A stretch of DNA of 64,000 nucleotides from Terriglobia bacterium. GTDB taxonomy: Bacteria > Acidobacteriota > Terriglobia > 2-12-FULL-54-10. Shown one piece after another: positions 1-64,000 of the stretch. The stretch spans positions 378,244-442,243 of the forward strand of contig CAXVYR010000002.1 in NCBI GenBank assembly GCA_963666975.2. Reading direction: 5' to 3'. The position numbers were made by a program, and so were the translations under genes. The stretch's first letter is position 1; the number at the start of each line of letters is the position of its first letter. The notes beneath the pieces are model-generated. The model ran no database searches. It was not told the origin of the DNA and saw only the letters and a list, made by a program, of their open reading frames with translations.

Positions 1-819
1 AATCCGGTCGCCTTCGCATCGCTTGTTCTGGAGGGTGAGGTAGTCCATGGCAAAGTGGATGCCTTGCAGCTCGCGGCCCGGGATGGGAAGGTCCCGGGGC
101 CAGCGAGATCCGCCCGCCAGCAGGAGGGCATCGAATCCCTCCTGGAGATCTTTGGCAGGAACATGGCCGCCGATGTCGCAATTGGTTTGGAAGACGATGC
201 CGCTCTCCTCCAATAGACGAATTCGCCGCTCCAAAAAATGCTTCTCCATCTTGAACTCGGGGATGCCGTAACGGAGGAGCCCTCCGATCCGGTCCGCGCG
301 CTCGAAAACCGTCACCCGATGGCCCGCCCGGTTCAACTGCTCCGCCGCCGCCAGGCCCGCAGGCCCGGAACCGACCACGGCAACCTTCTTGCCGGTGCGA
401 ACGGCGGGCACGGCCGCCTGCACCCATCCCTCATGGAACGCGCGGTCGATGATGGAGACCTCGATCTGCTTGATCGTCACCGGGTCATCGTTGATGCCGA
501 GCACGCAAGAGCCTTCGCACGGGGCCGGGCAAAGCCGCCCGGTAAACTCCGGAAAGTTGTTGGTGGCGTGAAGACGGGCGATGGCTTCCTGCCAGCGCTC
601 CCGGTAAATCAGGTCGTTCCAGTCCGGGATGAGGTTGCCGAGTGGGCAACCCTGATGGCAGAAGGGAATGCCGCAGTCCATGCAGCGCGCAGCCTGCTTC
701 CGGAGCTTGCCGTTCTCAAAAGGGAGGTAGACCTCCTGCCAGTCGCGAATTCGCCCATCCACGGGACGGCGGCTGGGGGTCTCTCGGGGAAATTCAATAA
801 AGCCGGTTGGTTTAGCCAT
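1..819 (-). CDS. gltD: Glutamate synthase small subunit, 5' part (runs off the window)
   Basis: The minus strand from ATG at 819 reads [13 protein letters not shown] and later has the CMDCG and NNFPEFTG Fe-S motifs. It overlaps the gltB stop. It is absent from the ORF track because its stop lies outside the window. Confidence 0.93.
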
Positions 820-3800
820 GGGCGCCTTCCATTACAGCTTCCTCCCATGGCACGCCCATCTCATGGGATTTTTTCATGGCAAGCATGGCCCGTTTGTAAT
901 CTCGCGGCATGACCTTCACAAACCGAGGCTGTGTCTCCTCCCAATGGAGCAGCACTTGCTCGCCCACCGCGCTCTGCGTGTAGCGGATGTGCCGCGTGAT
1001 GAGGTCTTTTACTTCCTCGATGTCTTCGGCCTCGGCCAGTGGCTCCAGGTCCACCATTCCCAAATTGCAGTGGTTCGGGAAATCCCCCGCCTCGTCCAGC
1101 ACATAGGCGACGCCGCCCGACATGCCGGCGGCGAAATTCCTTCCCGTCTTCCCCAGGACAACGACTTTCCCTCCCGTCATGTACTCGCAGCCGTGGTCGC
1201 CGACGCCTTCCACCACAGTGCCGGCCCCGCTGTTGCGGACGGCGAACCGCTCGCCGGCCACGCCCCGGAAGTAGGCTTCCCCGCTGGTGGCTCCGTAGAG
1301 CACCACGTTGCCGATGAGGATGTTCTGCTCGGGCACGAAGGTAGCCTGCCGCGGCGGGAACACGACGATCTTGCCCCCGGAGAGTCCCTTGCCGAGATAG
1401 TCGTTGGAATCCCCCTCCAGCGTGAGCGTAATCCCCTTGGGAATAAAAGCGCCGAAGCTCTGCCCCGCCGAGCCGGTGAAGTAGAGTTGGATGGTATCCT
1501 CGGGAAGACCCTCGGCTCCGTGCCGCTTCGTTAGCTCGTAGCCCAGTATTGTGCCGACCGTGCGGTTCACATTCCGGATCGGGAGGCTGTGTTCCACGGG
1601 GACCTTGCCTTCCAGAGCTTCCCGGCACAACGGCACGAGCGTGGTTCTGTCGAGCGAGCGCTCCAGGCCATGGTCCTGCTCGCGCACTTTGTGGATCGCC
1701 ACTTCCGGGCCCATCTCGGGCCGGTAAAGAATATTCGAAAAGTCCAGTCCGCACGCCTTCCAGTGATCCACCGCTTTCCGGGCATCGAGCCGGTCGGAGC
1801 GCCCGATCATGTCGTCCATGGCGCGGAAGCCGAGCTTCGCCATATACTCCCGCACCTCTTCGGCCAGGAAGCGGAAGAATACCTCGACGAACTCGGGCTT
1901 TCCGGCAAACTCTTTCCTCAGTTCCGGGTCCTGCGTGGCGATCCCGACCGGGCAAGTGTTCAGGTGGCATACGCGCATCATGATGCATCCCACCACCACC
2001 AGCGGCGCGGTCGAGAAACCGTACTCCTCGGCCCCCAGCAGCGCGGCGATGACCACATCCCGCCCGGTTTTCATCTGCCCGTCGGTTTGGACCACGATCC
2101 TGTCGCGCAGTTTGTTGAGAACCAGGACCTGCTGCGTCTCGGCGAGGCCGAGCTCCCACGGCACCCCGCCGTGTTTGATGCTGGTGAGGGGCGAGGCTCC
2201 GGTTCCTCCGTCGAATCCGGAGATCAACACCACGTCGGAATGGGCCTTCGCAACCCCGGCAGCGACGGTTCCCACGCCGATCTCGGCCACCAGCTTCACG
2301 TGAATGCGAGCCTTCGGGTTGGCGTTCTTGAGATCGTGGATCAACTGCGCCAAGTCCTCAATCGAATAGATATCGTGGTGAGGCGGCGGGGAGATCAGCC
2401 CGACGCCCGGAGTCGAGTAGCGAACCTTGGCGATCCATGGATAGACTTTTTGTCCCGGAAGCTGGCCGCCCTCGCCGGGCTTAGCTCCCTGCGCCATTTT
2501 GATCTGCAAGTCATCGGAGTTTACCAAGTATTCGCTGGTCACCCCGAATCGTCCGGAGGCCACTTGTTTGATGGAGCTGCGCCGGGAGTCGCCGTTCGGG
2601 TCCGGAATGTAGCGCGCCGGGTCCTCTCCCCCTTCGCCGGTGTTGGACTTCCCTCCCAGCCGGTTCATGGCAATCGCCAGCGTCTCATGAGCCTCCTGGC
2701 TGATGGAGCCGTAGGACATGGCTCCGGTCGCAAACCGCTTCAGGATCGACTCGGCCGATTCCACCTCTTCGAGCGGAATCGGCTTCGGGGCCCATTTGAA
2801 CTCGAACAGACCCCGCAAGGTAGCCATGTTCGTGCTCTGGTCGTCCACCAAGTTCGTATATTCCTTGAATATCTTGTACTGGCCGGAGTGCGTGGCATGC
2901 TGGAGCTTGAAGACGGTATCCGGATTGAACAGGTGGTATTCCCCGTCTCTCCGCCACTGGTATTCGCCGCCCCATTCGAGATCGGGCTGCCCCACAGGGC
3001 GTTCCGGGTAGGCTTTTTGGTGGCGCAGGAGCGCTTCTTTTGCAACCACATCGATTCCCACGCCTTCAATGCGCGAGGCGGTCCAGGTGAAATAGCGGTC
3101 CACGAATTTCTTGTTGAGCCCGATGGCCTCAAAGATCTGTGCTCCGCAGTAGGACTGGATTGTGGAGATGCCCATTTTGGAGAGGACCTTGAGGATTCCC
3201 TTGTTGAGGGCCTTAATGTAGTCGCGGACGGCTGCCTCGTGGTCCATCCCTGACAGACTCCCCTGGCGCAGCATGTCGTCGAGGGTCTCAAAAGCCAGGT
3301 ACGGGTTGACGGCGCTCGCCCCGTAACCGATCAGCAGCGCCACGTGATGCACTTCGCGGGCTTCGCCGGTCTCCACCAGCAAACCTGCTTTCGTCCGCGT
3401 TCCTTCCCGCACCAAGTGGTGGTGCACGCCGGAGGTTGCCAGCAGCGCCGGGATGGGAACCATGCGCGCGTCCACGCCACGGTCCGAGAGGATCAGGATG
3501 GTGGCGCCGCCGGTGACCGCCTCGCCGGCCTTTCGGCTCAGCTCTTCCATGGCGGCTGCCAGCCCCTCGGCCCCTTCCGTTACGGGAAACAGCGCGGGGA
3601 GCGTGACGCTTTTTAATCCCGGACGGTCCGCGTGGAGGATTTTGGCCAGCTCGTCGTTGTCGAGAACCGGCCCCGGAAGCTTGATCTGGCGGCAGCTCTC
3701 GGGCTCCGGTTTCAGAAGATTGCGCTCCGGCCCGGCAGGAATGGACAACTGGGTAATCAATTCCTCGCGAATCTGATCCAGAGGCGGGTTGGTCACCTGC

Positions 3801-5374
3801 GCGAAGAGTTGCTTGAAGTAATCATAGAGCAGGCGCGGACGGTTGGAGAGAACAGCCAGGGCGGTGTCTGTGCCCATCGAGCCCACCGGTTCTTCCTTCC
3901 TCTCGGCCATGGGTCCGAGAAGGATTCGGAGGTCTTCGTGCGTGTAGCCAAAAGCCTGCTGCCGCTGGAGCACGGTGGCGTGGTCCGGCTCGGGCACGTG
4001 GGAAGCTTCGGGAAGATTTTCCAGAGCGACCAGGTGTTTGCGCAGCCACTCTCCGTAGGGATGCTCGGAGGCGAAACGATGTTTGATCTCCTCGTCGTCC
4101 ACAATGCGTCCCTCGGCCGTATCCACCAGGAACATGCGTCCGGGGTGGAGGCGTTCCTTAAGCAGGATATTTTCCGGCGGAATGTCCAGGACCCCGACCT
4201 CGGATGCCATCACCACCAGCCCGTCCTTGGTCACCCAGTAGCGGGAGGGCCGGAGGCCGTTGCGGTCCAGCACCGCTCCGATGACCGTGCCGTCGGTGAA
4301 GGCGATGGAAGCAGGGCCATCCCACGGCTCCATCAAACAGCCGTGGTACTCGTAGAACGCCTTCTTTTCCTCGCTCATGGATTCGTGTCCGCTCCACGGC
4401 TCGGGAATCATCATCATGACCGCATGGGGGAGCGGGCGTCCCGCCATCACTAAAAACTCCAGAACGTTGTCGAAGGTGGCCGAGTCGCTGCCGCCCTCGA
4501 GCACAATCGGGAGAATTTTTTTCAGCTCGGGCAGCCGGTCGGAGGCGCAAAGCGCCTCGCGGGCGTGCATCCGGTTGATATTGCCTCGCAGGGTGTTGAT
4601 CTCGCCGTTGTGGGCCAGATAGCGGTACGGGTGGGCCAGCGGCCAGGACGGGAACGTGTTGGTGGAAAAACGCTGGTGAACCAGCATCAGAGCCGAGGCG
4701 AAGTCGGGCTCCACGATGTCGGGAAACATGGGCTCCATCTGGTTGGCCGAGAGCATTCCCTTGTAGATCATCGTCCGCGCCGAGAGGCTGGGAAGGTAGA
4801 ACAGCTCGCGCTGCGGAATCCCGGAGTTCCGTATGGCGTGCTCCACGCGCTTGCGGATCACGTAGAGCTTCCGCTCGAAGCTCTCCAGGTCCGGGACCTG
4901 TTTCGAGCGGCCGATAAAAACCTGCCGGATATGCGGTTCAGAGGCGCGGGCCGAAGGACCGATGGGCGAATCGTCGGTCGGCACGTCCCGCCAGCCGAGC
5001 AGCGTCTGCCCCTCCTCGCCGATGATTTGCTCGAAAGTCTCCTGGCAGCGGGCGCGCTCTCCGGAGTCCTGGGGAAGAAAGACCAGTCCGGCGCCGTATT
5101 CCCCCTCGTTAGGAAGCGCAATGCCGGCCGTGCCGGTGACCCGCTTCAGGAAGACGTGGGGTATCTGAAGAAGAATTCCCGCGCCATCGCCGGTGTTGAC
5201 CTCGCAGCCGCACGCGCCGCGATGCATCAGGTTTTTGAGCACCGTCAGCGCCTGCTCCACCAGCGCGTGCGACTTGCGCCCTTGAATGTCCACCACAAAG
5301 CCCACCCCGCAGGCATCGTGCTCGTGCCGGGGGTCATACAGCCCTTGTGCCGGTGGAAGCCCCAACCGGTTCAT
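812..5374 (-). CDS. gltB: Glutamate synthase large subunit
   Basis: HDACGVGF amidotransferase N-terminus, [33 protein letters not shown] domain, [16 protein letters not shown] 3Fe-4S motif and GXGXG C-terminus. Start placed at MNRLG (5374). Confidence 0.97.
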
Positions 5375-5575
5375 CGTTCGTCCTCCGTCCTCCGTCCTCC
5401 GTCTTTCTGTTGCTGTTACCTGTGCGATGCCATCAAACGCGGCTTGCGTTCTCCGCACGGCACAAACTGCGCAATCGGGTTAGGGTACACGAAGTTAACC
5501 CATAACCCAAGGCGAAAATGAAAATTCTTTACATTAGTTTTACTTATATTATAAACCGTGCTATAAAAGAGTGCC

Positions 5576-6490
5576 ATGAATCTGGAAACCCTTCACTTGT
5601 ACTGCGAAATCGTCCGCGTGCACAGCTTCTCGCGGGGAGCGGCGGACAATGGGGTTTCGCAGTCGGCAGCCAGCCAGGCCGTCCAGCAACTGGAAAGCGA
5701 ATTGCGCGTGCAGTTGCTGGACCGCAGCAAGCGCCCTTTTGCCCTGACCCTGGAAGGACGGAAGTTCTACGATGCCTGCCGGACGCTGTTGCAGAACTTC
5801 GAGCGGACGCGGGCCGAGATCAGCCAGCCGCGGCAGGAACTGGAAGGCAGCGTGCGGGTGGCAGCGATCTACTCGGTGGGTCTGCACGGAATCAGCGGGC
5901 AGATGCAGCGTTTCCTCTCGCTCCATCCCAAGACCCGCGTGCGGCTGGAGTGCCTCCATCCCCAGCAAGTGGTGGAGACCGTGGTCCAGGACGAGGCGGA
6001 CCTCGGAGTTCTTTCCTACCCGCCGGCCAACCGTGCGCTCTCGGTGGTGCCGCTCCGGTCCGATCCAATCGTCTTTGTATGTCCCCCCCACCACCGGCTG
6101 GCGAGACGGCGAACGCTGGCCGCTACGGACCTGAACGGGGAACCGTTCGTGGCCTTCGACGCCGATCTTTCCATCCGCAAAGCGATCGACCGCGCTCTCC
6201 GAAAACGCAATGCGAAGGCCAAGGTGGTGATGGAGTTCGACAACGTGGAGACCATCAAACAGGCGATTATCAACGGGGCCGGCGTCAGCCTTCTCCCGGC
6301 GCCCACCATCATGAAGGAAGTCGGCATCCGGACTCTCAGCGCGGTGCCGCTCAACATCCCGGAACTGACACGGCCGGTGGCGGCGATCCACCGCCGGAAC
6401 AAGCTGCTGACGCCTGCCGTGGCCCGGTTCCTGGAAACATTACAAGAGGTCGACTTCCAGCCTGACCACACTCCCAGAACGCGCCATTAA
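5576..6490 (+). CDS. LysR-family transcriptional regulator, divergent from gltBD (GltC/CysL-like)
   Basis: N-terminal HTH SFSRGAADNGVSQSAASQAVQQLE, LTLEG, and substrate-binding domain with EFDNVETIKQAI. Confidence 0.93.
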   Translation: MNLETLHLYCEIVRVHSFSRGAADNGVSQSAASQAVQQLESELRVQLLDRSKRPFALTLEGRKFYDACRTLLQNFERTRAEISQPRQELEGSVRVAAIYSVGLHGISGQMQRFLSLHPKTRVRLECLHPQQVVETVVQDEADLGVLSYPPANRALSVVPLRSDPIVFVCPPHHRLARRRTLAATDLNGEPFVAFDADLSIRKAIDRALRKRNAKAKVVMEFDNVETIKQAIINGAGVSLLPAPTIMKEVGIRTLSAVPLNIPELTRPVAAIHRRNKLLTPAVARFLETLQEVDFQPDHTPRTRH

Positions 6491-6540
6491 CAGCCGCGTT
6501 CTTTGCGGCGATCTGCGGTTCACAATAATTAGTAGGATCG

Positions 6541-7842
6541 TTACTGCTCGGATGAAGCCGCTTCTTCCGAAAGATTCGAGGTTTGCCCTGGGGAAGCATT
6601 TGTTTTGCGGTTGGGGCGGGTAAACATATATCCGGGCCGGGTGCGTGTCCGGACATCCGGCCGGGAGACGAGAACTTTGATGGTGTGAAAGCCGGGGCGA
6701 TCCAAGTTGTTGGGGCGATAGGAAATCAGATACTGGCTGCGCAATTCTTGTCCGATCTTCGCGAGCGCCTGCTCCATCCGCGCCTTGTCGCCGGTGGAAA
6801 AATCCATCCCTCCCGTGCCCGCCGAATAGAGCTTCAGCGGATTGGCGCCCAGGAAAGACCGTGTGGAGGTGACCAGTTCGGTGATGATCTCCAGCATGTT
6901 GATGTTGGCGGCCCCCCAATTGGTCTGTGCATCGGGGATGGGAGGCTGGCTTCCGGGCATCGGCATTGGCACAACCCCGGGAGGGAACGGAGAGGAAACG
7001 CTATCCACCCGCTTGGAAACACCTTTCCAGGTGCTCAAACCCACCGTATAGACCGAAATCCCAAGCTGCTGGGCTCCCCGCAGCACGAATCCCTGATGAG
7101 TGCTGCTGCCATGATCCCTGGCTTCGGAGATAACGATGATGATCTTCCGGCGTCCTTGTGGCCGCCGTTGCAACAGCGAGACAGCCCGGGCCATGGCGTC
7201 GGTGAGCCGAACCTGGTCTCCGCCCGGCGAGATGGCGCGGATGGCGTTTTCGATCTCCTCTGCGTCTTGCGTGAAGCCCTGGGCTATTCTGACTTCGCGG
7301 TCAAAAGTCAGCACGACCGCTTCCCCGGTCTCCCCCAGAATCAGTTGTGTCAGCAATATCCCCGTACTGCGAATTTCCGGAATCACCGATTCCACGCGCG
7401 AGCTGGTCTCGAGCAAAACAGCCAGCGATAATGGGTCCCAGCTGAGATCAAAGTCTTCAATCTTCTGCGCCACGCCGTTGTCCAGAATGGTGAACTCGCC
7501 CTGGTTCATGTCGGTCACCAATTCGCCGGAACGGTCGGTCACGGTGACAGGAACGGTGACGACTTCGATCTGGACAGCGAAGCTGACTTGCCCATCCTGG
7601 TCTATATACTGGTCTGTGTCCTGGTCTGTATTGGGGTCTGTATCTGGGTCTGCTTTCGGGTCTGCATCCGGCGGAGCCTCCGCAGCGGGTGCCTGCTGGC
7701 TGCCCTCAGATAGCTGTGCGGACAGGCTTACGGGAGTCAGTGGAGACAGGGTTGCGCACACGAACAATAAAAGAGCGGTCCACTGCATCATAATCCGGGG
7801 GTGCATGTCTTTATTCTGGCACAGATTCGCCGGGCGGAACAA
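6541..7842 (-). CDS. Secreted VWA domain protein (VWFA-related acidobacterial type)
   Basis: Signal peptide, VTVPVTVTDRSG...F.ILDNGVAQKI, LLETSSRV MIDAS-like motif, and ELRSQYLISYRP...RTRPGY C-terminus. Start uncertain. Confidence 0.85.
   Translation of the reverse strand: MFRPANLCQNKDMHPRIMMQWTALLLFVCATLSPLTPVSLSAQLSEGSQQAPAAEAPPDADPKADPDTDPNTDQDTDQYIDQDGQVSFAVQIEVVTVPVTVTDRSGELVTDMNQGEFTILDNGVAQKIEDFDLSWDPLSLAVLLETSSRVESVIPEIRSTGILLTQLILGETGEAVVLTFDREVRIAQGFTQDAEEIENAIRAISPGGDQVRLTDAMARAVSLLQRRPQGRRKIIIVISEARDHGSSTHQGFVLRGAQQLGISVYTVGLSTWKGVSKRVDSVSSPFPPGVVPMPMPGSQPPIPDAQTNWGAANINMLEIITELVTSTRSFLGANPLKLYSAGTGGMDFSTGDKARMEQALAKIGQELRSQYLISYRPNNLDRPGFHTIKVLVSRPDVRTRTRPGYMFTRPNRKTNASPGQTSNLSEEAASSEQ
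7597..7668. repeat. Six degenerate 12-bp tandem units encoding a D-P/Q-x-x linker in the VWA protein
   Basis: ctggtctatata ctggtctgtgtc ctggtctgtatt ggggtctgtatc tgggtctgcttt cgggtctgcatc. Confidence 0.8.
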
Positions 7843-7928
7843 GGGCGGGCGCGACCATCACCATGTTCCACATTATTACGGCCCTTCGTCATCGAGGGTT
7901 CTGCTACAGCAAGCGTACAATAGTATAG

Positions 7929-8820
7929 ATGGCGGATAAAGCTCAACGGTTGGCCCACAATGCTCCGGGGGATTTTTTTGTCGACGGCACTTGCATCGAT
8001 TGCGACCAATGCCGGGCCATTGCTCCCGAGACGTTTCGCGACGCGGGAAGCGAGGCGAGCGTTTACCGGCAACCCGACCGGCCCGAGCATATCCAGCGGG
8101 CGCTGATGGCGCTGGTGACGTGCCCGGTGGGCTCCATCGGCACGGAGAAGCGTCACAAGCTGAGCGCTGCGGTCTCCAGTTTCCCGGAGCCGCTGGAAGA
8201 ACTAGAAGTAGAGGAAGAGGAGAACGTCTACTTCTGCGGGTTTTCCTCGGCCAGCACGTTCGGAGCCTCCAGTTATTTGATCCGGCGGCCGGAGGGAAAC
8301 GTGCTGGTGGACTCTCCGCGCTTTGCCTCCCGGCTGGTCAGCCGGTTGGAGCAGATGGGCGGCGTTCGCTGGATGTTCCTCACCCACCGTGACGACATCG
8401 CCGACCACGCACGCTTCCGCCGCCACTTCGGCTGCGAGCGCATCATTCATGCACGCGAGATTCACTCCGGACTCGACGGCATCGAGCAGCAAATTACGGG
8501 GGACGAGCCGCAACGAATCGGGCCGGAACTGGTGGCGATCCCCGCGCCGGGCCACACGCGGGGCCACATGGTGCTGCTCTACCGGGACCGGTTTCTTTTC
8601 ACGGGCGACCCACCTGGCCTGGTCGGCGGCCCGCCAGGACCTCACTGCATTCCGCAGCGTCTGCTGGTATTCCTGGGAGAAGCAGACAGAGTCGATGGAG
8701 CGGCTCCTGCCGTATCGCTTTGAATGGGTGCTGCCCGGCCACGGGCGGCGTCATCACGGGACCGCGAAGGAAATGCACGCTTCCTTGACCCGCTGTGTTG
8801 CCTGGATGCGCCATTATTAG
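7929..8820 (+). pseudogene. Ferredoxin-fused MBL-fold metallo-hydrolase with a +1 frameshift near 8610
   Basis: CIDCDQC...CPVGSIG ferredoxin motif, THRDDIADH and PGHTRGH. LFTGD continues as HLAW...WVLPGHG only in the next frame (gac-c-cac, one extra C). Confidence 0.85.
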
Positions 8821-8860
8821 TAGCGTAATTATTAGTAGCGTAATTGTTAGGCGTGGCGTA
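8813..8860. repeat. 15-bp tandem repeat ATTATTAGTAGCGTA x2 plus one degenerate copy
   Basis: Seen directly at 8813-8827, 8828-8842 and 8843-8860; overlaps the MBL stop codon. Confidence 0.85.
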
Positions 8861-8927
8861 ATTAGTTGCACAATGGCGCCGGAAGATGCCCCCCAATGGT
8901 TGGTCGCGGCAGCGCTAATCCGCTATG

Positions 8928-8975
8928 CCCCCCTTGTTACCCCCCTTGTTACCCCCCTTGTTACCCCTCTTGTTG
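8928..8975. repeat. 12-bp tandem repeat CCCCCCTTGTTA x4
   Basis: Three exact units and one variant (cccctcttgttg) whose end forms TTGACA at 8973-8978. Confidence 0.9.
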
Positions 8976-9042
8976 ACACATAGTGTTCCGCCGGAAGAAT
9001 TTAGAAGTCACGCCTCCGGCAAACCCAATACGAATGATGCCA

Positions 9043-9170
9043 GGCAACTCCCTGCAGGCCGGAAACGGCCAGGGGAGACTCAGAGAGGCAAACCAATTTG
9101 CTTCTTTTGGAGTCATCCGGTTCCTATACTGAGGGCGGTCAGTTTTCTCAGCGCTGATCCGGCTACCCAA
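9043..9170 (+). ncRNA. Candidate structured 5' leader or riboswitch-like element upstream of the PilZ gene
   Basis: Three consecutive hairpins: ctccctg..ggccg-GAAA-cggcc..caggggag, gactcagagaggcaaa-ccaa-tttgcttcttttggagtc (G-U pairs), and ctgaggg..ttctcag. The segment is bounded by GGCAAC and GGCTACC. Confidence 0.4.
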
Positions 9171-9183
9171 AGAAACTGACCTG

Positions 9184-9507
9184 TTGGGGCGAGAAGAGCC
9201 AATAGCGATTGTCGAGAGACGGCGTTACAAACGTTATCCCACAGTTGGACACGCAGAGTTTTGGTCTGAGTCCACGAAGACTACATGCGATCTGCTCGAT
9301 GTCGCGAAAGGGGGGGTGATCCTTCGCAGCGAGGTTCAAGTTTCGCAGGCAATAGAAGTTACGGTTCGTTTCAGTGTTCAGGATTACCCGGAAGAGTTCG
9401 AGGCCAGAGGAATGGTGGTGCGCGTTCAGCAGGACTCGCTGGCAGTAATGTTCTTGGAAGTGCCGCCGGGAATCGACAAACTGCTGCAGTGGCTGGAAAA
9501 AGCGTAA
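9184..9507 (+). CDS. Single-domain PilZ (c-di-GMP-binding) protein
   Basis: ERRRYKRY (RxxxR) and DVAKGG (D/NxSxxG-like) motifs, plus a VVRV...AVMF beta-barrel end. Confidence 0.8.
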   Translation: MGREEPIAIVERRRYKRYPTVGHAEFWSESTKTTCDLLDVAKGGVILRSEVQVSQAIEVTVRFSVQDYPEEFEARGMVVRVQQDSLAVMFLEVPPGIDKLLQWLEKA

Positions 9508-9687
9508 GGGCCAATCGAACCGAAAACCTTTAGTCCCTACCCTGGAAAACTTTCTCCAAATATTCCCCTTAGAGCAAATTCAGTGGATTGCGAAGGTGTG
9601 CTCCATTCGGTGTGGATGGAGCTTGGTCGCATAGATGTGGGATTTCGGGGTCAATAGAGCCAATGACCCATGGTCGGATCAGGTCAC

Positions 9688-10434
9688 TCACACTGCTAAG
9701 AAAGGCTCTGCAACCAAAAGCAGGCGGTAGGGCCATCGCCGCTGGATCATGCAGTTGCGCAATCCAGCACGGCTTGCAGTTTGCAATAATTCTTGCTTGC
9801 GGAATGCCTGTTCAAACGAGACCAGACCGTCAATGCGGCTCATGGCGCAGGTTGTAAAGAAAGGATTGAACAAGCGGAAGAAATAGTAGGGAACAGGGTG
9901 TCTTTCCAGGTCACTGACGATTAAGGCGCGGCGTGCCCAACGGCTCATCATCCGCAAAAGTTCGACGGCTTGATCCTCAGGAAGGTGATGTAAAAAATGA
10001 GAACAAGTAACGAAATCAAAGGCTCGATCTGGCACGGGCGCGTGAAATGCGTCGGCGGAGAAAGGGTGCAACTTGGGATATGCCGCGAGTTCATCCCGAA
10101 ACAGCGCGAGATATCTGTGCCAGTATTCCAACGCAAAGACTTCCGCTTCGAGGCCCTGCTGTTGCGCCCATCTCAGGATGGCAAATGGCAGGTCGCAGGA
10201 GCCGCTGGCAATATCCAGGACGCTGAACCGGGTCAGTTGATGGCGGCTCACTTGACCTTCCAAAACTTCCAGCAAAAGTTTTTGACTTCCAAAGATCCTG
10301 TTGATGCGACGGATGTCTAACAAATTCCGTCGCACCTCCTCATCGGGCATATTCCCGGCATCGATCAGTTCCGGGCGCAAAACTCGCGAAGAGAAATCAG
10401 GCAATTTGAGGTGGAGGGCCGAAGCCTGTCGCAT
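9688..10434 (-). CDS. Class I SAM-dependent methyltransferase (type III PKS partner)
   Basis: VLDIASGSCD motif I, FDFVTCSHFLHH and DLERH; lies 12 bp downstream of the PKS. Confidence 0.88.
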   Translation of the reverse strand: MRQASALHLKLPDFSSRVLRPELIDAGNMPDEEVRRNLLDIRRINRIFGSQKLLLEVLEGQVSRHQLTRFSVLDIASGSCDLPFAILRWAQQQGLEAEVFALEYWHRYLALFRDELAAYPKLHPFSADAFHAPVPDRAFDFVTCSHFLHHLPEDQAVELLRMMSRWARRALIVSDLERHPVPYYFFRLFNPFFTTCAMSRIDGLVSFEQAFRKQELLQTASRAGLRNCMIQRRWPYRLLLVAEPFLAV

Positions 10435-10446
10435 TGCTGCTGCTCC

Positions 10447-11481
10447 TTACCACTCTAGCAAGGCTACCTCAGCCGCAAGGCCAGGACCCAGGGCTAGTAA
10501 AACCCCCCGATCACCCACGCGAGCGGAATCCGTTTCCAGGACATCGTTGAGCACAAATAGAACTGTGGGAGACGACATATTCCCGTAGTTCCGCAGGATT
10601 CGACGGGAAACGGCCAAGTCGGCGTCGCTGAGTCTGAGCGCATCCTGAACCCGGTCAATTACCTTCCGGCCGCCCGGATGGATCAACCAGTGACGGATAT
10701 CTTTACGGCTGAGCCCTTGGGGGCATAGCAACTCGTCGAGCACACGGTCAATGAGGGGAGGAGCCAGGTCAGGGATAGTAGGGGCGAGGATGAGGCGCAG
10801 GCGTCCGTCTCGTTGTTCAAAACCTACAGAACTCTGGCAGCTTGTGTCCAGCCAGGAAGCGAAGCGGACGATGCGTGGGCCGGTATCCCCCCGACAAGTC
10901 AGCAAGCAGGCAACCGCGCCGTCCGAGCAGATGGCATTGCCCACCAACGTCTCCAGTGTATCGTCAATGTAATATGCAGCGGAGCAAATCTCCACCGCCA
11001 CCACCAGCACTCTGTGATCCGGATAGGCCAGGGCATGGTCATAGGCGCGCTGCAGCGTCGGAAGGGCTCCGGCACATCCCAGACCCAATAAAGCTCCTCG
11101 TTGCACGCTTCGCGGTAGCCGCATCTCCTTAACCAGGATCGTGGCGAGGTCCGGGCAGAGATAACCTGTGCAGGAGCAAACCAGGATGCAATCGATCTCT
11201 TCAACGCCCAAGCCCGCCTTTGCTAGGCAGCGCTGCGCCGCCTGCCGGGCAATGAGTACCGCGCCTTCTTTATAACGGCTGTGCATTTCGTCCGGGCTCT
11301 CGTTTACCGTTCCAATCAGGGGATCCATGTAAAGGTAACGATAGTCAATGTCGCTGTTGAAAAAGATCTCGCGCGCAATCGGCCGGGTATATCCTGCCAG
11401 CCGCAACACCTCTTGCTGAGTAAAGCGCTGCGGTGGAACGGCCGTCGCCACCGATACGATGTGCGGCTCTGGTTTATTCAT
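10447..11481 (-). CDS. Type III polyketide synthase (chalcone/stilbene synthase family)
   Basis: Catalytic Cys-His-Asn in LGCAGA, WLIHPGG and YGNMSS; ends in ALGPGLAAE. Confidence 0.93.
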   Translation of the reverse strand: MNKPEPHIVSVATAVPPQRFTQQEVLRLAGYTRPIAREIFFNSDIDYRYLYMDPLIGTVNESPDEMHSRYKEGAVLIARQAAQRCLAKAGLGVEEIDCILVCSCTGYLCPDLATILVKEMRLPRSVQRGALLGLGCAGALPTLQRAYDHALAYPDHRVLVVAVEICSAAYYIDDTLETLVGNAICSDGAVACLLTCRGDTGPRIVRFASWLDTSCQSSVGFEQRDGRLRLILAPTIPDLAPPLIDRVLDELLCPQGLSRKDIRHWLIHPGGRKVIDRVQDALRLSDADLAVSRRILRNYGNMSSPTVLFVLNDVLETDSARVGDRGVLLALGPGLAAEVALLEW

Positions 11482-11798
11482 CTCCAGACCATGTCTTTGC
11501 AGTCCAAAGGGTCAGCGCCCTTGGTCACCATTTGAGTATATTGTCCGGATTTTCCGATATGGAGCTTTCCCGCCTCACAGAATAGTACGCCAACCGCCCT
11601 GTCGCGCCAATTTCAGATCGTATGGCTTATTAGGTCCTCCATTGGGACCGTATTGAGACTGCGTTTTCACCAATTCTTTTTCTTCTGCTTGCTTTCTCTC
11701 GCCCTGCATCGCGGCCTCATATTGAAGCATGGCTCACTGCACAGTCTTGTCAATATCGTCAATGAAAGGCAAGACTTCTCGTAACCGACTGAAAACAT

Positions 11799-11875
11799 TG
11801 GTGGGCGGTGCAGGGCTCGAACCTGCGACCCCCTGCTTGTAAGGCAGGTGCTCTAACCAACTGAGCTAACCGCCC
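11799..11875 (-). tRNA. tRNA-Val(TAC)
   Basis: Reverse complement GGGCGGTTAGCTCAGTTGGTTAGAGCACCTGCCTTACAAGCAGGGGGTCGCAGGTTCGAGCCCTGCACCGCCCACCA forms a cloverleaf with anticodon TAC and encoded CCA. Confidence 0.96.
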
Positions 11876-11961
11876 ATACGTGTAACCTAACACCTAACTC
11901 CTTTAGTCTCAATGAACCTTATTTCCATGGCGCATGAAAAATAGACCTGTTGGCCTCAAAC

Positions 11962-11983
11962 TGTGCCTAAAATGTGCCAAAAA
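11962..11983. promoter_or_regulatory. 11-bp direct repeat TGTGCC(T/A)AAAA, putative integrase arm-type sites
   Basis: tgtgcctaaaa tgtgccaaaaa lies between the integrase stop and the tRNA. Confidence 0.5.
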
Positions 11984-11987
11984 TCGT

Positions 11988-13176
11988 TCAGTTCGGTCTT
12001 GCTGTGCTCGAAATCTGCCGATGCTCGTTAGCCTGGCGGTCGAGCTTGGACAGCGCTTCCCGCATCATGTTGAGCTTCGCCTGGCTGTAGCGCTTGAATA
12101 CCGCCGAGTCTCCCTGCCGAAGCATTTGGGTGACAAAATGGTCCGCCACACCCCCGGCACTCAGCCGGGTCGCAAACGTATGGCGCAACTCGTATATCGT
12201 GAAATACGGTACGCCAGCACGCCGCAGTGTCGCGGCCCAAATCTTCTTCAGTGATCTGATGTATGGCCTGCTGGATTTTTGGCGTGGCGTCGGGAACAGA
12301 TACTCGCTTGCCTGCGTCGCTTCGATCTGTGCTTGGAACGCCCGGTAGGCCAAATCCGAAATCGGCGTCTCGCCTACCCCGTTTGGAGTCTTGGAGTCCG
12401 GGATGTAGACCACCCGGTTTTCCATATCCACCTGCAATTTCTTCATGGGCATCAGCTCTTTGTAGGGACGTAGCCCCGTCTCAACGAGAATGACGATAGC
12501 GTTACGCAGGTAATCGGGCGCAGAAAACTCAACCCGCTGCTGCTCGCTGGCCGTCATGTAGTGAGGCTTTCTGGTTGCGCTCCGTAATTGAATCGGGAAT
12601 TCAACCGCACTACAGGGGTTCGTATGCAAACATTTTTTCTTCACCGCGACATTCAGAATCCGCCTTAATATGCGGAATTCCTGGTGCACGGTGGCCGGCT
12701 TGAGCTTTCCCACAAGCCGGGTCCCTAACTTCGTGCGTACCCTCCTTCCTGAGCACAAGCGCCGATCGATGTAATCCTCAATCGCCTCTGCGGTAACTTC
12801 CGTTAAGGGACTTTCACCGAATGCAGGTCGCAGAAACTTGAGGGCATTGATATTTTCCGCGTGTGTCTTTTCCGAGCGGAATGGAGGCTTGGAACGTTTC
12901 CCAGCGATCTCCTCGCCCGTCTTCTTCCAGAAACCAATCAGCCCATTGGTTAAAGGTTAGTTTCTTGCCGGCCAAAATGGCTGGCAACCTTCCCTCGTCC
13001 CTGGCATCCAACCGGTCTCGTAGAAGGCGGTTTGCTTCTTGTGTATCTGCGGTTCCGGTCGATTCCCTCTGAAGCTTTCCTTCTCGGTCCCGGTACCGCA
13101 TCCACCAAAACGCGGAACCATTGCGTTGGAAGATGTTCCCTCCTCCGCTCTTCGGTCTTCCTCTCCTATTGTTCAT
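11988..13176 (-). pseudogene. int: Tyrosine recombinase/integrase disrupted by a 25-bp insertion (12900-12924)
   Basis: Catalytic ETGLR, SKT and YELRHTFATRL motifs, with an arm-binding N-terminus (IFQRNGSAFWWMRY). Removing 12900-12924 restores WFLEKRSKPPFRSEKTHAENINALKFLRPAFG in frame. Confidence 0.88.
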
Positions 13177-13474
13177 CGATTCCTCCATTGACATGAAATT
13201 GCTGGAGCCACTCGACCAGCTCCGACAGTCGGAAGCGGATCGAGCGGCCCATCATGCGGTAATGGGGAATCTGCTTTCGCTCGACGTAAGCATACACCAG
13301 CGAGGGGCTGACACCCAGGAATTGGGCAGCGTCCTTCACCGTGATGGGGGCATCTGTCGCTTTTCCATCCAGGCTCATCGTTCCCTCCCTACTCTCCTCG
13401 TCAACGTCCCGGTCGGGTTCCCGGTCGAAGTCCTCAAGGGTCTTTATCCGTATGATTTGTTCTTCATCCCTCAT
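13166..13474 (-). CDS. Excisionase-like HTH DNA-binding protein (Xis/RDF)
   Basis: ITVKDAAQFLGVSPSLVYAYVERKQIPHYRMMGRSIRFRLSEL; overlaps the integrase start. Alternative start at 13378. Confidence 0.85.
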   Translation of the reverse strand: MRDEEQIIRIKTLEDFDREPDRDVDEESREGTMSLDGKATDAPITVKDAAQFLGVSPSLVYAYVERKQIPHYRMMGRSIRFRLSELVEWLQQFHVNGGIDEQ

Positions 13475-14423
13475 CGTGTTGCCTCCCGATCGGCTCGATG
13501 AGCCAGCGGTTGCCGGCGGCTTCGTAGCCCTTCACGAGTGCCGCTTCCTCCACAAAGCGGCGGCCGTCGGTTCGGGTCATGTGAATGACCATCGAAATGC
13601 CGTCCACCACGCCCCGGCAGGTGACTTCCCAAGGCAGCTCGCCGCCGCCTTGCATGGCGCAACTGGCGAGCCGGGACAAGGCGCTCTCGGCGTTGTTGGC
13701 GTGTACGGTGGTGAGCGAGCCGCCGTGTCCGGTGTTGAGGGCTTGCAGCAGGTCAGCAGCCTCCCCCCCGCGCACCTCGCCCACCACAATGTGATCCGGC
13801 CGGTGGCGCAAGGAATGTTTCACCAGGTCGCGGATCGTAACGCCTCCAGAGGTAAGGCCGCGAGCCTCGAAGCGGACGCAATTGGAGTGCTCGATGCGAA
13901 GCTCCAGGGTGTCCTCGATGGCGACAATACGTTCGTCATCCGGTAGGAGTTCAATGAGCGCATTGAGCAACGTGGTCTTGCCCGATCCGGTGCCTCCTGA
14001 AACCAAGATGTTGCGCCGCGAGTGCAACAACCGCTCCGCTTCCGCCCGCACGGCTTCGGGGAGCGCCCCTTGTTCAACCAAGTCCTCCGCCGAGAATGAC
14101 CGTTTGCCAAACCTCCGAACGGTGATGGCCACCTTCGGGCTGGCCGGCGGAACACAGATGGCAACCCGGGAGCCGTCGTCCAGGCGGGCATCGACAATAG
14201 GAGCCGTGGCCGGGTCCAGGCCGAGAGGGCGGGCGATATGGATAGCGGCCCTTTGAAGCGCCGCAGCGGTCAGCAGCGGGGCATCGAGAGAGTAGAGCTT
14301 TCCATGTCCTTCGATCCAGACGTTGTGCGGGCCGTTAATCATGATCTCGCTCACATCCGGGTCTTCCAGAACGTCCTCCAGGCCGGGCAGGAATGGTTTC
14401 AATAGCTCCAGGCCGTCACTCAT
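13464..14423 (-). CDS. virB11: VirB11/TrbB-type secretion ATPase
   Basis: VSEIMIN, Walker A SGGTGSGKTT, IEDTLEL, LRHRPDHIVVGEVRG and NTGHGG. Start MSDGL overlaps the VirD4 stop. Confidence 0.92.
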   Translation of the reverse strand: MSDGLELLKPFLPGLEDVLEDPDVSEIMINGPHNVWIEGHGKLYSLDAPLLTAAALQRAAIHIARPLGLDPATAPIVDARLDDGSRVAICVPPASPKVAITVRRFGKRSFSAEDLVEQGALPEAVRAEAERLLHSRRNILVSGGTGSGKTTLLNALIELLPDDERIVAIEDTLELRIEHSNCVRFEARGLTSGGVTIRDLVKHSLRHRPDHIVVGEVRGGEAADLLQALNTGHGGSLTTVHANNAESALSRLASCAMQGGGELPWEVTCRGVVDGISMVIHMTRTDGRRFVEEAALVKGYEAAGNRWLIEPIGRQHDEG

Positions 14424-16429
14424 ATCTTCCCCTGGCCCTTCGCCTTCCAGTAGGGGAGCGTCCGGGGCAGGTAGTGCGGCTTGAGGTACACACGTGTCGG
14501 CGCAAGCGACTGAGCGCCGTCGTAAGGCAGACAGATAGCCTGACAGTTGGAGAGCAGGGCAAACTCGCGGGGCTGGAATACCGCCTCGCGCTGCTCCCGG
14601 AAGGATTTGCTGGCCCCTACGCTGCCTTGCCCGCCTCCGGCCTGGGCCGAGAGCAGGGACACCTCGCTTTGCTTGGCCGATTCGGTGATAGTGTAGGAGG
14701 GCTTGATCTTGGCAACCTGGCCGCATAGAGCCGAGGCGGTTTGAGCAGAAGCATCGTCGCTCAAGGAAAGGAAGATCCGGGTGCGCAGTGTCTGCAACAG
14801 GGTGCGCCATGCTTCCGAGCTGCCGAGTACAGAGCGCAGCGAAGAAATAGATTAGGTGGCGACAATCGGGATGCAACGGCATTGCCGGGTGAGGGCAAAG
14901 GATTTCTCGTCACCGCTCGGATCGTCCTCGCCCACGGAAGCGAAAGACTGGTATTCGTCGCAGATGAACAAGGCCGGCCGCCGCAGAAGCGATTGCAGCC
15001 AGGCGTTTTTGAGCATTACGCCTACAGCGCGGGACAGGGCCGGATTGGTTCCGGCGGGCATGTTCAAGGCCAGCACCTTGCCCGACTCGATCAGCTCATC
15101 GAGGGGTGGCAAGCTCTGACGCACTTTCAACCCAAGTCCAGGCGGTACGAAACTGTGGGGGTCGTCGGGGTCGTCTTTGACGTGCTGCGCCGGGGCTTGC
15201 TCTTTGGGCTTTGGCGGACAGAACACTCTCGCCACGTCCGGCAGGTCGAATATGGAAAGGAAAACGGATATTCCCTCCACTATGCTCGACCGGATTTTGT
15301 TGTCGATCATTCCCCAGTCGTGTTGATACCAGCGATTGACGGCTTCGACTCGATGGCGGATTTCTTCGCCAACCATGCTCTCGCTCCACTCAATTTCGTA
15401 TTTGATATTGAGTTGTTCAAGTCGGGCTTCAAGCGCAGGATTGAGGGCTGTGCGACAGGTTGCTTCTTCTACGTTTTCTCGCCATTTCCAGTCTTTCAGT
15501 GAGTGCATGTTGGGCAAGTAATCTTTGCCGTCCATCACAATTGTTCCCTCTCTCCGCTGCCGGACATACGCCTCGGCTGCCTTGATTTTGGCCTCGAACA
15601 GTTCCTTGTCGATGGCGCAGTGATAGACCTGCCGAAGTGTGACCCACTGGTCGGGTAAGACCCGGTAAAGTTCGATGATCCAGCGGACCAGATTGGTGTA
15701 AGCCTGTTGCCAGAACGGCTCCTTGCCCTTGCCGAATAATTGATTGAGTAGGGATGAAACGGTGTAGGCCAGCGAGTAGGAATCGAGCCAGGTTGCCGAG
15801 AGTGGATTCCACTGCCAGCGGCCATCCATGCCCAGCTCGATATAGTCATCTTCCCGTCCGGCATCGGCCAGGATTTTCCGGATGTCATGGCAGAAATCGC
15901 CTTTGACTTCCAGCACCAGAGCCGCCGCCCGGAGCTTGGGCTCCTTCGCCTGCCAGGACAAGATTTGCTGTGCGAAAGGGTGCATACAAGCTGAGGTTTT
16001 GCCGGACCCGACAGCGCCGAATATTGCCACTCCGGTGTACAGTCCGCGCTCCGGGATTACGAGCCATTTTGGGTTCGGGATTTCGACAGCTTTGACCGGG
16101 TGGTGAACCTCCCCGACAACGATGCCCGGCCCGGCGTCTTTTTTGGGAGAAAGGGGCCAATCGGGCAGCACTTTGTAGGAGGGTAGATGGTCCTCCATTT
16201 TCTCAAACCAGACGTGGTAGACCGTGTTGATAATCAGCCCGCCGACAACGACTGCGACGGCGGGCGCGACGTAATACCAGCGGACAACCCAGATGTAGAA
16301 GTTGGGAGTGTGGTAGAGCAGCAAATCGAGCAGCGGTTCCTCGCCGGGCATGGGAAAAGGCCGGTAGATGAAACCCCAAGCGGAGCAGCAAAGCCCTCCA
16401 AAGATGAGGACCGGATAGCGCCATTTCAT
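14420..16429 (-). pseudogene. virD4: Type IV coupling protein (VirD4/TraD-like) with an in-frame TAA at 14852-14854
   Basis: Two N-terminal TM segments, Walker A GAVGSGKT, EVKGD and Walker B FICDEYQ. It reads PIVAT*SISSL where VATQS is expected, and the same frame continues to 14420. Confidence 0.87.
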
Positions 16430-16478
16430 GGGGTTTTCCTCCGGCGCGTTTGGCGCCCGCGTGTGGTCTGTGTCCGAA

Positions 16479-16885
16479 GCCTTCCCGCAGGGATAAATTG
16501 GACGGAAGCGACCCCCAAAGGTGGGATACAGGCCATGTAACATGGCCTGTAACTAGCCCACCCCCCTGCGCGCCGCACCAGCGGCAAAAAGGGGGGGGTC
16601 GCTATCGTCCTGCTCGTTCCGGCTGGTGCGGCCCGCGCTGTCCGGTCTACAGCACCCAAGTAACTGCATAGATGCAAGATAGCAAAATGAGCCGTGTAAC
16701 TAGCTCTAGTCGATTTCTGTAACAAGCCCCCCCCTGAGCTAGTTACAAGCTGGTGCGACCCGACCCCCGACCCCAGAACGCACAAATAACGGGCCAGCAG
16801 TCCACCGCTCATGTCACCGCTTCCAGGGACTCCATTTTGCGGTTTACAGGTCCACATCCAGCATCCTCAAACGGCTCGAAACCCA
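16479..16885. promoter_or_regulatory. Structured non-coding module, copy 1 (TGTAAC type); putative oriT/origin
   Basis: 17-bp outer stem 16500-16516/16594-16610, perfect hairpin acaggccatg-taa-catggcctgt, and gccgc-acca-gcggc hairpin. TGTAAC at 16536, 16548, 16695, 16718 and inverted at 16742. Homologous to 61223-61613. Confidence 0.65.
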
Positions 16886-17813
16886 TATCTCGTAGCTGTC
16901 AATCGAGGCTTCTGATTCCACCTTCGATTTGGGAAGTTTTTGCAGTGTCATATATTTGTTTGAGATTTTAGTAAGCCCGCCGTACTTCGCCATAAATCAT
17001 TTTGTCCATGTTGATAATCGCTTTCTCGATCAACTGCATTTCAGCTTTCACGTCCGGGTCGTCCTGGGTCTGCCCTTCCACTATTTGTTCAACTTGTTTA
17101 CCCGCTCCCTTGCTCCACCGTTTCAGCGCCGTCTCGGAGCGTATTGTGTCGTCAAAGTCCAAGCCGATTGCTACCACCTGAACCTTGATGCCTTTCCCCC
17201 GCAAAGCCCTCCAAAGCCACTCGTGCGCCGCGCCCCAAGAGCGCAGTTCGGTGTCGGTGGTATTGCCCGGATCAATGTAAGCGAAGGTGGCGGATTTGGC
17301 ATCGCAAGCGATGGGCAGTTTGAGGGCAAAGTAGCGGGTTTGTTTCCTCACGGCTCCGTGATAGGTGCGGCGGGGAATCCGGTTACGGTCGATGCCTAGC
17401 AGATCAAAGAAAGCGACCTTTTCCTGCTCGGTGGGAAGCCAGGGAAGTTCAGGGTGTTCCAGAACGTAATCGAGCGAGAGCAACCGCCGGAGAAGCAAGG
17501 AATCTTCCGCCTCCCGGCGGTGCCGGACGTTCTCAATTCCAAGCTCCCGGTAGATCGGTTTATGAGAAATCCGGCAACCCCTCGCCACGCCGTTACTGTT
17601 GGGTAGATCAAACTCCACGGCAAGGCCGCGCTCCACAAGATCGCGCACAAAGCGCATGGCCCGGTTCCTCGCGGCACCCTCGAAGAAATGACAGAATTGC
17701 GGCCTCGTGAAAGCGCCGCTGTGGAGACAGACCAGGGCAACCCATTCCGCCTCTCGGCCAGTCAAGCCGAACGGCTTTAGCTTCTTTTCTCGTTCAAGGA
17801 GATGAGCAATCAT
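16844..17813 (-). CDS. Uncharacterised wHTH-containing ICE protein; probable +1 frameshift near 16995 truncates the C-terminus (track ORF ends at 16968)
   Basis: N-terminal HTH-like region (FTRPQF..F...RAMRFVRDLVERG). The alternative frame KYGGLTKISNKYMTLQKLPK...IDSYEIWVSSRL matches the degraded paralog at 61.6 kb (TYGGVEAISDRLMELKDLPK...IDGF..WVSSRV). Confidence 0.75.
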
Positions 17814-17815
17814 TA

Positions 17816-18480
17816 CTACCCGCCGGACACCATAGCCCGGTCGCCTCGAAGGTAGGTGACGATGATTCCCATAGGATTGAAAATCATCAATTCGGTCGGG
17901 ACTGCCTCAAGGAATATGAATTGCAGGGAGAGCGACCAGCGTTCGCGCTCGGTCTCGACCGCATTCACCAGCCGCACGAGGTCGAAGTCGGCGGTGGCGC
18001 CGTGGGGTTCCTGTTGGTTGGCTTGAATCCGCAAGACAACCCGCTCGACCTGTTGTTCCTCTCTTGTGCCTCCCGCCGCCAGCATGGCGATATTCTGGCC
18101 TTCGGCCCGGAAGGCTTCGTTGGCTAGCCCGGTGGTCAGAAAGCGGAGACTGCGGGGCCAAGCCTGCTCGACCGTGGCCCGCCTCCGGGAGTAGTAGTCG
18201 TCGATGAAGCGGTTCAGAAAATACTTGGTGGTGGGGTCCAGCGGATCGGACTGTGCCTCGACCGTCTCATAGGCCAGCGCCTCGGCCCGGCCTACCTCGT
18301 CCACGCGCACGACGATGGGCCGGGGCGCTTCAACCGATGACAGCCGGATGATGATGATTATCAGCAAAAGGCAGAGTCCGGCCAAGCCCATCGACAGAAC
18401 CCTCAAGTGCCGGTTGGAGTGGATTGCCTCTCCCCAGATCTCGGCGTAGGTCTTTGCGGTTTCGTCTTCTCTTTGCTCAT
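17816..18480 (-). CDS. virB8: VirB8/TrbF T4SS component; likely true start 18480 with a -1 frameshift near 18461
   Basis: Single TM, PIVVRVDEVGRA, KYFLNRFI and NPMGIIVT. An ATG with a GGGGAA RBS 8 nt after the VirB6 stop is out of frame with the gene body by one missing A. Confidence 0.82.
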
Positions 18481-18488
18481 AGTTCCCC

Positions 18489-19484
18489 CTACCCGGCCAG
18501 CTTGGCGGCTCCACCCGCTGCCGAAGTTCCGCCACTTGCTGCCGCCATTCCTGCTCCCGTAAGTCCGGAGCTGGTGACGGCTTGGCCGGAGACCAGCATG
18601 GAAGCCAGCTCCCCGACTTTCAGGGAGGCCAATATCCCGGCCACAAACAGGGGCAGGATTATCAATACCCACCCCGCCATGGTGACCAAATCGAAGTCAA
18701 GGGTCTGGTTGGAAAAGGTAGTCACATAGCCCAGCCCGACACCCATGAAAACCCGCATGACGGCTCCGGCCAGGGCGCCGTAGAGGCTGAAAGTTATCAA
18801 GGATCGGAACCAGCCCCAGAACAGAAACGACAGCGGCTCAAACAGCAGCCAGGGGATGAAGATCGGCCCCAGGAAGATGAGGATTGCAATTGCAATCTGC
18901 GCCCAGATCACCTGTGCGTAGGTGACGGCATACAGGATGACGAGCATACATCCCGTGAAAATCACCATAATGGTGGCCGTCGCCAGAGTAATCAGCGCCC
19001 TACCGCTGGAAGTGATTAGTTCCCATATGTTGTAGCCATCCCAGGCATCGGTGATGCGGGTCATGTGGGTATTCACCATGTTGGACAATTCGGTTCTCAT
19101 GGCCGTTCCGGAGTCGGCCATGAAAAATTCCATCAACCAGTTTCCGCCGCCCACAATCATCCCTGGAAAGGTGTAAGCGTTTGCCGGAACAGGCAGCGGG
19201 GTGTCGTAGAAGTGCAGCATGGCCCAGGGAACCCAAAGGGCGATCACGAGCCTGATTAACTCCCACGGCTGGAAGCTGCCGGACATGGCAATCTTCACCC
19301 CGGTCCAGACAACCATGATGGCGGCCAGCCCGGTCCAGAGGTCTTGTCCGGCGGTCAGCAAGATCGGCCCGCTGGTTCCGATAATGTTGTTCATCACCCC
19401 TTGCAGGAAGCCGCCGAAGTCGTCCAGCTGCGCCGGGGGGATGTTGGTTGGAACACTGGGGTCGAGTTGAATCTGAAACAACAA
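18489..19484 (-). CDS. virB6: VirB6/TrbL polytopic T4SS membrane protein
   Basis: Multiple TM segments, LGPIFIPWLLFEPLSFLFWGW, and a Gly/Ala-rich tail. Confidence 0.88.
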   Translation of the reverse strand: MLFQIQLDPSVPTNIPPAQLDDFGGFLQGVMNNIIGTSGPILLTAGQDLWTGLAAIMVVWTGVKIAMSGSFQPWELIRLVIALWVPWAMLHFYDTPLPVPANAYTFPGMIVGGGNWLMEFFMADSGTAMRTELSNMVNTHMTRITDAWDGYNIWELITSSGRALITLATATIMVIFTGCMLVILYAVTYAQVIWAQIAIAILIFLGPIFIPWLLFEPLSFLFWGWFRSLITFSLYGALAGAVMRVFMGVGLGYVTTFSNQTLDFDLVTMAGWVLIILPLFVAGILASLKVGELASMLVSGQAVTSSGLTGAGMAAASGGTSAAGGAAKLAG

Positions 19485-19512
19485 AGGCTAGCCTTCCGGG
19501 ACCGCCACCAGA

Positions 19513-20409
19513 TTAAGGGGTATACAGGGGATGCACCTGCATACGGAGACTTGCGCCGCCGTCGCTGCGTGAGGTAATCCCGTCCAGCCGTTCCTGGAAT
19601 ATCTGCTGGCCTCGTGCAGTGGCTTCCATCAAGGCAGCCTCGCGCTCCCGCCGCCTCGCTTCTGCTTCCAGTTCCGCCGCCGCCACCTGCGCCGCTTGGA
19701 GTGCTTGCAACTGCGCCATTGCGGCTGTTAGCTGTCCCTGTGTGACCATTCCGGCGACCTGAGATTGCTGTAGCGCGGTGTCGGATTTGTTAGCGTTGTT
19801 CCGCAGCCCGTTGTAGGAATCGAGCGCGGATTTGATAGCCGCCGAAGTCTCTGCGGCGGCATCGGAAACGGCATAGTTGAGGACGGTGGACTGCTCGCCG
19901 CGCTCCCGGTTGTTGCGGTAGTTCGCGGCGGCTCTGGTTGCCAGCTCCACCGGAAAGTTTGCGTAGGTTGCCAGCACGTCCGCCTCGCTCGTGGTGTCGG
20001 CAGTTTGCAGCCGGGTCCGCATGGCCTGGGTGATTGATGTGCCATCGCTGAACTGCTCAACCGCCGTCGCCAGCTCACCGGCAGCGCCGCTAAAATCGGA
20101 TTTCCAGGCCATGCCTGTCCCGATGAGCTTGCTGGGGACCGAAGCCAGATCGGTGAACGGTTGGGTGATGGCTCCAATCTGTCCTAAAGTGCTTTCCCTG
20201 ATGTGCTCGAATTGCTCCGTCAGCTTGCCAAGCTGGTTGCTCATAGATGTGAGCTGCGCCATCTGGTTGCCGATCATCGTTATCTGATTTGCCATCATGA
20301 TGATTCTCTGTGATATCGCCGTGGGGTCGGTGGTGGGGAAAAAAGCCAACGCCGACACTGCCGTAAACAGGGGCAGGAAAAACAGAGCCAGCCAAGTTCG
20401 GACTTTCAT
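19513..20409 (-). CDS. VirB5/TrbJ-like secreted T4SS protein
   Basis: Signal peptide, PTTDP followed by a Gln/Met-rich coiled coil (NQITMIGNQMAQL), and position upstream of VirB6. Confidence 0.65.
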   Translation of the reverse strand: MKVRTWLALFFLPLFTAVSALAFFPTTDPTAISQRIIMMANQITMIGNQMAQLTSMSNQLGKLTEQFEHIRESTLGQIGAITQPFTDLASVPSKLIGTGMAWKSDFSGAAGELATAVEQFSDGTSITQAMRTRLQTADTTSEADVLATYANFPVELATRAAANYRNNRERGEQSTVLNYAVSDAAAETSAAIKSALDSYNGLRNNANKSDTALQQSQVAGMVTQGQLTAAMAQLQALQAAQVAAAELEAEARRREREAALMEATARGQQIFQERLDGITSRSDGGASLRMQVHPLYTP

Positions 20410-21791
20410 GGTTTGTCTCCTTTCAAGGTTGTGGTTCCCCGGCCCGTGGGCCGGGGAACAAGTGCGTCGGAAGTGAACCAGATTCGTAGCCGGTGTCCGG
20501 CGCGAATCGTGAGAGTGGGTAAACGATTCAGAAAGCGCTGCAAGATTTGCTGTGCGCCCTGTCCGAGCCCTTGCCCGGCTCCGGCCCGGATCGCTGGCGC
20601 ACCGCCAGAATAGGGGTTCGCTCCTTGCAAGGTCAGCCCGGAGATAACTCCGACTGCTCCGACCGCCGCAAACATGGAGAGGTAATGGCGGTTCACCTGA
20701 TCTTTCAATGCACTCTCTCCGACCTGATTGAGTCCGGCAAAATCGAGCGCAACCCAGCGACCGTCGGGAAATATCAAGCGATGGAAGCCCACTACAAGCC
20801 GCTCTTGGTCAATGCCCCGCACCGAAGTCGCCGTGCCAATGACTCTCGATCCACGGGGGACAAGAATCCGCTGCCGGTCGGCGGAGTAAAACGGAACCGA
20901 CACCGCCGCCAGCACCGGGCCGGGAAGTCTGTTGAAGTCGCCTGAAAGCTGAGTGACCATCACCGCCTCCAGAAACGAGCCTTCATAGATTCGCTCGAAG
21001 CCGGGCGGGTCTGCGGGCGCGACGCTCGATGTAGGATTCTCGTAGTCCTTTCGCGTTGCGCCGGTAAGCGCCTCCGCCGCCGCGCCCAGGCCGGGTAGGG
21101 GCAACTCCCCTTCATGCTCGCCCGGCGCTGTCTGGGATTCGGCTGCTTCCGCATCAGCGACAACTTGACTGAGCATATCAAGCGACTGTTGCAAGGCTTG
21201 ATTGACTGCCGCTGGCGGTTGGAAGTTCTGCGCGGTTGGAGTACCAGGAGTCCCCGGCGCTTCACCGCCCTCCGCCGCTGCTTGCGACGGCGGCGGCTCG
21301 CTCACTGTACGGTAGGTCTGCGCCACCGGCGCTGACCGCAGTGAGCGGTTGCGCCGTTCGATCTCTTCCAAGCGCAATACCTCTCTCAGCTCCGCCTCGG
21401 CCTGGCTCGACGGCACAATCGGATCTCCGCCGATGACGCCGCTCGGCAAAAGCGAAGCGGTTGCGCTGGGGGTGTAAATGCCGCCCGCCTGCTGCTGTTG
21501 CAGTTCCCTCTCCGCCGCTTGCCGTTGGGCCTCCTGCCGCAACCCTTCCTCGCGGACCCTCGCCGCAACCTGCGCTTGCGCTCCGGGTCCTGCCGGTTGT
21601 TGCGAGCCCGAATCCGCTACTTCGACTTCCTCCGGCGCGGTATTGAAAACAGACTGCATCACCAGAAAGAGGCCGAGCACCACGGCGATTCCCGCCACCC
21701 CCCATCGGGTGAGTTTCTGGATCGGCACGGCTCCGGTAGCCTTGTCGTGCAGCCGTTTCCATTGGTTCTGAATCTGGTTCTGTGGGTTCAT
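20406..21791 (-). CDS. virB10: VirB10/TrbI T4SS core protein
   Basis: TM segment, Pro/Ala linker, EGSFLEAVM, ILVPRGSRVIG, DQVNRHY and PTLTIRAG; ATGA overlap with VirB9. Confidence 0.9.
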   Translation of the reverse strand: MNPQNQIQNQWKRLHDKATGAVPIQKLTRWGVAGIAVVLGLFLVMQSVFNTAPEEVEVADSGSQQPAGPGAQAQVAARVREEGLRQEAQRQAAERELQQQQAGGIYTPSATASLLPSGVIGGDPIVPSSQAEAELREVLRLEEIERRNRSLRSAPVAQTYRTVSEPPPSQAAAEGGEAPGTPGTPTAQNFQPPAAVNQALQQSLDMLSQVVADAEAAESQTAPGEHEGELPLPGLGAAAEALTGATRKDYENPTSSVAPADPPGFERIYEGSFLEAVMVTQLSGDFNRLPGPVLAAVSVPFYSADRQRILVPRGSRVIGTATSVRGIDQERLVVGFHRLIFPDGRWVALDFAGLNQVGESALKDQVNRHYLSMFAAVGAVGVISGLTLQGANPYSGGAPAIRAGAGQGLGQGAQQILQRFLNRLPTLTIRAGHRLRIWFTSDALVPRPTGRGTTTLKGDKP

Positions 21792-22687
21792 GGTTCCAGC
21801 TCCCGCCTGTCGAGCTTCCACTGAGCCTTTTCCTTGCCGATTTGCAGCCAGCCGTCGCCTAACAGATGCCGGGCGACATAAAGGCCGTCCTCGTTGAGGT
21901 CGTAGGCTACCAGCGCGGGCTTGCCTTCTTTGATTTCATAGAGCGCCGGGGACTCCTGGGCGTTGGAGCGCAGATAGGTAAATTGGCCGTCGTGCCACAT
22001 GCCTTCGACCAGGAAGGGCCATTTGAGGGCTTTGTCTTGCAGACGGTAAGGGAATTTCAACCGCGTGGGATAGTCGGCCCGGAAAGAGTTGATCTCCGCC
22101 TCGGCCTGTTGCCGTACCGTGTCGATCTGCTGCTCCGCTTCGGCCTGCGCCGCTCCGGCGGTCATTCGCGCCTGCTCCGCCATCTGTTGATAGGCTTCCA
22201 CCTGATCGCGGGCCACAAAGGCGGGCTGATGCGCTCCGGGTGATATCCTCGGATCGCTCTCGGCCGCACTGGCGATGCGAACGACAAGATGCGGTTGTCC
22301 GGGCTGCTCGGAGACAAGGAAGGAATAGATTCTCCCGGATTCGCAAACCAGGGCGACGTTGGTGCTGACGCCCTCGCTGATCGGTTTCAAGAAAGCGAGA
22401 TTGGCCGCTCCGGTCAAGTGCCAATACTCGGAGTCACCCACTACGAAATCGAGAATGTTCTCTCGTCCCGGAAGTTGAATAACGGTGGTGTGGCGTACTC
22501 TGGTCCGCAAGCGGATGATCTGGTCCGGGTTGTCGCCGACCCGAATCACTGACGGCTCCGCCGCCGGTGTTTCCTGCTCGGCAGGAGTGGGGCGGGGAGC
22601 TGCCGCTGCTTCTGGTATTTCCTGCGCGGTGGTGGTGATGGGTATTGCCGTCAGCAATATCAGAACGGCCAGGGTGATGAGTTTCAT
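21788..22687 (-). CDS. virB9: VirB9/TrbG T4SS outer core protein
   Basis: Signal peptide, HTTVIQLP, VGDSEYW, LAFLKP, HDGQFTYL and PALY. Confidence 0.88.
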   Translation of the reverse strand: MKLITLAVLILLTAIPITTTAQEIPEAAAAPRPTPAEQETPAAEPSVIRVGDNPDQIIRLRTRVRHTTVIQLPGRENILDFVVGDSEYWHLTGAANLAFLKPISEGVSTNVALVCESGRIYSFLVSEQPGQPHLVVRIASAAESDPRISPGAHQPAFVARDQVEAYQQMAEQARMTAGAAQAEAEQQIDTVRQQAEAEINSFRADYPTRLKFPYRLQDKALKWPFLVEGMWHDGQFTYLRSNAQESPALYEIKEGKPALVAYDLNEDGLYVARHLLGDGWLQIGKEKAQWKLDRRELEP

Positions 22688-22691
22688 GGTG

Positions 22692-25151
22692 TTACCTCCG
22701 TTTGTTTGACAAGTGTTCGAGCGCACCCTCCAGGCCATACCGCTCTACCGCCTCGGCCCGCTCCTGAGCATCGCGGGCCGAGCTGGTATAGAGCCAGTAG
22801 CTTTCAGGGTCCACTTCCAGTCGTAGCTTTCCCGCCGCTTCCGGTCGCCGCATATACAGCTCCCGTTTGGGAATCAAACCGCGTATGGTGGCTACCTCGG
22901 ACGGATTCAGGCGAAAGATGTCTGCCGCCTTGTCCGGCAGTTCCGGGTTGGCAAGAAATAGTTTGGTCGGCATGGATTCGAGCAGTACGTCGGCTCCGGC
23001 AGTTCCGGTCACGTCCACGGCGCTTTGAGTCGCCATAATCAGCGCCGCGTTCTTCTTCCGCCAGGTCTTGGCTGCCTCGGCCAGATAACCCAGCACCGCC
23101 GGATCACGGAGATAACGCCAGGCTTCATCCACCACCATGAGCTTGACCCTCTCCGTCTCGGCTGGATTCTCCAGCGCCAGCCGCAGCCGTTCCAGAAGAT
23201 AGAACAGCGCCGCCTCGCAGAGGTCCTCATGCTCGGCTGCTCCGGCCAGGTCGATCACCTGCCATTCGGCCAGTTCGAGGTCCGTCCCGCTAGCCGGGTT
23301 GTCGAAGTATTTGCCCCAAGCGCCCTCGCCGTGCCAGCGCCCTAGCGCGGGCCACATCTTGGAGGGCAAGGAATGTACCAGCACACTCAAGGTCCGCCGA
23401 TCCGGCGGGAATGAGTACACGTCCTCGATGCGGGCGCGGATTTCACTGGGGTCTTCTCCGCTCACCTGCCAGCCGCCGATCCGTAGCAGGCGCGTAATCC
23501 AGCCGGTTAAAAACTGATATGTCCGCTCTCCTGCCGGTAGCGCGAAGGGGCGCAACCGAAAGCCGCCCTCTCCGGCGTCGTCGTCGGGTGAAAGTTCGAG
23601 ATACCCGCCTCCCAGAAAGCGGGTGAGCCAGCGGTACGAGCCCCCGAGGTCCAGAATGAGCACGCGCGGGTTGTACTGCAGGGCTTGGACAAGCAAAAAG
23701 TTGAGCGTGAAGCTCTTTCCCGCTCCGGTCGCCCCTAGCACTAGCGTGTGGCCCACGTCGCCGTGAAACAGATCGTAGTAGTAGGGAGTTCTCCACTGCG
23801 TTTCCAGAATAGCCAGCGCGTCCCGCTGCAAGTGGCCGCTCCGTGGGTTGCCACTCGGTGGCCCGAATATCGGCGCCATGCAAGCCGCCGCGCCCGCCGA
23901 AAGAAAGACGGATCGGACCTGCCGCTTTCTGGGCTGCGCCGGAAAGCGGCAGAACCATGTGGCCAGCTGGCCGTAGCCTTCCCGGATCGCTTTGGCATCG
24001 TGGGCCGCAAAGATGCGGCGAATATCTCCGTCCAGCCGTTCGGTCTGCTCCAGCTCTCCATGTAGGGCGATGGTAAGTGCCATGTCGCCGTAGGCGATTC
24101 CCTCCGTCTCCAACTCCACCAGGGCGTGACCCAAGCGACTCGATTCCACTTCGGCGGCGCTGTCTACCATTGCCGAAGCGGTTCCCTCGGTTTCCTGCAC
24201 GTGCGCCATCATGGAGTACCGCTTTGAGAAGTAATGGCGCTGCGCCCCGCGAATCTTGCGCCGGGCAGAATCGAGGCCCCACGGTCGCCATTCCAGGGCC
24301 ACGGTCATGGTGGCATCGAGCCGGTACAGATCGTTCAGAAGGTTGGCCTGCGCTCCGCTGGGGGGCGAGAGCAGCGAGTACAGAATGACCGGCTCGCCGT
24401 CCAGCCGCAGATGCCTCCGCTCGGCCTCCAACTCGCTGCGGGACAGCCGCCAGTTCATGCCGCTGCCGGTGGCACCCTCCCAGCCGCCGCCGGGGCGGCC
24501 GGGTCGGCCGGGTCGGCCGGGTCGATTGATGAGTTCGCTCAAGACGGCTGATCCAGCATCGGCGTCGAGCAGTTCCACCGGCGTCAAGTCCGATACCAGG
24601 GCGCATGACGCATCGACCAGTTGGCGGAAGCGCGTGGCGGCGGCTTCTATTTCGGTGAGTAGATAGACTGATTCGTGAGGGTTGCGCCGCCGTGCCAGCC
24701 AGTTCTGTAGGTAGGACTTCCACCATGCCTGATCCGACCGGCCTTTCGAGGCGGATGAAAGGTGAGGATCGTAGGTCCAGGCAATGTAGGTCTGGATTTC
24801 CTGAACGCGGCTGCTCAGAAAAGCCCGCCGCTTCCGCTGCGAGATGGCGGCAACGGTGGATTGCTCTCCCTGCTCTCCGGGGTCGAAGTGGCTGGCCCGT
24901 CGAAACAGATAGAAGTAAATGCGCGTCCGGGAATCGGCCCCGGAAAGCATACGCTGCCAGCGATTCAGCACCGCGTCCATCTGTTCAGGGGTTCGCCCGT
25001 CCAGGACGGCGGGCGTGAGCCGCGCCAAGCAAAGCAGCTCACCGGCGCGGGTCAGGCAGGTTCGCCCGTCATCCAGCCAGCCCCAATAGGGGATTTCCTC
25101 GGCCAGCGCCCCGGCAGCTTGATAGTCGGCTACTTCTTGATCCACATTCAT
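22692..25151 (-). CDS. virB4: VirB4/TrbE T4SS ATPase
   Basis: GHTLVLGATGAGKS Walker A, LDLGGSY, VVDEAW Walker B and RKKNAALIMATQS; ATGA overlap with VirB3. Confidence 0.93.
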   Translation of the reverse strand: MNVDQEVADYQAAGALAEEIPYWGWLDDGRTCLTRAGELLCLARLTPAVLDGRTPEQMDAVLNRWQRMLSGADSRTRIYFYLFRRASHFDPGEQGEQSTVAAISQRKRRAFLSSRVQEIQTYIAWTYDPHLSSASKGRSDQAWWKSYLQNWLARRRNPHESVYLLTEIEAAATRFRQLVDASCALVSDLTPVELLDADAGSAVLSELINRPGRPGRPGRPGGGWEGATGSGMNWRLSRSELEAERRHLRLDGEPVILYSLLSPPSGAQANLLNDLYRLDATMTVALEWRPWGLDSARRKIRGAQRHYFSKRYSMMAHVQETEGTASAMVDSAAEVESSRLGHALVELETEGIAYGDMALTIALHGELEQTERLDGDIRRIFAAHDAKAIREGYGQLATWFCRFPAQPRKRQVRSVFLSAGAAACMAPIFGPPSGNPRSGHLQRDALAILETQWRTPYYYDLFHGDVGHTLVLGATGAGKSFTLNFLLVQALQYNPRVLILDLGGSYRWLTRFLGGGYLELSPDDDAGEGGFRLRPFALPAGERTYQFLTGWITRLLRIGGWQVSGEDPSEIRARIEDVYSFPPDRRTLSVLVHSLPSKMWPALGRWHGEGAWGKYFDNPASGTDLELAEWQVIDLAGAAEHEDLCEAALFYLLERLRLALENPAETERVKLMVVDEAWRYLRDPAVLGYLAEAAKTWRKKNAALIMATQSAVDVTGTAGADVLLESMPTKLFLANPELPDKAADIFRLNPSEVATIRGLIPKRELYMRRPEAAGKLRLEVDPESYWLYTSSARDAQERAEAVERYGLEGALEHLSNKRR

Positions 25152-25450
25152 AAGCGTCCTCGGATTAGCAGATACCAGGGGGAGTCGGCCCACTTGCCGG
25201 GATCGTAGCGGGCTTTGAAGCGGGTCGAAGCGCGCAGGATTTCCACCATGTTGGGGTCCTCGCGCCAAGCAAACCAGCCAGCGGCATAGAGCGCCACAAA
25301 TATCACGCCGCCGGTCATCAGGGAGTTGATGGCGTTCCACATTGCCAGCCCCAACATGGCGCTGAGTAGAAACCAGCGGCGCTCCACGCCCATGATGGTG
25401 AGCGGCGCACTCAAGGCCGGATAAGCAGGCCAGTTCTTTGCGCCCTGCAT
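25148..25450 (-). CDS. virB3: VirB3/TrbD T4SS membrane protein
   Basis: ALSAPLTIMGVER, two TM segments and DP motif; lies between the pilin and VirB4. Confidence 0.85.
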   Translation of the reverse strand: MQGAKNWPAYPALSAPLTIMGVERRWFLLSAMLGLAMWNAINSLMTGGVIFVALYAAGWFAWREDPNMVEILRASTRFKARYDPGKWADSPWYLLIRGRL

Positions 25451-25746
25451 CAGAACAGCCAGGTCAGGAAATTGGCCGCGCCCATCGCCATGCCTAATCC
25501 GAAGATGATCCCGGCCAGCGCCTTCTTGCTGCCGCCTTCGCCGAACGCGAACATCAGCCCGCCGATCACAATAGAAATCAGGCTTAACCCTCGTGCGAGG
25601 GGTCCGGTGAAAGCGTTTTCCAGCACGTCAATTGCATCCAGCCACGGACTTACGCCCTGGGCTGGAAGCTCCTGCTGCATGAGCAGCCCCATGCCTGCCA
25701 TTAGCGCCGCTGCGCGTAATTTCGGAATCGGAAACCGTGAAGTCAT
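25450..25746 (-). CDS. virB2: VirB2/TrbC pilin
   Basis: SPW...FTGPLARGLSLISIVIGGLMFAFGE with two hydrophobic helices. Confidence 0.9.
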   Translation of the reverse strand: MTSRFPIPKLRAAALMAGMGLLMQQELPAQGVSPWLDAIDVLENAFTGPLARGLSLISIVIGGLMFAFGEGGSKKALAGIIFGLGMAMGAANFLTWLF

Positions 25747-25771
25747 GCCTTCCTCCTATGTTCGTTTGTAG

Positions 25772-26092
25772 TTAGTCTTGAAACATCCCCTTTGACTGAT
25801 TTTGCAGAGCCTCCGCCAGTTCGGAATCTCCACCCTCGCCGCGCCGGATCGTGCGTTCCACCAGGTCAACCTTGCGGCCCAAATCGGCTAAGCCCAATGA
25901 TCGAGCAGTTGCGTAAATGGAAAATGCGAACGAGACGACGGCAATGCCGCCATACACGGCAATCGGCAAGCCGCCGCGCCGGAACAGAACCGACCAGTGC
26001 GGTTTGTAAAAGGCCAGCTCCGGCAACCCGAAGATCGCAACCACGCCCAACGCGGTCACGGTGAGTCCGATGCTGACATGCCAGGGCCGCAT
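25772..26092 (-). CDS. Small membrane protein of unknown function in the transfer operon
   Basis: Two hydrophobic segments; tightly packed between co-oriented genes. Confidence 0.6.
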   Translation of the reverse strand: MRPWHVSIGLTVTALGVVAIFGLPELAFYKPHWSVLFRRGGLPIAVYGGIAVVSFAFSIYATARSLGLADLGRKVDLVERTIRRGEGGDSELAEALQNQSKGMFQD

Positions 26093-26095
26093 GGT

Positions 26096-27016
26096 TCAAA
26101 GCTCCATTGCTCCGTCTCGACCGCCTCTTGCGGCTCCGCCGCTGCCGTCTCCGCCGCCGCCTCGACCTGCTCCGCCGAGCGCCCGGCTGATCGCGGCGTT
26201 GGCCCGTCCGCCGCTTCCGTGTATCTGAAATCCGGCCTGGGCTTTGGCGGCGATAGTGCCTGAGCGGTAGTGTTCTGAGGCAACCTCGACGTTGACGCGC
26301 CCGCTGCGGCCCTCGACGTCCTGATATTCAATCTGCGCGTCGGGATAGACGACTCGACCCTCTTTGATGGGTAGCTCCAACTCCTGAGCGGCCTTGTGAC
26401 GCGCCGCGTCTGCCGCCGCCTTGCCTTCTTTGGCCCGCGCCGTTTCGGTGGCGCGGGCCACCTGCTTTTTAAGCTCGGCGTCGATCCGCACTCGCTGGAT
26501 ACTCGCCCCTTGTTCCACCAGGCGGCGCTGCTCTATCTGAGCTGCCCGGTAAACGGCGGTGTCGTGTCGTAGTTCGCCCTTCTTGACCAGGCCGGTCCAG
26601 GTTTGCTGTTCCTTGTCGAATCCCTGCTCGACGGCGCACTCCTGCGCTTTGCGCGCTCCGGCCTCGGTCAAGGTAAGCACTTTGTACGTTCCGCCCCTCG
26701 GCCCTTTTGCTTGATGCTCCTGCATGTGGCCGTCTTTTATCATGCGGTCCACGGCCCTTCGCGCCGTGTAGGGATGGCCCCCGAATTGCGACTCCGCCAG
26801 GTCGCGGTAGGAGACGTTGCGATACATCCCCACGTCGGCCAGCGCTCCTTCGCTGCGCTGCTGAAAGCTGCGGTTGTCCTGTCGCGGATCGTACTCGCGG
26901 CGGTGTCCTGTGCGAGGCTGCTCTCGGTCCCGGTCGGTATGCTCCCGTCTCGGGGCAGGGGTAGGCGTCTGACTGCGGCTGTCGTCTCTGGTCAGGATAT
27001 CGAGCGGATCAAACAT
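26096..27016 (-). CDS. Replication-relaxation (Replic_Relax/MOB_C-like) PD-(D/E)XK protein, candidate relaxase
   Basis: wHTH region with LTLTEAG, LRHD motif, and VYPDAQIEY...VNVEV..EHY nuclease-type motif; heads the transfer operon. Confidence 0.65.
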   Translation of the reverse strand: MFDPLDILTRDDSRSQTPTPAPRREHTDRDREQPRTGHRREYDPRQDNRSFQQRSEGALADVGMYRNVSYRDLAESQFGGHPYTARRAVDRMIKDGHMQEHQAKGPRGGTYKVLTLTEAGARKAQECAVEQGFDKEQQTWTGLVKKGELRHDTAVYRAAQIEQRRLVEQGASIQRVRIDAELKKQVARATETARAKEGKAAADAARHKAAQELELPIKEGRVVYPDAQIEYQDVEGRSGRVNVEVASEHYRSGTIAAKAQAGFQIHGSGGRANAAISRALGGAGRGGGGDGSGGAARGGRDGAMEL

Positions 27017-27034
27017 GCTGTGATCCTTCCCGGG

Positions 27035-28105
27035 CTATCTGTCTGGTCCGGCGTCTCGTTCGTGTTCCTGTGCTTTCGCTTTTGCCTGCGGGCTGGGAGC
27101 GTGGCTGATCTGCGGCCCGGCTTCGTGGGAGTACTTCTGCGCCAGTTCTTCATGCTTCTTTTCTTGTTCGGCTTCGCGTTCTCTCACCGGCTGTACTAGA
27201 TAATCTGATATCTTCTCCGCCTCCGCTGCCGCGTGGTAAATCTCGCGTGGCTCCTTGTTCAGCACCTTGATCCAGTTATCAACGTAGGCCGCGCCGCGTG
27301 AGCCGTCATGGCCTACTCCTAACTTCTGGCCCGTCATCATGGCGCTGATCTCCGCCCGCAGTTCTTCGCGGGCGTAGGCTTCGCTGCCGAAGCCAGCCGC
27401 AACTCCTTCTTGCAGCGATTTGCGATCCAGGCGGCTTTCATGTCCGCTGGCGTGTCCCAGTTCGTGAAGCGCCGTCTGGTAGTAGCCGGTGGCCGAAGCA
27501 AACTGTCCGCGTTCTGGCAGCGTTATTCGATCCGTGTCCAGGCTGTAGCTGGCTTGATCTCCGGGAATGTGGTTGATCTTGACGCCGCTCTCTCGAATCG
27601 CAGTCTCCGCTTTCTCGTGCGCCTGCCACTCCGGCGGGGCTTCCGCCGACCGCTCCGGCAGTTTCAGCCCCTCGGTTTGATCGGCGTTGAACACCGCGTA
27701 CTGCCGCACGACGGGATGGTTGCGTTTGTACTCCTCATAGACCGCCTTGCCGTCCTTGTCCTTCAACGGCTTTCCGCCCTCGTCTTTCGCGGCGATGCGG
27801 GCGCGGTCGGTGTAATACAGCACCTTCGTTCCGCGTTCCCCTTTGCGGACGTGGCCGCCCAGGGCCTCGATCTGCTTGTAGGTTCCCCAGCGGTTGTCGC
27901 TGTGGCCCTGACGGATACCCCTGCTCATCAGGTAAAGGCTGTTGCCGCGTGTGTAGGGTTTCCCGGTCGATAGGTTCTCCGGCATACCTTGCTCCCCCGG
28001 CTTCCACGGTTTCTGCCAGGGTGCCACACCCTTTTTGATCTGCTCTATGAGTTCGTCCGCAACCTGGCGGACGTATTGTTCGGAGCGGTCCTGATTTTTG
28101 GCCAT
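27035..28105 (-). CDS. ardC: ArdC-like antirestriction ssDNA-binding protein with zincin domain
   Basis: PWQKPW, YTRGNSLYL, WGTYKQ, VRKGERG, VFNADQ, LHELGH and YAREELRAEI. Confidence 0.92.
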   Translation of the reverse strand: MAKNQDRSEQYVRQVADELIEQIKKGVAPWQKPWKPGEQGMPENLSTGKPYTRGNSLYLMSRGIRQGHSDNRWGTYKQIEALGGHVRKGERGTKVLYYTDRARIAAKDEGGKPLKDKDGKAVYEEYKRNHPVVRQYAVFNADQTEGLKLPERSAEAPPEWQAHEKAETAIRESGVKINHIPGDQASYSLDTDRITLPERGQFASATGYYQTALHELGHASGHESRLDRKSLQEGVAAGFGSEAYAREELRAEISAMMTGQKLGVGHDGSRGAAYVDNWIKVLNKEPREIYHAAAEAEKISDYLVQPVREREAEQEKKHEELAQKYSHEAGPQISHAPSPQAKAKAQEHERDAGPDR

Positions 28106-28107
28106 GA

Positions 28108-28299
28108 TTATCTGTAAGCGTCCTTGTGCGCCTCGATGATGTCTCCCAGCTCCCCTACCTCCTCGAAGCTCAAGCCGATCTTCTCGCCCAGCTCGCGGGT
28201 TACCTCAATGGGAAGGCCCTGCTTCAGCGCCTCGTGAAAGTCGTCCTCGGTTTCGACCGTCAGGTACTTCTCGTCGTTTTCGTTCTCTTCGTGAATCAT
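28108..28299 (-). CDS. Small acidic hypothetical protein (63 aa) upstream of ardC
   Basis: Starts MIHEENENDEKYLTVETEDD with a GAGGAAG RBS. A diverged, internally deleted copy lies at 28490-28582. Confidence 0.6.
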   Translation of the reverse strand: MIHEENENDEKYLTVETEDDFHEALKQGLPIEVTRELGEKIGLSFEEVGELGDIIEAHKDAYR

Positions 28300-28582
28300 G
28301 ATTGCTTCCTCATTTCTGCCTCTCTGGGCCGATCCTTTTCGCGCCGTCGCGCCCGCCACTGCAGCACAGGAAGCAAACGGCCCGGCTTCCAGGGTTTTTG
28401 CCACGGCGCCACGCCCGCCTTGATCTGTTCCATGATCTCGTCTGCCACTTGGCGGACGTATTGTTCGGGCCGGTCCTGATTTTTTGCCATTATCGGCAGG
28501 CGTCCTTGTGCGCCTCGTGAGAATCGTCCTCGGTTTCGACCGTCAGATACTTCTCTCCCCTTCGTTCTTTTCTCGAATCATG
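28300..28582 (-). pseudogene. Tandem degraded duplicate of the small ORF and the ardC 5' end
   Basis: MAKNQDRPEQYVRQVADEIMEQIKAGVAPWQKPWKPG copy at 28380-28490. The small-ORF copy is deleted between GCGCCTCG repeats. Confidence 0.8.
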
Positions 28583-29029
28583 ATTGCTGCCTCCCACGTG
28601 CCCGCCACGCCCGCACAGGATGCAAGCGGGCCGGATGGCGTCTTGGAGACGCTTAAAACGGGGCCGAACTGGAAATCCCTCCGCCAACGGCGTGCTCCCT
28701 CCCGTTTTCTTCGATGGTTCCTCGATGTTGCCCGATCGGCCCCTGCCGGCGGAAGTATGATCTCTCACGCGCCGGCGTCGGCAGCGTTCCCGGTAGGCCC
28801 GTTGGCAGTCGCGGTGATCCAGCCGGGCTTCCAAGCTTTGCCGGTATCGCCGGTTGGCTCGCCGCCGCTGTTCCCGCCGCGCTTTCTTTCGGCAGCTGTC
28901 CCCGCAGTAGCGATGCCCCCGGTAGCAGGAATTGCAGATGTAAAACACCAACCCGCAGTCCGGCCAGCGGCAAGTCAACTGCCGTAACACCACTTTTCTG
29001 GCCATCGCACCCCTCGCGGGCGTGGACAA
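28490..29029 (-). CDS. Cys-rich, Arg-rich putative Zn-binding protein of a type often seen at IS21-like element ends, read through into the deleted small-ORF copy
   Basis: CRWPDC..FYICNSCYRGHRYCGDSC, RLDHRDCQRAYR and CILCGR. Confidence 0.6.
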   Translation of the reverse strand: MSTPARGAMARKVVLRQLTCRWPDCGLVFYICNSCYRGHRYCGDSCRKKARREQRRRANRRYRQSLEARLDHRDCQRAYRERCRRRRVRDHTSAGRGRSGNIEEPSKKTGGSTPLAEGFPVRPRFKRLQDAIRPACILCGRGGHVGGSNHDSRKERRGEKYLTVETEDDSHEAHKDACR

Positions 29030-29093
29030 CTGCTCTGTCGTGGAACTCTGGCTGTGCTGTGGTCGTGCCCTCTAACCGGGGCCGCCATAAAGA

Positions 29094-29123
29094 AAACCCC
29101 GATCGTTAGCGCGATCGGGGTTT
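29094..29123. terminator. GC hairpin AAACCCCGATCG-ttagcg-CGATCGGGGTTT, terminator-like
   Basis: Perfect 12-bp inverted repeat, followed by TCTTT on the minus strand. Confidence 0.55.
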
Positions 29124-29223
29124 ACCCATTTGCACTTTCGGCCCTGCCTTGCCGGAGCCTCGTCAAATCGCAGCGGCGAAGAAGACTTCGTCTCTCGCTA
29201 TCGGCGCTCATCCAAAAAACCAC

Positions 29224-29453
29224 GGGGCCAGCGAAGCGGACCCGGACACGGGTTTCATGGCGCGGCTGCTGCTGGCCTGGATGTCGACCGAAGCGGTCAA
29301 GACTCAGTCTCCAGTGTTGGTTTTAGGGGACCCCTTGGCCGAGTTCATGCGCCAGCGGGATATGCAGGACGAAGCGATAGCCCTCGTGGTGATCGAGCGC
29401 GGCTCCGCAATCAGATGGATCGGCTCTTTAGCGCTATGCTTCAGTTCATCTAG
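29224..29453 (+). pseudogene. Internally deleted plasmid RepA (RepA_C, IncW/pBBR1-like) remnant
   Basis: ASEADPDTGFMARL is fused directly to LLAWMSTEAVKTQSPVLVLG..LAEFMR, then RLRNQMDRLF follows in another frame. These motifs are characteristic of the family. Confidence 0.7.
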
Positions 29454-29531
29454 GAGGACCGAGGGCCGGACAACCCGACACGGGTCAGGGACACCTTCCT
29501 CGAACCGAGGAACAGGTCCGCCACTAGTCGA

Positions 29532-32500
29532 TCACTGCGTGGCATCATCCAGTTCCCCCGGAGGCAAGGAGGAGAATACGGGCGCGGCTTCGAAGTTCAG
29601 TGACAAACTGACGATGGGCACCGTGGAGGTGACTTCGAGCGATCCGCTAAAGCTGCTGAGACCAAACAGGGGCGCCATGTTCTGCGCATCATGCCCGTTG
29701 GGCAACAGGGTCTCATCGACGCTGGCCAGCATCCGCCCATCCGCGTCCCTGGCGGTGAAGGTAATGAGGGCCGCTGTGTCGGAAGGGTTGGCATAGGCAA
29801 CTCCTGTCCCAAACTGACCTTCTCCCTGCTCGGCAAAGGTGACAAAGCGGGTGGCCGGAACTGTCGCCGCATTGACTCCGGCTTCTCCCGTGGGTATCCC
29901 TTCGCTGTTACGCCGACGATACAGAAGGCTGGCCTGCACCGGCCCGGAGCAGGTAACCCGCGCCCAGCCGGGCACCAGAGGGCCGCTCAGCTCCACGTTG
30001 GTCTCCTGGTGAACGGACCCTCCGGGCGGTAGAACGTCGTTCCGGCTGATCACCGTTCCCCGTCCCGCAAACGAGACCATCAACGGACTGCCGTGATCGG
30101 AAAGGAAATCGGTCTGGCAGCTCACCTCCCGCTGCGAGTAGTTGATATAGGTAATCGTGGTTTGCCAACCCGCTCCCACGGCAAGATGAGTGAAGTAATA
30201 GGTAGTCGATCCCTGCGCGGCGGCATCCGGTTCCCCCGGAGGCAAGGAGGAGAATACGGAAGCGGCTTCGAAGTTCAGCGACAGACTGACGATGGGCTCC
30301 GTGGAGGTGATTTCGAGCGATCCGGTAAAGCTGCTGAGATCGAACAGGGGCGGCATATTTTGCGCACCATGCCAGTTGGGCGGCAACATCAGATCTTCGA
30401 TAGCCAGCACCTCCCCATCCGCGTCCCGGACAGTAAAGGTAACCAGAGCCGCTGTGTCGGAAGGGTTGGCATAGGCCACTCCGGTCCCATTCTTGCCTTC
30501 TCCCTGCTCGGCAAAGGTGACAAAGCGGGTGGCCGGAACTGTCGCCGCATTGACTCCGGCTTCCGCCACGGGCATCCCTTCGCTGCTATACCAACGAAAC
30601 AGAAGGCTGGCCTGCACCGGCCCCGTGCAGGTGGCCCGCGCCCAGCCGGGCGCCAGAGGAGCGCTCAGGTCCACGTCGGTCTCCTGGTGAACGGATCCCC
30701 CCGGCGGCAGAACGTCGGTCCGGCGGTCAACCGTTCCCAGTTCGGCAAACGAGACCATCAGGGGACTTCCGTGATCGGAGATGAAATCGGTTTGACAGGT
30801 CACCTCCTCCCGGGAGTAGTTGATATAGGTAATCGTGGTTTGCCAACTCGCTCCCACGGCAAGATGCGGGAAGTAATAGATCCGGTCTTCCGGCGGCGGG
30901 GGGCTGGTACCCTGCTCCACGGTGATCGTCACCGTATCTGAATCGAATCGACCGCTCGGATCTGTGACCAGCAGCCTGAAGCTCAGCACTGCATCCGCCG
31001 TCAGCCCCCGCGGGGCCGTGAAGGTGGGATTGACCACGTTTCGGGACGACAGCACCACGCTCTGGCCACTGAGTTGATTCCAGCGATATCGTAGCGGATC
31101 GTCGTCCGGGTCGCTGCTGCCGCTGCCGTCCAGCGTCACCAGTGCGCCTTCCCTGACGCCGGTCTGGTCCGGGCCGGCATCCGCCGTCGGGAAATTGCTC
31201 GCCGGCGGAGGAGGAGGTGGTGGAGGGGGCGGTGGCGGGGGGAGGGTGCCGCAGACGGCCCCCTGGAAATTGATCGTCGCCAGCCACGTGTGAAATGCGG
31301 TATCCACCGGCGCACACAACGTGGTCTCCCGTATATCCAACGCCGAGAGTTGTGACAGCGCCGACAGGGTTAGCGGAAGAGGTCCGCTCAACGTATTGCC
31401 GTTGAGATACAGCCCCGTAAGGCGGGTCAAGACTCCCAGTTCGGCACCGATCGTTCCGGTCAATCCATTGGCGGAAAGAGACAGGATCGTGACTCGGCCG
31501 TTCGCATCCGTGGTGACTCCGTACCATTCCGAGAGCGGCTCGCCGCTCAGCCAGTTCATGTTATTCGTCCAGTCCGCGCCGCCGGTCTCGTTGTAGAGTA
31601 CCCGCAGCACCGCCCGGTCCTGGGCCGGAGCCACCCCGGGCGGGATCGGACCGCTCAATTCATTACTCCAGAGTGACAACTCCAGAAGCTCTGGCAGGTT
31701 CCCCAACCAAGATGGGATCGACCCGGTCAATTCATTGTTGTGGAGAAACAGGTACCGGAGGTTGGCTAGGCGTCCCAGCTCCGCCGGGATCGCCCCGCTC
31801 AACTTATTCTCGTGGAGATACAGGAGCTGGAGGTTGGCCAGGTCCCCCAGCGCCGCCGGGATCTCCCCGCTCAACTCATTGCCCCAGAGATACAGGATCT
31901 GGAGGCTGCTCAGATCCCCCAGCTCCGCCGGGATCTCCCCGCTCAACTTATTCTCGTGGAGATACAGCTGCTCGAGGTTGGTCAGCTTGCCCAGCGCGAC
32001 CGGGATCGCCCCGCTCAACTCGTTCCCGCCGAGAGACAGCCTCTGGAGGCTGGCCAAGTTCCCCAGCGCCGCCGGGATCGCCCCGCTCAACTCATTGCCC
32101 CAGAGATACAGGATCTGGAGGCTGCTCAGATCCCCCAGCTCGACCGGGATCGCCCCGCTCAACTCATTCTGGGAGATATACAGCTGCTGGAGGCTGGCCA
32201 GATCCCCCAGCTCCGCCGGGATCTCCCCGCTCAACATATTCTGGGAGAGAGACAGCTGCTCGAGGTTGGTCAGCTTGCCCAGCTCGACCGGGATCGCCCC
32301 GCTCAACATATTCTGGGAGAGATACAGCTGCCGGAGGTTGGTCAGATCCCCCAGCGCCGCCGGGATCGCCCCGCTCAACTCATTGCCCCAGAGATACAGG
32401 ATCTGGAGGCTGCTCAGATCCCCCAGCTCCGCCGGGATCGCCCCGCTCAACATATTCTGGGAGAGAGACAGCTGCTCGAGGTTGGTCAGCTTGCCCAGCG

Positions 32501-34223
32501 CGACCGGGATCGCCCCGCTCAACATATTCTGGTGGAGATACAGGATCTGGAGGTTGGTCAGATCCCCCAGCTCGACCGGGAGCTCCCCGTTCAACTCATT
32601 CTGGGCGAGATACACGTGCGTGACTCGACCATCGACGTCGGTCGTCACCCCGTACCATTCCGAGAGGGCCGCGGTGGTTAACCAGTTGGTGTTGATCGTC
32701 CAGTTCGGGCCGCTGGTCGCGTTGTAGAGTGCCACCAGCGCCGCACGGTCCGTCGCCTCGCCGTTGACCTTGTGGCCGGGCTGGGTGCCCTCCTCCGCGT
32801 GGGTGAGCACGGCGTCGAGCCCGCCCCCCGTGCCCCGGATCGCGTCCCCCGTGTCGAGCTTGATCGTGCGGTCGTGATTCCCGATCCAGATGCCGTCGGT
32901 GTCCATGTCGCCTGCCACGACCGTGTAGCTGAACACCAGCGTCGTCATGCCCGAGCCGCTCGACAGCGCGGCGCTCCGCAGAGCCGGCGGGGGCGTGCCG
33001 ACCGAGCAGGACACCGTGGCAGTCGAGCCCAGGCAGAACTCGAACTCCGGCGTGCCCGTGACCGTCACGTCCTGGTCGAAGGTCACCGTGAACTCGATCA
33101 TCTCGCCGGTCCCGTAGGTGTCGGCCGAGGCCGGCGACGAGGTGACGTCCACATTGCTCACCGTCGGGGCCGTCGTTGCGGTGGACATGCGCACGGTGTA
33201 GGTGCTGCCGACGGTGAACGTCGGGATGTTGCTGAACCAGCTGTAGGTCATGCCGCTTAGGCTGGAGAGGGACTCCTCCGTCGCGCTGGAGAGGGGGTAG
33301 GCCGTGCCGCCGAGCCACAGGGTGAGGTCATTGCGGGCGGCGGCGGTGAGAGTCCTGTTGAGGTTGATCCGGAAAACGGTGATAGAGCGGTGAAGGGCGC
33401 CGATGGTGTAGTCGGTTCCCTCGTAGGTGAAGTCGGTGTCGCTCAGCGAGCCGTACCCGCTGGCGAACCCAGTGAAGGCGACACTGGCGACACCCGCGGT
33501 GAGGGTGGCGCCCCAGAGGGGCAGGCGGCCGCGGATCTCGGCGCGGATGTGCCGGTGGGTGTCGCCGCTGCCGATGCTGGCGCTGCTCCAGCCTGCAGCG
33601 GTCAGGCTGCGGGAGGAGCGGCCGTGGAAACTCCAGCCGGACCGGGAGCCGCTGCCGGCGTGGCTGGCTACGGGGTCGTTTCTGCGGAGGGTGATATTCT
33701 TGATGTCGTTGGAGGTGACGACGATCCAGTAGCTGCCGAAGGGGCCAACGAAGAGGTTGGGGGGGGCGGTGAAGGTCTGCAGGCCGGTGCCGAGGGTGCC
33801 GGGCGAGATGAAGGTGGCGACGACGTTGCCGGGGGAGGCGCTGTCGCTGTCCCCGGTGGAGAAGTGCAGCCGGACGGTGGCCTGGGCGCCAGCATCAAGA
33901 CTGCGGATGTCGAGCCGGACCTCCTCGAGGATGTAGCCGCCGTGCTGCCTGCCGACTACAAAGCGGATGGCTTGCTCGAAGCGGTTGGCGCCCCCGGCGG
34001 TCCAGGCGGAGGTGAGGACTGGGCTGTCGGTATTGGTGAGGTGGGTGCCGGTCTGGGCCTGCGCGGGCACGGCCAGGGCCAGCAGCGCGGCAGCGGCCAG
34101 CAGGGCCAGGCAGGCCCGCGGGCCGGGGCCGGGCGTTCGCTTCCCGGCCTCGCAACGGCGCCGGGCTCCCGGAAGAGCCCCTGCCCCGGCGGCGAGGCCG
34201 TCCGGTTCTGAAGAACAATCCAT
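29532..34223 (-). CDS. Secreted leucine-rich-repeat surface protein with Ig-like, PKD and two C-terminal ~225-aa repeat domains
   Basis: GGAG RBS before MDCSSE and signal peptide LLALAVPAQAQ. DRAALVALYNAT..PNW LRR N-caps, ~14 plant-type 24-aa LRRs, poly-Pro, ADAGPDQ PKD and YYFPHLAVG repeats follow. Confidence 0.88.
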   Translation of the reverse strand: MDCSSEPDGLAAGAGALPGARRRCEAGKRTPGPGPRACLALLAAAALLALAVPAQAQTGTHLTNTDSPVLTSAWTAGGANRFEQAIRFVVGRQHGGYILEEVRLDIRSLDAGAQATVRLHFSTGDSDSASPGNVVATFISPGTLGTGLQTFTAPPNLFVGPFGSYWIVVTSNDIKNITLRRNDPVASHAGSGSRSGWSFHGRSSRSLTAAGWSSASIGSGDTHRHIRAEIRGRLPLWGATLTAGVASVAFTGFASGYGSLSDTDFTYEGTDYTIGALHRSITVFRINLNRTLTAAARNDLTLWLGGTAYPLSSATEESLSSLSGMTYSWFSNIPTFTVGSTYTVRMSTATTAPTVSNVDVTSSPASADTYGTGEMIEFTVTFDQDVTVTGTPEFEFCLGSTATVSCSVGTPPPALRSAALSSGSGMTTLVFSYTVVAGDMDTDGIWIGNHDRTIKLDTGDAIRGTGGGLDAVLTHAEEGTQPGHKVNGEATDRAALVALYNATSGPNWTINTNWLTTAALSEWYGVTTDVDGRVTHVYLAQNELNGELPVELGDLTNLQILYLHQNMLSGAIPVALGKLTNLEQLSLSQNMLSGAIPAELGDLSSLQILYLWGNELSGAIPAALGDLTNLRQLYLSQNMLSGAIPVELGKLTNLEQLSLSQNMLSGEIPAELGDLASLQQLYISQNELSGAIPVELGDLSSLQILYLWGNELSGAIPAALGNLASLQRLSLGGNELSGAIPVALGKLTNLEQLYLHENKLSGEIPAELGDLSSLQILYLWGNELSGEIPAALGDLANLQLLYLHENKLSGAIPAELGRLANLRYLFLHNNELTGSIPSWLGNLPELLELSLWSNELSGPIPPGVAPAQDRAVLRVLYNETGGADWTNNMNWLSGEPLSEWYGVTTDANGRVTILSLSANGLTGTIGAELGVLTRLTGLYLNGNTLSGPLPLTLSALSQLSALDIRETTLCAPVDTAFHTWLATINFQGAVCGTLPPPPPPPPPPPPPASNFPTADAGPDQTGVREGALVTLDGSGSSDPDDDPLRYRWNQLSGQSVVLSSRNVVNPTFTAPRGLTADAVLSFRLLVTDPSGRFDSDTVTITVEQGTSPPPPEDRIYYFPHLAVGASWQTTITYINYSREEVTCQTDFISDHGSPLMVSFAELGTVDRRTDVLPPGGSVHQETDVDLSAPLAPGWARATCTGPVQASLLFRWYSSEGMPVAEAGVNAATVPATRFVTFAEQGEGKNGTGVAYANPSDTAALVTFTVRDADGEVLAIEDLMLPPNWHGAQNMPPLFDLSSFTGSLEITSTEPIVSLSLNFEAASVFSSLPPGEPDAAAQGSTTYYFTHLAVGAGWQTTITYINYSQREVSCQTDFLSDHGSPLMVSFAGRGTVISRNDVLPPGGSVHQETNVELSGPLVPGWARVTCSGPVQASLLYRRRNSEGIPTGEAGVNAATVPATRFVTFAEQGEGQFGTGVAYANPSDTAALITFTARDADGRMLASVDETLLPNGHDAQNMAPLFGLSSFSGSLEVTSTVPIVSLSLNFEAAPVFSSLPPGELDDATQ
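31650..32625 (-). repeat. 72-bp tandem LRR-coding array (~14 units)
   Basis: Consensus LxxLYLxxNxLSGAIPxELGxLxx; near-identical DNA blocks such as cgggatcgccccgctcaac recur every 72 bp. Confidence 0.93.
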
Positions 34224-34640
34224 ACTCCGTGCTGTTCTGACCGGGACGCGGCGCTGGCGGCGCGGTCCTTCCTGGCCCCGGCCCGGCCTGCGGCCGTCGT
34301 GCGGCGCCGCGTCCGCCCGGCAGGTCCGCGGTTGCTGCTTCGCGGCGATGTCGCCAGGGGCCGACGAACGATCCGTGGCTGTCTCCAAATCCCCTGACCT
34401 CCCAGCGGCCGTGTGCCCTGCGCACGCCGCGCCGGCCGGCGCGGTCCGCGCCGCCCTCCACGCGGATGACCGCACACGCACACACCACCCCGCACGATTG
34501 TAGGAAATGTTGTGTTACAATGCTGTCCATAGAAGTAGTTTCTTCGCTCATATAACGCTCATTCGTCGCTATTTAGACGAGATCAGCCAGATATCTGACC
34601 GCATCGGCCCGGCCCAGGCGGCGGGGGCAGGGAGGAACGC

Positions 34641-35307
34641 ATGACCGAGCGCGCGCCAACGGCGGCCGAACACGAAGCGCTGCGCGCGCGCCTCGCCGCG
34701 CTGAGCGCGGCGAGCCTGCGCATCAGCGCCAGCCTCGAGCTCGAGACCGTGCTCACCGAAGTGGTGGAGAGCGCCCGGACGCTCACCGGCGCGCGCTTCG
34801 GCGCCATCGCCACCATCGACGAGACGGGGACGCCCCGGGACTTCGTCACCTCGGGCTTCACCGAGGAGGAGCACCGGCGGCTGGCGGAGTGGGCCGACGG
34901 GCCGCGGCTCTTCGAGCACTTCCGTGACCTGGAGGGACCGCTTCGGATCGCCGACGTCCCGGCCTATGTGCGCGCGCTCGGCTTCCCCACGGACCGGCTG
35001 CCGTCGAAGACCTTCCAGGGCACGCCGATGCGCCATCGCGGCGTCCATGTCGGCAACTTCTATCTGGTCGAGAAGGCGGGCGGGGCGGCGTTCACCGACG
35101 AGGACGAGCAGATCCTGGTGCTGTTCGCCGCGCAGGCCGCGACCGCGATCGCCAACGCGCGGACCTACCGCGCCGAGCGGCGCGCGCGCGCCGACCTCGA
35201 GGCGCTGATCGAGACCTCGCCGGTCGGCGTCGTCGTGTTCGACGGCGGGACCGGCCAGCTGGTCTCGCTCAACCGCGAGGCCACCCGCCTCGTCCAGAGC
35301 CTGTGCG
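34641..35307 (+). pseudogene. Truncated GAF-PAS sensor kinase, paralog of the kinase starting at 51364
   Basis: Near-identical N-terminal ~222 aa (ALSAASLRISASL...IETSPVGVVVFD...SLC), then fusion to antisense VirB8 DNA. No HisKA or HATPase domain. Confidence 0.88.
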
Positions 35308-35444
35308 ACCGTGGCCCGCCGCCGCGAGTAGAAGTCGTAGATGAAGCGGTTGAGGAAATATTTGGTGGTGGGGTCCAGCGGGTCGGCCTGGGCTTCCATC
35401 GCTTCGTAGGCGACGGCCTCGGCGCGCCCGACTTCATCAACCCT
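35298..35444 (-). pseudogene. Fragment of a second, diverged virB8
   Basis: RVDEVGRAEAVAYEAMEAQADPLDPTTKYFLNRFIYDFYSRRRATVAQA versus RVDEVGRAEALAYETVEAQSDPLDPTTKYFLNRFIDDYYSRRRATVEQA at 18.2 kb. Confidence 0.9.
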
Positions 35445-35710
35445 CAAAACGTAGGTCGCGGCGGTTGCAGTCGCTGAAGCTGTTCGGCGGTGACCTCCAC
35501 CACCAGGTAGCCATTCTCGTACTTGGATTCGATCGGCTCCAAACTCGCGGCAATGAGTCGGCCGGTCGGCAGATCGTCGAAGAAGACACGGACGATCGTC
35601 TCCTCGCCGGAGAGCTGCGCCCGTAGCACAGGGCGAGGCTTGCAAGAGGGGTGAAGCGCCCCTGATAGCGCCGATGATGCTTGCACCGGAGCTTGGCTTG
35701 AACAGGTCGA

Positions 35711-38700
35711 TCACTGCGCGGCAGCTTCCAGTTCTCCCGGAGGCAAAGAGGAGAAGACGGGGGCGGCTTCGAAATTGAGCGACAGACTGACGATGGGCTC
35801 TGTGGATGTGATTTCGATCGATCCAGTAAAACTGGGGAGACCAAACAGGGGCGCCATGTTTTGCGCATCATGCCCTCCGGGCAACAGGGTCCGAACGACG
35901 CTGGCCAGCGTCTCCCCATCCTCGTCCTTGGCAGTAAAGGTGAGCATGGCCGCTGTGGCGGTTGGGTTGGCATAGGCAACTCCGGTCCCAAACTGACCTT
36001 CTCCCTGTTCGGCAAAGGTGACAAAGCGGGTGGCCGGAACGGTTGCCGCATTGACTCCGGCTTCCGCCACGGGCAACCCTTCGCTGTTGTGCTGACGAAA
36101 CAGAAGGCTGGCCTTCACCGGCCCGGAGCAGGTAGCCCGCGCCCAGCCGGGCGCAAGCGGTGCGCTCAGATCGACGTTGGTCTCCTGATGAACAGACCCC
36201 CCGGGCGGTAGAACGTCGGGTCGGTTGATAACCGTTCCTCGATCCGTAAACGAGACCATCAACGGACTGCCCTGATCGGAAAGGAACTCGGTTTGGCAGC
36301 TCACCTCCTGCGGGGAGTAGTTGATATAGGTGATCGTGGTTTGCCAACCCGCTCCCACGGCAAGATGGGGGAAATAATAGGTAGTCGATCCCTGCGCTGC
36401 GGCATCCAGTTCACCCGGAGGCAAGGAGGAGAATACGGGTGCGGCTTCGAAGTTGAGCGACAGACTGACGATGGGTGCCGTGGAGGTGACCTCGATCGAT
36501 CCGGTAAAGCTGGGAAGACCGAACAGGGGCGCCATATTCAGCGCACCATGCCCGTTGGGCGACAACATCAGATCGTCGCTGGCCAGCACCTCCCCATCCG
36601 CGTCCCTGGCAGTAAAGGTGACCAGGGCCGTCGTGGCGGAAGGATTGGCATAGGCCACTCCGGTCCCATCCTTGCCTTCCCCCTGTTCGGCAAAGGTGAC
36701 GAAGCGGGTGGCCGGAACTGTTGCCGCATTGACTCCGGCTTCCGCCACGGGCATCCCTTCGCTGTTATACCCACGAAACAGAAGGCTGGCCTTCACCGGT
36801 CCGGAGCAGGTGGCCCGCGCCCAGCCGGGCGCAAGCGGAGCGCTCAGCCCCACGTTGGTCTCCTGGTGAACGGACCCCCCTGGCGGCAGAGTGTCGGTCC
36901 GGCTGACCACCGTTCCTTGATCCGCAAACGAGACCATCAGGGGAGTTCCCTGATCGGAAAGGAAATCGGTCTGGCAGCTCACCTCCTGCGGGGAGTAGTT
37001 GATATAGGTGATCGTGGTTTGCCAACCCGCTCCCACGGCAAGATGGGGGAAATAATAGATCTGATCTCCCGGAGGGCTGGTCCCCTGCTCCACCGTGATC
37101 GTCACCGTGTCTGAAGCGAACAGACCTTCCGGATCAGTGACCAGCAACCTGAAGCTCAGCACCGCATCGGCCGTCAGCCCCTGCGGGGCCGTGAAGGTGG
37201 GATTGACCACGTTCTGGGACGACAGCACCACAGGCTCGCCACTAAGTTGATTCCAGCGATATCGTAGCGGATCGTCGTCCGGATCGCTGCTGCCGCTGCC
37301 GTCCAGCGACACCAGCGCGCCTTCCCTCACGCCGGTCTGGTCCGGACCCGCATCCGCCATCGGCCGATTGTTCGCCGGCGGACGTGGCGGCGGTGGTGGC
37401 GGCGGCGGAGGAGGTGGGGGTGGAGGGGCGACGATATCGGGCGTTGCACTCATCGTCTCCGTTTCGCCCTTGCCCAACGCATTGACCGCCCGCACCTCGA
37501 AGACGTATTCCCTGCCGTTAATCAGCCCTCCCACCGTCACCCTGCGCGTTCCCGCTCTCACGTTCTCCCATGCGCTGAAATCCTCACCGGCGGCTGCAAA
37601 TCGGTATTCGTAGCGGATGATCGCCGAGCCCCCGTCTTCCGTCGGCCGGTTCCAGTTCAGCCGCACCCCTGCGTTACCCGCGCTGGCCGTCAGACCCAGA
37701 GACGAGATCGGCACCGTCACTCCCGGTGGCGCCACCCGAACCTCAAGCGTCCCTTCCTCGTTCGGTTTGTTCTCCACCGACGACCTCACTGCGCCTCCGC
37801 TCATCGTCAGCTTCAGCGTGTAGTTGTGTGCCACCCGATCGGTCCGCGGCGTCACCGTAGTGGTGAACACCCGGTCGTCGACCGTATCCAGTCGACCGAT
37901 CCCCGGGTCGCAGAACACCGGGTTGTTCTGATCGTCGCTGCAGGCAGGATTCTGGCCGCTCTCGATGGCGGCCTGGGTGAAGCCTCTCACCGTCTCGGAA
38001 AAGCTGAACCTCACCGTAAAGGGGCCCTCCACTGGCGGCTCGGTCCCGCTCGTTATCTCGACCGTCAGCGGCGTGACGGTCATCCCCTCCCCCGACTCCG
38101 ACCAGTCGCTTGTCCCCTCGTCGTTGGTGGCCCGCACCTGGACCTCATAGACAGTTCCCGGTTTGAGGTCCTCGATCATTACCGTGAGCCCCGGCCCCTC
38201 GTGCCCCCCGTCGGTGAAGCGCCCCGTGCCCTTCTCCCGGTACCGCACGTCGTAGTCGGTGATCGCCGGTCCCGTGTTGTCCGGTTCTCTCCAGTTGACC
38301 GTCATACTCTCGGCCGTCTCCCCCGAGAAGGTCGGCGCCTCCGGGATACCAGGCGGTTCCCGTTCGTCCGTCACTCTGACCGTGAACGTCTGCTCGGCCT
38401 CCAGTTCCCTCGCCCCCGCACCGCTCCTCACTTCCACCGTCACCTCATACTCGTTGTCTCCGGGGGCCTCGAAGTCCGGCGCTGTCCGGAATCTCAACTC
38501 TCCAGTGTCGGGGGCAACAGAGAACTGAAACCTGTCGGCCCCGCCCACAATCTCCCAGCCCGTCACCTCGTCCCCCGGGTCGATGTCCCTGGCCTCCAGC
38601 CTCCTCACCAGCGCCTGGTTCTCCGGAACATCGAACGAACTCGGACTCGTGATCTCCGGAGCCGTGTTGGGCGCTCCCGTGGTATTGGTCACCGACTGGC

Positions 38701-41700
38701 TGCTCAGTCCCAGAGCGTCGTTGCCCACCGCGTCCCGGATCGGTCGCGTCCCCGGACTGTAGTTCACTCGAATCCCCGTGTCCCCGTGCTCCGCCGCCGG
38801 ATCGAGCGTCAGGGTCACCACGCTTCCGCTTACCGATACTGCGGAAACGCTTCGCCCGGTACCCCCCACCTCCACCGTGAAGTCTCCCGTCCCCGGCCTC
38901 GAACCACCGTCGAGAGCCTCGCCATAGGTCAGCGTCAGAGAGGAGCCATCCACCGCCGCGCTCAGAAACGCCGGCCGGACCCCGTCCACCTTATGCCCCG
39001 CCTGCGGCGCCACCGCTTCATGGTCCAGCACCGCATCATTGTCCGCCTCGTCCTTGATCGTCCCGCCGTTCCGGTCAATGCGGCCGGCAGCAATGCTCAC
39101 TCCATCGGTGTCTTCGTCCCCCAGGGCCACCTCGTAGCTGAACACCAGCGCCGCCGCGCCACTGCCTCTCAGGTAGCCGGCCGTCCGGTTCCTGCTCCCC
39201 ACTCTCAGCCGCATTCGCGGCGTCCTCGTCACTACCACCGTCTCATCGAAGGTCACCGTCACCTCGATCTCGTCCTCCGCCGCATAGATCTGATCCCCCC
39301 CGGGGTTCGAGGTGATGGCCAGACTGCTCACTGTCGGTGAGGTCGTGTCCGGGGTGTCGTTGGTCACCGGCTCGCGGCTGAGCGCCTCCGCATCGTTTCC
39401 CGGCACATCCTGGATCGGGTTGGCCCCCGGCGTATAGCTCACTTGGATCCCTGCCTCCCCGTGCTCGGCCCCCACATCCAGGGTCAGCTCCACCGCACTC
39501 CCGTTCACTCGAACTCCGGTGACCGTCCGCACCCGATCGCCCCCCGACACCGTGAAGTCCCCCGACACAGGCCTCGATCCCCCATCGAGCGCCTCATCAT
39601 AGGTCAGCGTCAGTCTTGTCCCGTCCACTACCGCTCCGCCGCTGGCGTCCAGCCGCGGCCTGACCCCGTCCACCTTGTGCCCCGAGTCGGCGGCCAGCCC
39701 GTCATGGTCCAGCTCCGCATTGTTGCGGGCTTCGTCCCGGATGGTCCCGCCCGACAGGCTGTCGGCCTCGATGCCCATTCCATCCGTGTCGCTTTCCCCG
39801 TCGGCCACTTTGTAGGCAAAGACCAGAGCCGCTGTTCCCGACCCTCCTTCATAGTCCGCCGTTCGCCTCCCTCCCCCCAGCTCCAGCCTCAACTGCGGCG
39901 TCCCCGTCACCTCCACCGTCTCGCTGAAGGTCACCGTCACCTGAATCTCATCATCGACCGCGTAGGTCCGGTCCGTCCCAGGATCCGAGGTGATCGCCAC
40001 CCTGCTCACCGTCGGAGCGGTATCATCCACATCCTGCAGCCTGACCGTGAACGCAACCTCCACCGCATTGAACCCATCGCTCACCTGCACCGTGACCTCG
40101 TAATCCCCATCCCCATTACTGTCGTCCGGTTCCTCGTAGTCCTTCGCCGCCGTGAACGCCAGCCTGCCGCCAGCCATCAGCGTGAAGTGGCTCCGGTCAT
40201 TCCCGCCCGTGATATCCCACACCAGGTCCTCGGTGCGGTCATCCTCGTCCGTCGCCAGCAGCGTCGCCACCACCGTCTCGTTCTCCGCCACGGGAATCAG
40301 GGCGGCCGTCGTTATCACCGGCGTCGCGTCGTCATCGGTGATCGTCAGCGTCTCGTCCGATGGCCCCGTCACCCCCTCGCTGTTGGTGGCCGTCCCCGTC
40401 ACCATCACCGTCTTGTTGGGTGCGTCCACACCATTGTTGTTGGCGGTGATCGTCACGGTTCCCGTGCTGGCGGCCTGACCGGCTCCGATCGTCAGCGTCT
40501 TGTTCATGCTCAGCGTGAAATCCCCCGACACGGCCGGGGTGACGGCCGTGGCGGACACGGTCACCGTCGTCGTCTCACCCGACGTATGGCTCAGCCTCGC
40601 CGTCACGGTGGCGGACCCTCCGTTCTCGCTGATGGAGGTCGGCATCAACTGGAGCGTCACCGAGGGCGGAGCCCCCGTGGTGTTGGTCACCGACCGGTTG
40701 CTCAGTGCGAGCGCGTCGTTGCCCACCGCATCCCGGATCGGTCGCGTCCCCGGACTGTAGTTCACTCGAATCCCCGTGTCCCCGTGCTCCACCGCCGGAT
40801 CGAGCGTCAGGGTCACCACGCTTCCGCTTACCGATACTGCGGAAACGCTTCGCCCGGTACCCCCCACCTCCACCGTGAAGTCCCCCGGCGCAGGCCTCGA
40901 TCCCCCATCGAGCGCTTCCCCGTAGGTCAGCGTCAGAGAGGAGCCATCCACCGCCGCGCTCAGAAACGCCGGCCGGACCCCGTCCACCTTGTGCCCCGCC
41001 TGCGGCGCCACCGCTTCATGGTCCAGCACCGCATCATTGTCCGCCTCGTCCTTGATCGTCCCGCCGTTCCGGTCAATGCGGCCGGCAGCAATGCTCACTC
41101 CATCGGTGTCTTCGTCCCCCAGGGCCACCTCGTAGCTGAACACCAGCGCCGCCGCGCCACTGCCTCTCAGGTAGCCGGCCGTCCGGTTCCTGCTCCCCAC
41201 TCTCAGCCGCATTCGCGGCGTCCTCGTCACCACCACCGTCTCATCGAAGGTCACCGTCACCTCGATCCCGTCCCGCGCCGCATAAATCTGGTCAGATCCC
41301 GGATTCGAACTGATGGCCAAATTGCTCACCTCCGGTGAGGTCGTGTCCGGGGTGTCGTTGGTCACCGGCTCGCGGCTGACCGCCTCCGCATCGTTTCCCG
41401 GCACGTCCTGGATCGGGTTGGCCCCCGGCGTATAGCTCACTTGGATCCCTGCCTCCCCGTGCTCGGCCCCCACATCCAGGGTCAGCTCCACCGCACTCCC
41501 GTTCACTCGAACTCCGGTGACCGCCCGCACCCGATCGCCCCCCGACACCGTGAAGTCCCCCGACACAGGCCTCGATCCCCCATCGAGCGCCTCATCATAG
41601 GTCAGCGTCAGTCTTGTCCCGTCCACTACCGCTCCGCCGCTGGCGGCCAGCCGCGGCCTGACCCCGTCCACCTTGTGGCCCGAGTCGGCGGCCAGCTCGT

Positions 41701-44700
41701 CATGGTCCAGCTCCGCATTGTTGCGGGCTTCGTCCCGGATGGACCCGCCCGACAGGCTGTCGGCCTCGATGCCCATTCCATCCGTGTCGCTTTCCCCGTC
41801 GGCCACTTTGTAGGCAAAGACCAGAGCCGCTGTTCCCGACCCTCCTTCATAATCCGCCGTTCGCCTCCCTCCCCCCAGCTCCAGCCTCAACTGCGGCGTC
41901 CCCGTCACCTCCACCGTCTCGCTGAAGGTCACCGTCACCTGAATCTCATCATCGACCGCGTAGGTCCGGTCCGTCCCAGGATCCGAGGTGATCTCCAGCT
42001 TGCTTACGGTCGGCGATGTCGTATCCGGAGTTTCATTAGAGACGGGCACGTTGCTCAGTCGGTCCACGTCATTGCCCAGCACGTCCTGGAGCGGGCTCGT
42101 GCCCGTTCCGGTCGGCACCGTGTAGCTCACCCGGATCCCCGTCTCCCCGTGCTCCACCGCCGGGTCGACGGTCAGGAGCACCGCACTCCCGTTCAAAAAA
42201 ACGTCGGTGACCGTTCGAGATGTATCGCCCCCCGTTACCGTGAAGGCGCTCGCCAGCGGTGTCGAACTTCCGTCCAGCATCTCCCCATAGGTCAGCGTCA
42301 GCGTCGCTCCGTTCACCACCGTCGAGGAAAGCACCGGCGCGGTATCGTCTACATCCTGAAGCCTGACCGTAAACACGGCTTCCACCGGATTGAACCCATC
42401 GGTCACCTGCACGGCGACCTCGTAGTCGCCATCCCCGTCGCTGTCGTCCGGTTCCTCGTAGTCCGGCGCCGCTGCGAAGGTGAGCACCCCGTCCGCCGTC
42501 AGCCTGAATTTGTTCCGATCGTCGCCCCCCGTGATCCGCCACGTCAGATCCTCCGCCGGAAGGTCCGCGTCCGCCGCCGCGAGCGTCGCCACTGCCGTCT
42601 CGTTCTCCACCACAAGAATCAGGGAGGCTGTCGTGATCACCGGTGAGGCGTCGTCATCGGTGATCGTGATCGTCTGCTCAGCGCCGACCGTGCCACCCCC
42701 ATAACTTGCCGTGAGCAGGATCGTCTCGTTGTCGTCGTCCACCCGGTCGTCCATCGCCGTTACGGTGGTCGCGGCCGAGATCTGCCCTGCGGTGAGCGTG
42801 AGCATTTCCAATCCCACCGTGTAGTCCGTGCCCTTCGCCGCCGTGCCCGCAAAGGCCAGGGCGATCTTCTGATCCTCCGCGAAGGTGACGCCGTTGGTGA
42901 TACGCACCGTCACCGTCGAATTGCCGCCCGCCTCCACGATCGCCGATGGACCGACCTCCAGGGTCAACTCCGGCGCGGGGTCGTCATCCCTGATCGCCAA
43001 CGTCACAGCAGGCGGCGTCGTCACTCCTCGCATGTTGGTGGCCATCGCCGACACCGTCACCGTCTTGTTCGGATCGTACACGTTGTTATTCACCGCCTGC
43101 ACCGTCACCGTCCCGGTGCTGTCCAACTGGCCCGCCGGGATCGTCAGGGTCTGGTTCGTGCTCAGCATGAAGTCTTTCGATAACGTCGGATGCACCGCCG
43201 CCGCCGATACCGTAACCGTCGTCACGGCGCTTGACATTCGGTCCAGGCTCGCCGTTACCGTACTCACTCCGCCGTTCTCACCGATCGAGTCCGGCATCAG
43301 CTTCAGCACGACCACGCTCGTCGTGGGCATCACCGCTCTCACCGAAACCCGCGCACTGCGCACCGCTTCTCCGCCCTGGACCACGGCCGCCACCTGGTAG
43401 GTGTAGGTCACGCCGGTGATCACGCCGGTATCGGTGTGCTGGCGTCCATCAAGGTCTGCCGCTACGGTCTCGACGGCAGTCCCGTTGTCGCGGTAGAGGG
43501 TGTAGGTTACTTCCGGCGGCGGCGTCCACACGCTCGCGTCCACCGGGGTCCAGGCCAGCACCACCTGGGCCGCCCCGACCGTCGTCGTCAGGGTCGGTCC
43601 TTTCCGAAGCTGGCGGCCGAACTCCTGCCAGGACGCCATTCCTTGCCCATCGAAGTTCGTCTTCAATGCCGGGTACTGGTCGGCCGTTCCGAAGTCCCAG
43701 GGATTGTCGGAAACACCATCGCCGTCGAGGTCCACGTTCCATCTTTGGTAAATCCCGCTGTAGCTCGTGGGCGCCTGCAACTGCGCCGTCGTCCGTCCAG
43801 ACCCAGTCGTCTGTCCCGAGGTGCTCGTGTCCCAGTAGCTGGCGGTCACGGTACCGGTGGAACTGAACGACCGGGTGTTCCTCCCGACCAGCCCGCCCAC
43901 ATTGCTCTGGCCCGTCACGGGTCCCGTGGCGTAGCTGGCGGTGATGGTTATCCCGTTGCTGCCGACCAACCCGCCCACATTGTCATCGCCCGCGACCCAG
44001 CCCGTGGCGTAGCTGGCGGTGACAGCCGTGTCGTTCTCTCCGATCAGTCCGCCAACGTTGTTGCCGCCCGTCACCTCGACCGCGGCGTAGCTGGTAACAA
44101 CGGAGCTACCGTATGTCTGTCCCACCAACCCGCCGACATTATCACCCGTGCCGGACACCATGCCCGTGACGTAGCTGCCGATGATTGATGAGTTGTTGTC
44201 GGTTCCGGCCAGCCCCCCGACGTCACTGCTGCCCGACACCTCGACGTCGATCAGCCCGACATGGCGAATGACGCTCCCATACGAGGTCCGCCCGAACAGC
44301 CCCACATCGTCGGAGTCACGATCAATGAACAGATTGGCGATGGTGTGCCCGTTGCCCTCGAAGATCGCCCTGAAACCGGCTCGGAACACAATTACTCCGG
44401 GAGTCGAGGAACTGGTATCAGCGTCGATCGGTTCCCAGCCGGCGCCGGCGTTCCAGTACGTATCGCCCGAGTCGGCGCGCCCGTTGCGGTTGGTGTCGAA
44501 GTCTAGGTCCGCGCCAAGCTCATAGCCCACGCAGCCGGTCAGCCCGCCGCAAGCCTGCCGATCGCCGACGGTCGAAAACGCCGCCGCATACGCCGTCGCC
44601 CCGTCCGCCGTGGGCTCGCCGTCCCCGTCCAGGTCATGGCGGATGGCATTGAGTCGTACGAGCGTCGTGACCTCGATCAGCCCGTCGTCGTCCGCGTCGT

Positions 44701-47700
44701 AGTCGGTCGCACTCGACGGCCGCACCGTCACCGTAAACGTTTGCGTCCCGCTTGCCATGGACCCGTCCATGTCGGTCGCCGTCACCGTGATCGTCGCCGT
44801 GCCTGCCGCCACCGGCGTGATCGTCACCCGCGAACCCGACACGCTCACCGTCGCCACGCCCGTCGCCGACGAGGCGGCCGTATAGGTCAGCGTATCGCCC
44901 TCCGGGTCCTCGAACGCCTTGCCGACCTCAACACCCGCCGCATCGCCCGCATGCAGCCACCGGTCCGACAGCGTCCCGACCGGAAGCGGTGGTGAGTTGC
45001 CCGCTGTGTTCACTACGACCGTCGCGCTGCGCACCGGCTCGCCGCCGTCGACCACGGCCGCGACCTGATAGGTCAGGGTGGCGCCGGTCCGCGCCGTCGA
45101 GTCGGTATACAGCAGGACCCCGAGGTCCTCCGCCAGGGTCTCGACGGTGTCCCCGTCGGCGCGGGTGGCGGTATAGGTCACGTGCGGCGGCGGGGTCCAG
45201 GAGCCGGCATCGACATCGACAGCGGTCCAGGTCAGGTCCACCTGCGCCTGCCCTGCCGTCATCGTCGGCGTCACCGTCGGCGTCATCAGGGTCGGGCCGC
45301 TCCGTAACTGATAGCCGAACTCCTGCCAGGTTGCCGCCCCTTGCCCATCGACGTTCGCCTTCAGGACCGGATACTGCCTCCCCGTACCGAAGTGCCAGGC
45401 ATCGTTCGTGCCGTCGTCGTCCACGTCCACGTTCCAACTCCGGTAGATGCCGCTGTAGCCGGTGGGCGCCTTCAGTTGCGCCGTCGTCTTGCCAATCCCG
45501 AATGACCCGGATGTCTGTCCTGACGTGTTCGTATCCCAGTAGCTGGCGGTGATGATGGTGCTGTCGTCGCCGCTGTCGTATCCAACGAGGCCGCCGACAC
45601 CACGCGACGGTCCCGACACCCGACCCGTAGCGTAGCTGGAGTGGATCTCCCCGAGGACGAACGGCGCGTTCCCTGGGACGCCATTGGTGCCGACCAGCCC
45701 GCCGACACTGCCCTGTCCTGCGACGCTGCCCGTGGCATAGCTACCGACGATGCTCGCGTGGCTACGAATCGAACCGACAAACCCGTCATTGAAGTTCCAC
45801 CCGACCAGCCCGCCGACGTTACTGTCACCCACGACACGCCCTATCGCATAGCTGCCGCGGATCGCGCCGCCGTTGTACCCCACCAACCCGCCCGTTCCCC
45901 GATCCAAATCAGAGGTGCGCACGAAGTCCGGGGGCACCATTCCCGTGACCGTCGCAGAGCTGCGGGCCAAGGTGATGGTTCCCAGATTGGTCCCGACCAA
46001 TCCACCGACATGGACCTCGCCCGACACTTGGCCCGCCGACTGGACGCGGCTGACGATGCCGTGGTTCTCCCCGGCCAGCCCGCCGACACGCTGCTTGCCG
46101 GTCACGTCTACGTCGGTCAGCCTGACGTCGCGGACGACACCAGAGCGACCGATGGCACCGAACACCCCCGAGTGATCGTCCCGCGCAACGAACAGGTTCG
46201 AAAGCGCATGTCCGTTCCCATCGAATGTGGCCTGGAAGGCCCCCAACGCGGTCCCGAAGATTCGCCCTCTGGGGACGGCAATGGGCTCCCAGCCCTCGCC
46301 TGCGTTCCAGTAGGTATCGCCCGCATCGGCGCGGCCGTTTCCGTTGGTGTCGAAGTCCAGGTCGGCGAGCAGCTCATACCCCGAACAACCTTCGATGCCG
46401 CAGCCCAGCCGGTCGAAGGCGTCGGGGAACGCCTCCGTGTACGCCGCCGCATCGTCGTCCGCGACTATGCCATTACCATTCAGGTCATGGCGGATGGCGT
46501 CGAGCTGCGCCAGATTACTGATACCGATGAGTCCGTCGGCGTCGGCGTCGTAGTCGTTGCCAACCGTCACTACGAAGCGCTGCGACGCACTCATATTCGA
46601 CCCGCCGGCGTCGGTCGCCGTCACGGTGATAATCGTCCGTCCCGCAGTCCCCGGTGTGATCGTCAGCATGGATCCCGACCTGCTCAACGTGGCGACGGAT
46701 GTCAACGACGAGCTTGCCCCATACGTCAGCGTGTCGCTTTCTGGATCCTGGAAGGCCGCCGCGACGTCTACCTCGACCGCCATGGACCCCACTGTCAGCT
46801 GCCGATCTGCAATAATTCCCACCGATACCGGGGGCTGGTTCGCCCCGCCGGCGATCACCGACACCGGCGCACTGCGCGCCGCTTCGCCACCGTCCACCAC
46901 TGCAGCTACCCAGTATGTGTAGGGGTCGCTGATCGTCACGTCGGTGTCGGTGTGGGTGATTCCGGTGAGATTCGTCTCGATGGCTTCAATGGTGGTGCCA
47001 TCGTCGCGATAGAGGGTGTAGCTGACGTCCGGCGCCGGGCTCCAGGAACTCGTCGAAATCGCGTTCCAGCTGAGGACCACTTGGGCCTGGTTCGCCGTCG
47101 TCGCCGCCGTCAGCGTCAAGCTGTCGCGAACCTGGTAGCCGAACTCCTGCCACGTCGCTCGATTGTCGTCATTCAGGTCCAGCGACAGGGCCGGATATTG
47201 GGTCGTCGTCCCGAAATCCCAGGGCTCGTCGCCCACGCCATTGCTGAAAAGCGAACGGTTCAGATCCACATTCCACGCCGCGTAGATGCCGGTGTAGTCC
47301 GTCGGCGTTTGCAACTCCGCGGTAGTCTTCCCGCCCACGCCCAGCCGCTGCGATTCCGTACCGTCGATTACGCCATTGTCATTCTCATCGTCCTCACCCA
47401 CGCCTACGCGTACCCCGGAGGTCTCCAGGTCCCAGTAACCGGCCCGGACCCGGATATATTGCCCGCTCCCGACCAGCCCGCCGACCGCTACGTCGCCGGA
47501 GACCGCCCCCGTGGCATAACTCACCCGAATCACACCGCAGGAACTGCCGACCAGCCCGCCGACACCGCCGCCGGTGCTGGTCGTGGTTTCTGCGGGTCCG
47601 GATAAGGTGAAGCCTCCAACGAGATCACAAATGATGAACCCTGAGTCCGAATCCGTGAGTCGAGCTCCACGACCCGACACGTTCCCGGTGGCATAGCTGG

Positions 47701-50668
47701 CCTCAATGACCTGAATCACATCACTGACAGCTCCGACCAGCCCGCCGACCGCGTCCATCCCTTCCACATTCCCGGTGGCATAGCTGGCGATGGTGTCGTT
47801 TAGAGTCTGGTGCCCAACCAAGCCACCGACCGCATCATTGCCGGACACATTGACGGCGGCGGAGCTGTACCATACCGAGCCCCAGGTCCGGCCCACGAGG
47901 CCGCCTACTTCATCCTCACCAGACACCTGGCCCGTGGCATGGTTGTCTATGACCGTCGCATAGACGCCGTCCCCCAGCAGGCTGCCCACCGCGTCGCGGC
48001 CGGTCACGTCGGCGCCGGCCAGGGTGACGCCACTAATTCTGCTGCTATCGACAGCCCCGAACAGACCGACCCCGTCCTCGGTGTCCCGGTCGATGAACAG
48101 GTTGGAAACTGTACGACGATTACCGTTGAAGTCTGCCGTAAAGGGTGCGTCGGCCTCACCGACCGGATCCCAGCCGGAGCCGCCGTTCCAGTAGTCGTCG
48201 TCTGAGTCGACATCTCCATCGTCGTCGGTGTCAAAATCCAGGTTCGCCGTCAGCTCGTAGCCCGTGCATCCGTCGCGCCGGCCGAGACGCGCGAGTTCTT
48301 CCGCATCGGGACACCCCATTCCCAGAGCTCCCATGGGGTAGGCGGTGTAATACGGCATCCACGTCGCGCCATCCACCAGACCATCGCCGTTCAGGTCGTA
48401 CCGCAGGGCGTCGAGCTGCGCCAGGCTAGCGACATCGATAAGACCGTCGTTATCGGCATCGTAGTCTCTGCTCCCCGCTGTGACTGTGATCGAGAAGGAG
48501 TCGGTGGCGCTCAGGCCGTCGGGGTCGATCGCGCGCAACCTCACCACGACACGGCCCGGCGAGCCTGGGGTGATCGTCACCTGTGCATTGCTCCGCGTGA
48601 TGGCCAGTCGGTCAGGGTCGCTCGACACCGCCTCATAGGTCAGCGTGTCGTCGTCCGGATCGTCGAAGACGTCCTCCAAATCGATGTTCACAGAGGCGGC
48701 ACCCGGGGCGTAAGTCCGGTCGGACACTGCGTTCTCCACGGTCGGCGCTCCATTGCGGTCCGCCACCGCGAGATCGACGGCATCCACGGCTCCCAGAGCC
48801 ATCACGATGCCGGCTCCGGAATCGCGATCGACGCCGGTCGTCTCGATGTCCAGAACCGCGGTCCCGGACGTCATCCCTGTACGGAGCTGCTCCAGGGTGA
48901 CCAGATCCGGACCACCTGCCGCCTCTAGCATCAAGGCCCCAATCGCCGCCGCGTGCGGCGCCGCCGCTGAGGTGCCGCAGAACGTAGAGAAGCCGGGCGT
49001 CGCCGTCGACACGCAGGTCGCTGCGGTGAGGTCCGGCTTCTGCAGTAACTTCCCGCCAGTCGAGGAAAAATTGCCTGCTGTGATCGCAGTACCGTCCGGT
49101 CGGAAGAAGATCCTGCGAGGACCGTCCGAATTGTTCGCGTGGACTGACTCAGTCCCGTTGAAGACGTTGCCGGACCCGGCGGCGGTGCGCACGTCGACCA
49201 TTGCCACACTGACCGCGTTCTCCGCCGCTGAGTGACCGTACAGGTTGCCGGCGGTCTGGATCTCCAACCTCCCGTCGAAGGCGTGCACGCGCAGGTACCG
49301 GTCCGATCCGGAGGCCTTGACGATGACCACACTGAGTCCGGAGAAGTCAAAAAACGATCGGATGGATTCGATCGGATCCTGTGTTCCGTCCTGGGTGTCC
49401 GTCGAGCTGGCGATCACCTCGCCGTCCTCATTGACCAGGAACAAGTCGTAATCGTTCGCTGAAGCCCCCAGCGGGTCAGCCCACTGAAGGACAATGGCGC
49501 TAACCCGGAAGCCACTCACCTCGTTCGCTTCCATCCCACTGCCGAAGTCGTGCCGGACGCCGAGCGTCTCGCCATCCACAATCAGCGAGGTTCCTGCAGC
49601 GTAGTCGCCCTCCCAGACCCCAGTAGTGCCATCGGTCAGATTGCCGTCGTTGCCACCCGCCGAGAAGAAGACACAGCCGTCGGCGACTGCTGCGTTGACC
49701 CCTTGCGCGACGATGTCGTCCTGGAAGGCTGCTTCATGCAAGTAGCCGATGTCGTCGACGATGACGTTCGCCCCGGCCTCGCAGAGCGCCTCGATGTTCA
49801 CCGCCATCTGTGCCTGACCGCCCTCGCCCGTCGCAAAGTAGAGCTCTGCCCCCGGCGCGAGATCGTGAACGATCTCGAGCAGCGCCGTCCCTTCGTCCCC
49901 CGCGCCCGCCTGTCCCGGCAGCACCGTCACCCGCGCCGGCAGGTCGCCCGAGGCCTGCCGGTCGGCAAGGGACCTGACACCATTTGAGATCACTCCGATC
50001 CCGATGCCGGTGCCGTCGACGCTATGGGTTGTGCGGGCCGAGTTCGCCCGATGGGCGACGACGCCCTCGGACGTGTTGTCTTTGCGGGTTACCGCCTCAT
50101 CGGCGGGCCGGATCGTCCGGATCGCATCCAACGCGGCGAGCATCTCCATAGCACGCAGCGGGAGTTGCGCCCGGATGGCCTGGTACTTCGGGACACTGCT
50201 GATGACCGTGCCACCCAGATCCCGGATACGCTTCAGAACGGTCGGCGTGACGTCGGTCCGGATGTCCACCATCACCCGTTCATTTTTGGCGTCCGGATCC
50301 GTGGCTTGGAGACGGGAGGTCCCGGCCGCCGCTGGCTTCTGTAACGGTGCCCGCAAGGCATCCTGAAGCTGAGAGTTCAGCTTCTGCTGGGCGGGCGTCC
50401 GCTGCTCGTCCAGAAGCTGTGAGTTCACCTTCCGCTGGGGGGGCGTTCGCTGTGCTTCCAGGAGCTGCGAACTCACCTTCCGCTGCGCCGCCGTCCGTTG
50501 CGCCTTCGCTGCCAGCAGTGCTTCGATCTGACGCACGGCCTGCGGCGGCGGTTGTTGCGCTCCGGCGGGCCCGGCCAGCAGCAGGATCGCTAGCACCGCC
50601 CCCAGCAGTCCCCAGAACGGGACGGCGCCAGTCCGTGCCATGATTCCTGCCGCACCGGGCCGTTTCAT
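35711..50668 (-). CDS. Giant (~4990 aa) secreted S8/S53-like protease-adhesin with GLUG, Fn3, cadherin-like, SwmB-like, Calx-beta-like, PKD and two C-terminal repeat domains
   Basis: Signal peptide LLLAGPAGAQ and protease motifs GIGVISNG, DEGTALLEIVHDLAPGA and FCGTSAAAPH. Three VGGLVG beta-helix blocks, APDYE cadherin motifs, LTLTYDEALD repeats and Fn3 domains follow. Start inferred at MKRPG. Confidence 0.9.
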   Translation of the reverse strand: MKRPGAAGIMARTGAVPFWGLLGAVLAILLLAGPAGAQQPPPQAVRQIEALLAAKAQRTAAQRKVSSQLLEAQRTPPQRKVNSQLLDEQRTPAQQKLNSQLQDALRAPLQKPAAAGTSRLQATDPDAKNERVMVDIRTDVTPTVLKRIRDLGGTVISSVPKYQAIRAQLPLRAMEMLAALDAIRTIRPADEAVTRKDNTSEGVVAHRANSARTTHSVDGTGIGIGVISNGVRSLADRQASGDLPARVTVLPGQAGAGDEGTALLEIVHDLAPGAELYFATGEGGQAQMAVNIEALCEAGANVIVDDIGYLHEAAFQDDIVAQGVNAAVADGCVFFSAGGNDGNLTDGTTGVWEGDYAAGTSLIVDGETLGVRHDFGSGMEANEVSGFRVSAIVLQWADPLGASANDYDLFLVNEDGEVIASSTDTQDGTQDPIESIRSFFDFSGLSVVIVKASGSDRYLRVHAFDGRLEIQTAGNLYGHSAAENAVSVAMVDVRTAAGSGNVFNGTESVHANNSDGPRRIFFRPDGTAITAGNFSSTGGKLLQKPDLTAATCVSTATPGFSTFCGTSAAAPHAAAIGALMLEAAGGPDLVTLEQLRTGMTSGTAVLDIETTGVDRDSGAGIVMALGAVDAVDLAVADRNGAPTVENAVSDRTYAPGAASVNIDLEDVFDDPDDDTLTYEAVSSDPDRLAITRSNAQVTITPGSPGRVVVRLRAIDPDGLSATDSFSITVTAGSRDYDADNDGLIDVASLAQLDALRYDLNGDGLVDGATWMPYYTAYPMGALGMGCPDAEELARLGRRDGCTGYELTANLDFDTDDDGDVDSDDDYWNGGSGWDPVGEADAPFTADFNGNRRTVSNLFIDRDTEDGVGLFGAVDSSRISGVTLAGADVTGRDAVGSLLGDGVYATVIDNHATGQVSGEDEVGGLVGRTWGSVWYSSAAVNVSGNDAVGGLVGHQTLNDTIASYATGNVEGMDAVGGLVGAVSDVIQVIEASYATGNVSGRGARLTDSDSGFIICDLVGGFTLSGPAETTTSTGGGVGGLVGSSCGVIRVSYATGAVSGDVAVGGLVGSGQYIRVRAGYWDLETSGVRVGVGEDDENDNGVIDGTESQRLGVGGKTTAELQTPTDYTGIYAAWNVDLNRSLFSNGVGDEPWDFGTTTQYPALSLDLNDDNRATWQEFGYQVRDSLTLTAATTANQAQVVLSWNAISTSSWSPAPDVSYTLYRDDGTTIEAIETNLTGITHTDTDVTISDPYTYWVAAVVDGGEAARSAPVSVIAGGANQPPVSVGIIADRQLTVGSMAVEVDVAAAFQDPESDTLTYGASSSLTSVATLSRSGSMLTITPGTAGRTIITVTATDAGGSNMSASQRFVVTVGNDYDADADGLIGISNLAQLDAIRHDLNGNGIVADDDAAAYTEAFPDAFDRLGCGIEGCSGYELLADLDFDTNGNGRADAGDTYWNAGEGWEPIAVPRGRIFGTALGAFQATFDGNGHALSNLFVARDDHSGVFGAIGRSGVVRDVRLTDVDVTGKQRVGGLAGENHGIVSRVQSAGQVSGEVHVGGLVGTNLGTITLARSSATVTGMVPPDFVRTSDLDRGTGGLVGYNGGAIRGSYAIGRVVGDSNVGGLVGWNFNDGFVGSIRSHASIVGSYATGSVAGQGSVGGLVGTNGVPGNAPFVLGEIHSSYATGRVSGPSRGVGGLVGYDSGDDSTIITASYWDTNTSGQTSGSFGIGKTTAQLKAPTGYSGIYRSWNVDVDDDGTNDAWHFGTGRQYPVLKANVDGQGAATWQEFGYQLRSGPTLMTPTVTPTMTAGQAQVDLTWTAVDVDAGSWTPPPHVTYTATRADGDTVETLAEDLGVLLYTDSTARTGATLTYQVAAVVDGGEPVRSATVVVNTAGNSPPLPVGTLSDRWLHAGDAAGVEVGKAFEDPEGDTLTYTAASSATGVATVSVSGSRVTITPVAAGTATITVTATDMDGSMASGTQTFTVTVRPSSATDYDADDDGLIEVTTLVRLNAIRHDLDGDGEPTADGATAYAAAFSTVGDRQACGGLTGCVGYELGADLDFDTNRNGRADSGDTYWNAGAGWEPIDADTSSSTPGVIVFRAGFRAIFEGNGHTIANLFIDRDSDDVGLFGRTSYGSVIRHVGLIDVEVSGSSDVGGLAGTDNNSSIIGSYVTGMVSGTGDNVGGLVGQTYGSSVVTSYAAVEVTGGNNVGGLIGENDTAVTASYATGWVAGDDNVGGLVGSNGITITASYATGPVTGQSNVGGLVGRNTRSFSSTGTVTASYWDTSTSGQTTGSGRTTAQLQAPTSYSGIYQRWNVDLDGDGVSDNPWDFGTADQYPALKTNFDGQGMASWQEFGRQLRKGPTLTTTVGAAQVVLAWTPVDASVWTPPPEVTYTLYRDNGTAVETVAADLDGRQHTDTGVITGVTYTYQVAAVVQGGEAVRSARVSVRAVMPTTSVVVLKLMPDSIGENGGVSTVTASLDRMSSAVTTVTVSAAAVHPTLSKDFMLSTNQTLTIPAGQLDSTGTVTVQAVNNNVYDPNKTVTVSAMATNMRGVTTPPAVTLAIRDDDPAPELTLEVGPSAIVEAGGNSTVTVRITNGVTFAEDQKIALAFAGTAAKGTDYTVGLEMLTLTAGQISAATTVTAMDDRVDDDNETILLTASYGGGTVGAEQTITITDDDASPVITTASLILVVENETAVATLAAADADLPAEDLTWRITGGDDRNKFRLTADGVLTFAAAPDYEEPDDSDGDGDYEVAVQVTDGFNPVEAVFTVRLQDVDDTAPVLSSTVVNGATLTLTYGEMLDGSSTPLASAFTVTGGDTSRTVTDVFLNGSAVLLTVDPAVEHGETGIRVSYTVPTGTGTSPLQDVLGNDVDRLSNVPVSNETPDTTSPTVSKLEITSDPGTDRTYAVDDEIQVTVTFSETVEVTGTPQLRLELGGGRRTADYEGGSGTAALVFAYKVADGESDTDGMGIEADSLSGGSIRDEARNNAELDHDELAADSGHKVDGVRPRLAASGGAVVDGTRLTLTYDEALDGGSRPVSGDFTVSGGDRVRAVTGVRVNGSAVELTLDVGAEHGEAGIQVSYTPGANPIQDVPGNDAEAVSREPVTNDTPDTTSPEVSNLAISSNPGSDQIYAARDGIEVTVTFDETVVVTRTPRMRLRVGSRNRTAGYLRGSGAAALVFSYEVALGDEDTDGVSIAAGRIDRNGGTIKDEADNDAVLDHEAVAPQAGHKVDGVRPAFLSAAVDGSSLTLTYGEALDGGSRPAPGDFTVEVGGTGRSVSAVSVSGSVVTLTLDPAVEHGDTGIRVNYSPGTRPIRDAVGNDALALSNRSVTNTTGAPPSVTLQLMPTSISENGGSATVTARLSHTSGETTTVTVSATAVTPAVSGDFTLSMNKTLTIGAGQAASTGTVTITANNNGVDAPNKTVMVTGTATNSEGVTGPSDETLTITDDDATPVITTAALIPVAENETVVATLLATDEDDRTEDLVWDITGGNDRSHFTLMAGGRLAFTAAKDYEEPDDSNGDGDYEVTVQVSDGFNAVEVAFTVRLQDVDDTAPTVSRVAITSDPGTDRTYAVDDEIQVTVTFSETVEVTGTPQLRLELGGGRRTADYEGGSGTAALVFAYKVADGESDTDGMGIEADSLSGGTIRDEARNNAELDHDGLAADSGHKVDGVRPRLDASGGAVVDGTRLTLTYDEALDGGSRPVSGDFTVSGGDRVRTVTGVRVNGSAVELTLDVGAEHGEAGIQVSYTPGANPIQDVPGNDAEALSREPVTNDTPDTTSPTVSSLAITSNPGGDQIYAAEDEIEVTVTFDETVVVTRTPRMRLRVGSRNRTAGYLRGSGAAALVFSYEVALGDEDTDGVSIAAGRIDRNGGTIKDEADNDAVLDHEAVAPQAGHKVDGVRPAFLSAAVDGSSLTLTYGEALDGGSRPGTGDFTVEVGGTGRSVSAVSVSGSVVTLTLDPAAEHGDTGIRVNYSPGTRPIRDAVGNDALGLSSQSVTNTTGAPNTAPEITSPSSFDVPENQALVRRLEARDIDPGDEVTGWEIVGGADRFQFSVAPDTGELRFRTAPDFEAPGDNEYEVTVEVRSGAGARELEAEQTFTVRVTDEREPPGIPEAPTFSGETAESMTVNWREPDNTGPAITDYDVRYREKGTGRFTDGGHEGPGLTVMIEDLKPGTVYEVQVRATNDEGTSDWSESGEGMTVTPLTVEITSGTEPPVEGPFTVRFSFSETVRGFTQAAIESGQNPACSDDQNNPVFCDPGIGRLDTVDDRVFTTTVTPRTDRVAHNYTLKLTMSGGAVRSSVENKPNEEGTLEVRVAPPGVTVPISSLGLTASAGNAGVRLNWNRPTEDGGSAIIRYEYRFAAAGEDFSAWENVRAGTRRVTVGGLINGREYVFEVRAVNALGKGETETMSATPDIVAPPPPPPPPPPPPPPRPPANNRPMADAGPDQTGVREGALVSLDGSGSSDPDDDPLRYRWNQLSGEPVVLSSQNVVNPTFTAPQGLTADAVLSFRLLVTDPEGLFASDTVTITVEQGTSPPGDQIYYFPHLAVGAGWQTTITYINYSPQEVSCQTDFLSDQGTPLMVSFADQGTVVSRTDTLPPGGSVHQETNVGLSAPLAPGWARATCSGPVKASLLFRGYNSEGMPVAEAGVNAATVPATRFVTFAEQGEGKDGTGVAYANPSATTALVTFTARDADGEVLASDDLMLSPNGHGALNMAPLFGLPSFTGSIEVTSTAPIVSLSLNFEAAPVFSSLPPGELDAAAQGSTTYYFPHLAVGAGWQTTITYINYSPQEVSCQTEFLSDQGSPLMVSFTDRGTVINRPDVLPPGGSVHQETNVDLSAPLAPGWARATCSGPVKASLLFRQHNSEGLPVAEAGVNAATVPATRFVTFAEQGEGQFGTGVAYANPTATAAMLTFTAKDEDGETLASVVRTLLPGGHDAQNMAPLFGLPSFTGSIEITSTEPIVSLSLNFEAAPVFSSLPPGELEAAAQ
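38675..41993. repeat. Near-identical ~1.3-kb direct repeats (38675-39995 and 40673-41993, period 1998 bp) inside the giant gene
   Basis: ggatccgaggtgatc occurs at 39981 and 41979; the protein block TSDPGTDRTYAVDDEIQV...SVTNTTGAP appears twice. Confidence 0.92.
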
Positions 50669-51363
50669 AATCTCTCGGCAGTCTGGAACATATAGCTGGC
50701 CCTGTTTAGGTCCAGATCGAGAGTGAGGAATGGGTGAAACGCTATCCGCCGTTGTGGCTGTGAGAGGAAAAGCGGGAAAGCCAAGCGAATGGGGTTGTAG
50801 TGGATTTTCCAGGCTTCGATACGGAGCCGGGCAGCGGCAAGATCGATGAACGAGTGCTGGTTCGGACACGCATCGTGGAACTTGCCGTTGAATCTCGCTA
50901 CCCATGTGTTCTGAAGCGACTTCCCGTACGGGCCGGCGGTTGCCCTACACTTGGCGGGCTGCGAGCCTATGCCGCCTAGTGGGGGACATTACCCTCGGAC
51001 GTGTTGACCGTGCGGGTCCCCGCGGCATCCGGCGCGTCCGTCCGGTTCTGAAGCACAATCCATTTCGGTCTTCCCACTCTCTGCCGTCCCGGCCTGCGCC
51101 GGGACCGGACCGCACGCTTCCGGCCGCCGAGGCCACCGGAATCCTCCACGCGACCTGCCCGGCTTCCACCACCGGTCCGCACACAAACTTCCCTTGCAAT
51201 TGTATACAATATTGTGTTACTATCTCGTCCTTTCTTTGGTAGTTGCGCGAATAGTACGCGAATACAACTCAAATTACAGAAGCAGGACCGGATCGCACCG
51301 CTCCGGCTGCGGTTCGGCGCCGAATCACCAGCCGGCGGGCGTCGGGCGGAAGGAGGAGAACGG

Positions 51364-53193
51364 ATGACCGATCACGACCGGACGGCGGCCGAGAACGCGG
51401 CGCTGCGCGCCCGCATCTCCGCGCTCAGCGCGGCGAGCCTGCGCATCAGCGCCAGCCTCGACCTCGAGACCGTGCTGAACGAGGTCGTCGAGAGCGCCCG
51501 GGCGCTCACCGGCGCGCGCTACGGTGCCATCGCCACCATCGACGAGGACGGCGCTCCCCAGGACTTCGTCACCTCGGGCTTCACCGCGGAGGAGCACCGG
51601 AACATGGTGGAATGGCCCGACGGGCCGCGGCTGTTCGAGTATTTCCGCGACCTGCCGGGACCGCTGCGCATCCCCGACGTACCCGCCTATATCCGCTCGC
51701 TCGGCTTCTCGCCCGACCGGCTGCCCTCGAAGACCTTCCAGGGCACCCCGATGCGCCACCGGGGCGTCCATGTCGGTAACTTCTACCTGGTCGAGAAGGC
51801 GGGCGGGGAGGCGTTCACGGACGAGGACGAGGAGCTCCTGGTGCTGTTCGCCGCGCAGGCCGCGACGGCGATCGCCAACGCGCGCACCTACCGCGCTGAG
51901 CGGCGCGCCCGCGCCGACCTGGAGGCGCTGATCGAGACCTCACCGGTCGGCGTCGTCGTGTTCGATGCGCGGACCGGCGACCTGGTCTCGCTCAACCGCG
52001 AGGCCACACGCATCGTCAAGAGCCTGTGCGGCCCCGGCCAGTCCGCCGAGCAACTGCTCGGGGTCATCACCTGCCGGCGCGCCGACGGGCGCGAGATCGC
52101 GCTCGACCAGCTGCCGCTGGCGCGGCTGCTGGACAGCGCCGAGACGGTGCGGGCCGAGGAGATCGTGCTCTCAGTCCCGGACGGGCGCAGCGTCACGACG
52201 CTCATCAACGCCACCCCGATCCACGGCCCGGACGGCCCTGATGAAGCGCTCGCCTCAGTGGTGGTCACCATGCAGGACCTGGAGCCGCTTCGGGAGCTGG
52301 AGCGCATGCGTGCCGAGTTCCTGGGCATGGTGAGCCACGAGCTGCGCGCGCCGCTGACCTCGATCAAGGGCTCGGCCGCCACGGTGCTCCGGGCCTCGCG
52401 CATCTTCGGTCCGGCCGAGGTGGCGCAGTTCTTCCGCATCATCGACGAGCAGGCCGACCGCATGGACAGCCTGATCGGCGACCTGCTCGACGCCGGACGC
52501 ATCGACGCCGGCACGCTGTCGGTCGCGTCCGAGCCCTCGGAGGTTGCGGCGCTGGTGGACCAGGCCCGCGGCACGTTCATCAGCGGCGGCGGGCGGCACA
52601 CCGTCCGCATCGACCTGCCGCCCGACCTGCCCCGGGTAATGGCCGACCGGCAGCGCCTGGTGCAGGTGCTCAACAACCTGCTCGCCAACGCTGCGCGCCA
52701 CTCTCCGGAATCCGCCCCCATCCGGATCGCGGCGGAGCGCGAGGGGCTGCATGTGGCGGTCTCGGTCTCCGACGAGGGCCGGGGTATCGCGCCGGACCAT
52801 CTCGGTCAGCTGTTCCGCAAGTACACCGCCGCCGGGGACAGGGAGGGCGGCATCGGCGGCGGGCTGGGACTTGCCATCTGCAAGGGCCTGGTCGAGGCCC
52901 ATGGCGGGCGCATCCGGGCCGAGAGCGGCGGCGGCGGCCTCGGCGCGCGCTTTACCTTCACGATCCCGGTGGCCGAGGCGTCCGGCGCCGCTCCCGCTCC
53001 GGGCCGCCCCGACGCCCGGGCGAAGCACCGGAAGCGGTGCCCATCCTGGTGGTCGACGACGACCCGGAGACGCTGCGCCATGTCCGCAACACGCTGGCGG
53101 AAGCGGGCTACTCCCCACTGGTCACCGGCGACCCCGGGGATCTGCAGCGCCTCATCCAGACCGAGAAGCCCCGGCTGGTCCTGCTCGACCTGA
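51364..53193 (+). CDS. GAF-PAS histidine kinase; probably one hybrid gene with the downstream regulator, split by a -1 frameshift near 53023
   Basis: GGAG RBS, GAF domain, MVSHELRAPLTSIKG H-box, NLLANA N-box, DEGRGI and GLGLAICK G-boxes. Confidence 0.9.
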   Translation: MTDHDRTAAENAALRARISALSAASLRISASLDLETVLNEVVESARALTGARYGAIATIDEDGAPQDFVTSGFTAEEHRNMVEWPDGPRLFEYFRDLPGPLRIPDVPAYIRSLGFSPDRLPSKTFQGTPMRHRGVHVGNFYLVEKAGGEAFTDEDEELLVLFAAQAATAIANARTYRAERRARADLEALIETSPVGVVVFDARTGDLVSLNREATRIVKSLCGPGQSAEQLLGVITCRRADGREIALDQLPLARLLDSAETVRAEEIVLSVPDGRSVTTLINATPIHGPDGPDEALASVVVTMQDLEPLRELERMRAEFLGMVSHELRAPLTSIKGSAATVLRASRIFGPAEVAQFFRIIDEQADRMDSLIGDLLDAGRIDAGTLSVASEPSEVAALVDQARGTFISGGGRHTVRIDLPPDLPRVMADRQRLVQVLNNLLANAARHSPESAPIRIAAEREGLHVAVSVSDEGRGIAPDHLGQLFRKYTAAGDREGGIGGGLGLAICKGLVEAHGGRIRAESGGGGLGARFTFTIPVAEASGAAPAPGRPDARAKHRKRCPSWWSTTTRRRCAMSATRWRKRATPHWSPATPGICSASSRPRSPGWSCST

Positions 53194-53711
53194 TGCTGCC
53201 CGGGACCGACGGCGTCGAGCTGATGCAGACCGTTCCGGAGCTCGCCGACCTGCCGGTCATCTTCATCTCGGGCTACGGGCGCGACGAGACCATCGCGCGG
53301 GCCCTGGAGGCCGGCGCCGACGACTATGTCGTCAAGCCGTTCTCGCCGACCGAACTCATGGCGCGCATCCGGGCGGCCCTGCGCCGGCGGTCCAACCAGG
53401 CCCCCTTCGTACTCGGCGAGCTCGCCATCGACTACGACCGGCGCCGGGTCAGCGTGGCCGGGCGCCCGGTGACGCTGACGGCGACCGAGTACGAGCTGCT
53501 GCGCGTCCTCGCCCAGGGCGCCGGCCGTGTCCTGACTCACCAGGCCCTGCTGCGCCAGGTCTGGGCCGGACGCGTCACCGCCAACCCCAAGATCGTGCGC
53601 GCCTACGTCAAGCGGCTGCGCAACAAGCTCGGCGACGACGCCGCCCGCCCGGCCTGGATATTCAACGAGCGCGGGGTTGGCTACCGCATGGCCCGGCCCG
53701 GCGAGGCCTAG
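53037..53711 (+). CDS. OmpR/KdpE-family response regulator (REC + winged helix)
   Basis: ILVVDDD, LLDLMLPG, ADDYVVKPF, LTATEYELL and ERGVGYR. Confidence 0.92.
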   Translation: MPILVVDDDPETLRHVRNTLAEAGYSPLVTGDPGDLQRLIQTEKPRLVLLDLMLPGTDGVELMQTVPELADLPVIFISGYGRDETIARALEAGADDYVVKPFSPTELMARIRAALRRRSNQAPFVLGELAIDYDRRRVSVAGRPVTLTATEYELLRVLAQGAGRVLTHQALLRQVWAGRVTANPKIVRAYVKRLRNKLGDDAARPAWIFNERGVGYRMARPGEA

Positions 53712-54255
53712 CGGCCCCGTCCTACCGAGCGGCAGGACGCAGCCTCCGCCTCCTCAATGCGCTTCAGGAGGGCCTAGACACGGGCACCGCAGCGGCAGCG
53801 AAAGGAGTACCGAACGGGGCAGTAGTGCTAAACCGTTGCTTCGCGGCCATGCTTTATCTCTGCCAGGAAGGTCAAAAAGGGAATCCTGCTTAAAACAGAT
53901 TCGAAATCCATACGGTGGCTTTGGTGCGTTAAGAAATCCATCGAAACGGCAGCCATCCGCGCCTCTGGCAGCGGAGGTTCGGGGGGAAGCGTGATATCAC
54001 CAGCAACAGATCCCAACACCATCGAACTCAATCATCGGATGTGCCGGGCGAAGTCAGGTGTCAAGGGCGGAGTAAAACTAGACCACCAGGGCGGAGCAAA
54101 ACCAGACCATTATGGGAACGGGGAAGGGTTTGTTTTGTTGGATCTGCGGGGGTGGCTGGAGCGGAGGCCTGCGCCGCCGTTAGGCGGCGCGTTTAGGCCG
54201 GAGTGGAAGGCGCCCCTGCAGATCGTGGCAACGTGCAGGCAGGGGAAGAGCGGAA

Positions 54256-55026
54256 CTACGTTCGGCGGGCAGGCTTCGTGGGGCGCTTCCGCTTGCTTTC
54301 CTTGAGCCGGTAGCTTTCGCCGTTCATCTCCAGGATGTGGACGTGATGGGTCAAGCGATCCAGTAGGGCGCCGGTCAGGCGCTCGGAGCCCAGCACCTCG
54401 GTCCATTCGTTGAAGGGCAGATTGCTGGTGACCATCGTGGCGCCGCGCTCGTAGCGAAGACTGAAGATCTCGAACAACATCTCGGCTCCCGTTTTCGACA
54501 GCGGGACAAACCCCAGCTCATCGATAATCAGTAGCGGATAACTGGCCAGCAGCTTCTGGAAGCGCAGCAGTCGCTTCTCGTCCTTGGCTTCCATCAGTTC
54601 GTGCACCAAGGACGCCGCCGTGGTGAACCGCACCCGGTAGCCCTTCTGGCAGGCCGCCAATCCCAGTGCCAGCGCGATGTGCGTCTTGCCCGTGCCGGAG
54701 TTGCCCAACGCCAGCACGTTCTCCTTGCGGTCGATAAACTCCCCGCGGGCCAGTTCCAGCACCAGCGCCTTGTTCAACGACGGAATCGCCAGGAAGTCGA
54801 AACTGTCCAGGCTCTTCACTACGCGGAAGCGGGCCTGTCGGATGCGCCGCTCGGTCGCCCGCCGCTCCCGGTCCAGCAGTTCCTGCTCCGACAGCCGCAG
54901 CAAGTAACGGGGATAATCCACCCCTTCGGCGGCACACTGCTGCGCCACTTTGTCGTACTCCCGCAGGAAGGTCGGCAATCGCAATGCTTTCAGATGATGT
55001 TCCAACAGAACCTGCGGAGTCTCCAT
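54256..55026 (-). CDS. istB: IS21 helper AAA+ ATPase
   Basis: GNSGTGKTH, LLIIDELGF, TSNLPF and LLDRLTHH. Confidence 0.95.
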   Translation of the reverse strand: METPQVLLEHHLKALRLPTFLREYDKVAQQCAAEGVDYPRYLLRLSEQELLDRERRATERRIRQARFRVVKSLDSFDFLAIPSLNKALVLELARGEFIDRKENVLALGNSGTGKTHIALALGLAACQKGYRVRFTTAASLVHELMEAKDEKRLLRFQKLLASYPLLIIDELGFVPLSKTGAEMLFEIFSLRYERGATMVTSNLPFNEWTEVLGSERLTGALLDRLTHHVHILEMNGESYRLKESKRKRPTKPARRT

Positions 55027-56540
55027 CAGTAGCCTCCTTCCAGCAGGCCTGCCGGGCTGACCAATGCGAGGTAATCAGCAGCCTCAGTGGTAGCTACCTG
55101 CGCCACCGGCAAGTGTGGATAGTTCTCCAGGTCCAGCCGCGGCGGCCGTTGCTCGATCCGGCACAGCAGAAGATGTTTCACCGCATCGAAGGAAATCGCT
55201 CGCATCCGCAGCGCATCTTCCACTGCTTTGCTGACCTCCTCCATCGAAAAGGTCTCCAGTAACCGCAGCACCTGCACGTACTCCCGCTTGCCTCGTTTCG
55301 ACAGCCGTGCCTCCAGCAACCGCCGCAGTTGGGAGAACTCTTCGGGCAACTCCCAGCCCACCAGTGGCGCCGCCTGATCCAGCGCATTGGTCTTCTGCTC
55401 CAGCAGCGCCAGGTAGTGCAGCGGATCAAAGATCATGTCTTCCCGCTCGTAGCTCCTCGAATGTCGTGCAATTACTTCCGCGCCGCACGAGATCACTACC
55501 TCGTGGACATAGCCTCTGACCAGAACTTCGCGGTGTCCCCAGCACGCCGGCACCGAATAGTCGTTGCTGCGATACCGCACCAGCGACAGCGAACTCACTC
55601 TCCCCGTTCGTTTGTCGCAGGCTTCATACGATGTTGCCGGCAGCGGCAGCAGTGCTGCGTGGTCCTTCTCGAACCGCTCTCCAATCGTTTGCCCGTGTCC
55701 CCGCAACCGTTGCTGGCGCCTCTTCCGGCACTGTTCTAGTAAATGTGCGTTCAACTCTTCCCAACTCGCACATCGCGGCACCGGAACCAGGAAGTTCCGC
55801 CGCGCATACCCGACCAGCCCCTCCACCTTCCCTTTGTCGTTCCCCTTCCCGGGCCGTCCGAACCGCTCCTGGAAAAGGTAATGGCTCTGTAACTCCGAAA
55901 ACGCCTGCGTCTTCTTCCTGGTCCCATCTCCCAGAATCCGCGCTACCGCAATCTTCGTGTTGTCGTAAAGAATCGTCCGCGGCACTCCGCCAAAGTAGGC
56001 GAACCCCTGGTTGTGCCCCTCCAGAAACGCCTCCGTCGTTTCGGCCGGGAACGCCATCACGAAACAGTCGTCCGACTGCGGCAGATCGATCACCAGATAG
56101 TGAGCCTTCCGCTCCTCTCCCCCGATCACCGCCAGCGCTTCCCCGAAATCCGCCTGCGCGTCTCCCGGCGGATGCACCAGCGGCACGAACATCTCCCGAT
56201 GGTTCACCTTTCGTAGACGCACGTAGTCCTTCACGATGGTGTACCCACCGCTGAATCCGTGTTCCTCTCGCAATCGTTGGTAGATTCGTTTCGCTGTGTG
56301 GTGCTGTTTCCGGGGGCGCTCTCGATCCTCCGCCAGGATCTGGTCAATCACTCCCACCCACGGATCCAGCTTCGGCCGCTTCGCCGGTTGTTGCCGCCGG
56401 TAGCCCGGCGGAATCGAATACCGCAACATCTTCCGAACCGTCTCGCGGGCCAGCCCAAACTCTCGCGCTACCTGCCGCTCGCTTTTTCCCTCCACATAAA
56501 CCGCTCGCCTAACTCGTGCATATAGCTCCACTGTGTACAT
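55026..56540 (-). CDS. istA: IS21 DDE transposase
   Basis: HTH, AQADFG, FGGVPRTILYDN, KGKVEGLVGY and NDYSVP. Confidence 0.95.
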   Translation of the reverse strand: MYTVELYARVRRAVYVEGKSERQVAREFGLARETVRKMLRYSIPPGYRRQQPAKRPKLDPWVGVIDQILAEDRERPRKQHHTAKRIYQRLREEHGFSGGYTIVKDYVRLRKVNHREMFVPLVHPPGDAQADFGEALAVIGGEERKAHYLVIDLPQSDDCFVMAFPAETTEAFLEGHNQGFAYFGGVPRTILYDNTKIAVARILGDGTRKKTQAFSELQSHYLFQERFGRPGKGNDKGKVEGLVGYARRNFLVPVPRCASWEELNAHLLEQCRKRRQQRLRGHGQTIGERFEKDHAALLPLPATSYEACDKRTGRVSSLSLVRYRSNDYSVPACWGHREVLVRGYVHEVVISCGAEVIARHSRSYEREDMIFDPLHYLALLEQKTNALDQAAPLVGWELPEEFSQLRRLLEARLSKRGKREYVQVLRLLETFSMEEVSKAVEDALRMRAISFDAVKHLLLCRIEQRPPRLDLENYPHLPVAQVATTEAADYLALVSPAGLLEGGY

Positions 56541-56672
56541 CCCTCCGGTATCCCACAAAACACCCACCCTTGGAATGCTTCATGCGATTGTTTTCCGGCG
56601 GTCTAGTTTCACACCGCCAGGGATCGCCGCTCTCGCGGCGCTTCCTGGTCTAGTTTCTCTCCGGCGCTTACA

Positions 56673-57925
56673 TCACTTCCGACGGAGGTCTGATTCTGGT
56701 GCGGGAGCTGGATGAACGGTTGGGATTCGGCAAACTCATCGAACAACACCTGACGGACACTCGGGCAAAGAACACTCGGTTGCCCCTCACGGACCTTCTA
56801 CGGCAGTCCGTGTACAGTCGTTTGGCTGGATACGAGGATGTGAACGATGCCGAGCATCTCTCCCAAGATCCGACGTTCCGGCTGATCGGTTCCGAGAAGA
56901 ATTGGGATCGAGGGGCAGCCCTGCCATCCCGGTTGCAAACCTTCGAGACGGAGTTGCTGGCTGAAGAGGAGAACTTCGCGGGGCTGGCACGGCTGAACCG
57001 GGAACTGATCGGCAAGGCAGAGGTGTTGGGTTCGCCGTACCGAAAGGTGTTGGATATGGATTCGACCGAGATTCCGGTCTACGGCGAACAGGAGCAGAGC
57101 GCCTACAACGGGCACTTTGAGTCCACCTGTTACCATCCCCTATTGCTGTTCAACCGCGAGGGCGACTGTCTGGCAGTCAAGCTCCGTGCCGGCAATGTTC
57201 ACAGCGCGGAGAGTGGGGAAGAGTTGCTGCTGCCGGAGATTGAACGCCAGCAACGGATGGGGAACGAAATTGTGTTTCGGGCTGACGCGGCCTTTGCCAA
57301 GCCAGAGGTTTACGAAGCTCTGGAGGAACGCGGCGTGAAGTATGCCATTCGCATCCCGGCCAACGACAGCCTACAGCGGGACATTGAGGAGTTGCTGACT
57401 CGGCCGGTGGGTAGAGCGAGCAAGAAGCCGTTAGTGGAATTCAAGGGCTTTCTATACCAAGCGGCCAGTTGGAAGACAGCACGCAGGGTGGTGGCCAAGG
57501 TGGAGCATCACCCAGGGGAGCTGTTCCCGCGAGTAGGATTCATTGTGACGAGCTTGACGCTTCCGAGTCGGGTGGTGGTGCGGTTTTACAACAAGCGCGG
57601 TACAGCGGAGCAGTGGATCAAAGAAGGAAAGCAAGCGGTGAAGATGACGCGGCTCAGCTGCCACAGGTTCCGATCCAACGAGGTTCGGCTGTGGCTGACC
57701 ATCATTGCCTATAACCTGGGAAACCTTTGGCGGCGATTGGTGCTGCCGAAGAGAATCGGCAACTGGTCCTTGACCAGCTTGCAGCAGCGATTGGTCAAAA
57801 CCGGAGGACGCCTGATTAAACATGCCCGCTATTATTGGTTGTTGTTAGCGGAGAGCCGCCTGACTCGGCGGCTGTTTGCCAGCATGCTGGGGCGGATAGA
57901 TGGGCTGTCGCTTCCGTCTGGATAG
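56673..57925 (+). pseudogene. IS1380-family transposase lacking its N-terminus (cut by IS21)
   Basis: Begins mid-motif at TSDGGLILVRELDERLG directly after the IS21 end. GYEDVNDA, LDMDST, RADAAF and YNKRGTAEQWIKEGK are present. Probable right end near 58138. Confidence 0.88.
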
Positions 57926-58185
57926 CCTAGCCTGCGGCACCCAAGAAAATGATTCCGATATCCCACAGGAATGGAGAGGTGTTTGAAAAAGCTGGTTCTG
58001 GAAGCCGGGCCGAGAGTTCTTGGGGACGCGAAAAGGGCGGCTGGGAGCCGATGGCCCTCTCGGAGGAAAAATTGTGCTCGGTAGGATGCACATGGATGTA
58101 CACTTTTAACCGCCGGGAGGCCAAAAAGTTAATTCCGGTTTACATGACAGCCTGTGGTTGTGAAACTGGTTTTGGGGGAGGGAAT

Positions 58186-58335
58186 TGACCGGCCCTTGGT
58201 TTTTTGATCCAACGGTAAGGTGAGTTTTGCGGCAGAATCTGGAAGCTAGAGGAGGGGATTTTGTCGTGGATAAGAAGCGTTTTACAGTGGAACGGATCGT
58301 GGGGATTCTGAACAGGCAGAAGTAGGGGTATCGGT
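58186..58335 (+). mobile_element. IS3-family 5' remnant
   Basis: TGACCGGCCC end, then a degraded KKRFTVERIVGIL..AEVG OrfA start; similar to the remnant at 59809. Confidence 0.65.
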
Positions 58336-58466
58336 ACCGTATCAAAACCGTATCAAAACCCTATATTCGGCAGCGATTGGGGTTGCTGACTGAGCGAAAG
58401 CAGGCTCCCCAAGTTAGTGATAATACAAGGAATCGGATGGAAGCAATGTAACCGAAAGAAGGACTT

Positions 58467-58518
<52 letters not shown>

Positions 58519-58599
58519 TTTCAGTCCTGCCGAATCAATGAGGTACGTCTGCCTCGATTGCATTTACCTGTCCATTGCGAATTGATATGTTGAGCGATT

Positions 58600-58750
58600 C
58601 TACCCGTGACCGCTGTCGCGAACGATTAAGGATCAGGAGTTGTTGCTTAGCGAGAACGGACTCGGCGATCACAGAACGAATGCCACCCGGACCCAAGAGC
58701 CGGGTAAGAGTAGCCATGACGTGGACAAAAAGGATAACGAGATTGCGCAT
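58600..58750 (-). pseudogene. N-terminal remnant of an integrase-core (rve) transposase
   Basis: MRNLVILFVHVMATLTRLLGPGGIRSVIAESVLAKQQLLILNRSRQRS resembles the start of a widespread transposase type; no DDE domain follows. Confidence 0.55.
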
Positions 58751-58857
58751 CTCAGCATCTTAGCAAGAACCGCTAAACCCAGGAATTAGGCCGTAAACTA
58801 GCAATTCGCCAGATACAGGCTTGTCAGGCAGTGCCTAGCACCGCAAAATATAAGCTA

Positions 58858-59733
58858 ATGCAGGAGAAACACGACGACCAGGAACTGTTCGACCTGATTT
58901 TGAATCTTGAGGATGAACTGCTCGCAGAAGGGTTCGATCCTAAAAGACGTCACTTGGAGCTTCCCCACAGGGTAATGTCTCAGCTGGGCCATGACAGTTA
59001 TATCTGTTCTGGCCCAAATTCACCAGAGCTGTTTCATCGGATCCGCAAGATCCATCAAGATCTTTACCGTACCAAGGATGTTTCCGTAGGCGGGTTACAC
59101 GGAGGTGCCTTCATGTTCCGCGGCATCGCAGCGGAGGTCCGCATACCGTTGTTTCTCGGCTCAGTGAAGATCAACCCTTTTCAGCACAACGATCTCTCAT
59201 CTCGGCAGATCGAGTGGCTACTGTCGGACCCAGACCATACTGAAGCGTATGTATCGACCTTCAGCGACCTTTTTGATTTTTCGGCATGCCTGCATTCTTT
59301 TAGCGGCTATGAGGAACCACCTGAACCCGCACGGCCTTTGTTCGGTCTGGCGGCTTTTCAGATTCAGGCTGCTGGCGCGACGCTTTGCGCAGCCTTCGAT
59401 GAGCGTGGTGCGATCCAGAGCTCGTTGATCGGTGCGGAACTCGCGTTGAAAGCTGCCCTTGCTGGCAAGGGTTTGAGCGACGCGGACTTGAAGAAATACG
59501 GTCACAACCTTTCCCGCCTTGTGGAGGCTGTCGGCAACCTCTACGGCTCGTTTGAGTTAGTTTCGGTGAAAGAAAAAATGTATTTACTGCCACACCTTGT
59601 TGATAACCGATACTCGCCTGAGCAACCAAGTCGAATGAAGACGGGAGCCATCGTAATGGCCGGTCAATATATTGCTGGTGCTGTGGCGCGTGCCGTAACC
59701 GGTGGGAGTTTTCGTGCGAAGTTTGAGAAATAA
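58858..59733 (+). CDS. Hypothetical protein with C-terminal HEPN-like domain
   Basis: AELALKAAL...YGHNLSRL...NRY pattern; intact ORF with lower GC among remnants. Confidence 0.6.
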   Translation: MQEKHDDQELFDLILNLEDELLAEGFDPKRRHLELPHRVMSQLGHDSYICSGPNSPELFHRIRKIHQDLYRTKDVSVGGLHGGAFMFRGIAAEVRIPLFLGSVKINPFQHNDLSSRQIEWLLSDPDHTEAYVSTFSDLFDFSACLHSFSGYEEPPEPARPLFGLAAFQIQAAGATLCAAFDERGAIQSSLIGAELALKAALAGKGLSDADLKKYGHNLSRLVEAVGNLYGSFELVSVKEKMYLLPHLVDNRYSPEQPSRMKTGAIVMAGQYIAGAVARAVTGGSFRAKFEK

Positions 59734-59808
59734 TAAATAATTGTCCCCTCCTGCTTGCTTCCACTCGCGACCCCGGTGCGGTTCTTGTCTTTTGGGCGTG
59801 AGAGAATG

Positions 59809-60035
59809 TGATCGGCCCGTGGTTATTTGAACCACAGCAAGAGTTAGTTTTGAGGCAAAATCTTGGGATTTGAGAGGAGATTTGCCGTGAGGAAGAAGCG
59901 CTTTTCCGTGGAACAGATCGTGGAAATCTTGAAACAGGCAGAAGTAGGGGTACCCATCGGGGAGTTGGTGCGGCAGGTGGGGATTTCCGAGCAGACATTC
60001 TAGCGGTGGAAGAAGCGGTACGCGAAGCTGGAGGA
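59809..60035 (+). mobile_element. IS3-family 5' remnant with in-frame stop
   Basis: TGATCGGCCC end, then RKKRFSVEQIVEILKQAEVGVPIGELVRQVGISEQTF*RWKKRY (TAG at 60001). Confidence 0.78.
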
Positions 60036-61222
60036 CGGTGCAAGCCGACCTTCATTGCCGGAAAGAACTTGGTCTAGCATCAGGAGCAGTTCCAGGGCTG
60101 GGCTGGGAAGTGGCTCTCGGTGAAGACAGAGCGGTCTGCCGGCTCGATGCAGCACTTCAGGACCGGCTCGTCCAACTCGGAATTCCAACCGAGACGGAGT
60201 GGATCAGTGGATCAAAGGAGGAATGGGGAGCGAGCTGCGGGGGCAGGTGGAGGCCATCAAGCGCTGGTATCGCAACGACTGGATCGTGCTCGCCAACAAG
60301 CTGCGCAGCCAGTAGAGCATGGCCGTGGCGGCAACCACCGTAAAGAAACCGTCAGAAAACTCGCCCATCAAGCGGGCTAGCCGTAGGCGTTGCGAGCGAA
60401 AGCAGACGCCCCAAAACCGTGTAATAGCAAAGAAAGAAAAGAGTTGGGAGAAAACCGTGGAAGCCGACTGCCTGCTGCGCAAGCGGTTGGTGGCCCGCAA
60501 TAGGGCCTGCTACTCCCGGGCGACGGCCATGAAATTAACCTTTCGGTCCCGCTCCCTCAGGTTTTGCCAGAGCCCGCGATGAGACCGCCCAGATGGCGAC
60601 GGGCCTCCAGGCCTGTGCTCTATTCCATCCCCCCCCTGCACTTCTCTCTTGCTTTTTCGTGCACCCCCTCCCCCTGAAAAAATCTTGAAAATTTCCCCAA
60701 AAAACTCTTGCATTCCCCGATTGAGCCGATTACCATGAACACCTGTTTTGAACCCCGAATTATCTGCCCGGCTGTTTGAACCACAGCGATTACGGGGGGG
60801 GGAGCGTAGCTGGCAAAGAAAAAAGATTGACAGGCTGAAACTGAAAGTGTTATTTTCCCCGCGTCTTTGGTAGATCCGCATGCTGCCTCAGATCGTTTGT
60901 AACTAGTTAATACTAATAGATTTACTGTTAATCAGCCTCCATCAATCCCCTTATTGAATCCCTCTTTGTAAACGGGAATCCCTTGGCCCATCCAACCTGA
61001 GTGGACTTTTGTAGACAGGTTTGCGAGCAATCCACCCTGAGTCCGGGAGTCCGAGGCCTTCGAGTAGGGTGGCAATTTGCGAGCGCTGCGCGTCGGTGAT
61101 GGTAGCTAGTTCGGCATGTGGGCACGGTCCTCGGCGTGTCAGGCGCGGCCAGTGTACCACCAGACGAAGTTGTGGTTTACTTCTCCACTGGCCCCAGCAC
61201 CGGCTTCTTAGCCGGTTCGACG

Positions 61223-61613
61223 GCCTTCCCGCAGGGATAAATCAGACGAGAGCGACCCCCAAAAAAGGGGGGACAGGGTATGCCACAAACCCTGCCACAA
61301 ACCCCTTTTCCTGTTTGCCGCTAGAGCGGCAAAAAAGGGGGGGTCGCTCTCGTCTTTCCCCGCGCCTCTCCTTCTGGCGCGGGATGGCCTGGTAGTAGCA
61401 GGAAAACCACTGCGAGGCAAAGAAATAGACAAAATGAGTGTTGCCACAAAAAAATGCCGATTCTTGCCACACCCCCCCCCTTATATAAGTGGCAAAAAAG
61501 ATCGGCACGGCCACCGTTTGTGGCAGGCCCAAAAAACGCTCTATCTCGGAAACGTCCACTGGAGTTCCATTGCTGCGGTTCATTAGACTGACCTTCACGC
61601 GGCTCGAAACCCA
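61223..61613. promoter_or_regulatory. Structured non-coding module, copy 2 (TGCCAC type)
   Basis: Perfect 17-bp outer stem 61244-61260/61339-61355 and gccgc-taga-gcggc hairpin. TGCCAC at 61281, 61293, 61442, 61465 and inverted at 61489. Confidence 0.65.
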
Positions 61614-62499
61614 CGTCCGAAGCCGTCGATCGTGGCTCCGATTGAGCCGCTTATCTTGGGCAGGTCTTTCAGTTCCATCAACCTGTCCGAGATTGCCTCA
61701 ACCCCGCCGTACGTCTCGAAGCCGTCGATCGTGGCTCCGATTGAGCCGCTTATCTTGGGCAGGTCTTTCAGTTCCATCAACCTGTCCGAGATTGCCTCAA
61801 CCGAAGGTGGCGGTTTAGGCATTGCGCAATAGGCAGTTTCAGGGCGTACTTCGCTCGTTGATCGGCTTGTGTCCGCATTGGTCAGCCCGATCGGTTTCCA
61901 ATGTGCTCCTGGTCATTTCCGCCCTTCGGCTGCGTTTGGGTCGTTTCGCAGCTTGGTCCATTTGCCCTCTGACTGCCCTGCTCACCCCCTGCGTACGATT
62001 CCGCTCCGCTTGGGGCAATCGCCACGGCGCGCATCTTTAGCGACCGCACCCGCAGCATTTTGTCGGCCCTGGATTCAGCCACGTCTTTAGCGCCGCCTTA
62101 TGAGTACGGCAACGGATTGTGACACTGTAATCCCCGCCGCTCCGATTACGACGGCGCGGACGCGCAGTTGATGCCTTTCAACCGCAAAGCCCTCCAAGCG
62201 CTGTTGGCCACTCGGGTCGCGGTAGCGTCACCCCTTTCAACAGGAGCGCAGCTCTGTATCGGTATCTTTGCCCGGATCGACGTAGGCAGAATTGCCGGGT
62301 GGCGGTTTAGGCACCTTGCAAGCAGATAGCAACAGCAGTTTGGCAAAAGGGAACTCAACGTGATATTTCCCCTTCAGTAGCGGGTTTGATGGGACACCCT
62401 CTTCCCACTTGCTCCGTGATAGAGATGCCGTGGCAAACGCCCTCGGTCGATGCCCAGTGAATCGAAGAAAGTAACCTTTCCCTGTTCGGTGGGAAGCCG
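61585..62499 (-). pseudogene. Degraded paralog of the wHTH ICE protein (16844-17813)
   Basis: Fragments LPTEQGKVTFFDSLGIDRGRLPRHLYHGA, QTRY, AYVDPGKDTDTELRS, WRALRLKGI and WVSSR. Includes an 86-bp duplication (61618-61703/61717-61802). Confidence 0.82.
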
Positions 62500-62555
62500 G
62501 TCGTCTTCCACGGTTTTCTCCCAATTCTTTCCTTTCGTTGCAATTACACGGTTTT

Positions 62556-62850
62556 GGGGCGTCAGCCCTTCGCTGGTGTATGCTTATGTCGAGCGAAAGC
62601 AGATTCCCCATTACCGCATGATGGGCCGCTCGATCCGCTTCCGATTGGCGGAGCTGGTCGAGTGGCGTCAACAATTCCATGTGAATGGAGGAATCGATGA
62701 ACAACAAGACAGGTAGACCCAGTAGCCTGTATCTGCGGCGCGATTCACGCGTCTGGTGGATGAGTTGCCGGGACCACAACGGAAAGTTCAGACAGGAGTC
62801 GAAAGGCCGAAAGGAAAAAGGCGAAGCCGAGAAGGTGATGCGCAAGCGGT
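62556..62850 (+). pseudogene. Xis 3' part plus integrase N-terminal remnant of a sister element, in opposite orientation
   Basis: GVSPSLVYAYVERKQIPHYRMMGRSIRFRLAELVEWRQQFHVNGGIDEQ is nearly identical to the Xis at 13.2 kb. It is followed by MNNKTGRPSSLYLRRDSRVWWM...RQES. Confidence 0.88.
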
Positions 62851-63873
62851 TGGTGGCCCGCAATAGGGCCTGCTGCTCCCGGGCGACGGCCATGAACTTA
62901 ACCTTTCGGTCCCGCTCCCTCAGGGTTTGCCAGAGCCCGCGATGAATCGCGCCCAGATGGCGACAGGCCTCCAGGCCTGTCCTCTTACGTGCAGGCAGAA
63001 AGGCCTGCACTTGCCTCTTGCTTTTTCGTGCACCCCCCCTCAAGAAAGTTTCAAAAATCTTGAAATATTCTCAAAAAAACTCTTGCATTCCCGGATGCAA
63101 CCGATTTACTATACTCTACTGTGTTGAACCGCAAATTATCTGCCCGGCTGCTTGAACCACAGCGATTACGGGGGAGAACGTAGCTGGCAACAAAAAAAGA
63201 TTGACAGACCGAAACGTAAAGTGCTATTTTCCCCGCGTTCCCGGTAGAACCGCATTTAGAGCAAATTAACCCTGGAGTTTGTGCAACATAGAGTGAAGGA
63301 AGCAGATTAAGCAGAAAGTCGGCGAGTTGATGTTGCATCTTTAATCGGTCAGTAGTAACTAGCTGATACTAATAGATTTCCTGTTGGTTAGCCTGCATTA
63401 ATCCCCTCATTGAACCCCTCTTTGTGAACTGGATTCCATTGGCCCATCCAGGATGTTTTTAGACAGGTCTGCGAGCAATCCACCCTGAGTCCGGGAGTCC
63501 GAGGCCGTCGAGTGGGATGGTAATCTGCGTGTGCTGCGAATCGGAGATTCGCTGGCTGTGCCGCTGTGCTTCAGCGGCCCGATAGTCGGCCGCGTGCGAA
63601 CCATCACGACGAGCCTTCACGACCTGTGTGGAATGGGTGCTCGCGGACCACGGTATTTTCAACTCTTTTGTCATCGCGTGACCCCTCAAGCCTAGCTAGG
63701 TGGAAGTGACTACCTATCATAATCAAACCAAAGTTGCACATTCAAAGCTATTCAGCCGAATCGCAGGGGGCTTGGCCAGGTTGCCGCGGTCATTTACAGA
63801 CGCCCTCTGCATCCTTCCGGAGGCCTCGAAGAGTTCCGGTTCGCCCTCACTCCGACGAACCGAGAGCTCGACG

Positions 63874-63977
63874 AGATCGACTCGCTCACCGACGCCAAGG
63901 CCGCGGGCAATCTGTCCCGGCGACTACGCGTGCTGACCCATCCGGAGCTGCACGTCTTGGACGAGATCGGTTACCTT
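63874..63977 (+). pseudogene. IstB-like ATPase fragment
   Basis: IDSLTDAKAAGNLSRRLRVLTHPELHVLDEIGYL (Walker B region). Confidence 0.65.
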
Positions 63978-64000
63978 TTTTGCTCTGCTGCAATGATGCT

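Follow-up and report, generated by a model that had tools for sequence, protein, structure and literature searches.

The window, that is, the whole stretch of 64,000 nucleotides of Terriglobia bacterium contig CAXVYR010000002.1 that was analysed, carries a VirB-type ICE. A structured non-coding module sits in this ICE between a gene for a wHTH protein, here called X, and the gene for the coupling protein (Table 1). On one side the T4SS cluster is bordered by ArdC and a second wHTH gene, R, and on the other by VirB11, an integrase gene and a tRNA gene, in agreement with the ICE context proposed by an initial annotation of the DNA. Between R and X lie genes for VirB8, VirB6/TrbL, TrbJ-like, VirB10/TrbI, VirB9/CagX, VirB4, VirB3 and VirB2/TrbC. 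The coupling-protein product matched the VirD4-like NCBIfam family at E 4e-8, under the curated cut-off, and Pfam TrwB_AAD_bind weakly. The window was searched for the far end of the ICE, but the tRNA region has no repeat of at least 16 nt elsewhere in it.

Table 1 Features of the module, of its second copy and of the neighbouring genes (positions in the window)
Feature	Position	Strand	Remarks
Conserved box, shared start GCCTTCCCGCAGGGATAAAT	16479-16498 and 61223-61242		copies 1 and 2
Box mini-hairpin	16483-16486 and 16490-16493		TCCC, GCA, GGGA
Large inverted repeat (three-way junction)	16500-16610		arms 16500-16516 and 16594-16610
Inner stem of the junction	16520-16525 with 16557-16562		GGTGGG with CCCACC
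Sub-hairpin of the junction	16530-16548		TGTAAC in the loop (16536), second TGTAAC at 16548
GCCGC-N4-GCGGC hairpin	16572-16576 with 16581-16585		GCCGC with GCGGC
Conserved box AGTAACTGC	16659-16667		position kept across relatives whatever the iteron type
Conserved box GATAGCAAAATGAG	16678-16691		position kept across relatives whatever the iteron type
Gene-proximal iteron set	16695-16747		TGTAAC 16695 and 16718, C8 run 16727-16734, inverted GTTACA 16742-16747
Shared end CGGCTCGAAACCCA	16872-16885 and 61600-61613		copies 1 and 2
TGTAAC words, copy 1	16536, 16548, 16695, 16718		inverted GTTACA 16742
TGCCAC words, copy 2	61281, 61293, 61442, 61465		inverted 61489, also 61520
Module copy 1	16479-16885		TGTAAC type
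Module copy 2	61223-61613		TGCCAC type; adjoins a degraded X remnant, 61600 to about 62500
Type IV coupling protein gene (VirD4-like)	14852..16429	-	directly downstream of the module
Gene X	16845..17813	-	N-terminal wHTH; helix AARNRAM-RFV here
VirB-type T4SS genes between R and X	17816..25746	-	Pfam and NCBIfam matches
Gene R	26096..27016	-	306 aa; wHTH plus HD / PD..E motifs

The two module copies in the window, which had been described as homologous non-coding segments, could be aligned end to end and share both their start and end sequences. By eye, copy 2 is much like the module of a locus in another genome (L014). The minus strand of the box reads TATCCCTGC and lies directly 3' of the large inverted repeat. 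A word of six nucleotides occupies the same five positions in both copies, TGTAAC in copy 1 (spacings 12, 147, 23 and 24) and TGCCAC in copy 2 (12, 149, 23 and 24), so that the five-site switch seen in the initial annotation was borne out, and the other copy's word is absent from each module. From window-wide frequencies, 0.08 words were expected in copy 1 and 0.24 in copy 2, against 5 and 6 observed; the 407 bp of copy 1 hold 5 of the 13 TGTAAC/GTTACA copies of the window. In a weaker control with first-order Markov resamples, any 6-mer reached the top count in 44 of 2000 resamples for copy 1, where the top word was CGACCC, and in 7 of 2000 for copy 2.

A sixth site had been listed as changing together with these five. 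It does differ between the copies (AGTAACTGC vs AACCACTGC), but it was rejected as an iteron, being in most relatives a conserved box (AACCACA) that is independent of the iteron type. The layout of word, about 23 bp, word, polyC and inverted word recurs in relatives with other words, and in this clade the gene-proximal words fit a TGNNNCA frame, in the order two direct copies (about 23 bp from one another), C-run and one inverted copy. The concerted switch of all sites held for the two copies of the window but not for relatives in general, where full agreement between the words of the first and second halves of the module was limited to 9 of 27 elements under a strict TGNNNCA pattern count, which misses variants such as TGTCACT. 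This count replaced two automatic iteron callers that mis-called many loci and served as a guide only. Words inside the inverted repeat were often unlike the gene-proximal words, and in the clade of genome G047 they varied with a constant X helix.

Folded as single-stranded DNA, both copies adopted one three-way junction shape, with z-scores of -6.3 (copy 1) and -9.1 (copy 2). The outer stem, the two inner hairpins and the GCCGC-N4-GCGGC hairpin, all named beforehand from the letters, were recovered in the folds of both copies. Among relatives the large stem covaried: its outer part was paired in 98.7% of cells compared with 87.7% in shuffles, double-change cells numbered 113 compared with 35, and 0 of 500 shuffles were as high in either measure. 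Only 5 of the 1005 cells were G-U, and 13 were unpaired, 7 of these being C-A or A-C. In 67 aligned modules many positions of the box were invariant or nearly so, and its mini-hairpin covaried as well (pair 17/22 was CG in 52 and UA in 14). The large inverted repeat thus covaries almost exclusively through Watson-Crick pairs, a DNA-like pattern, and G-U is nearly absent from its outer stem and from the mini-hairpin of the box. A search of Rfam gave no match at E <= 1 in 16400-16900, so that the module matches none of its described families; the sole gathering-score match in the window was a tRNA.

In relatives, X is a protein of about 320 aa. Clustered at 90% identity, the family makes up at least 3982 protein clusters, and none of the 120 listed bears a source name. 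The module does adjoin the 3' end of this gene, as had been stated, but the gene is broken in both copies. In copy 1 the reading frame of X is interrupted by a TAA at codon 282 (16968-16970) and shifts before the WVSSR...DL-stop end of the family at 16845-16847, and X of copy 2 is heavily degraded, with a tandem duplication at about 61612-61800. Each of the five copies of X that the genome contains is either broken or partial, and the element described here may therefore be inactive. Searches of Pfam and NCBIfam assigned X to no family, 0 of 16 members matched PF13814 at E <= 10, and PDB sequence profiles gave one chance match only (E 3.3). With hhalign, X matched Replic_Relax weakly (probability 40%, E 3e-4, 187 columns), with an apparent Y at the E position of the Replic_Relax EVD motif, and gave nothing significant against R.

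R is predicted from profile comparison to be a distant Replic_Relax (MOBC) relative. Its hhalign match to Replic_Relax (probability 88%, E 3e-6) covers the wHTH through the conserved His only. R itself had no Pfam match at 0.01, and its orthologue in G047 matched PF13814 at E 2.4e-4, below the cut-off; BLASTP of R against the TraX-like protein of pTEF1 gave nothing significant. In sequence profiles, the wHTH part of Replic_Relax aligns with the N-terminal region of X as well as with that of R. Passages of three papers describe PF13814 as MOBC, a PD-(D/E)XK relaxase family (PMC12857230, PMC5357655, PMC3424549). Neither PF03432 nor PF13814 matched in this genome, which is 98.9% complete, and the search for a standard relaxase of either family was thus negative.

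The recognition helix of X is hypervariable, with an entropy of 1.63 compared with 0.74 for the whole protein, and in R the corresponding values in the same 18 ICEs were 0.41 and 0.55. The gene-proximal word tracked the X helix and not the rest of X. With the rest of X controlled, the partial Mantel r between word and helix was 0.567 (reached by 0 of 2000 permutations), and with the helix controlled, r between word and the rest of X was -0.06; the test took 31 of the 81 parsed elements, those with the word at fewer than two sites being left out, and two of its rows (L060 and L148) had a mis-registered helix string. Particular pairs recurred across genomes: ARRN.A. went with GAA in 4 of 4 cases, [DE]SKRAH with CCG in 4 of 4, and.DRK[RQ]AL mostly with CCA. 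Exceptions were differing helices with one word (L018 vs L070) and one helix with differing words (L085 vs L093, L021 vs L095), and further ones were L143, L153 and L067. This genome holds two matched types, AARNRAM with TGTAAC and SDRKRAL with TGCCAC, in line with the earlier claim of two types in one genome. This covariation supports the earlier proposal that the words are read by the adjacent wHTH protein, which would be X. As a reader of the iterons R was rejected, because its helix is invariant across 18 ICEs in which the word types number at least 8.

The family of ICEs and related elements is widespread in Acidobacteriota and Gemmatimonadota, to which the host genomes of related loci mainly belong according to their record titles. 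Retention of the module downstream of the X family was found as expected, with the box present in 75 of the 92 related loci first examined. In more remote lineages (31-37% protein identity), the inverted repeat with its GAGCGACCCC/GGGGTCGCTC core followed X in 7 of 7 loci; the box was not seen in the 7 loci read, and a coupling-protein-like gene followed the module in both loci checked. R adjoined X in 16 of 18 remote copies. X and the module also occur outside T4SS clusters: all three loci examined in G047 and G023 were integrase-X-module units without a T4SS, and unrelated cargo follows the module in such elements. G047 has 21 X matches compared with 2 VirB4 matches, and one genome holds at least 24 X matches. 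An IS-like or guide-RNA element, suggested by this high copy number, was rejected: the copies lie in ICEs or by integrases, and the pairing is DNA-like.

The initial annotation had proposed an oriT or a replication origin of an uncharacterised ICE. Our computations support a proposal of this kind and favour the former: the module is probably a cis-acting DNA-processing site, most likely the oriT, of VirB-type ICEs and of integrase-X-module elements. This reading is favoured because the synteny with the coupling-protein gene and with a Replic_Relax/MOBC-like partner is conserved, because the architecture resembles a MOBC oriT of the pAD1 type, and because the big stem pairs by Watson-Crick pairs only. 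The sequences show the anatomy of the module, its conservation, the covariation of the stem and that of helix and word, the synteny and the remote homologies, whereas protein binding, the nick with its strand and position, and transfer itself are inferred. The module has two parts. The first is a conserved core, made up of the box and the roughly 110-bp inverted repeat with its invariant GAGCGACCCC/GGGGTCGCTC centre, whose repeat folds as single-stranded DNA into the three-way junction; the second is the element-specific set of short words. X would bind these words via the N-terminal part of its wHTH recognition helix and so give each element its own address. The conserved core would be handled by conserved parts of the machinery, with R as the best nuclease candidate; alternatively, X itself may nick and R assist. 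The complex would then deliver the strand to the product of the neighbouring coupling-protein gene.

The closest known system is the MOBC oriT of pAD1/pAM373 (TraX; Enterococcus pheromone plasmids), which we checked on pTEF1. In pTEF1, as here, the site lies between a gene for a wHTH plus PD-(D/E)XK-type (Replic_Relax) protein and the coupling-protein gene. This pAD1-like plasmid has a nested 142-bp inverted repeat and 5-6 short repeats, compared with about 110 bp and about 5 here, and in both systems the short repeats lie some tens of bp from the inverted repeat. In an oriT of this type the short repeats set specificity, and nic is situated in or near the inverted repeat. The repeats of pAD1 are the relaxase binding site and are distant from nic: according to passages of the sources, the N-terminal part of TraX is a wHTH, and the protein binds 5 direct repeats that lie 70-120 bp away from nic (PMC12857230, PMC5357655, PMC3424549). 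For MOBC relaxases no covalent intermediate is known, according to the review PMC12857230. The present system differs from pAD1 in several respects. Its proteins are at best remote relatives (X had no PF13814 match and the profile-profile matches are partial), and a pair of paralog-like proteins, R and X, takes the place of a single one. In place of tandem 12-bp repeats there are 7-mers at 23-24 bp, one of them inverted, with a C-run; they lie on the side of the relaxase gene and not of the coupling-protein gene, and an extra word pair lies inside the inverted repeat. The hosts are Acidobacteriota and Gemmatimonadota whose ICEs have a VirB-type T4SS.

In F-like plasmids, alleles of TraM and TraY and their sites set the use of oriT, the nicking machinery is conserved, and the accessory protein links to the coupling protein. 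The combination of conserved machinery with element-specific accessory sites is shared with the system described here, but the protein here is a wHTH and not an RHH protein or tetrameric TraM, and a MOBP search found no HUH relaxase. The MOBP nick region is given in a passage of PMC3772185 as 5'-(C/T)ATCCTG(C/T)-3', preceded on its 5' side by an inverted repeat. The minus strand of the box, TATCCCTGC, which is separated by a few bases from the big inverted repeat and lies on its 3' side, is similar enough to serve as a lead only. It reads ATCCCTG, in which one extra C breaks the ATCCTG hexamer, and the box is a covarying mini-hairpin. A MOBP nick site was rejected on account of this broken core hexamer and of the lack of a PF03432 relaxase in the genome.

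Of the rival explanations, the one that survives best, though we consider it unlikely, is a replication origin of the excised element, with X as an iteron-binding initiator and the inverted repeat as an unwinding or single-strand initiation structure. The words lie 23-24 bp apart, about two helical turns, and track the helix of a wHTH protein, and replication iterons typically show such spacing too. The iteron origins found in theta plasmids (Rep_3-type) likewise have words about two helical turns apart, a winged-helix protein alongside and specificity groups that arise by concerted change, but their iterons are tandem and 17-22 bp long, whereas the words here are of 6-7 nt with only 2-3 per set (2+1). 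The integrase-X-module units resemble elements made of integrase, Rep and ori, and the name Replic_Relax covers reported roles in replication as well as relaxation, as a passage of PMC3424549 has it. Against an origin, X matches no Rep family in Pfam or NCBIfam, and the module is GC-rich with no AT-rich unwinding stretch visible. Plasmid homologues are missing too: tblastn with X and with R gave no informative match in 72,556 plasmid records, among which there is no X homologue. In T4SS clusters, moreover, the module always lies against the coupling-protein gene and is paired with R, an arrangement that speaks for oriT.

Still less likely is element-specific transcriptional control at an immunity-like operator, where X would repress or activate itself or the coupling-protein/VirB11 operon and the big hairpin would act as a terminator or attenuator that separates X from the genes downstream. 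Co-variation of helix and operator is how repressor specificity groups behave, the coupling-protein gene has the module in its 5' region, and a terminator-like site overlaps one word. However, promoter and terminator scans were at chance level, and the unrelated cargo that follows the module in integrase-X-module elements means that there is no conserved regulated gene. A simple operator also leaves unexplained the roughly 110-nt junction, with its invariant core, its presence in lineages of 31-37% identity and its Watson-Crick-only covariation. A structured RNA from the intergenic region of the operon, cis-regulatory or guide-like, with words pairing mutually or with a target, is very improbable: the stem covaries strongly, the region is probably inside a minus-strand polycistronic transcript (judged from gene order) and one inverted word could pair with a direct copy, but there is no Rfam match even at E <= 1, G-U is almost absent on either strand (5 G-U and 7 C-A/A-C cells of 1005), the words track a protein helix, and four direct copies face a single inverted one.

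Within the preferred oriT reading, a more specific version is possible, which we put forward tentatively. X and R may form an undescribed two-protein relaxosome, both being divergent PD-(D/E)XK MOBC offshoots. Recognition and cutting of the invariant single-stranded core would fall to R, whose helix is invariant as well, and X would address the element. In X, residues x1-x7 of xxRxxAxRFV would be matched to the middle of TGNNNCA, and this short, readable helix-to-DNA code would confine the machinery to a single element.

The unnamed X family is very large and has no Pfam entry, and it holds a central place in conjugative and mobilisable islands of phyla that are abundant in soil and sediment. 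The titles and abstract openings returned by a literature search contained no report on the X family or on relaxases of Acidobacteriota ICEs. The natural matched helix/word pairs are a ready-made data set for the recognition code of wHTH proteins, and oriT specificity is directly testable by swaps of such pairs. If the module is an oriT, annotation could class these islands as ICEs and IMEs whose DNA-processing modules are defined, mobilisation networks of hitcher-helper pairs could be predicted from sequence, and the poorly understood MOBC relaxase type would be widened. If the two-protein relaxosome is true, X and R would supply the DNA-processing system that is missing from the many T4SS ICEs of Acidobacteriota and Gemmatimonadota in which a relaxase is apparently absent, and it would explain the swarms of integrase-X-oriT hitchers as elements that make use of R and the pore of a resident ICE.

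Sequence alignment of the two non-coding segments in the window, here called module copies 1 and 2, bore out the homology claimed in the initial annotation. Both open with GCCTTCCCGCAGGGATAAAT, copy 1 at 16479 and copy 2 at 61223, as had been stated. Copy 1 ends in CGGCTCGAAACCCA, which codes for the WVSSR tail of the flanking X, an unnamed wHTH gene of ~320 aa, and copy 2 ends likewise. The short repeated words of the two copies are mutually exclusive, neither TGTAAC nor TGCCAC occurring in the other's module; from window-wide word frequency, 0.08 and 0.24 copies per module, respectively, would be expected. Single-stranded DNA folds of both copies gave the proposed common architecture, a long outer stem around two hairpins (z-scores -6.3 for copy 1 and -9.1 for copy 2), and the first word was exposed in the loop of one inner hairpin. 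A 'sixth site', taken earlier for a degenerate iteron, is instead a separate conserved box on comparison with relatives. Copy 1 lies inside a VirB-type T4SS cluster with a coupling protein, a tyrosine integrase and a tRNA gene, and the locus is, as proposed, an integrative conjugative element (ICE).

Features of the two module loci and their surroundings
Feature	Position	Strand	Details
Module copy 1	16479-16885		TGTAAC at 16536, 16548, 16695, 16718; inverted GTTACA at 16742
Module copy 2	61223-61613		TGCCAC at 61281, 61293, 61442, 61465; inverted GTGGCA at 61489 and 61520
ArdC	27035-28105	minus	first in minus-strand order, then R
R (second wHTH gene)	26096-27016	minus	306 aa, no family
Genes between R and X			in minus-strand order: small membrane protein, VirB2, VirB3, VirB4, VirB9, VirB10, TrbJ-like gene, VirB6, VirB8
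X	17813-16845	minus	after VirB8, before module
VirD4-like coupling protein	16429-14852	minus	directly after module
Genes after coupling protein			in minus-strand order: VirB11, small ORF, tyrosine integrase, tRNA gene
Other X matches, this genome	61600-62500; C4:2402083-2402814; C4:163083-163541; C3:85022-85249		C3 and C4, contigs of this genome
Giant genes	29532-34481; 35711-50905	minus	1649 aa; 5064 aa
Transposase cluster	54256-57925		IS21-type pair, DDE_Tnp_1_4 transposase
Type III polyketide synthase and methyltransferase	9688-11481	minus	synthase chalcone/stilbene synthase-like
Inverted repeat, 170 nt (90%)	13147-13316; 62557-62726		downstream of VirB11; around copy 2
Short repeats	60402-60582; 62495-62945		around copy 2

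The flanking genes have the family tail in common, but X is damaged beside both copies. Beside copy 1, the X frame is interrupted by a TAA at codon 282 and then shifted ahead of the usual family end at 16845-16847; beside copy 2, X is a ruin in which an internal stretch is tandemly duplicated. This genome has five X matches, all short of a full-length open gene: one carries the nonsense codon and frameshift, another ends in a replaced C-terminus (259 aa), a third lacks its N-terminus and the other two are short fragments. With every X gene of this genome damaged or partial, the window's ICE may be a fossil; its T4SS genes seem to be open. Around copy 2, the inverted repeat and additional short repeats suggest what is left of a second ICE after rearrangement. 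Between module copy 2 and the giant genes lies the transposase cluster, in whose IS21-type pair IstB accompanies a transposase of 513 aa carrying a Mu-transposase C-terminal domain. The giant genes, just beyond ArdC, are packed with internal repeats, with periods including 72 nt and 675/678 nt, and may be ICE cargo; in the 1649-aa product, leucine-rich repeats are numerous and a PKD-like domain is present. The polyketide synthase and methyltransferase genes lie just outside the ICE-bordering tRNA gene.

Read directly from the sequences of relatives, the word is specific to each element. Besides the two window words we saw GGAAACA, GGTACA, GTCCCA, TGCCGCA, TGTCACA, TGGAACA and TGTTCCA, and another clade has longer words, e.g. 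TGTGCATTGA, TGCGCAAWG and TGTAATTTG; words of the window clade match the frame TGNNNCA. The layout near X is constant (word, ~23 bp, word, C-run, inverted word). Concerted change of all sites held for both window copies, where the first-half words, inside the large inverted repeat, equal the gene-proximal word, but across relatives the two are often unequal: among 27 elements with distinct interiors, scored by a strict pattern, agreement was full in only 9, partial in 2 and absent in 16, 8 of which had no strict word. The modules are mosaics, and the first-half words may be read by something besides the X helix; in integrase-X-module elements of two related genomes (G047 and G023) these words vary and the X helix is constant. 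Modules of L082, L086 and related G077 loci, 690-715 nt and about double length, hold arrays of at least five GTGAATT-type words and repeated CTGGAACAG units, and apparently arose by internal duplication of the iteron half.

At the N-terminus of X is a wHTH, and variability in this otherwise conserved protein peaks where the recognition helix (xxRxxAxRFV) begins. In the same 18 ICEs, with at least eight word types, helix and whole-protein entropies were 1.63 and 0.74 for X and 0.41 and 0.55 for R, whose helix is essentially GHPYAARRAVDRM in 18/18. From 172 parsed loci, 81 had helix, conserved module start (the box) and C-run. A single TGNNNCA triplet (the variable middle) recurred at ≥2 gene-proximal sites in 34 of the 81, and dropping identical proteins left 31; the helix string was mis-registered in two test rows (L060, L148). 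Results showed that hexamer type tracks the recognition helix, a relation raised in the initial annotation: with the rest of X controlled, triplet distance correlated with helix distance (partial r 0.567, 0/2000 permutations, n = 31), and no such correlation was seen for X outside the helix (partial r -0.06, n = 31). Simple linkage is no explanation, since the words lie ~0.8 kb from the helix codons and the uncorrelated C-terminal part is encoded directly beside them. Pairs recurred across bacterial orders, ARRN.A. with GAA (4/4) and [DE]SKRAH with CCG (4/4);.DRK[RQ]AL was mostly paired with CCA, in different orders, and on our reading an acidic x2 residue accompanies C at the first variable base. 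Two specificity types do occur in this genome: AARNRAM is the helix of the TGTAAC copy, and SDRKRAL that of a TGCCAC copy located on a different contig. Exceptions were a common word with differing helices (L018, L070), common helices with differing words (L085/L093, L021/L095), and three loci deviating from their groups (L143, L153, L067).

X was found in 30/101 related genomes (a tally including one unpublished genome, left out of the analysis), frequently with many matches per genome, and is 310-326 aa when full-length. A profile search gave at least 3982 protein clusters; among the 120 listed, none had a Pfam family or name, and 72,556 plasmid records contained no X or R homologue. By record name, relatives belong to Terriglobia, Bryobacterales and other Acidobacteriota, Longimicrobiales and other Gemmatimonadota, with one Dehalococcoidia and one Gammaproteobacteria MAG. 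Literature searches, covering titles and text passages, turned up no description of the family. Full ICEs occur several times over in some genomes (VirB4 matches: 10 in G077, 7 long ones in G044), and G047 has 21 X matches versus only 2 VirB4 matches. In 3/3 such loci examined (L130 and L131 in G047, L132 in G023), a P4-type integrase of 410 aa immediately precedes X and module, and the genes beyond are unrelated; these units are candidate mobilisable islands. By eye, most of those in G047 have the outer-stem variant GGAGGGAGCGAC, common to the resident ICE (L026). The integrase-X-module units and the word spacing would also suit a replication origin, which we consider unlikely; that the module is an element-specific transcriptional operator seems more doubtful still.

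The module proved conserved downstream of X homologues, with the box in 75/92 loci (≤2 mismatches) and the outer stem in 73 of those 75. In 67 aligned first halves (L023, L115 and L116 excluded for atypical module length), compensatory double changes supported the stem at 6/15 predicted pairs. Paired cells made up 98.7%, compared with 87.7% in shuffles and ≤55% with the partner slid, and double-change cells numbered 113 versus 35 in shuffles (reached in 0/500). The 4-bp hairpin within the box also covaries (CG 52, UA 14). Only 5/1005 cells were G-U, and 7 were C-A/A-C, the wobble on the opposite strand. Pairing is thus almost only Watson-Crick, and the stem therefore fits DNA, as single-strand hairpin or cruciform, better than RNA. 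The structured RNA allowed earlier is very improbable, with wobble pairs lacking and no match to any Rfam family found.

In 7/7 loci from remote lineages, whose X is 31-37% identical, X is followed by the core repeat GGAGCGACCCC...GGGGTCGCTCC; two of these loci were checked further, and both continue with a small ORF and then a coupling-protein-like gene encoding a Walker A motif. At L030 and L033 this conserved ORF (~78-92 aa, MSII.K...), between inverted repeat and coupling-protein gene, could encode a further relaxosome accessory protein. R lies directly upstream of X in 16/18 remote copies among the matches listed; in both exceptions (G059, G076) it was not found with this R query. With module and coupling-protein gene following, R and X thus make up an old unit of four; in the present ICE family, T4SS genes separate R from X.

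Neither the MOBP relaxase family nor Replic_Relax had a match in this genome (98.9% complete). We rejected the box TATCCCTGC as a MOBP nick site: one base breaks the required hexamer of the consensus quoted in PMC3772185, (C/T)ATCCTG(C/T), and the genome has no MOBP relaxase, so the likeness is probably chance. Replic_Relax (PF13814) is the family termed MOBC by CONJscan in a passage of PMC5357655, and a passage of PMC3424549 places it among PD-(D/E)XK nucleases. The passages on TraX of pAD1 in PMC12857230 describe an N-terminal wHTH, five bound direct repeats 70-120 bp from nic, and no covalent intermediate. In the pAD1-like pTEF1, typed MOBC, a Replic_Relax gene (PF13814, E 2e-6) adjoins the coupling-protein gene, and the two genes are separated by ~700 bp that contain a 142-bp nested inverted repeat together with a 12-bp repeat in 5-6 copies. 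Against an alignment of eight Replic_Relax proteins, R aligned from the wHTH through the conserved His (probability 88%, E 3e-6) and X over 187 columns (probability 40%, E 3e-4), its YVDPG opposite the family's EVDxG; X and R compared directly gave no match.

The best-supported explanation, and in our judgement a fairly probable one, is that the module is an origin of transfer on the MOBC plan, as the initial annotation had proposed in part. That plan combines a conserved structured core with element-specific repeats read by a wHTH; the work here seems divided over two proteins. X would read the variable address, as its covariation with the words suggests, and R, or possibly X, would cut the conserved core.
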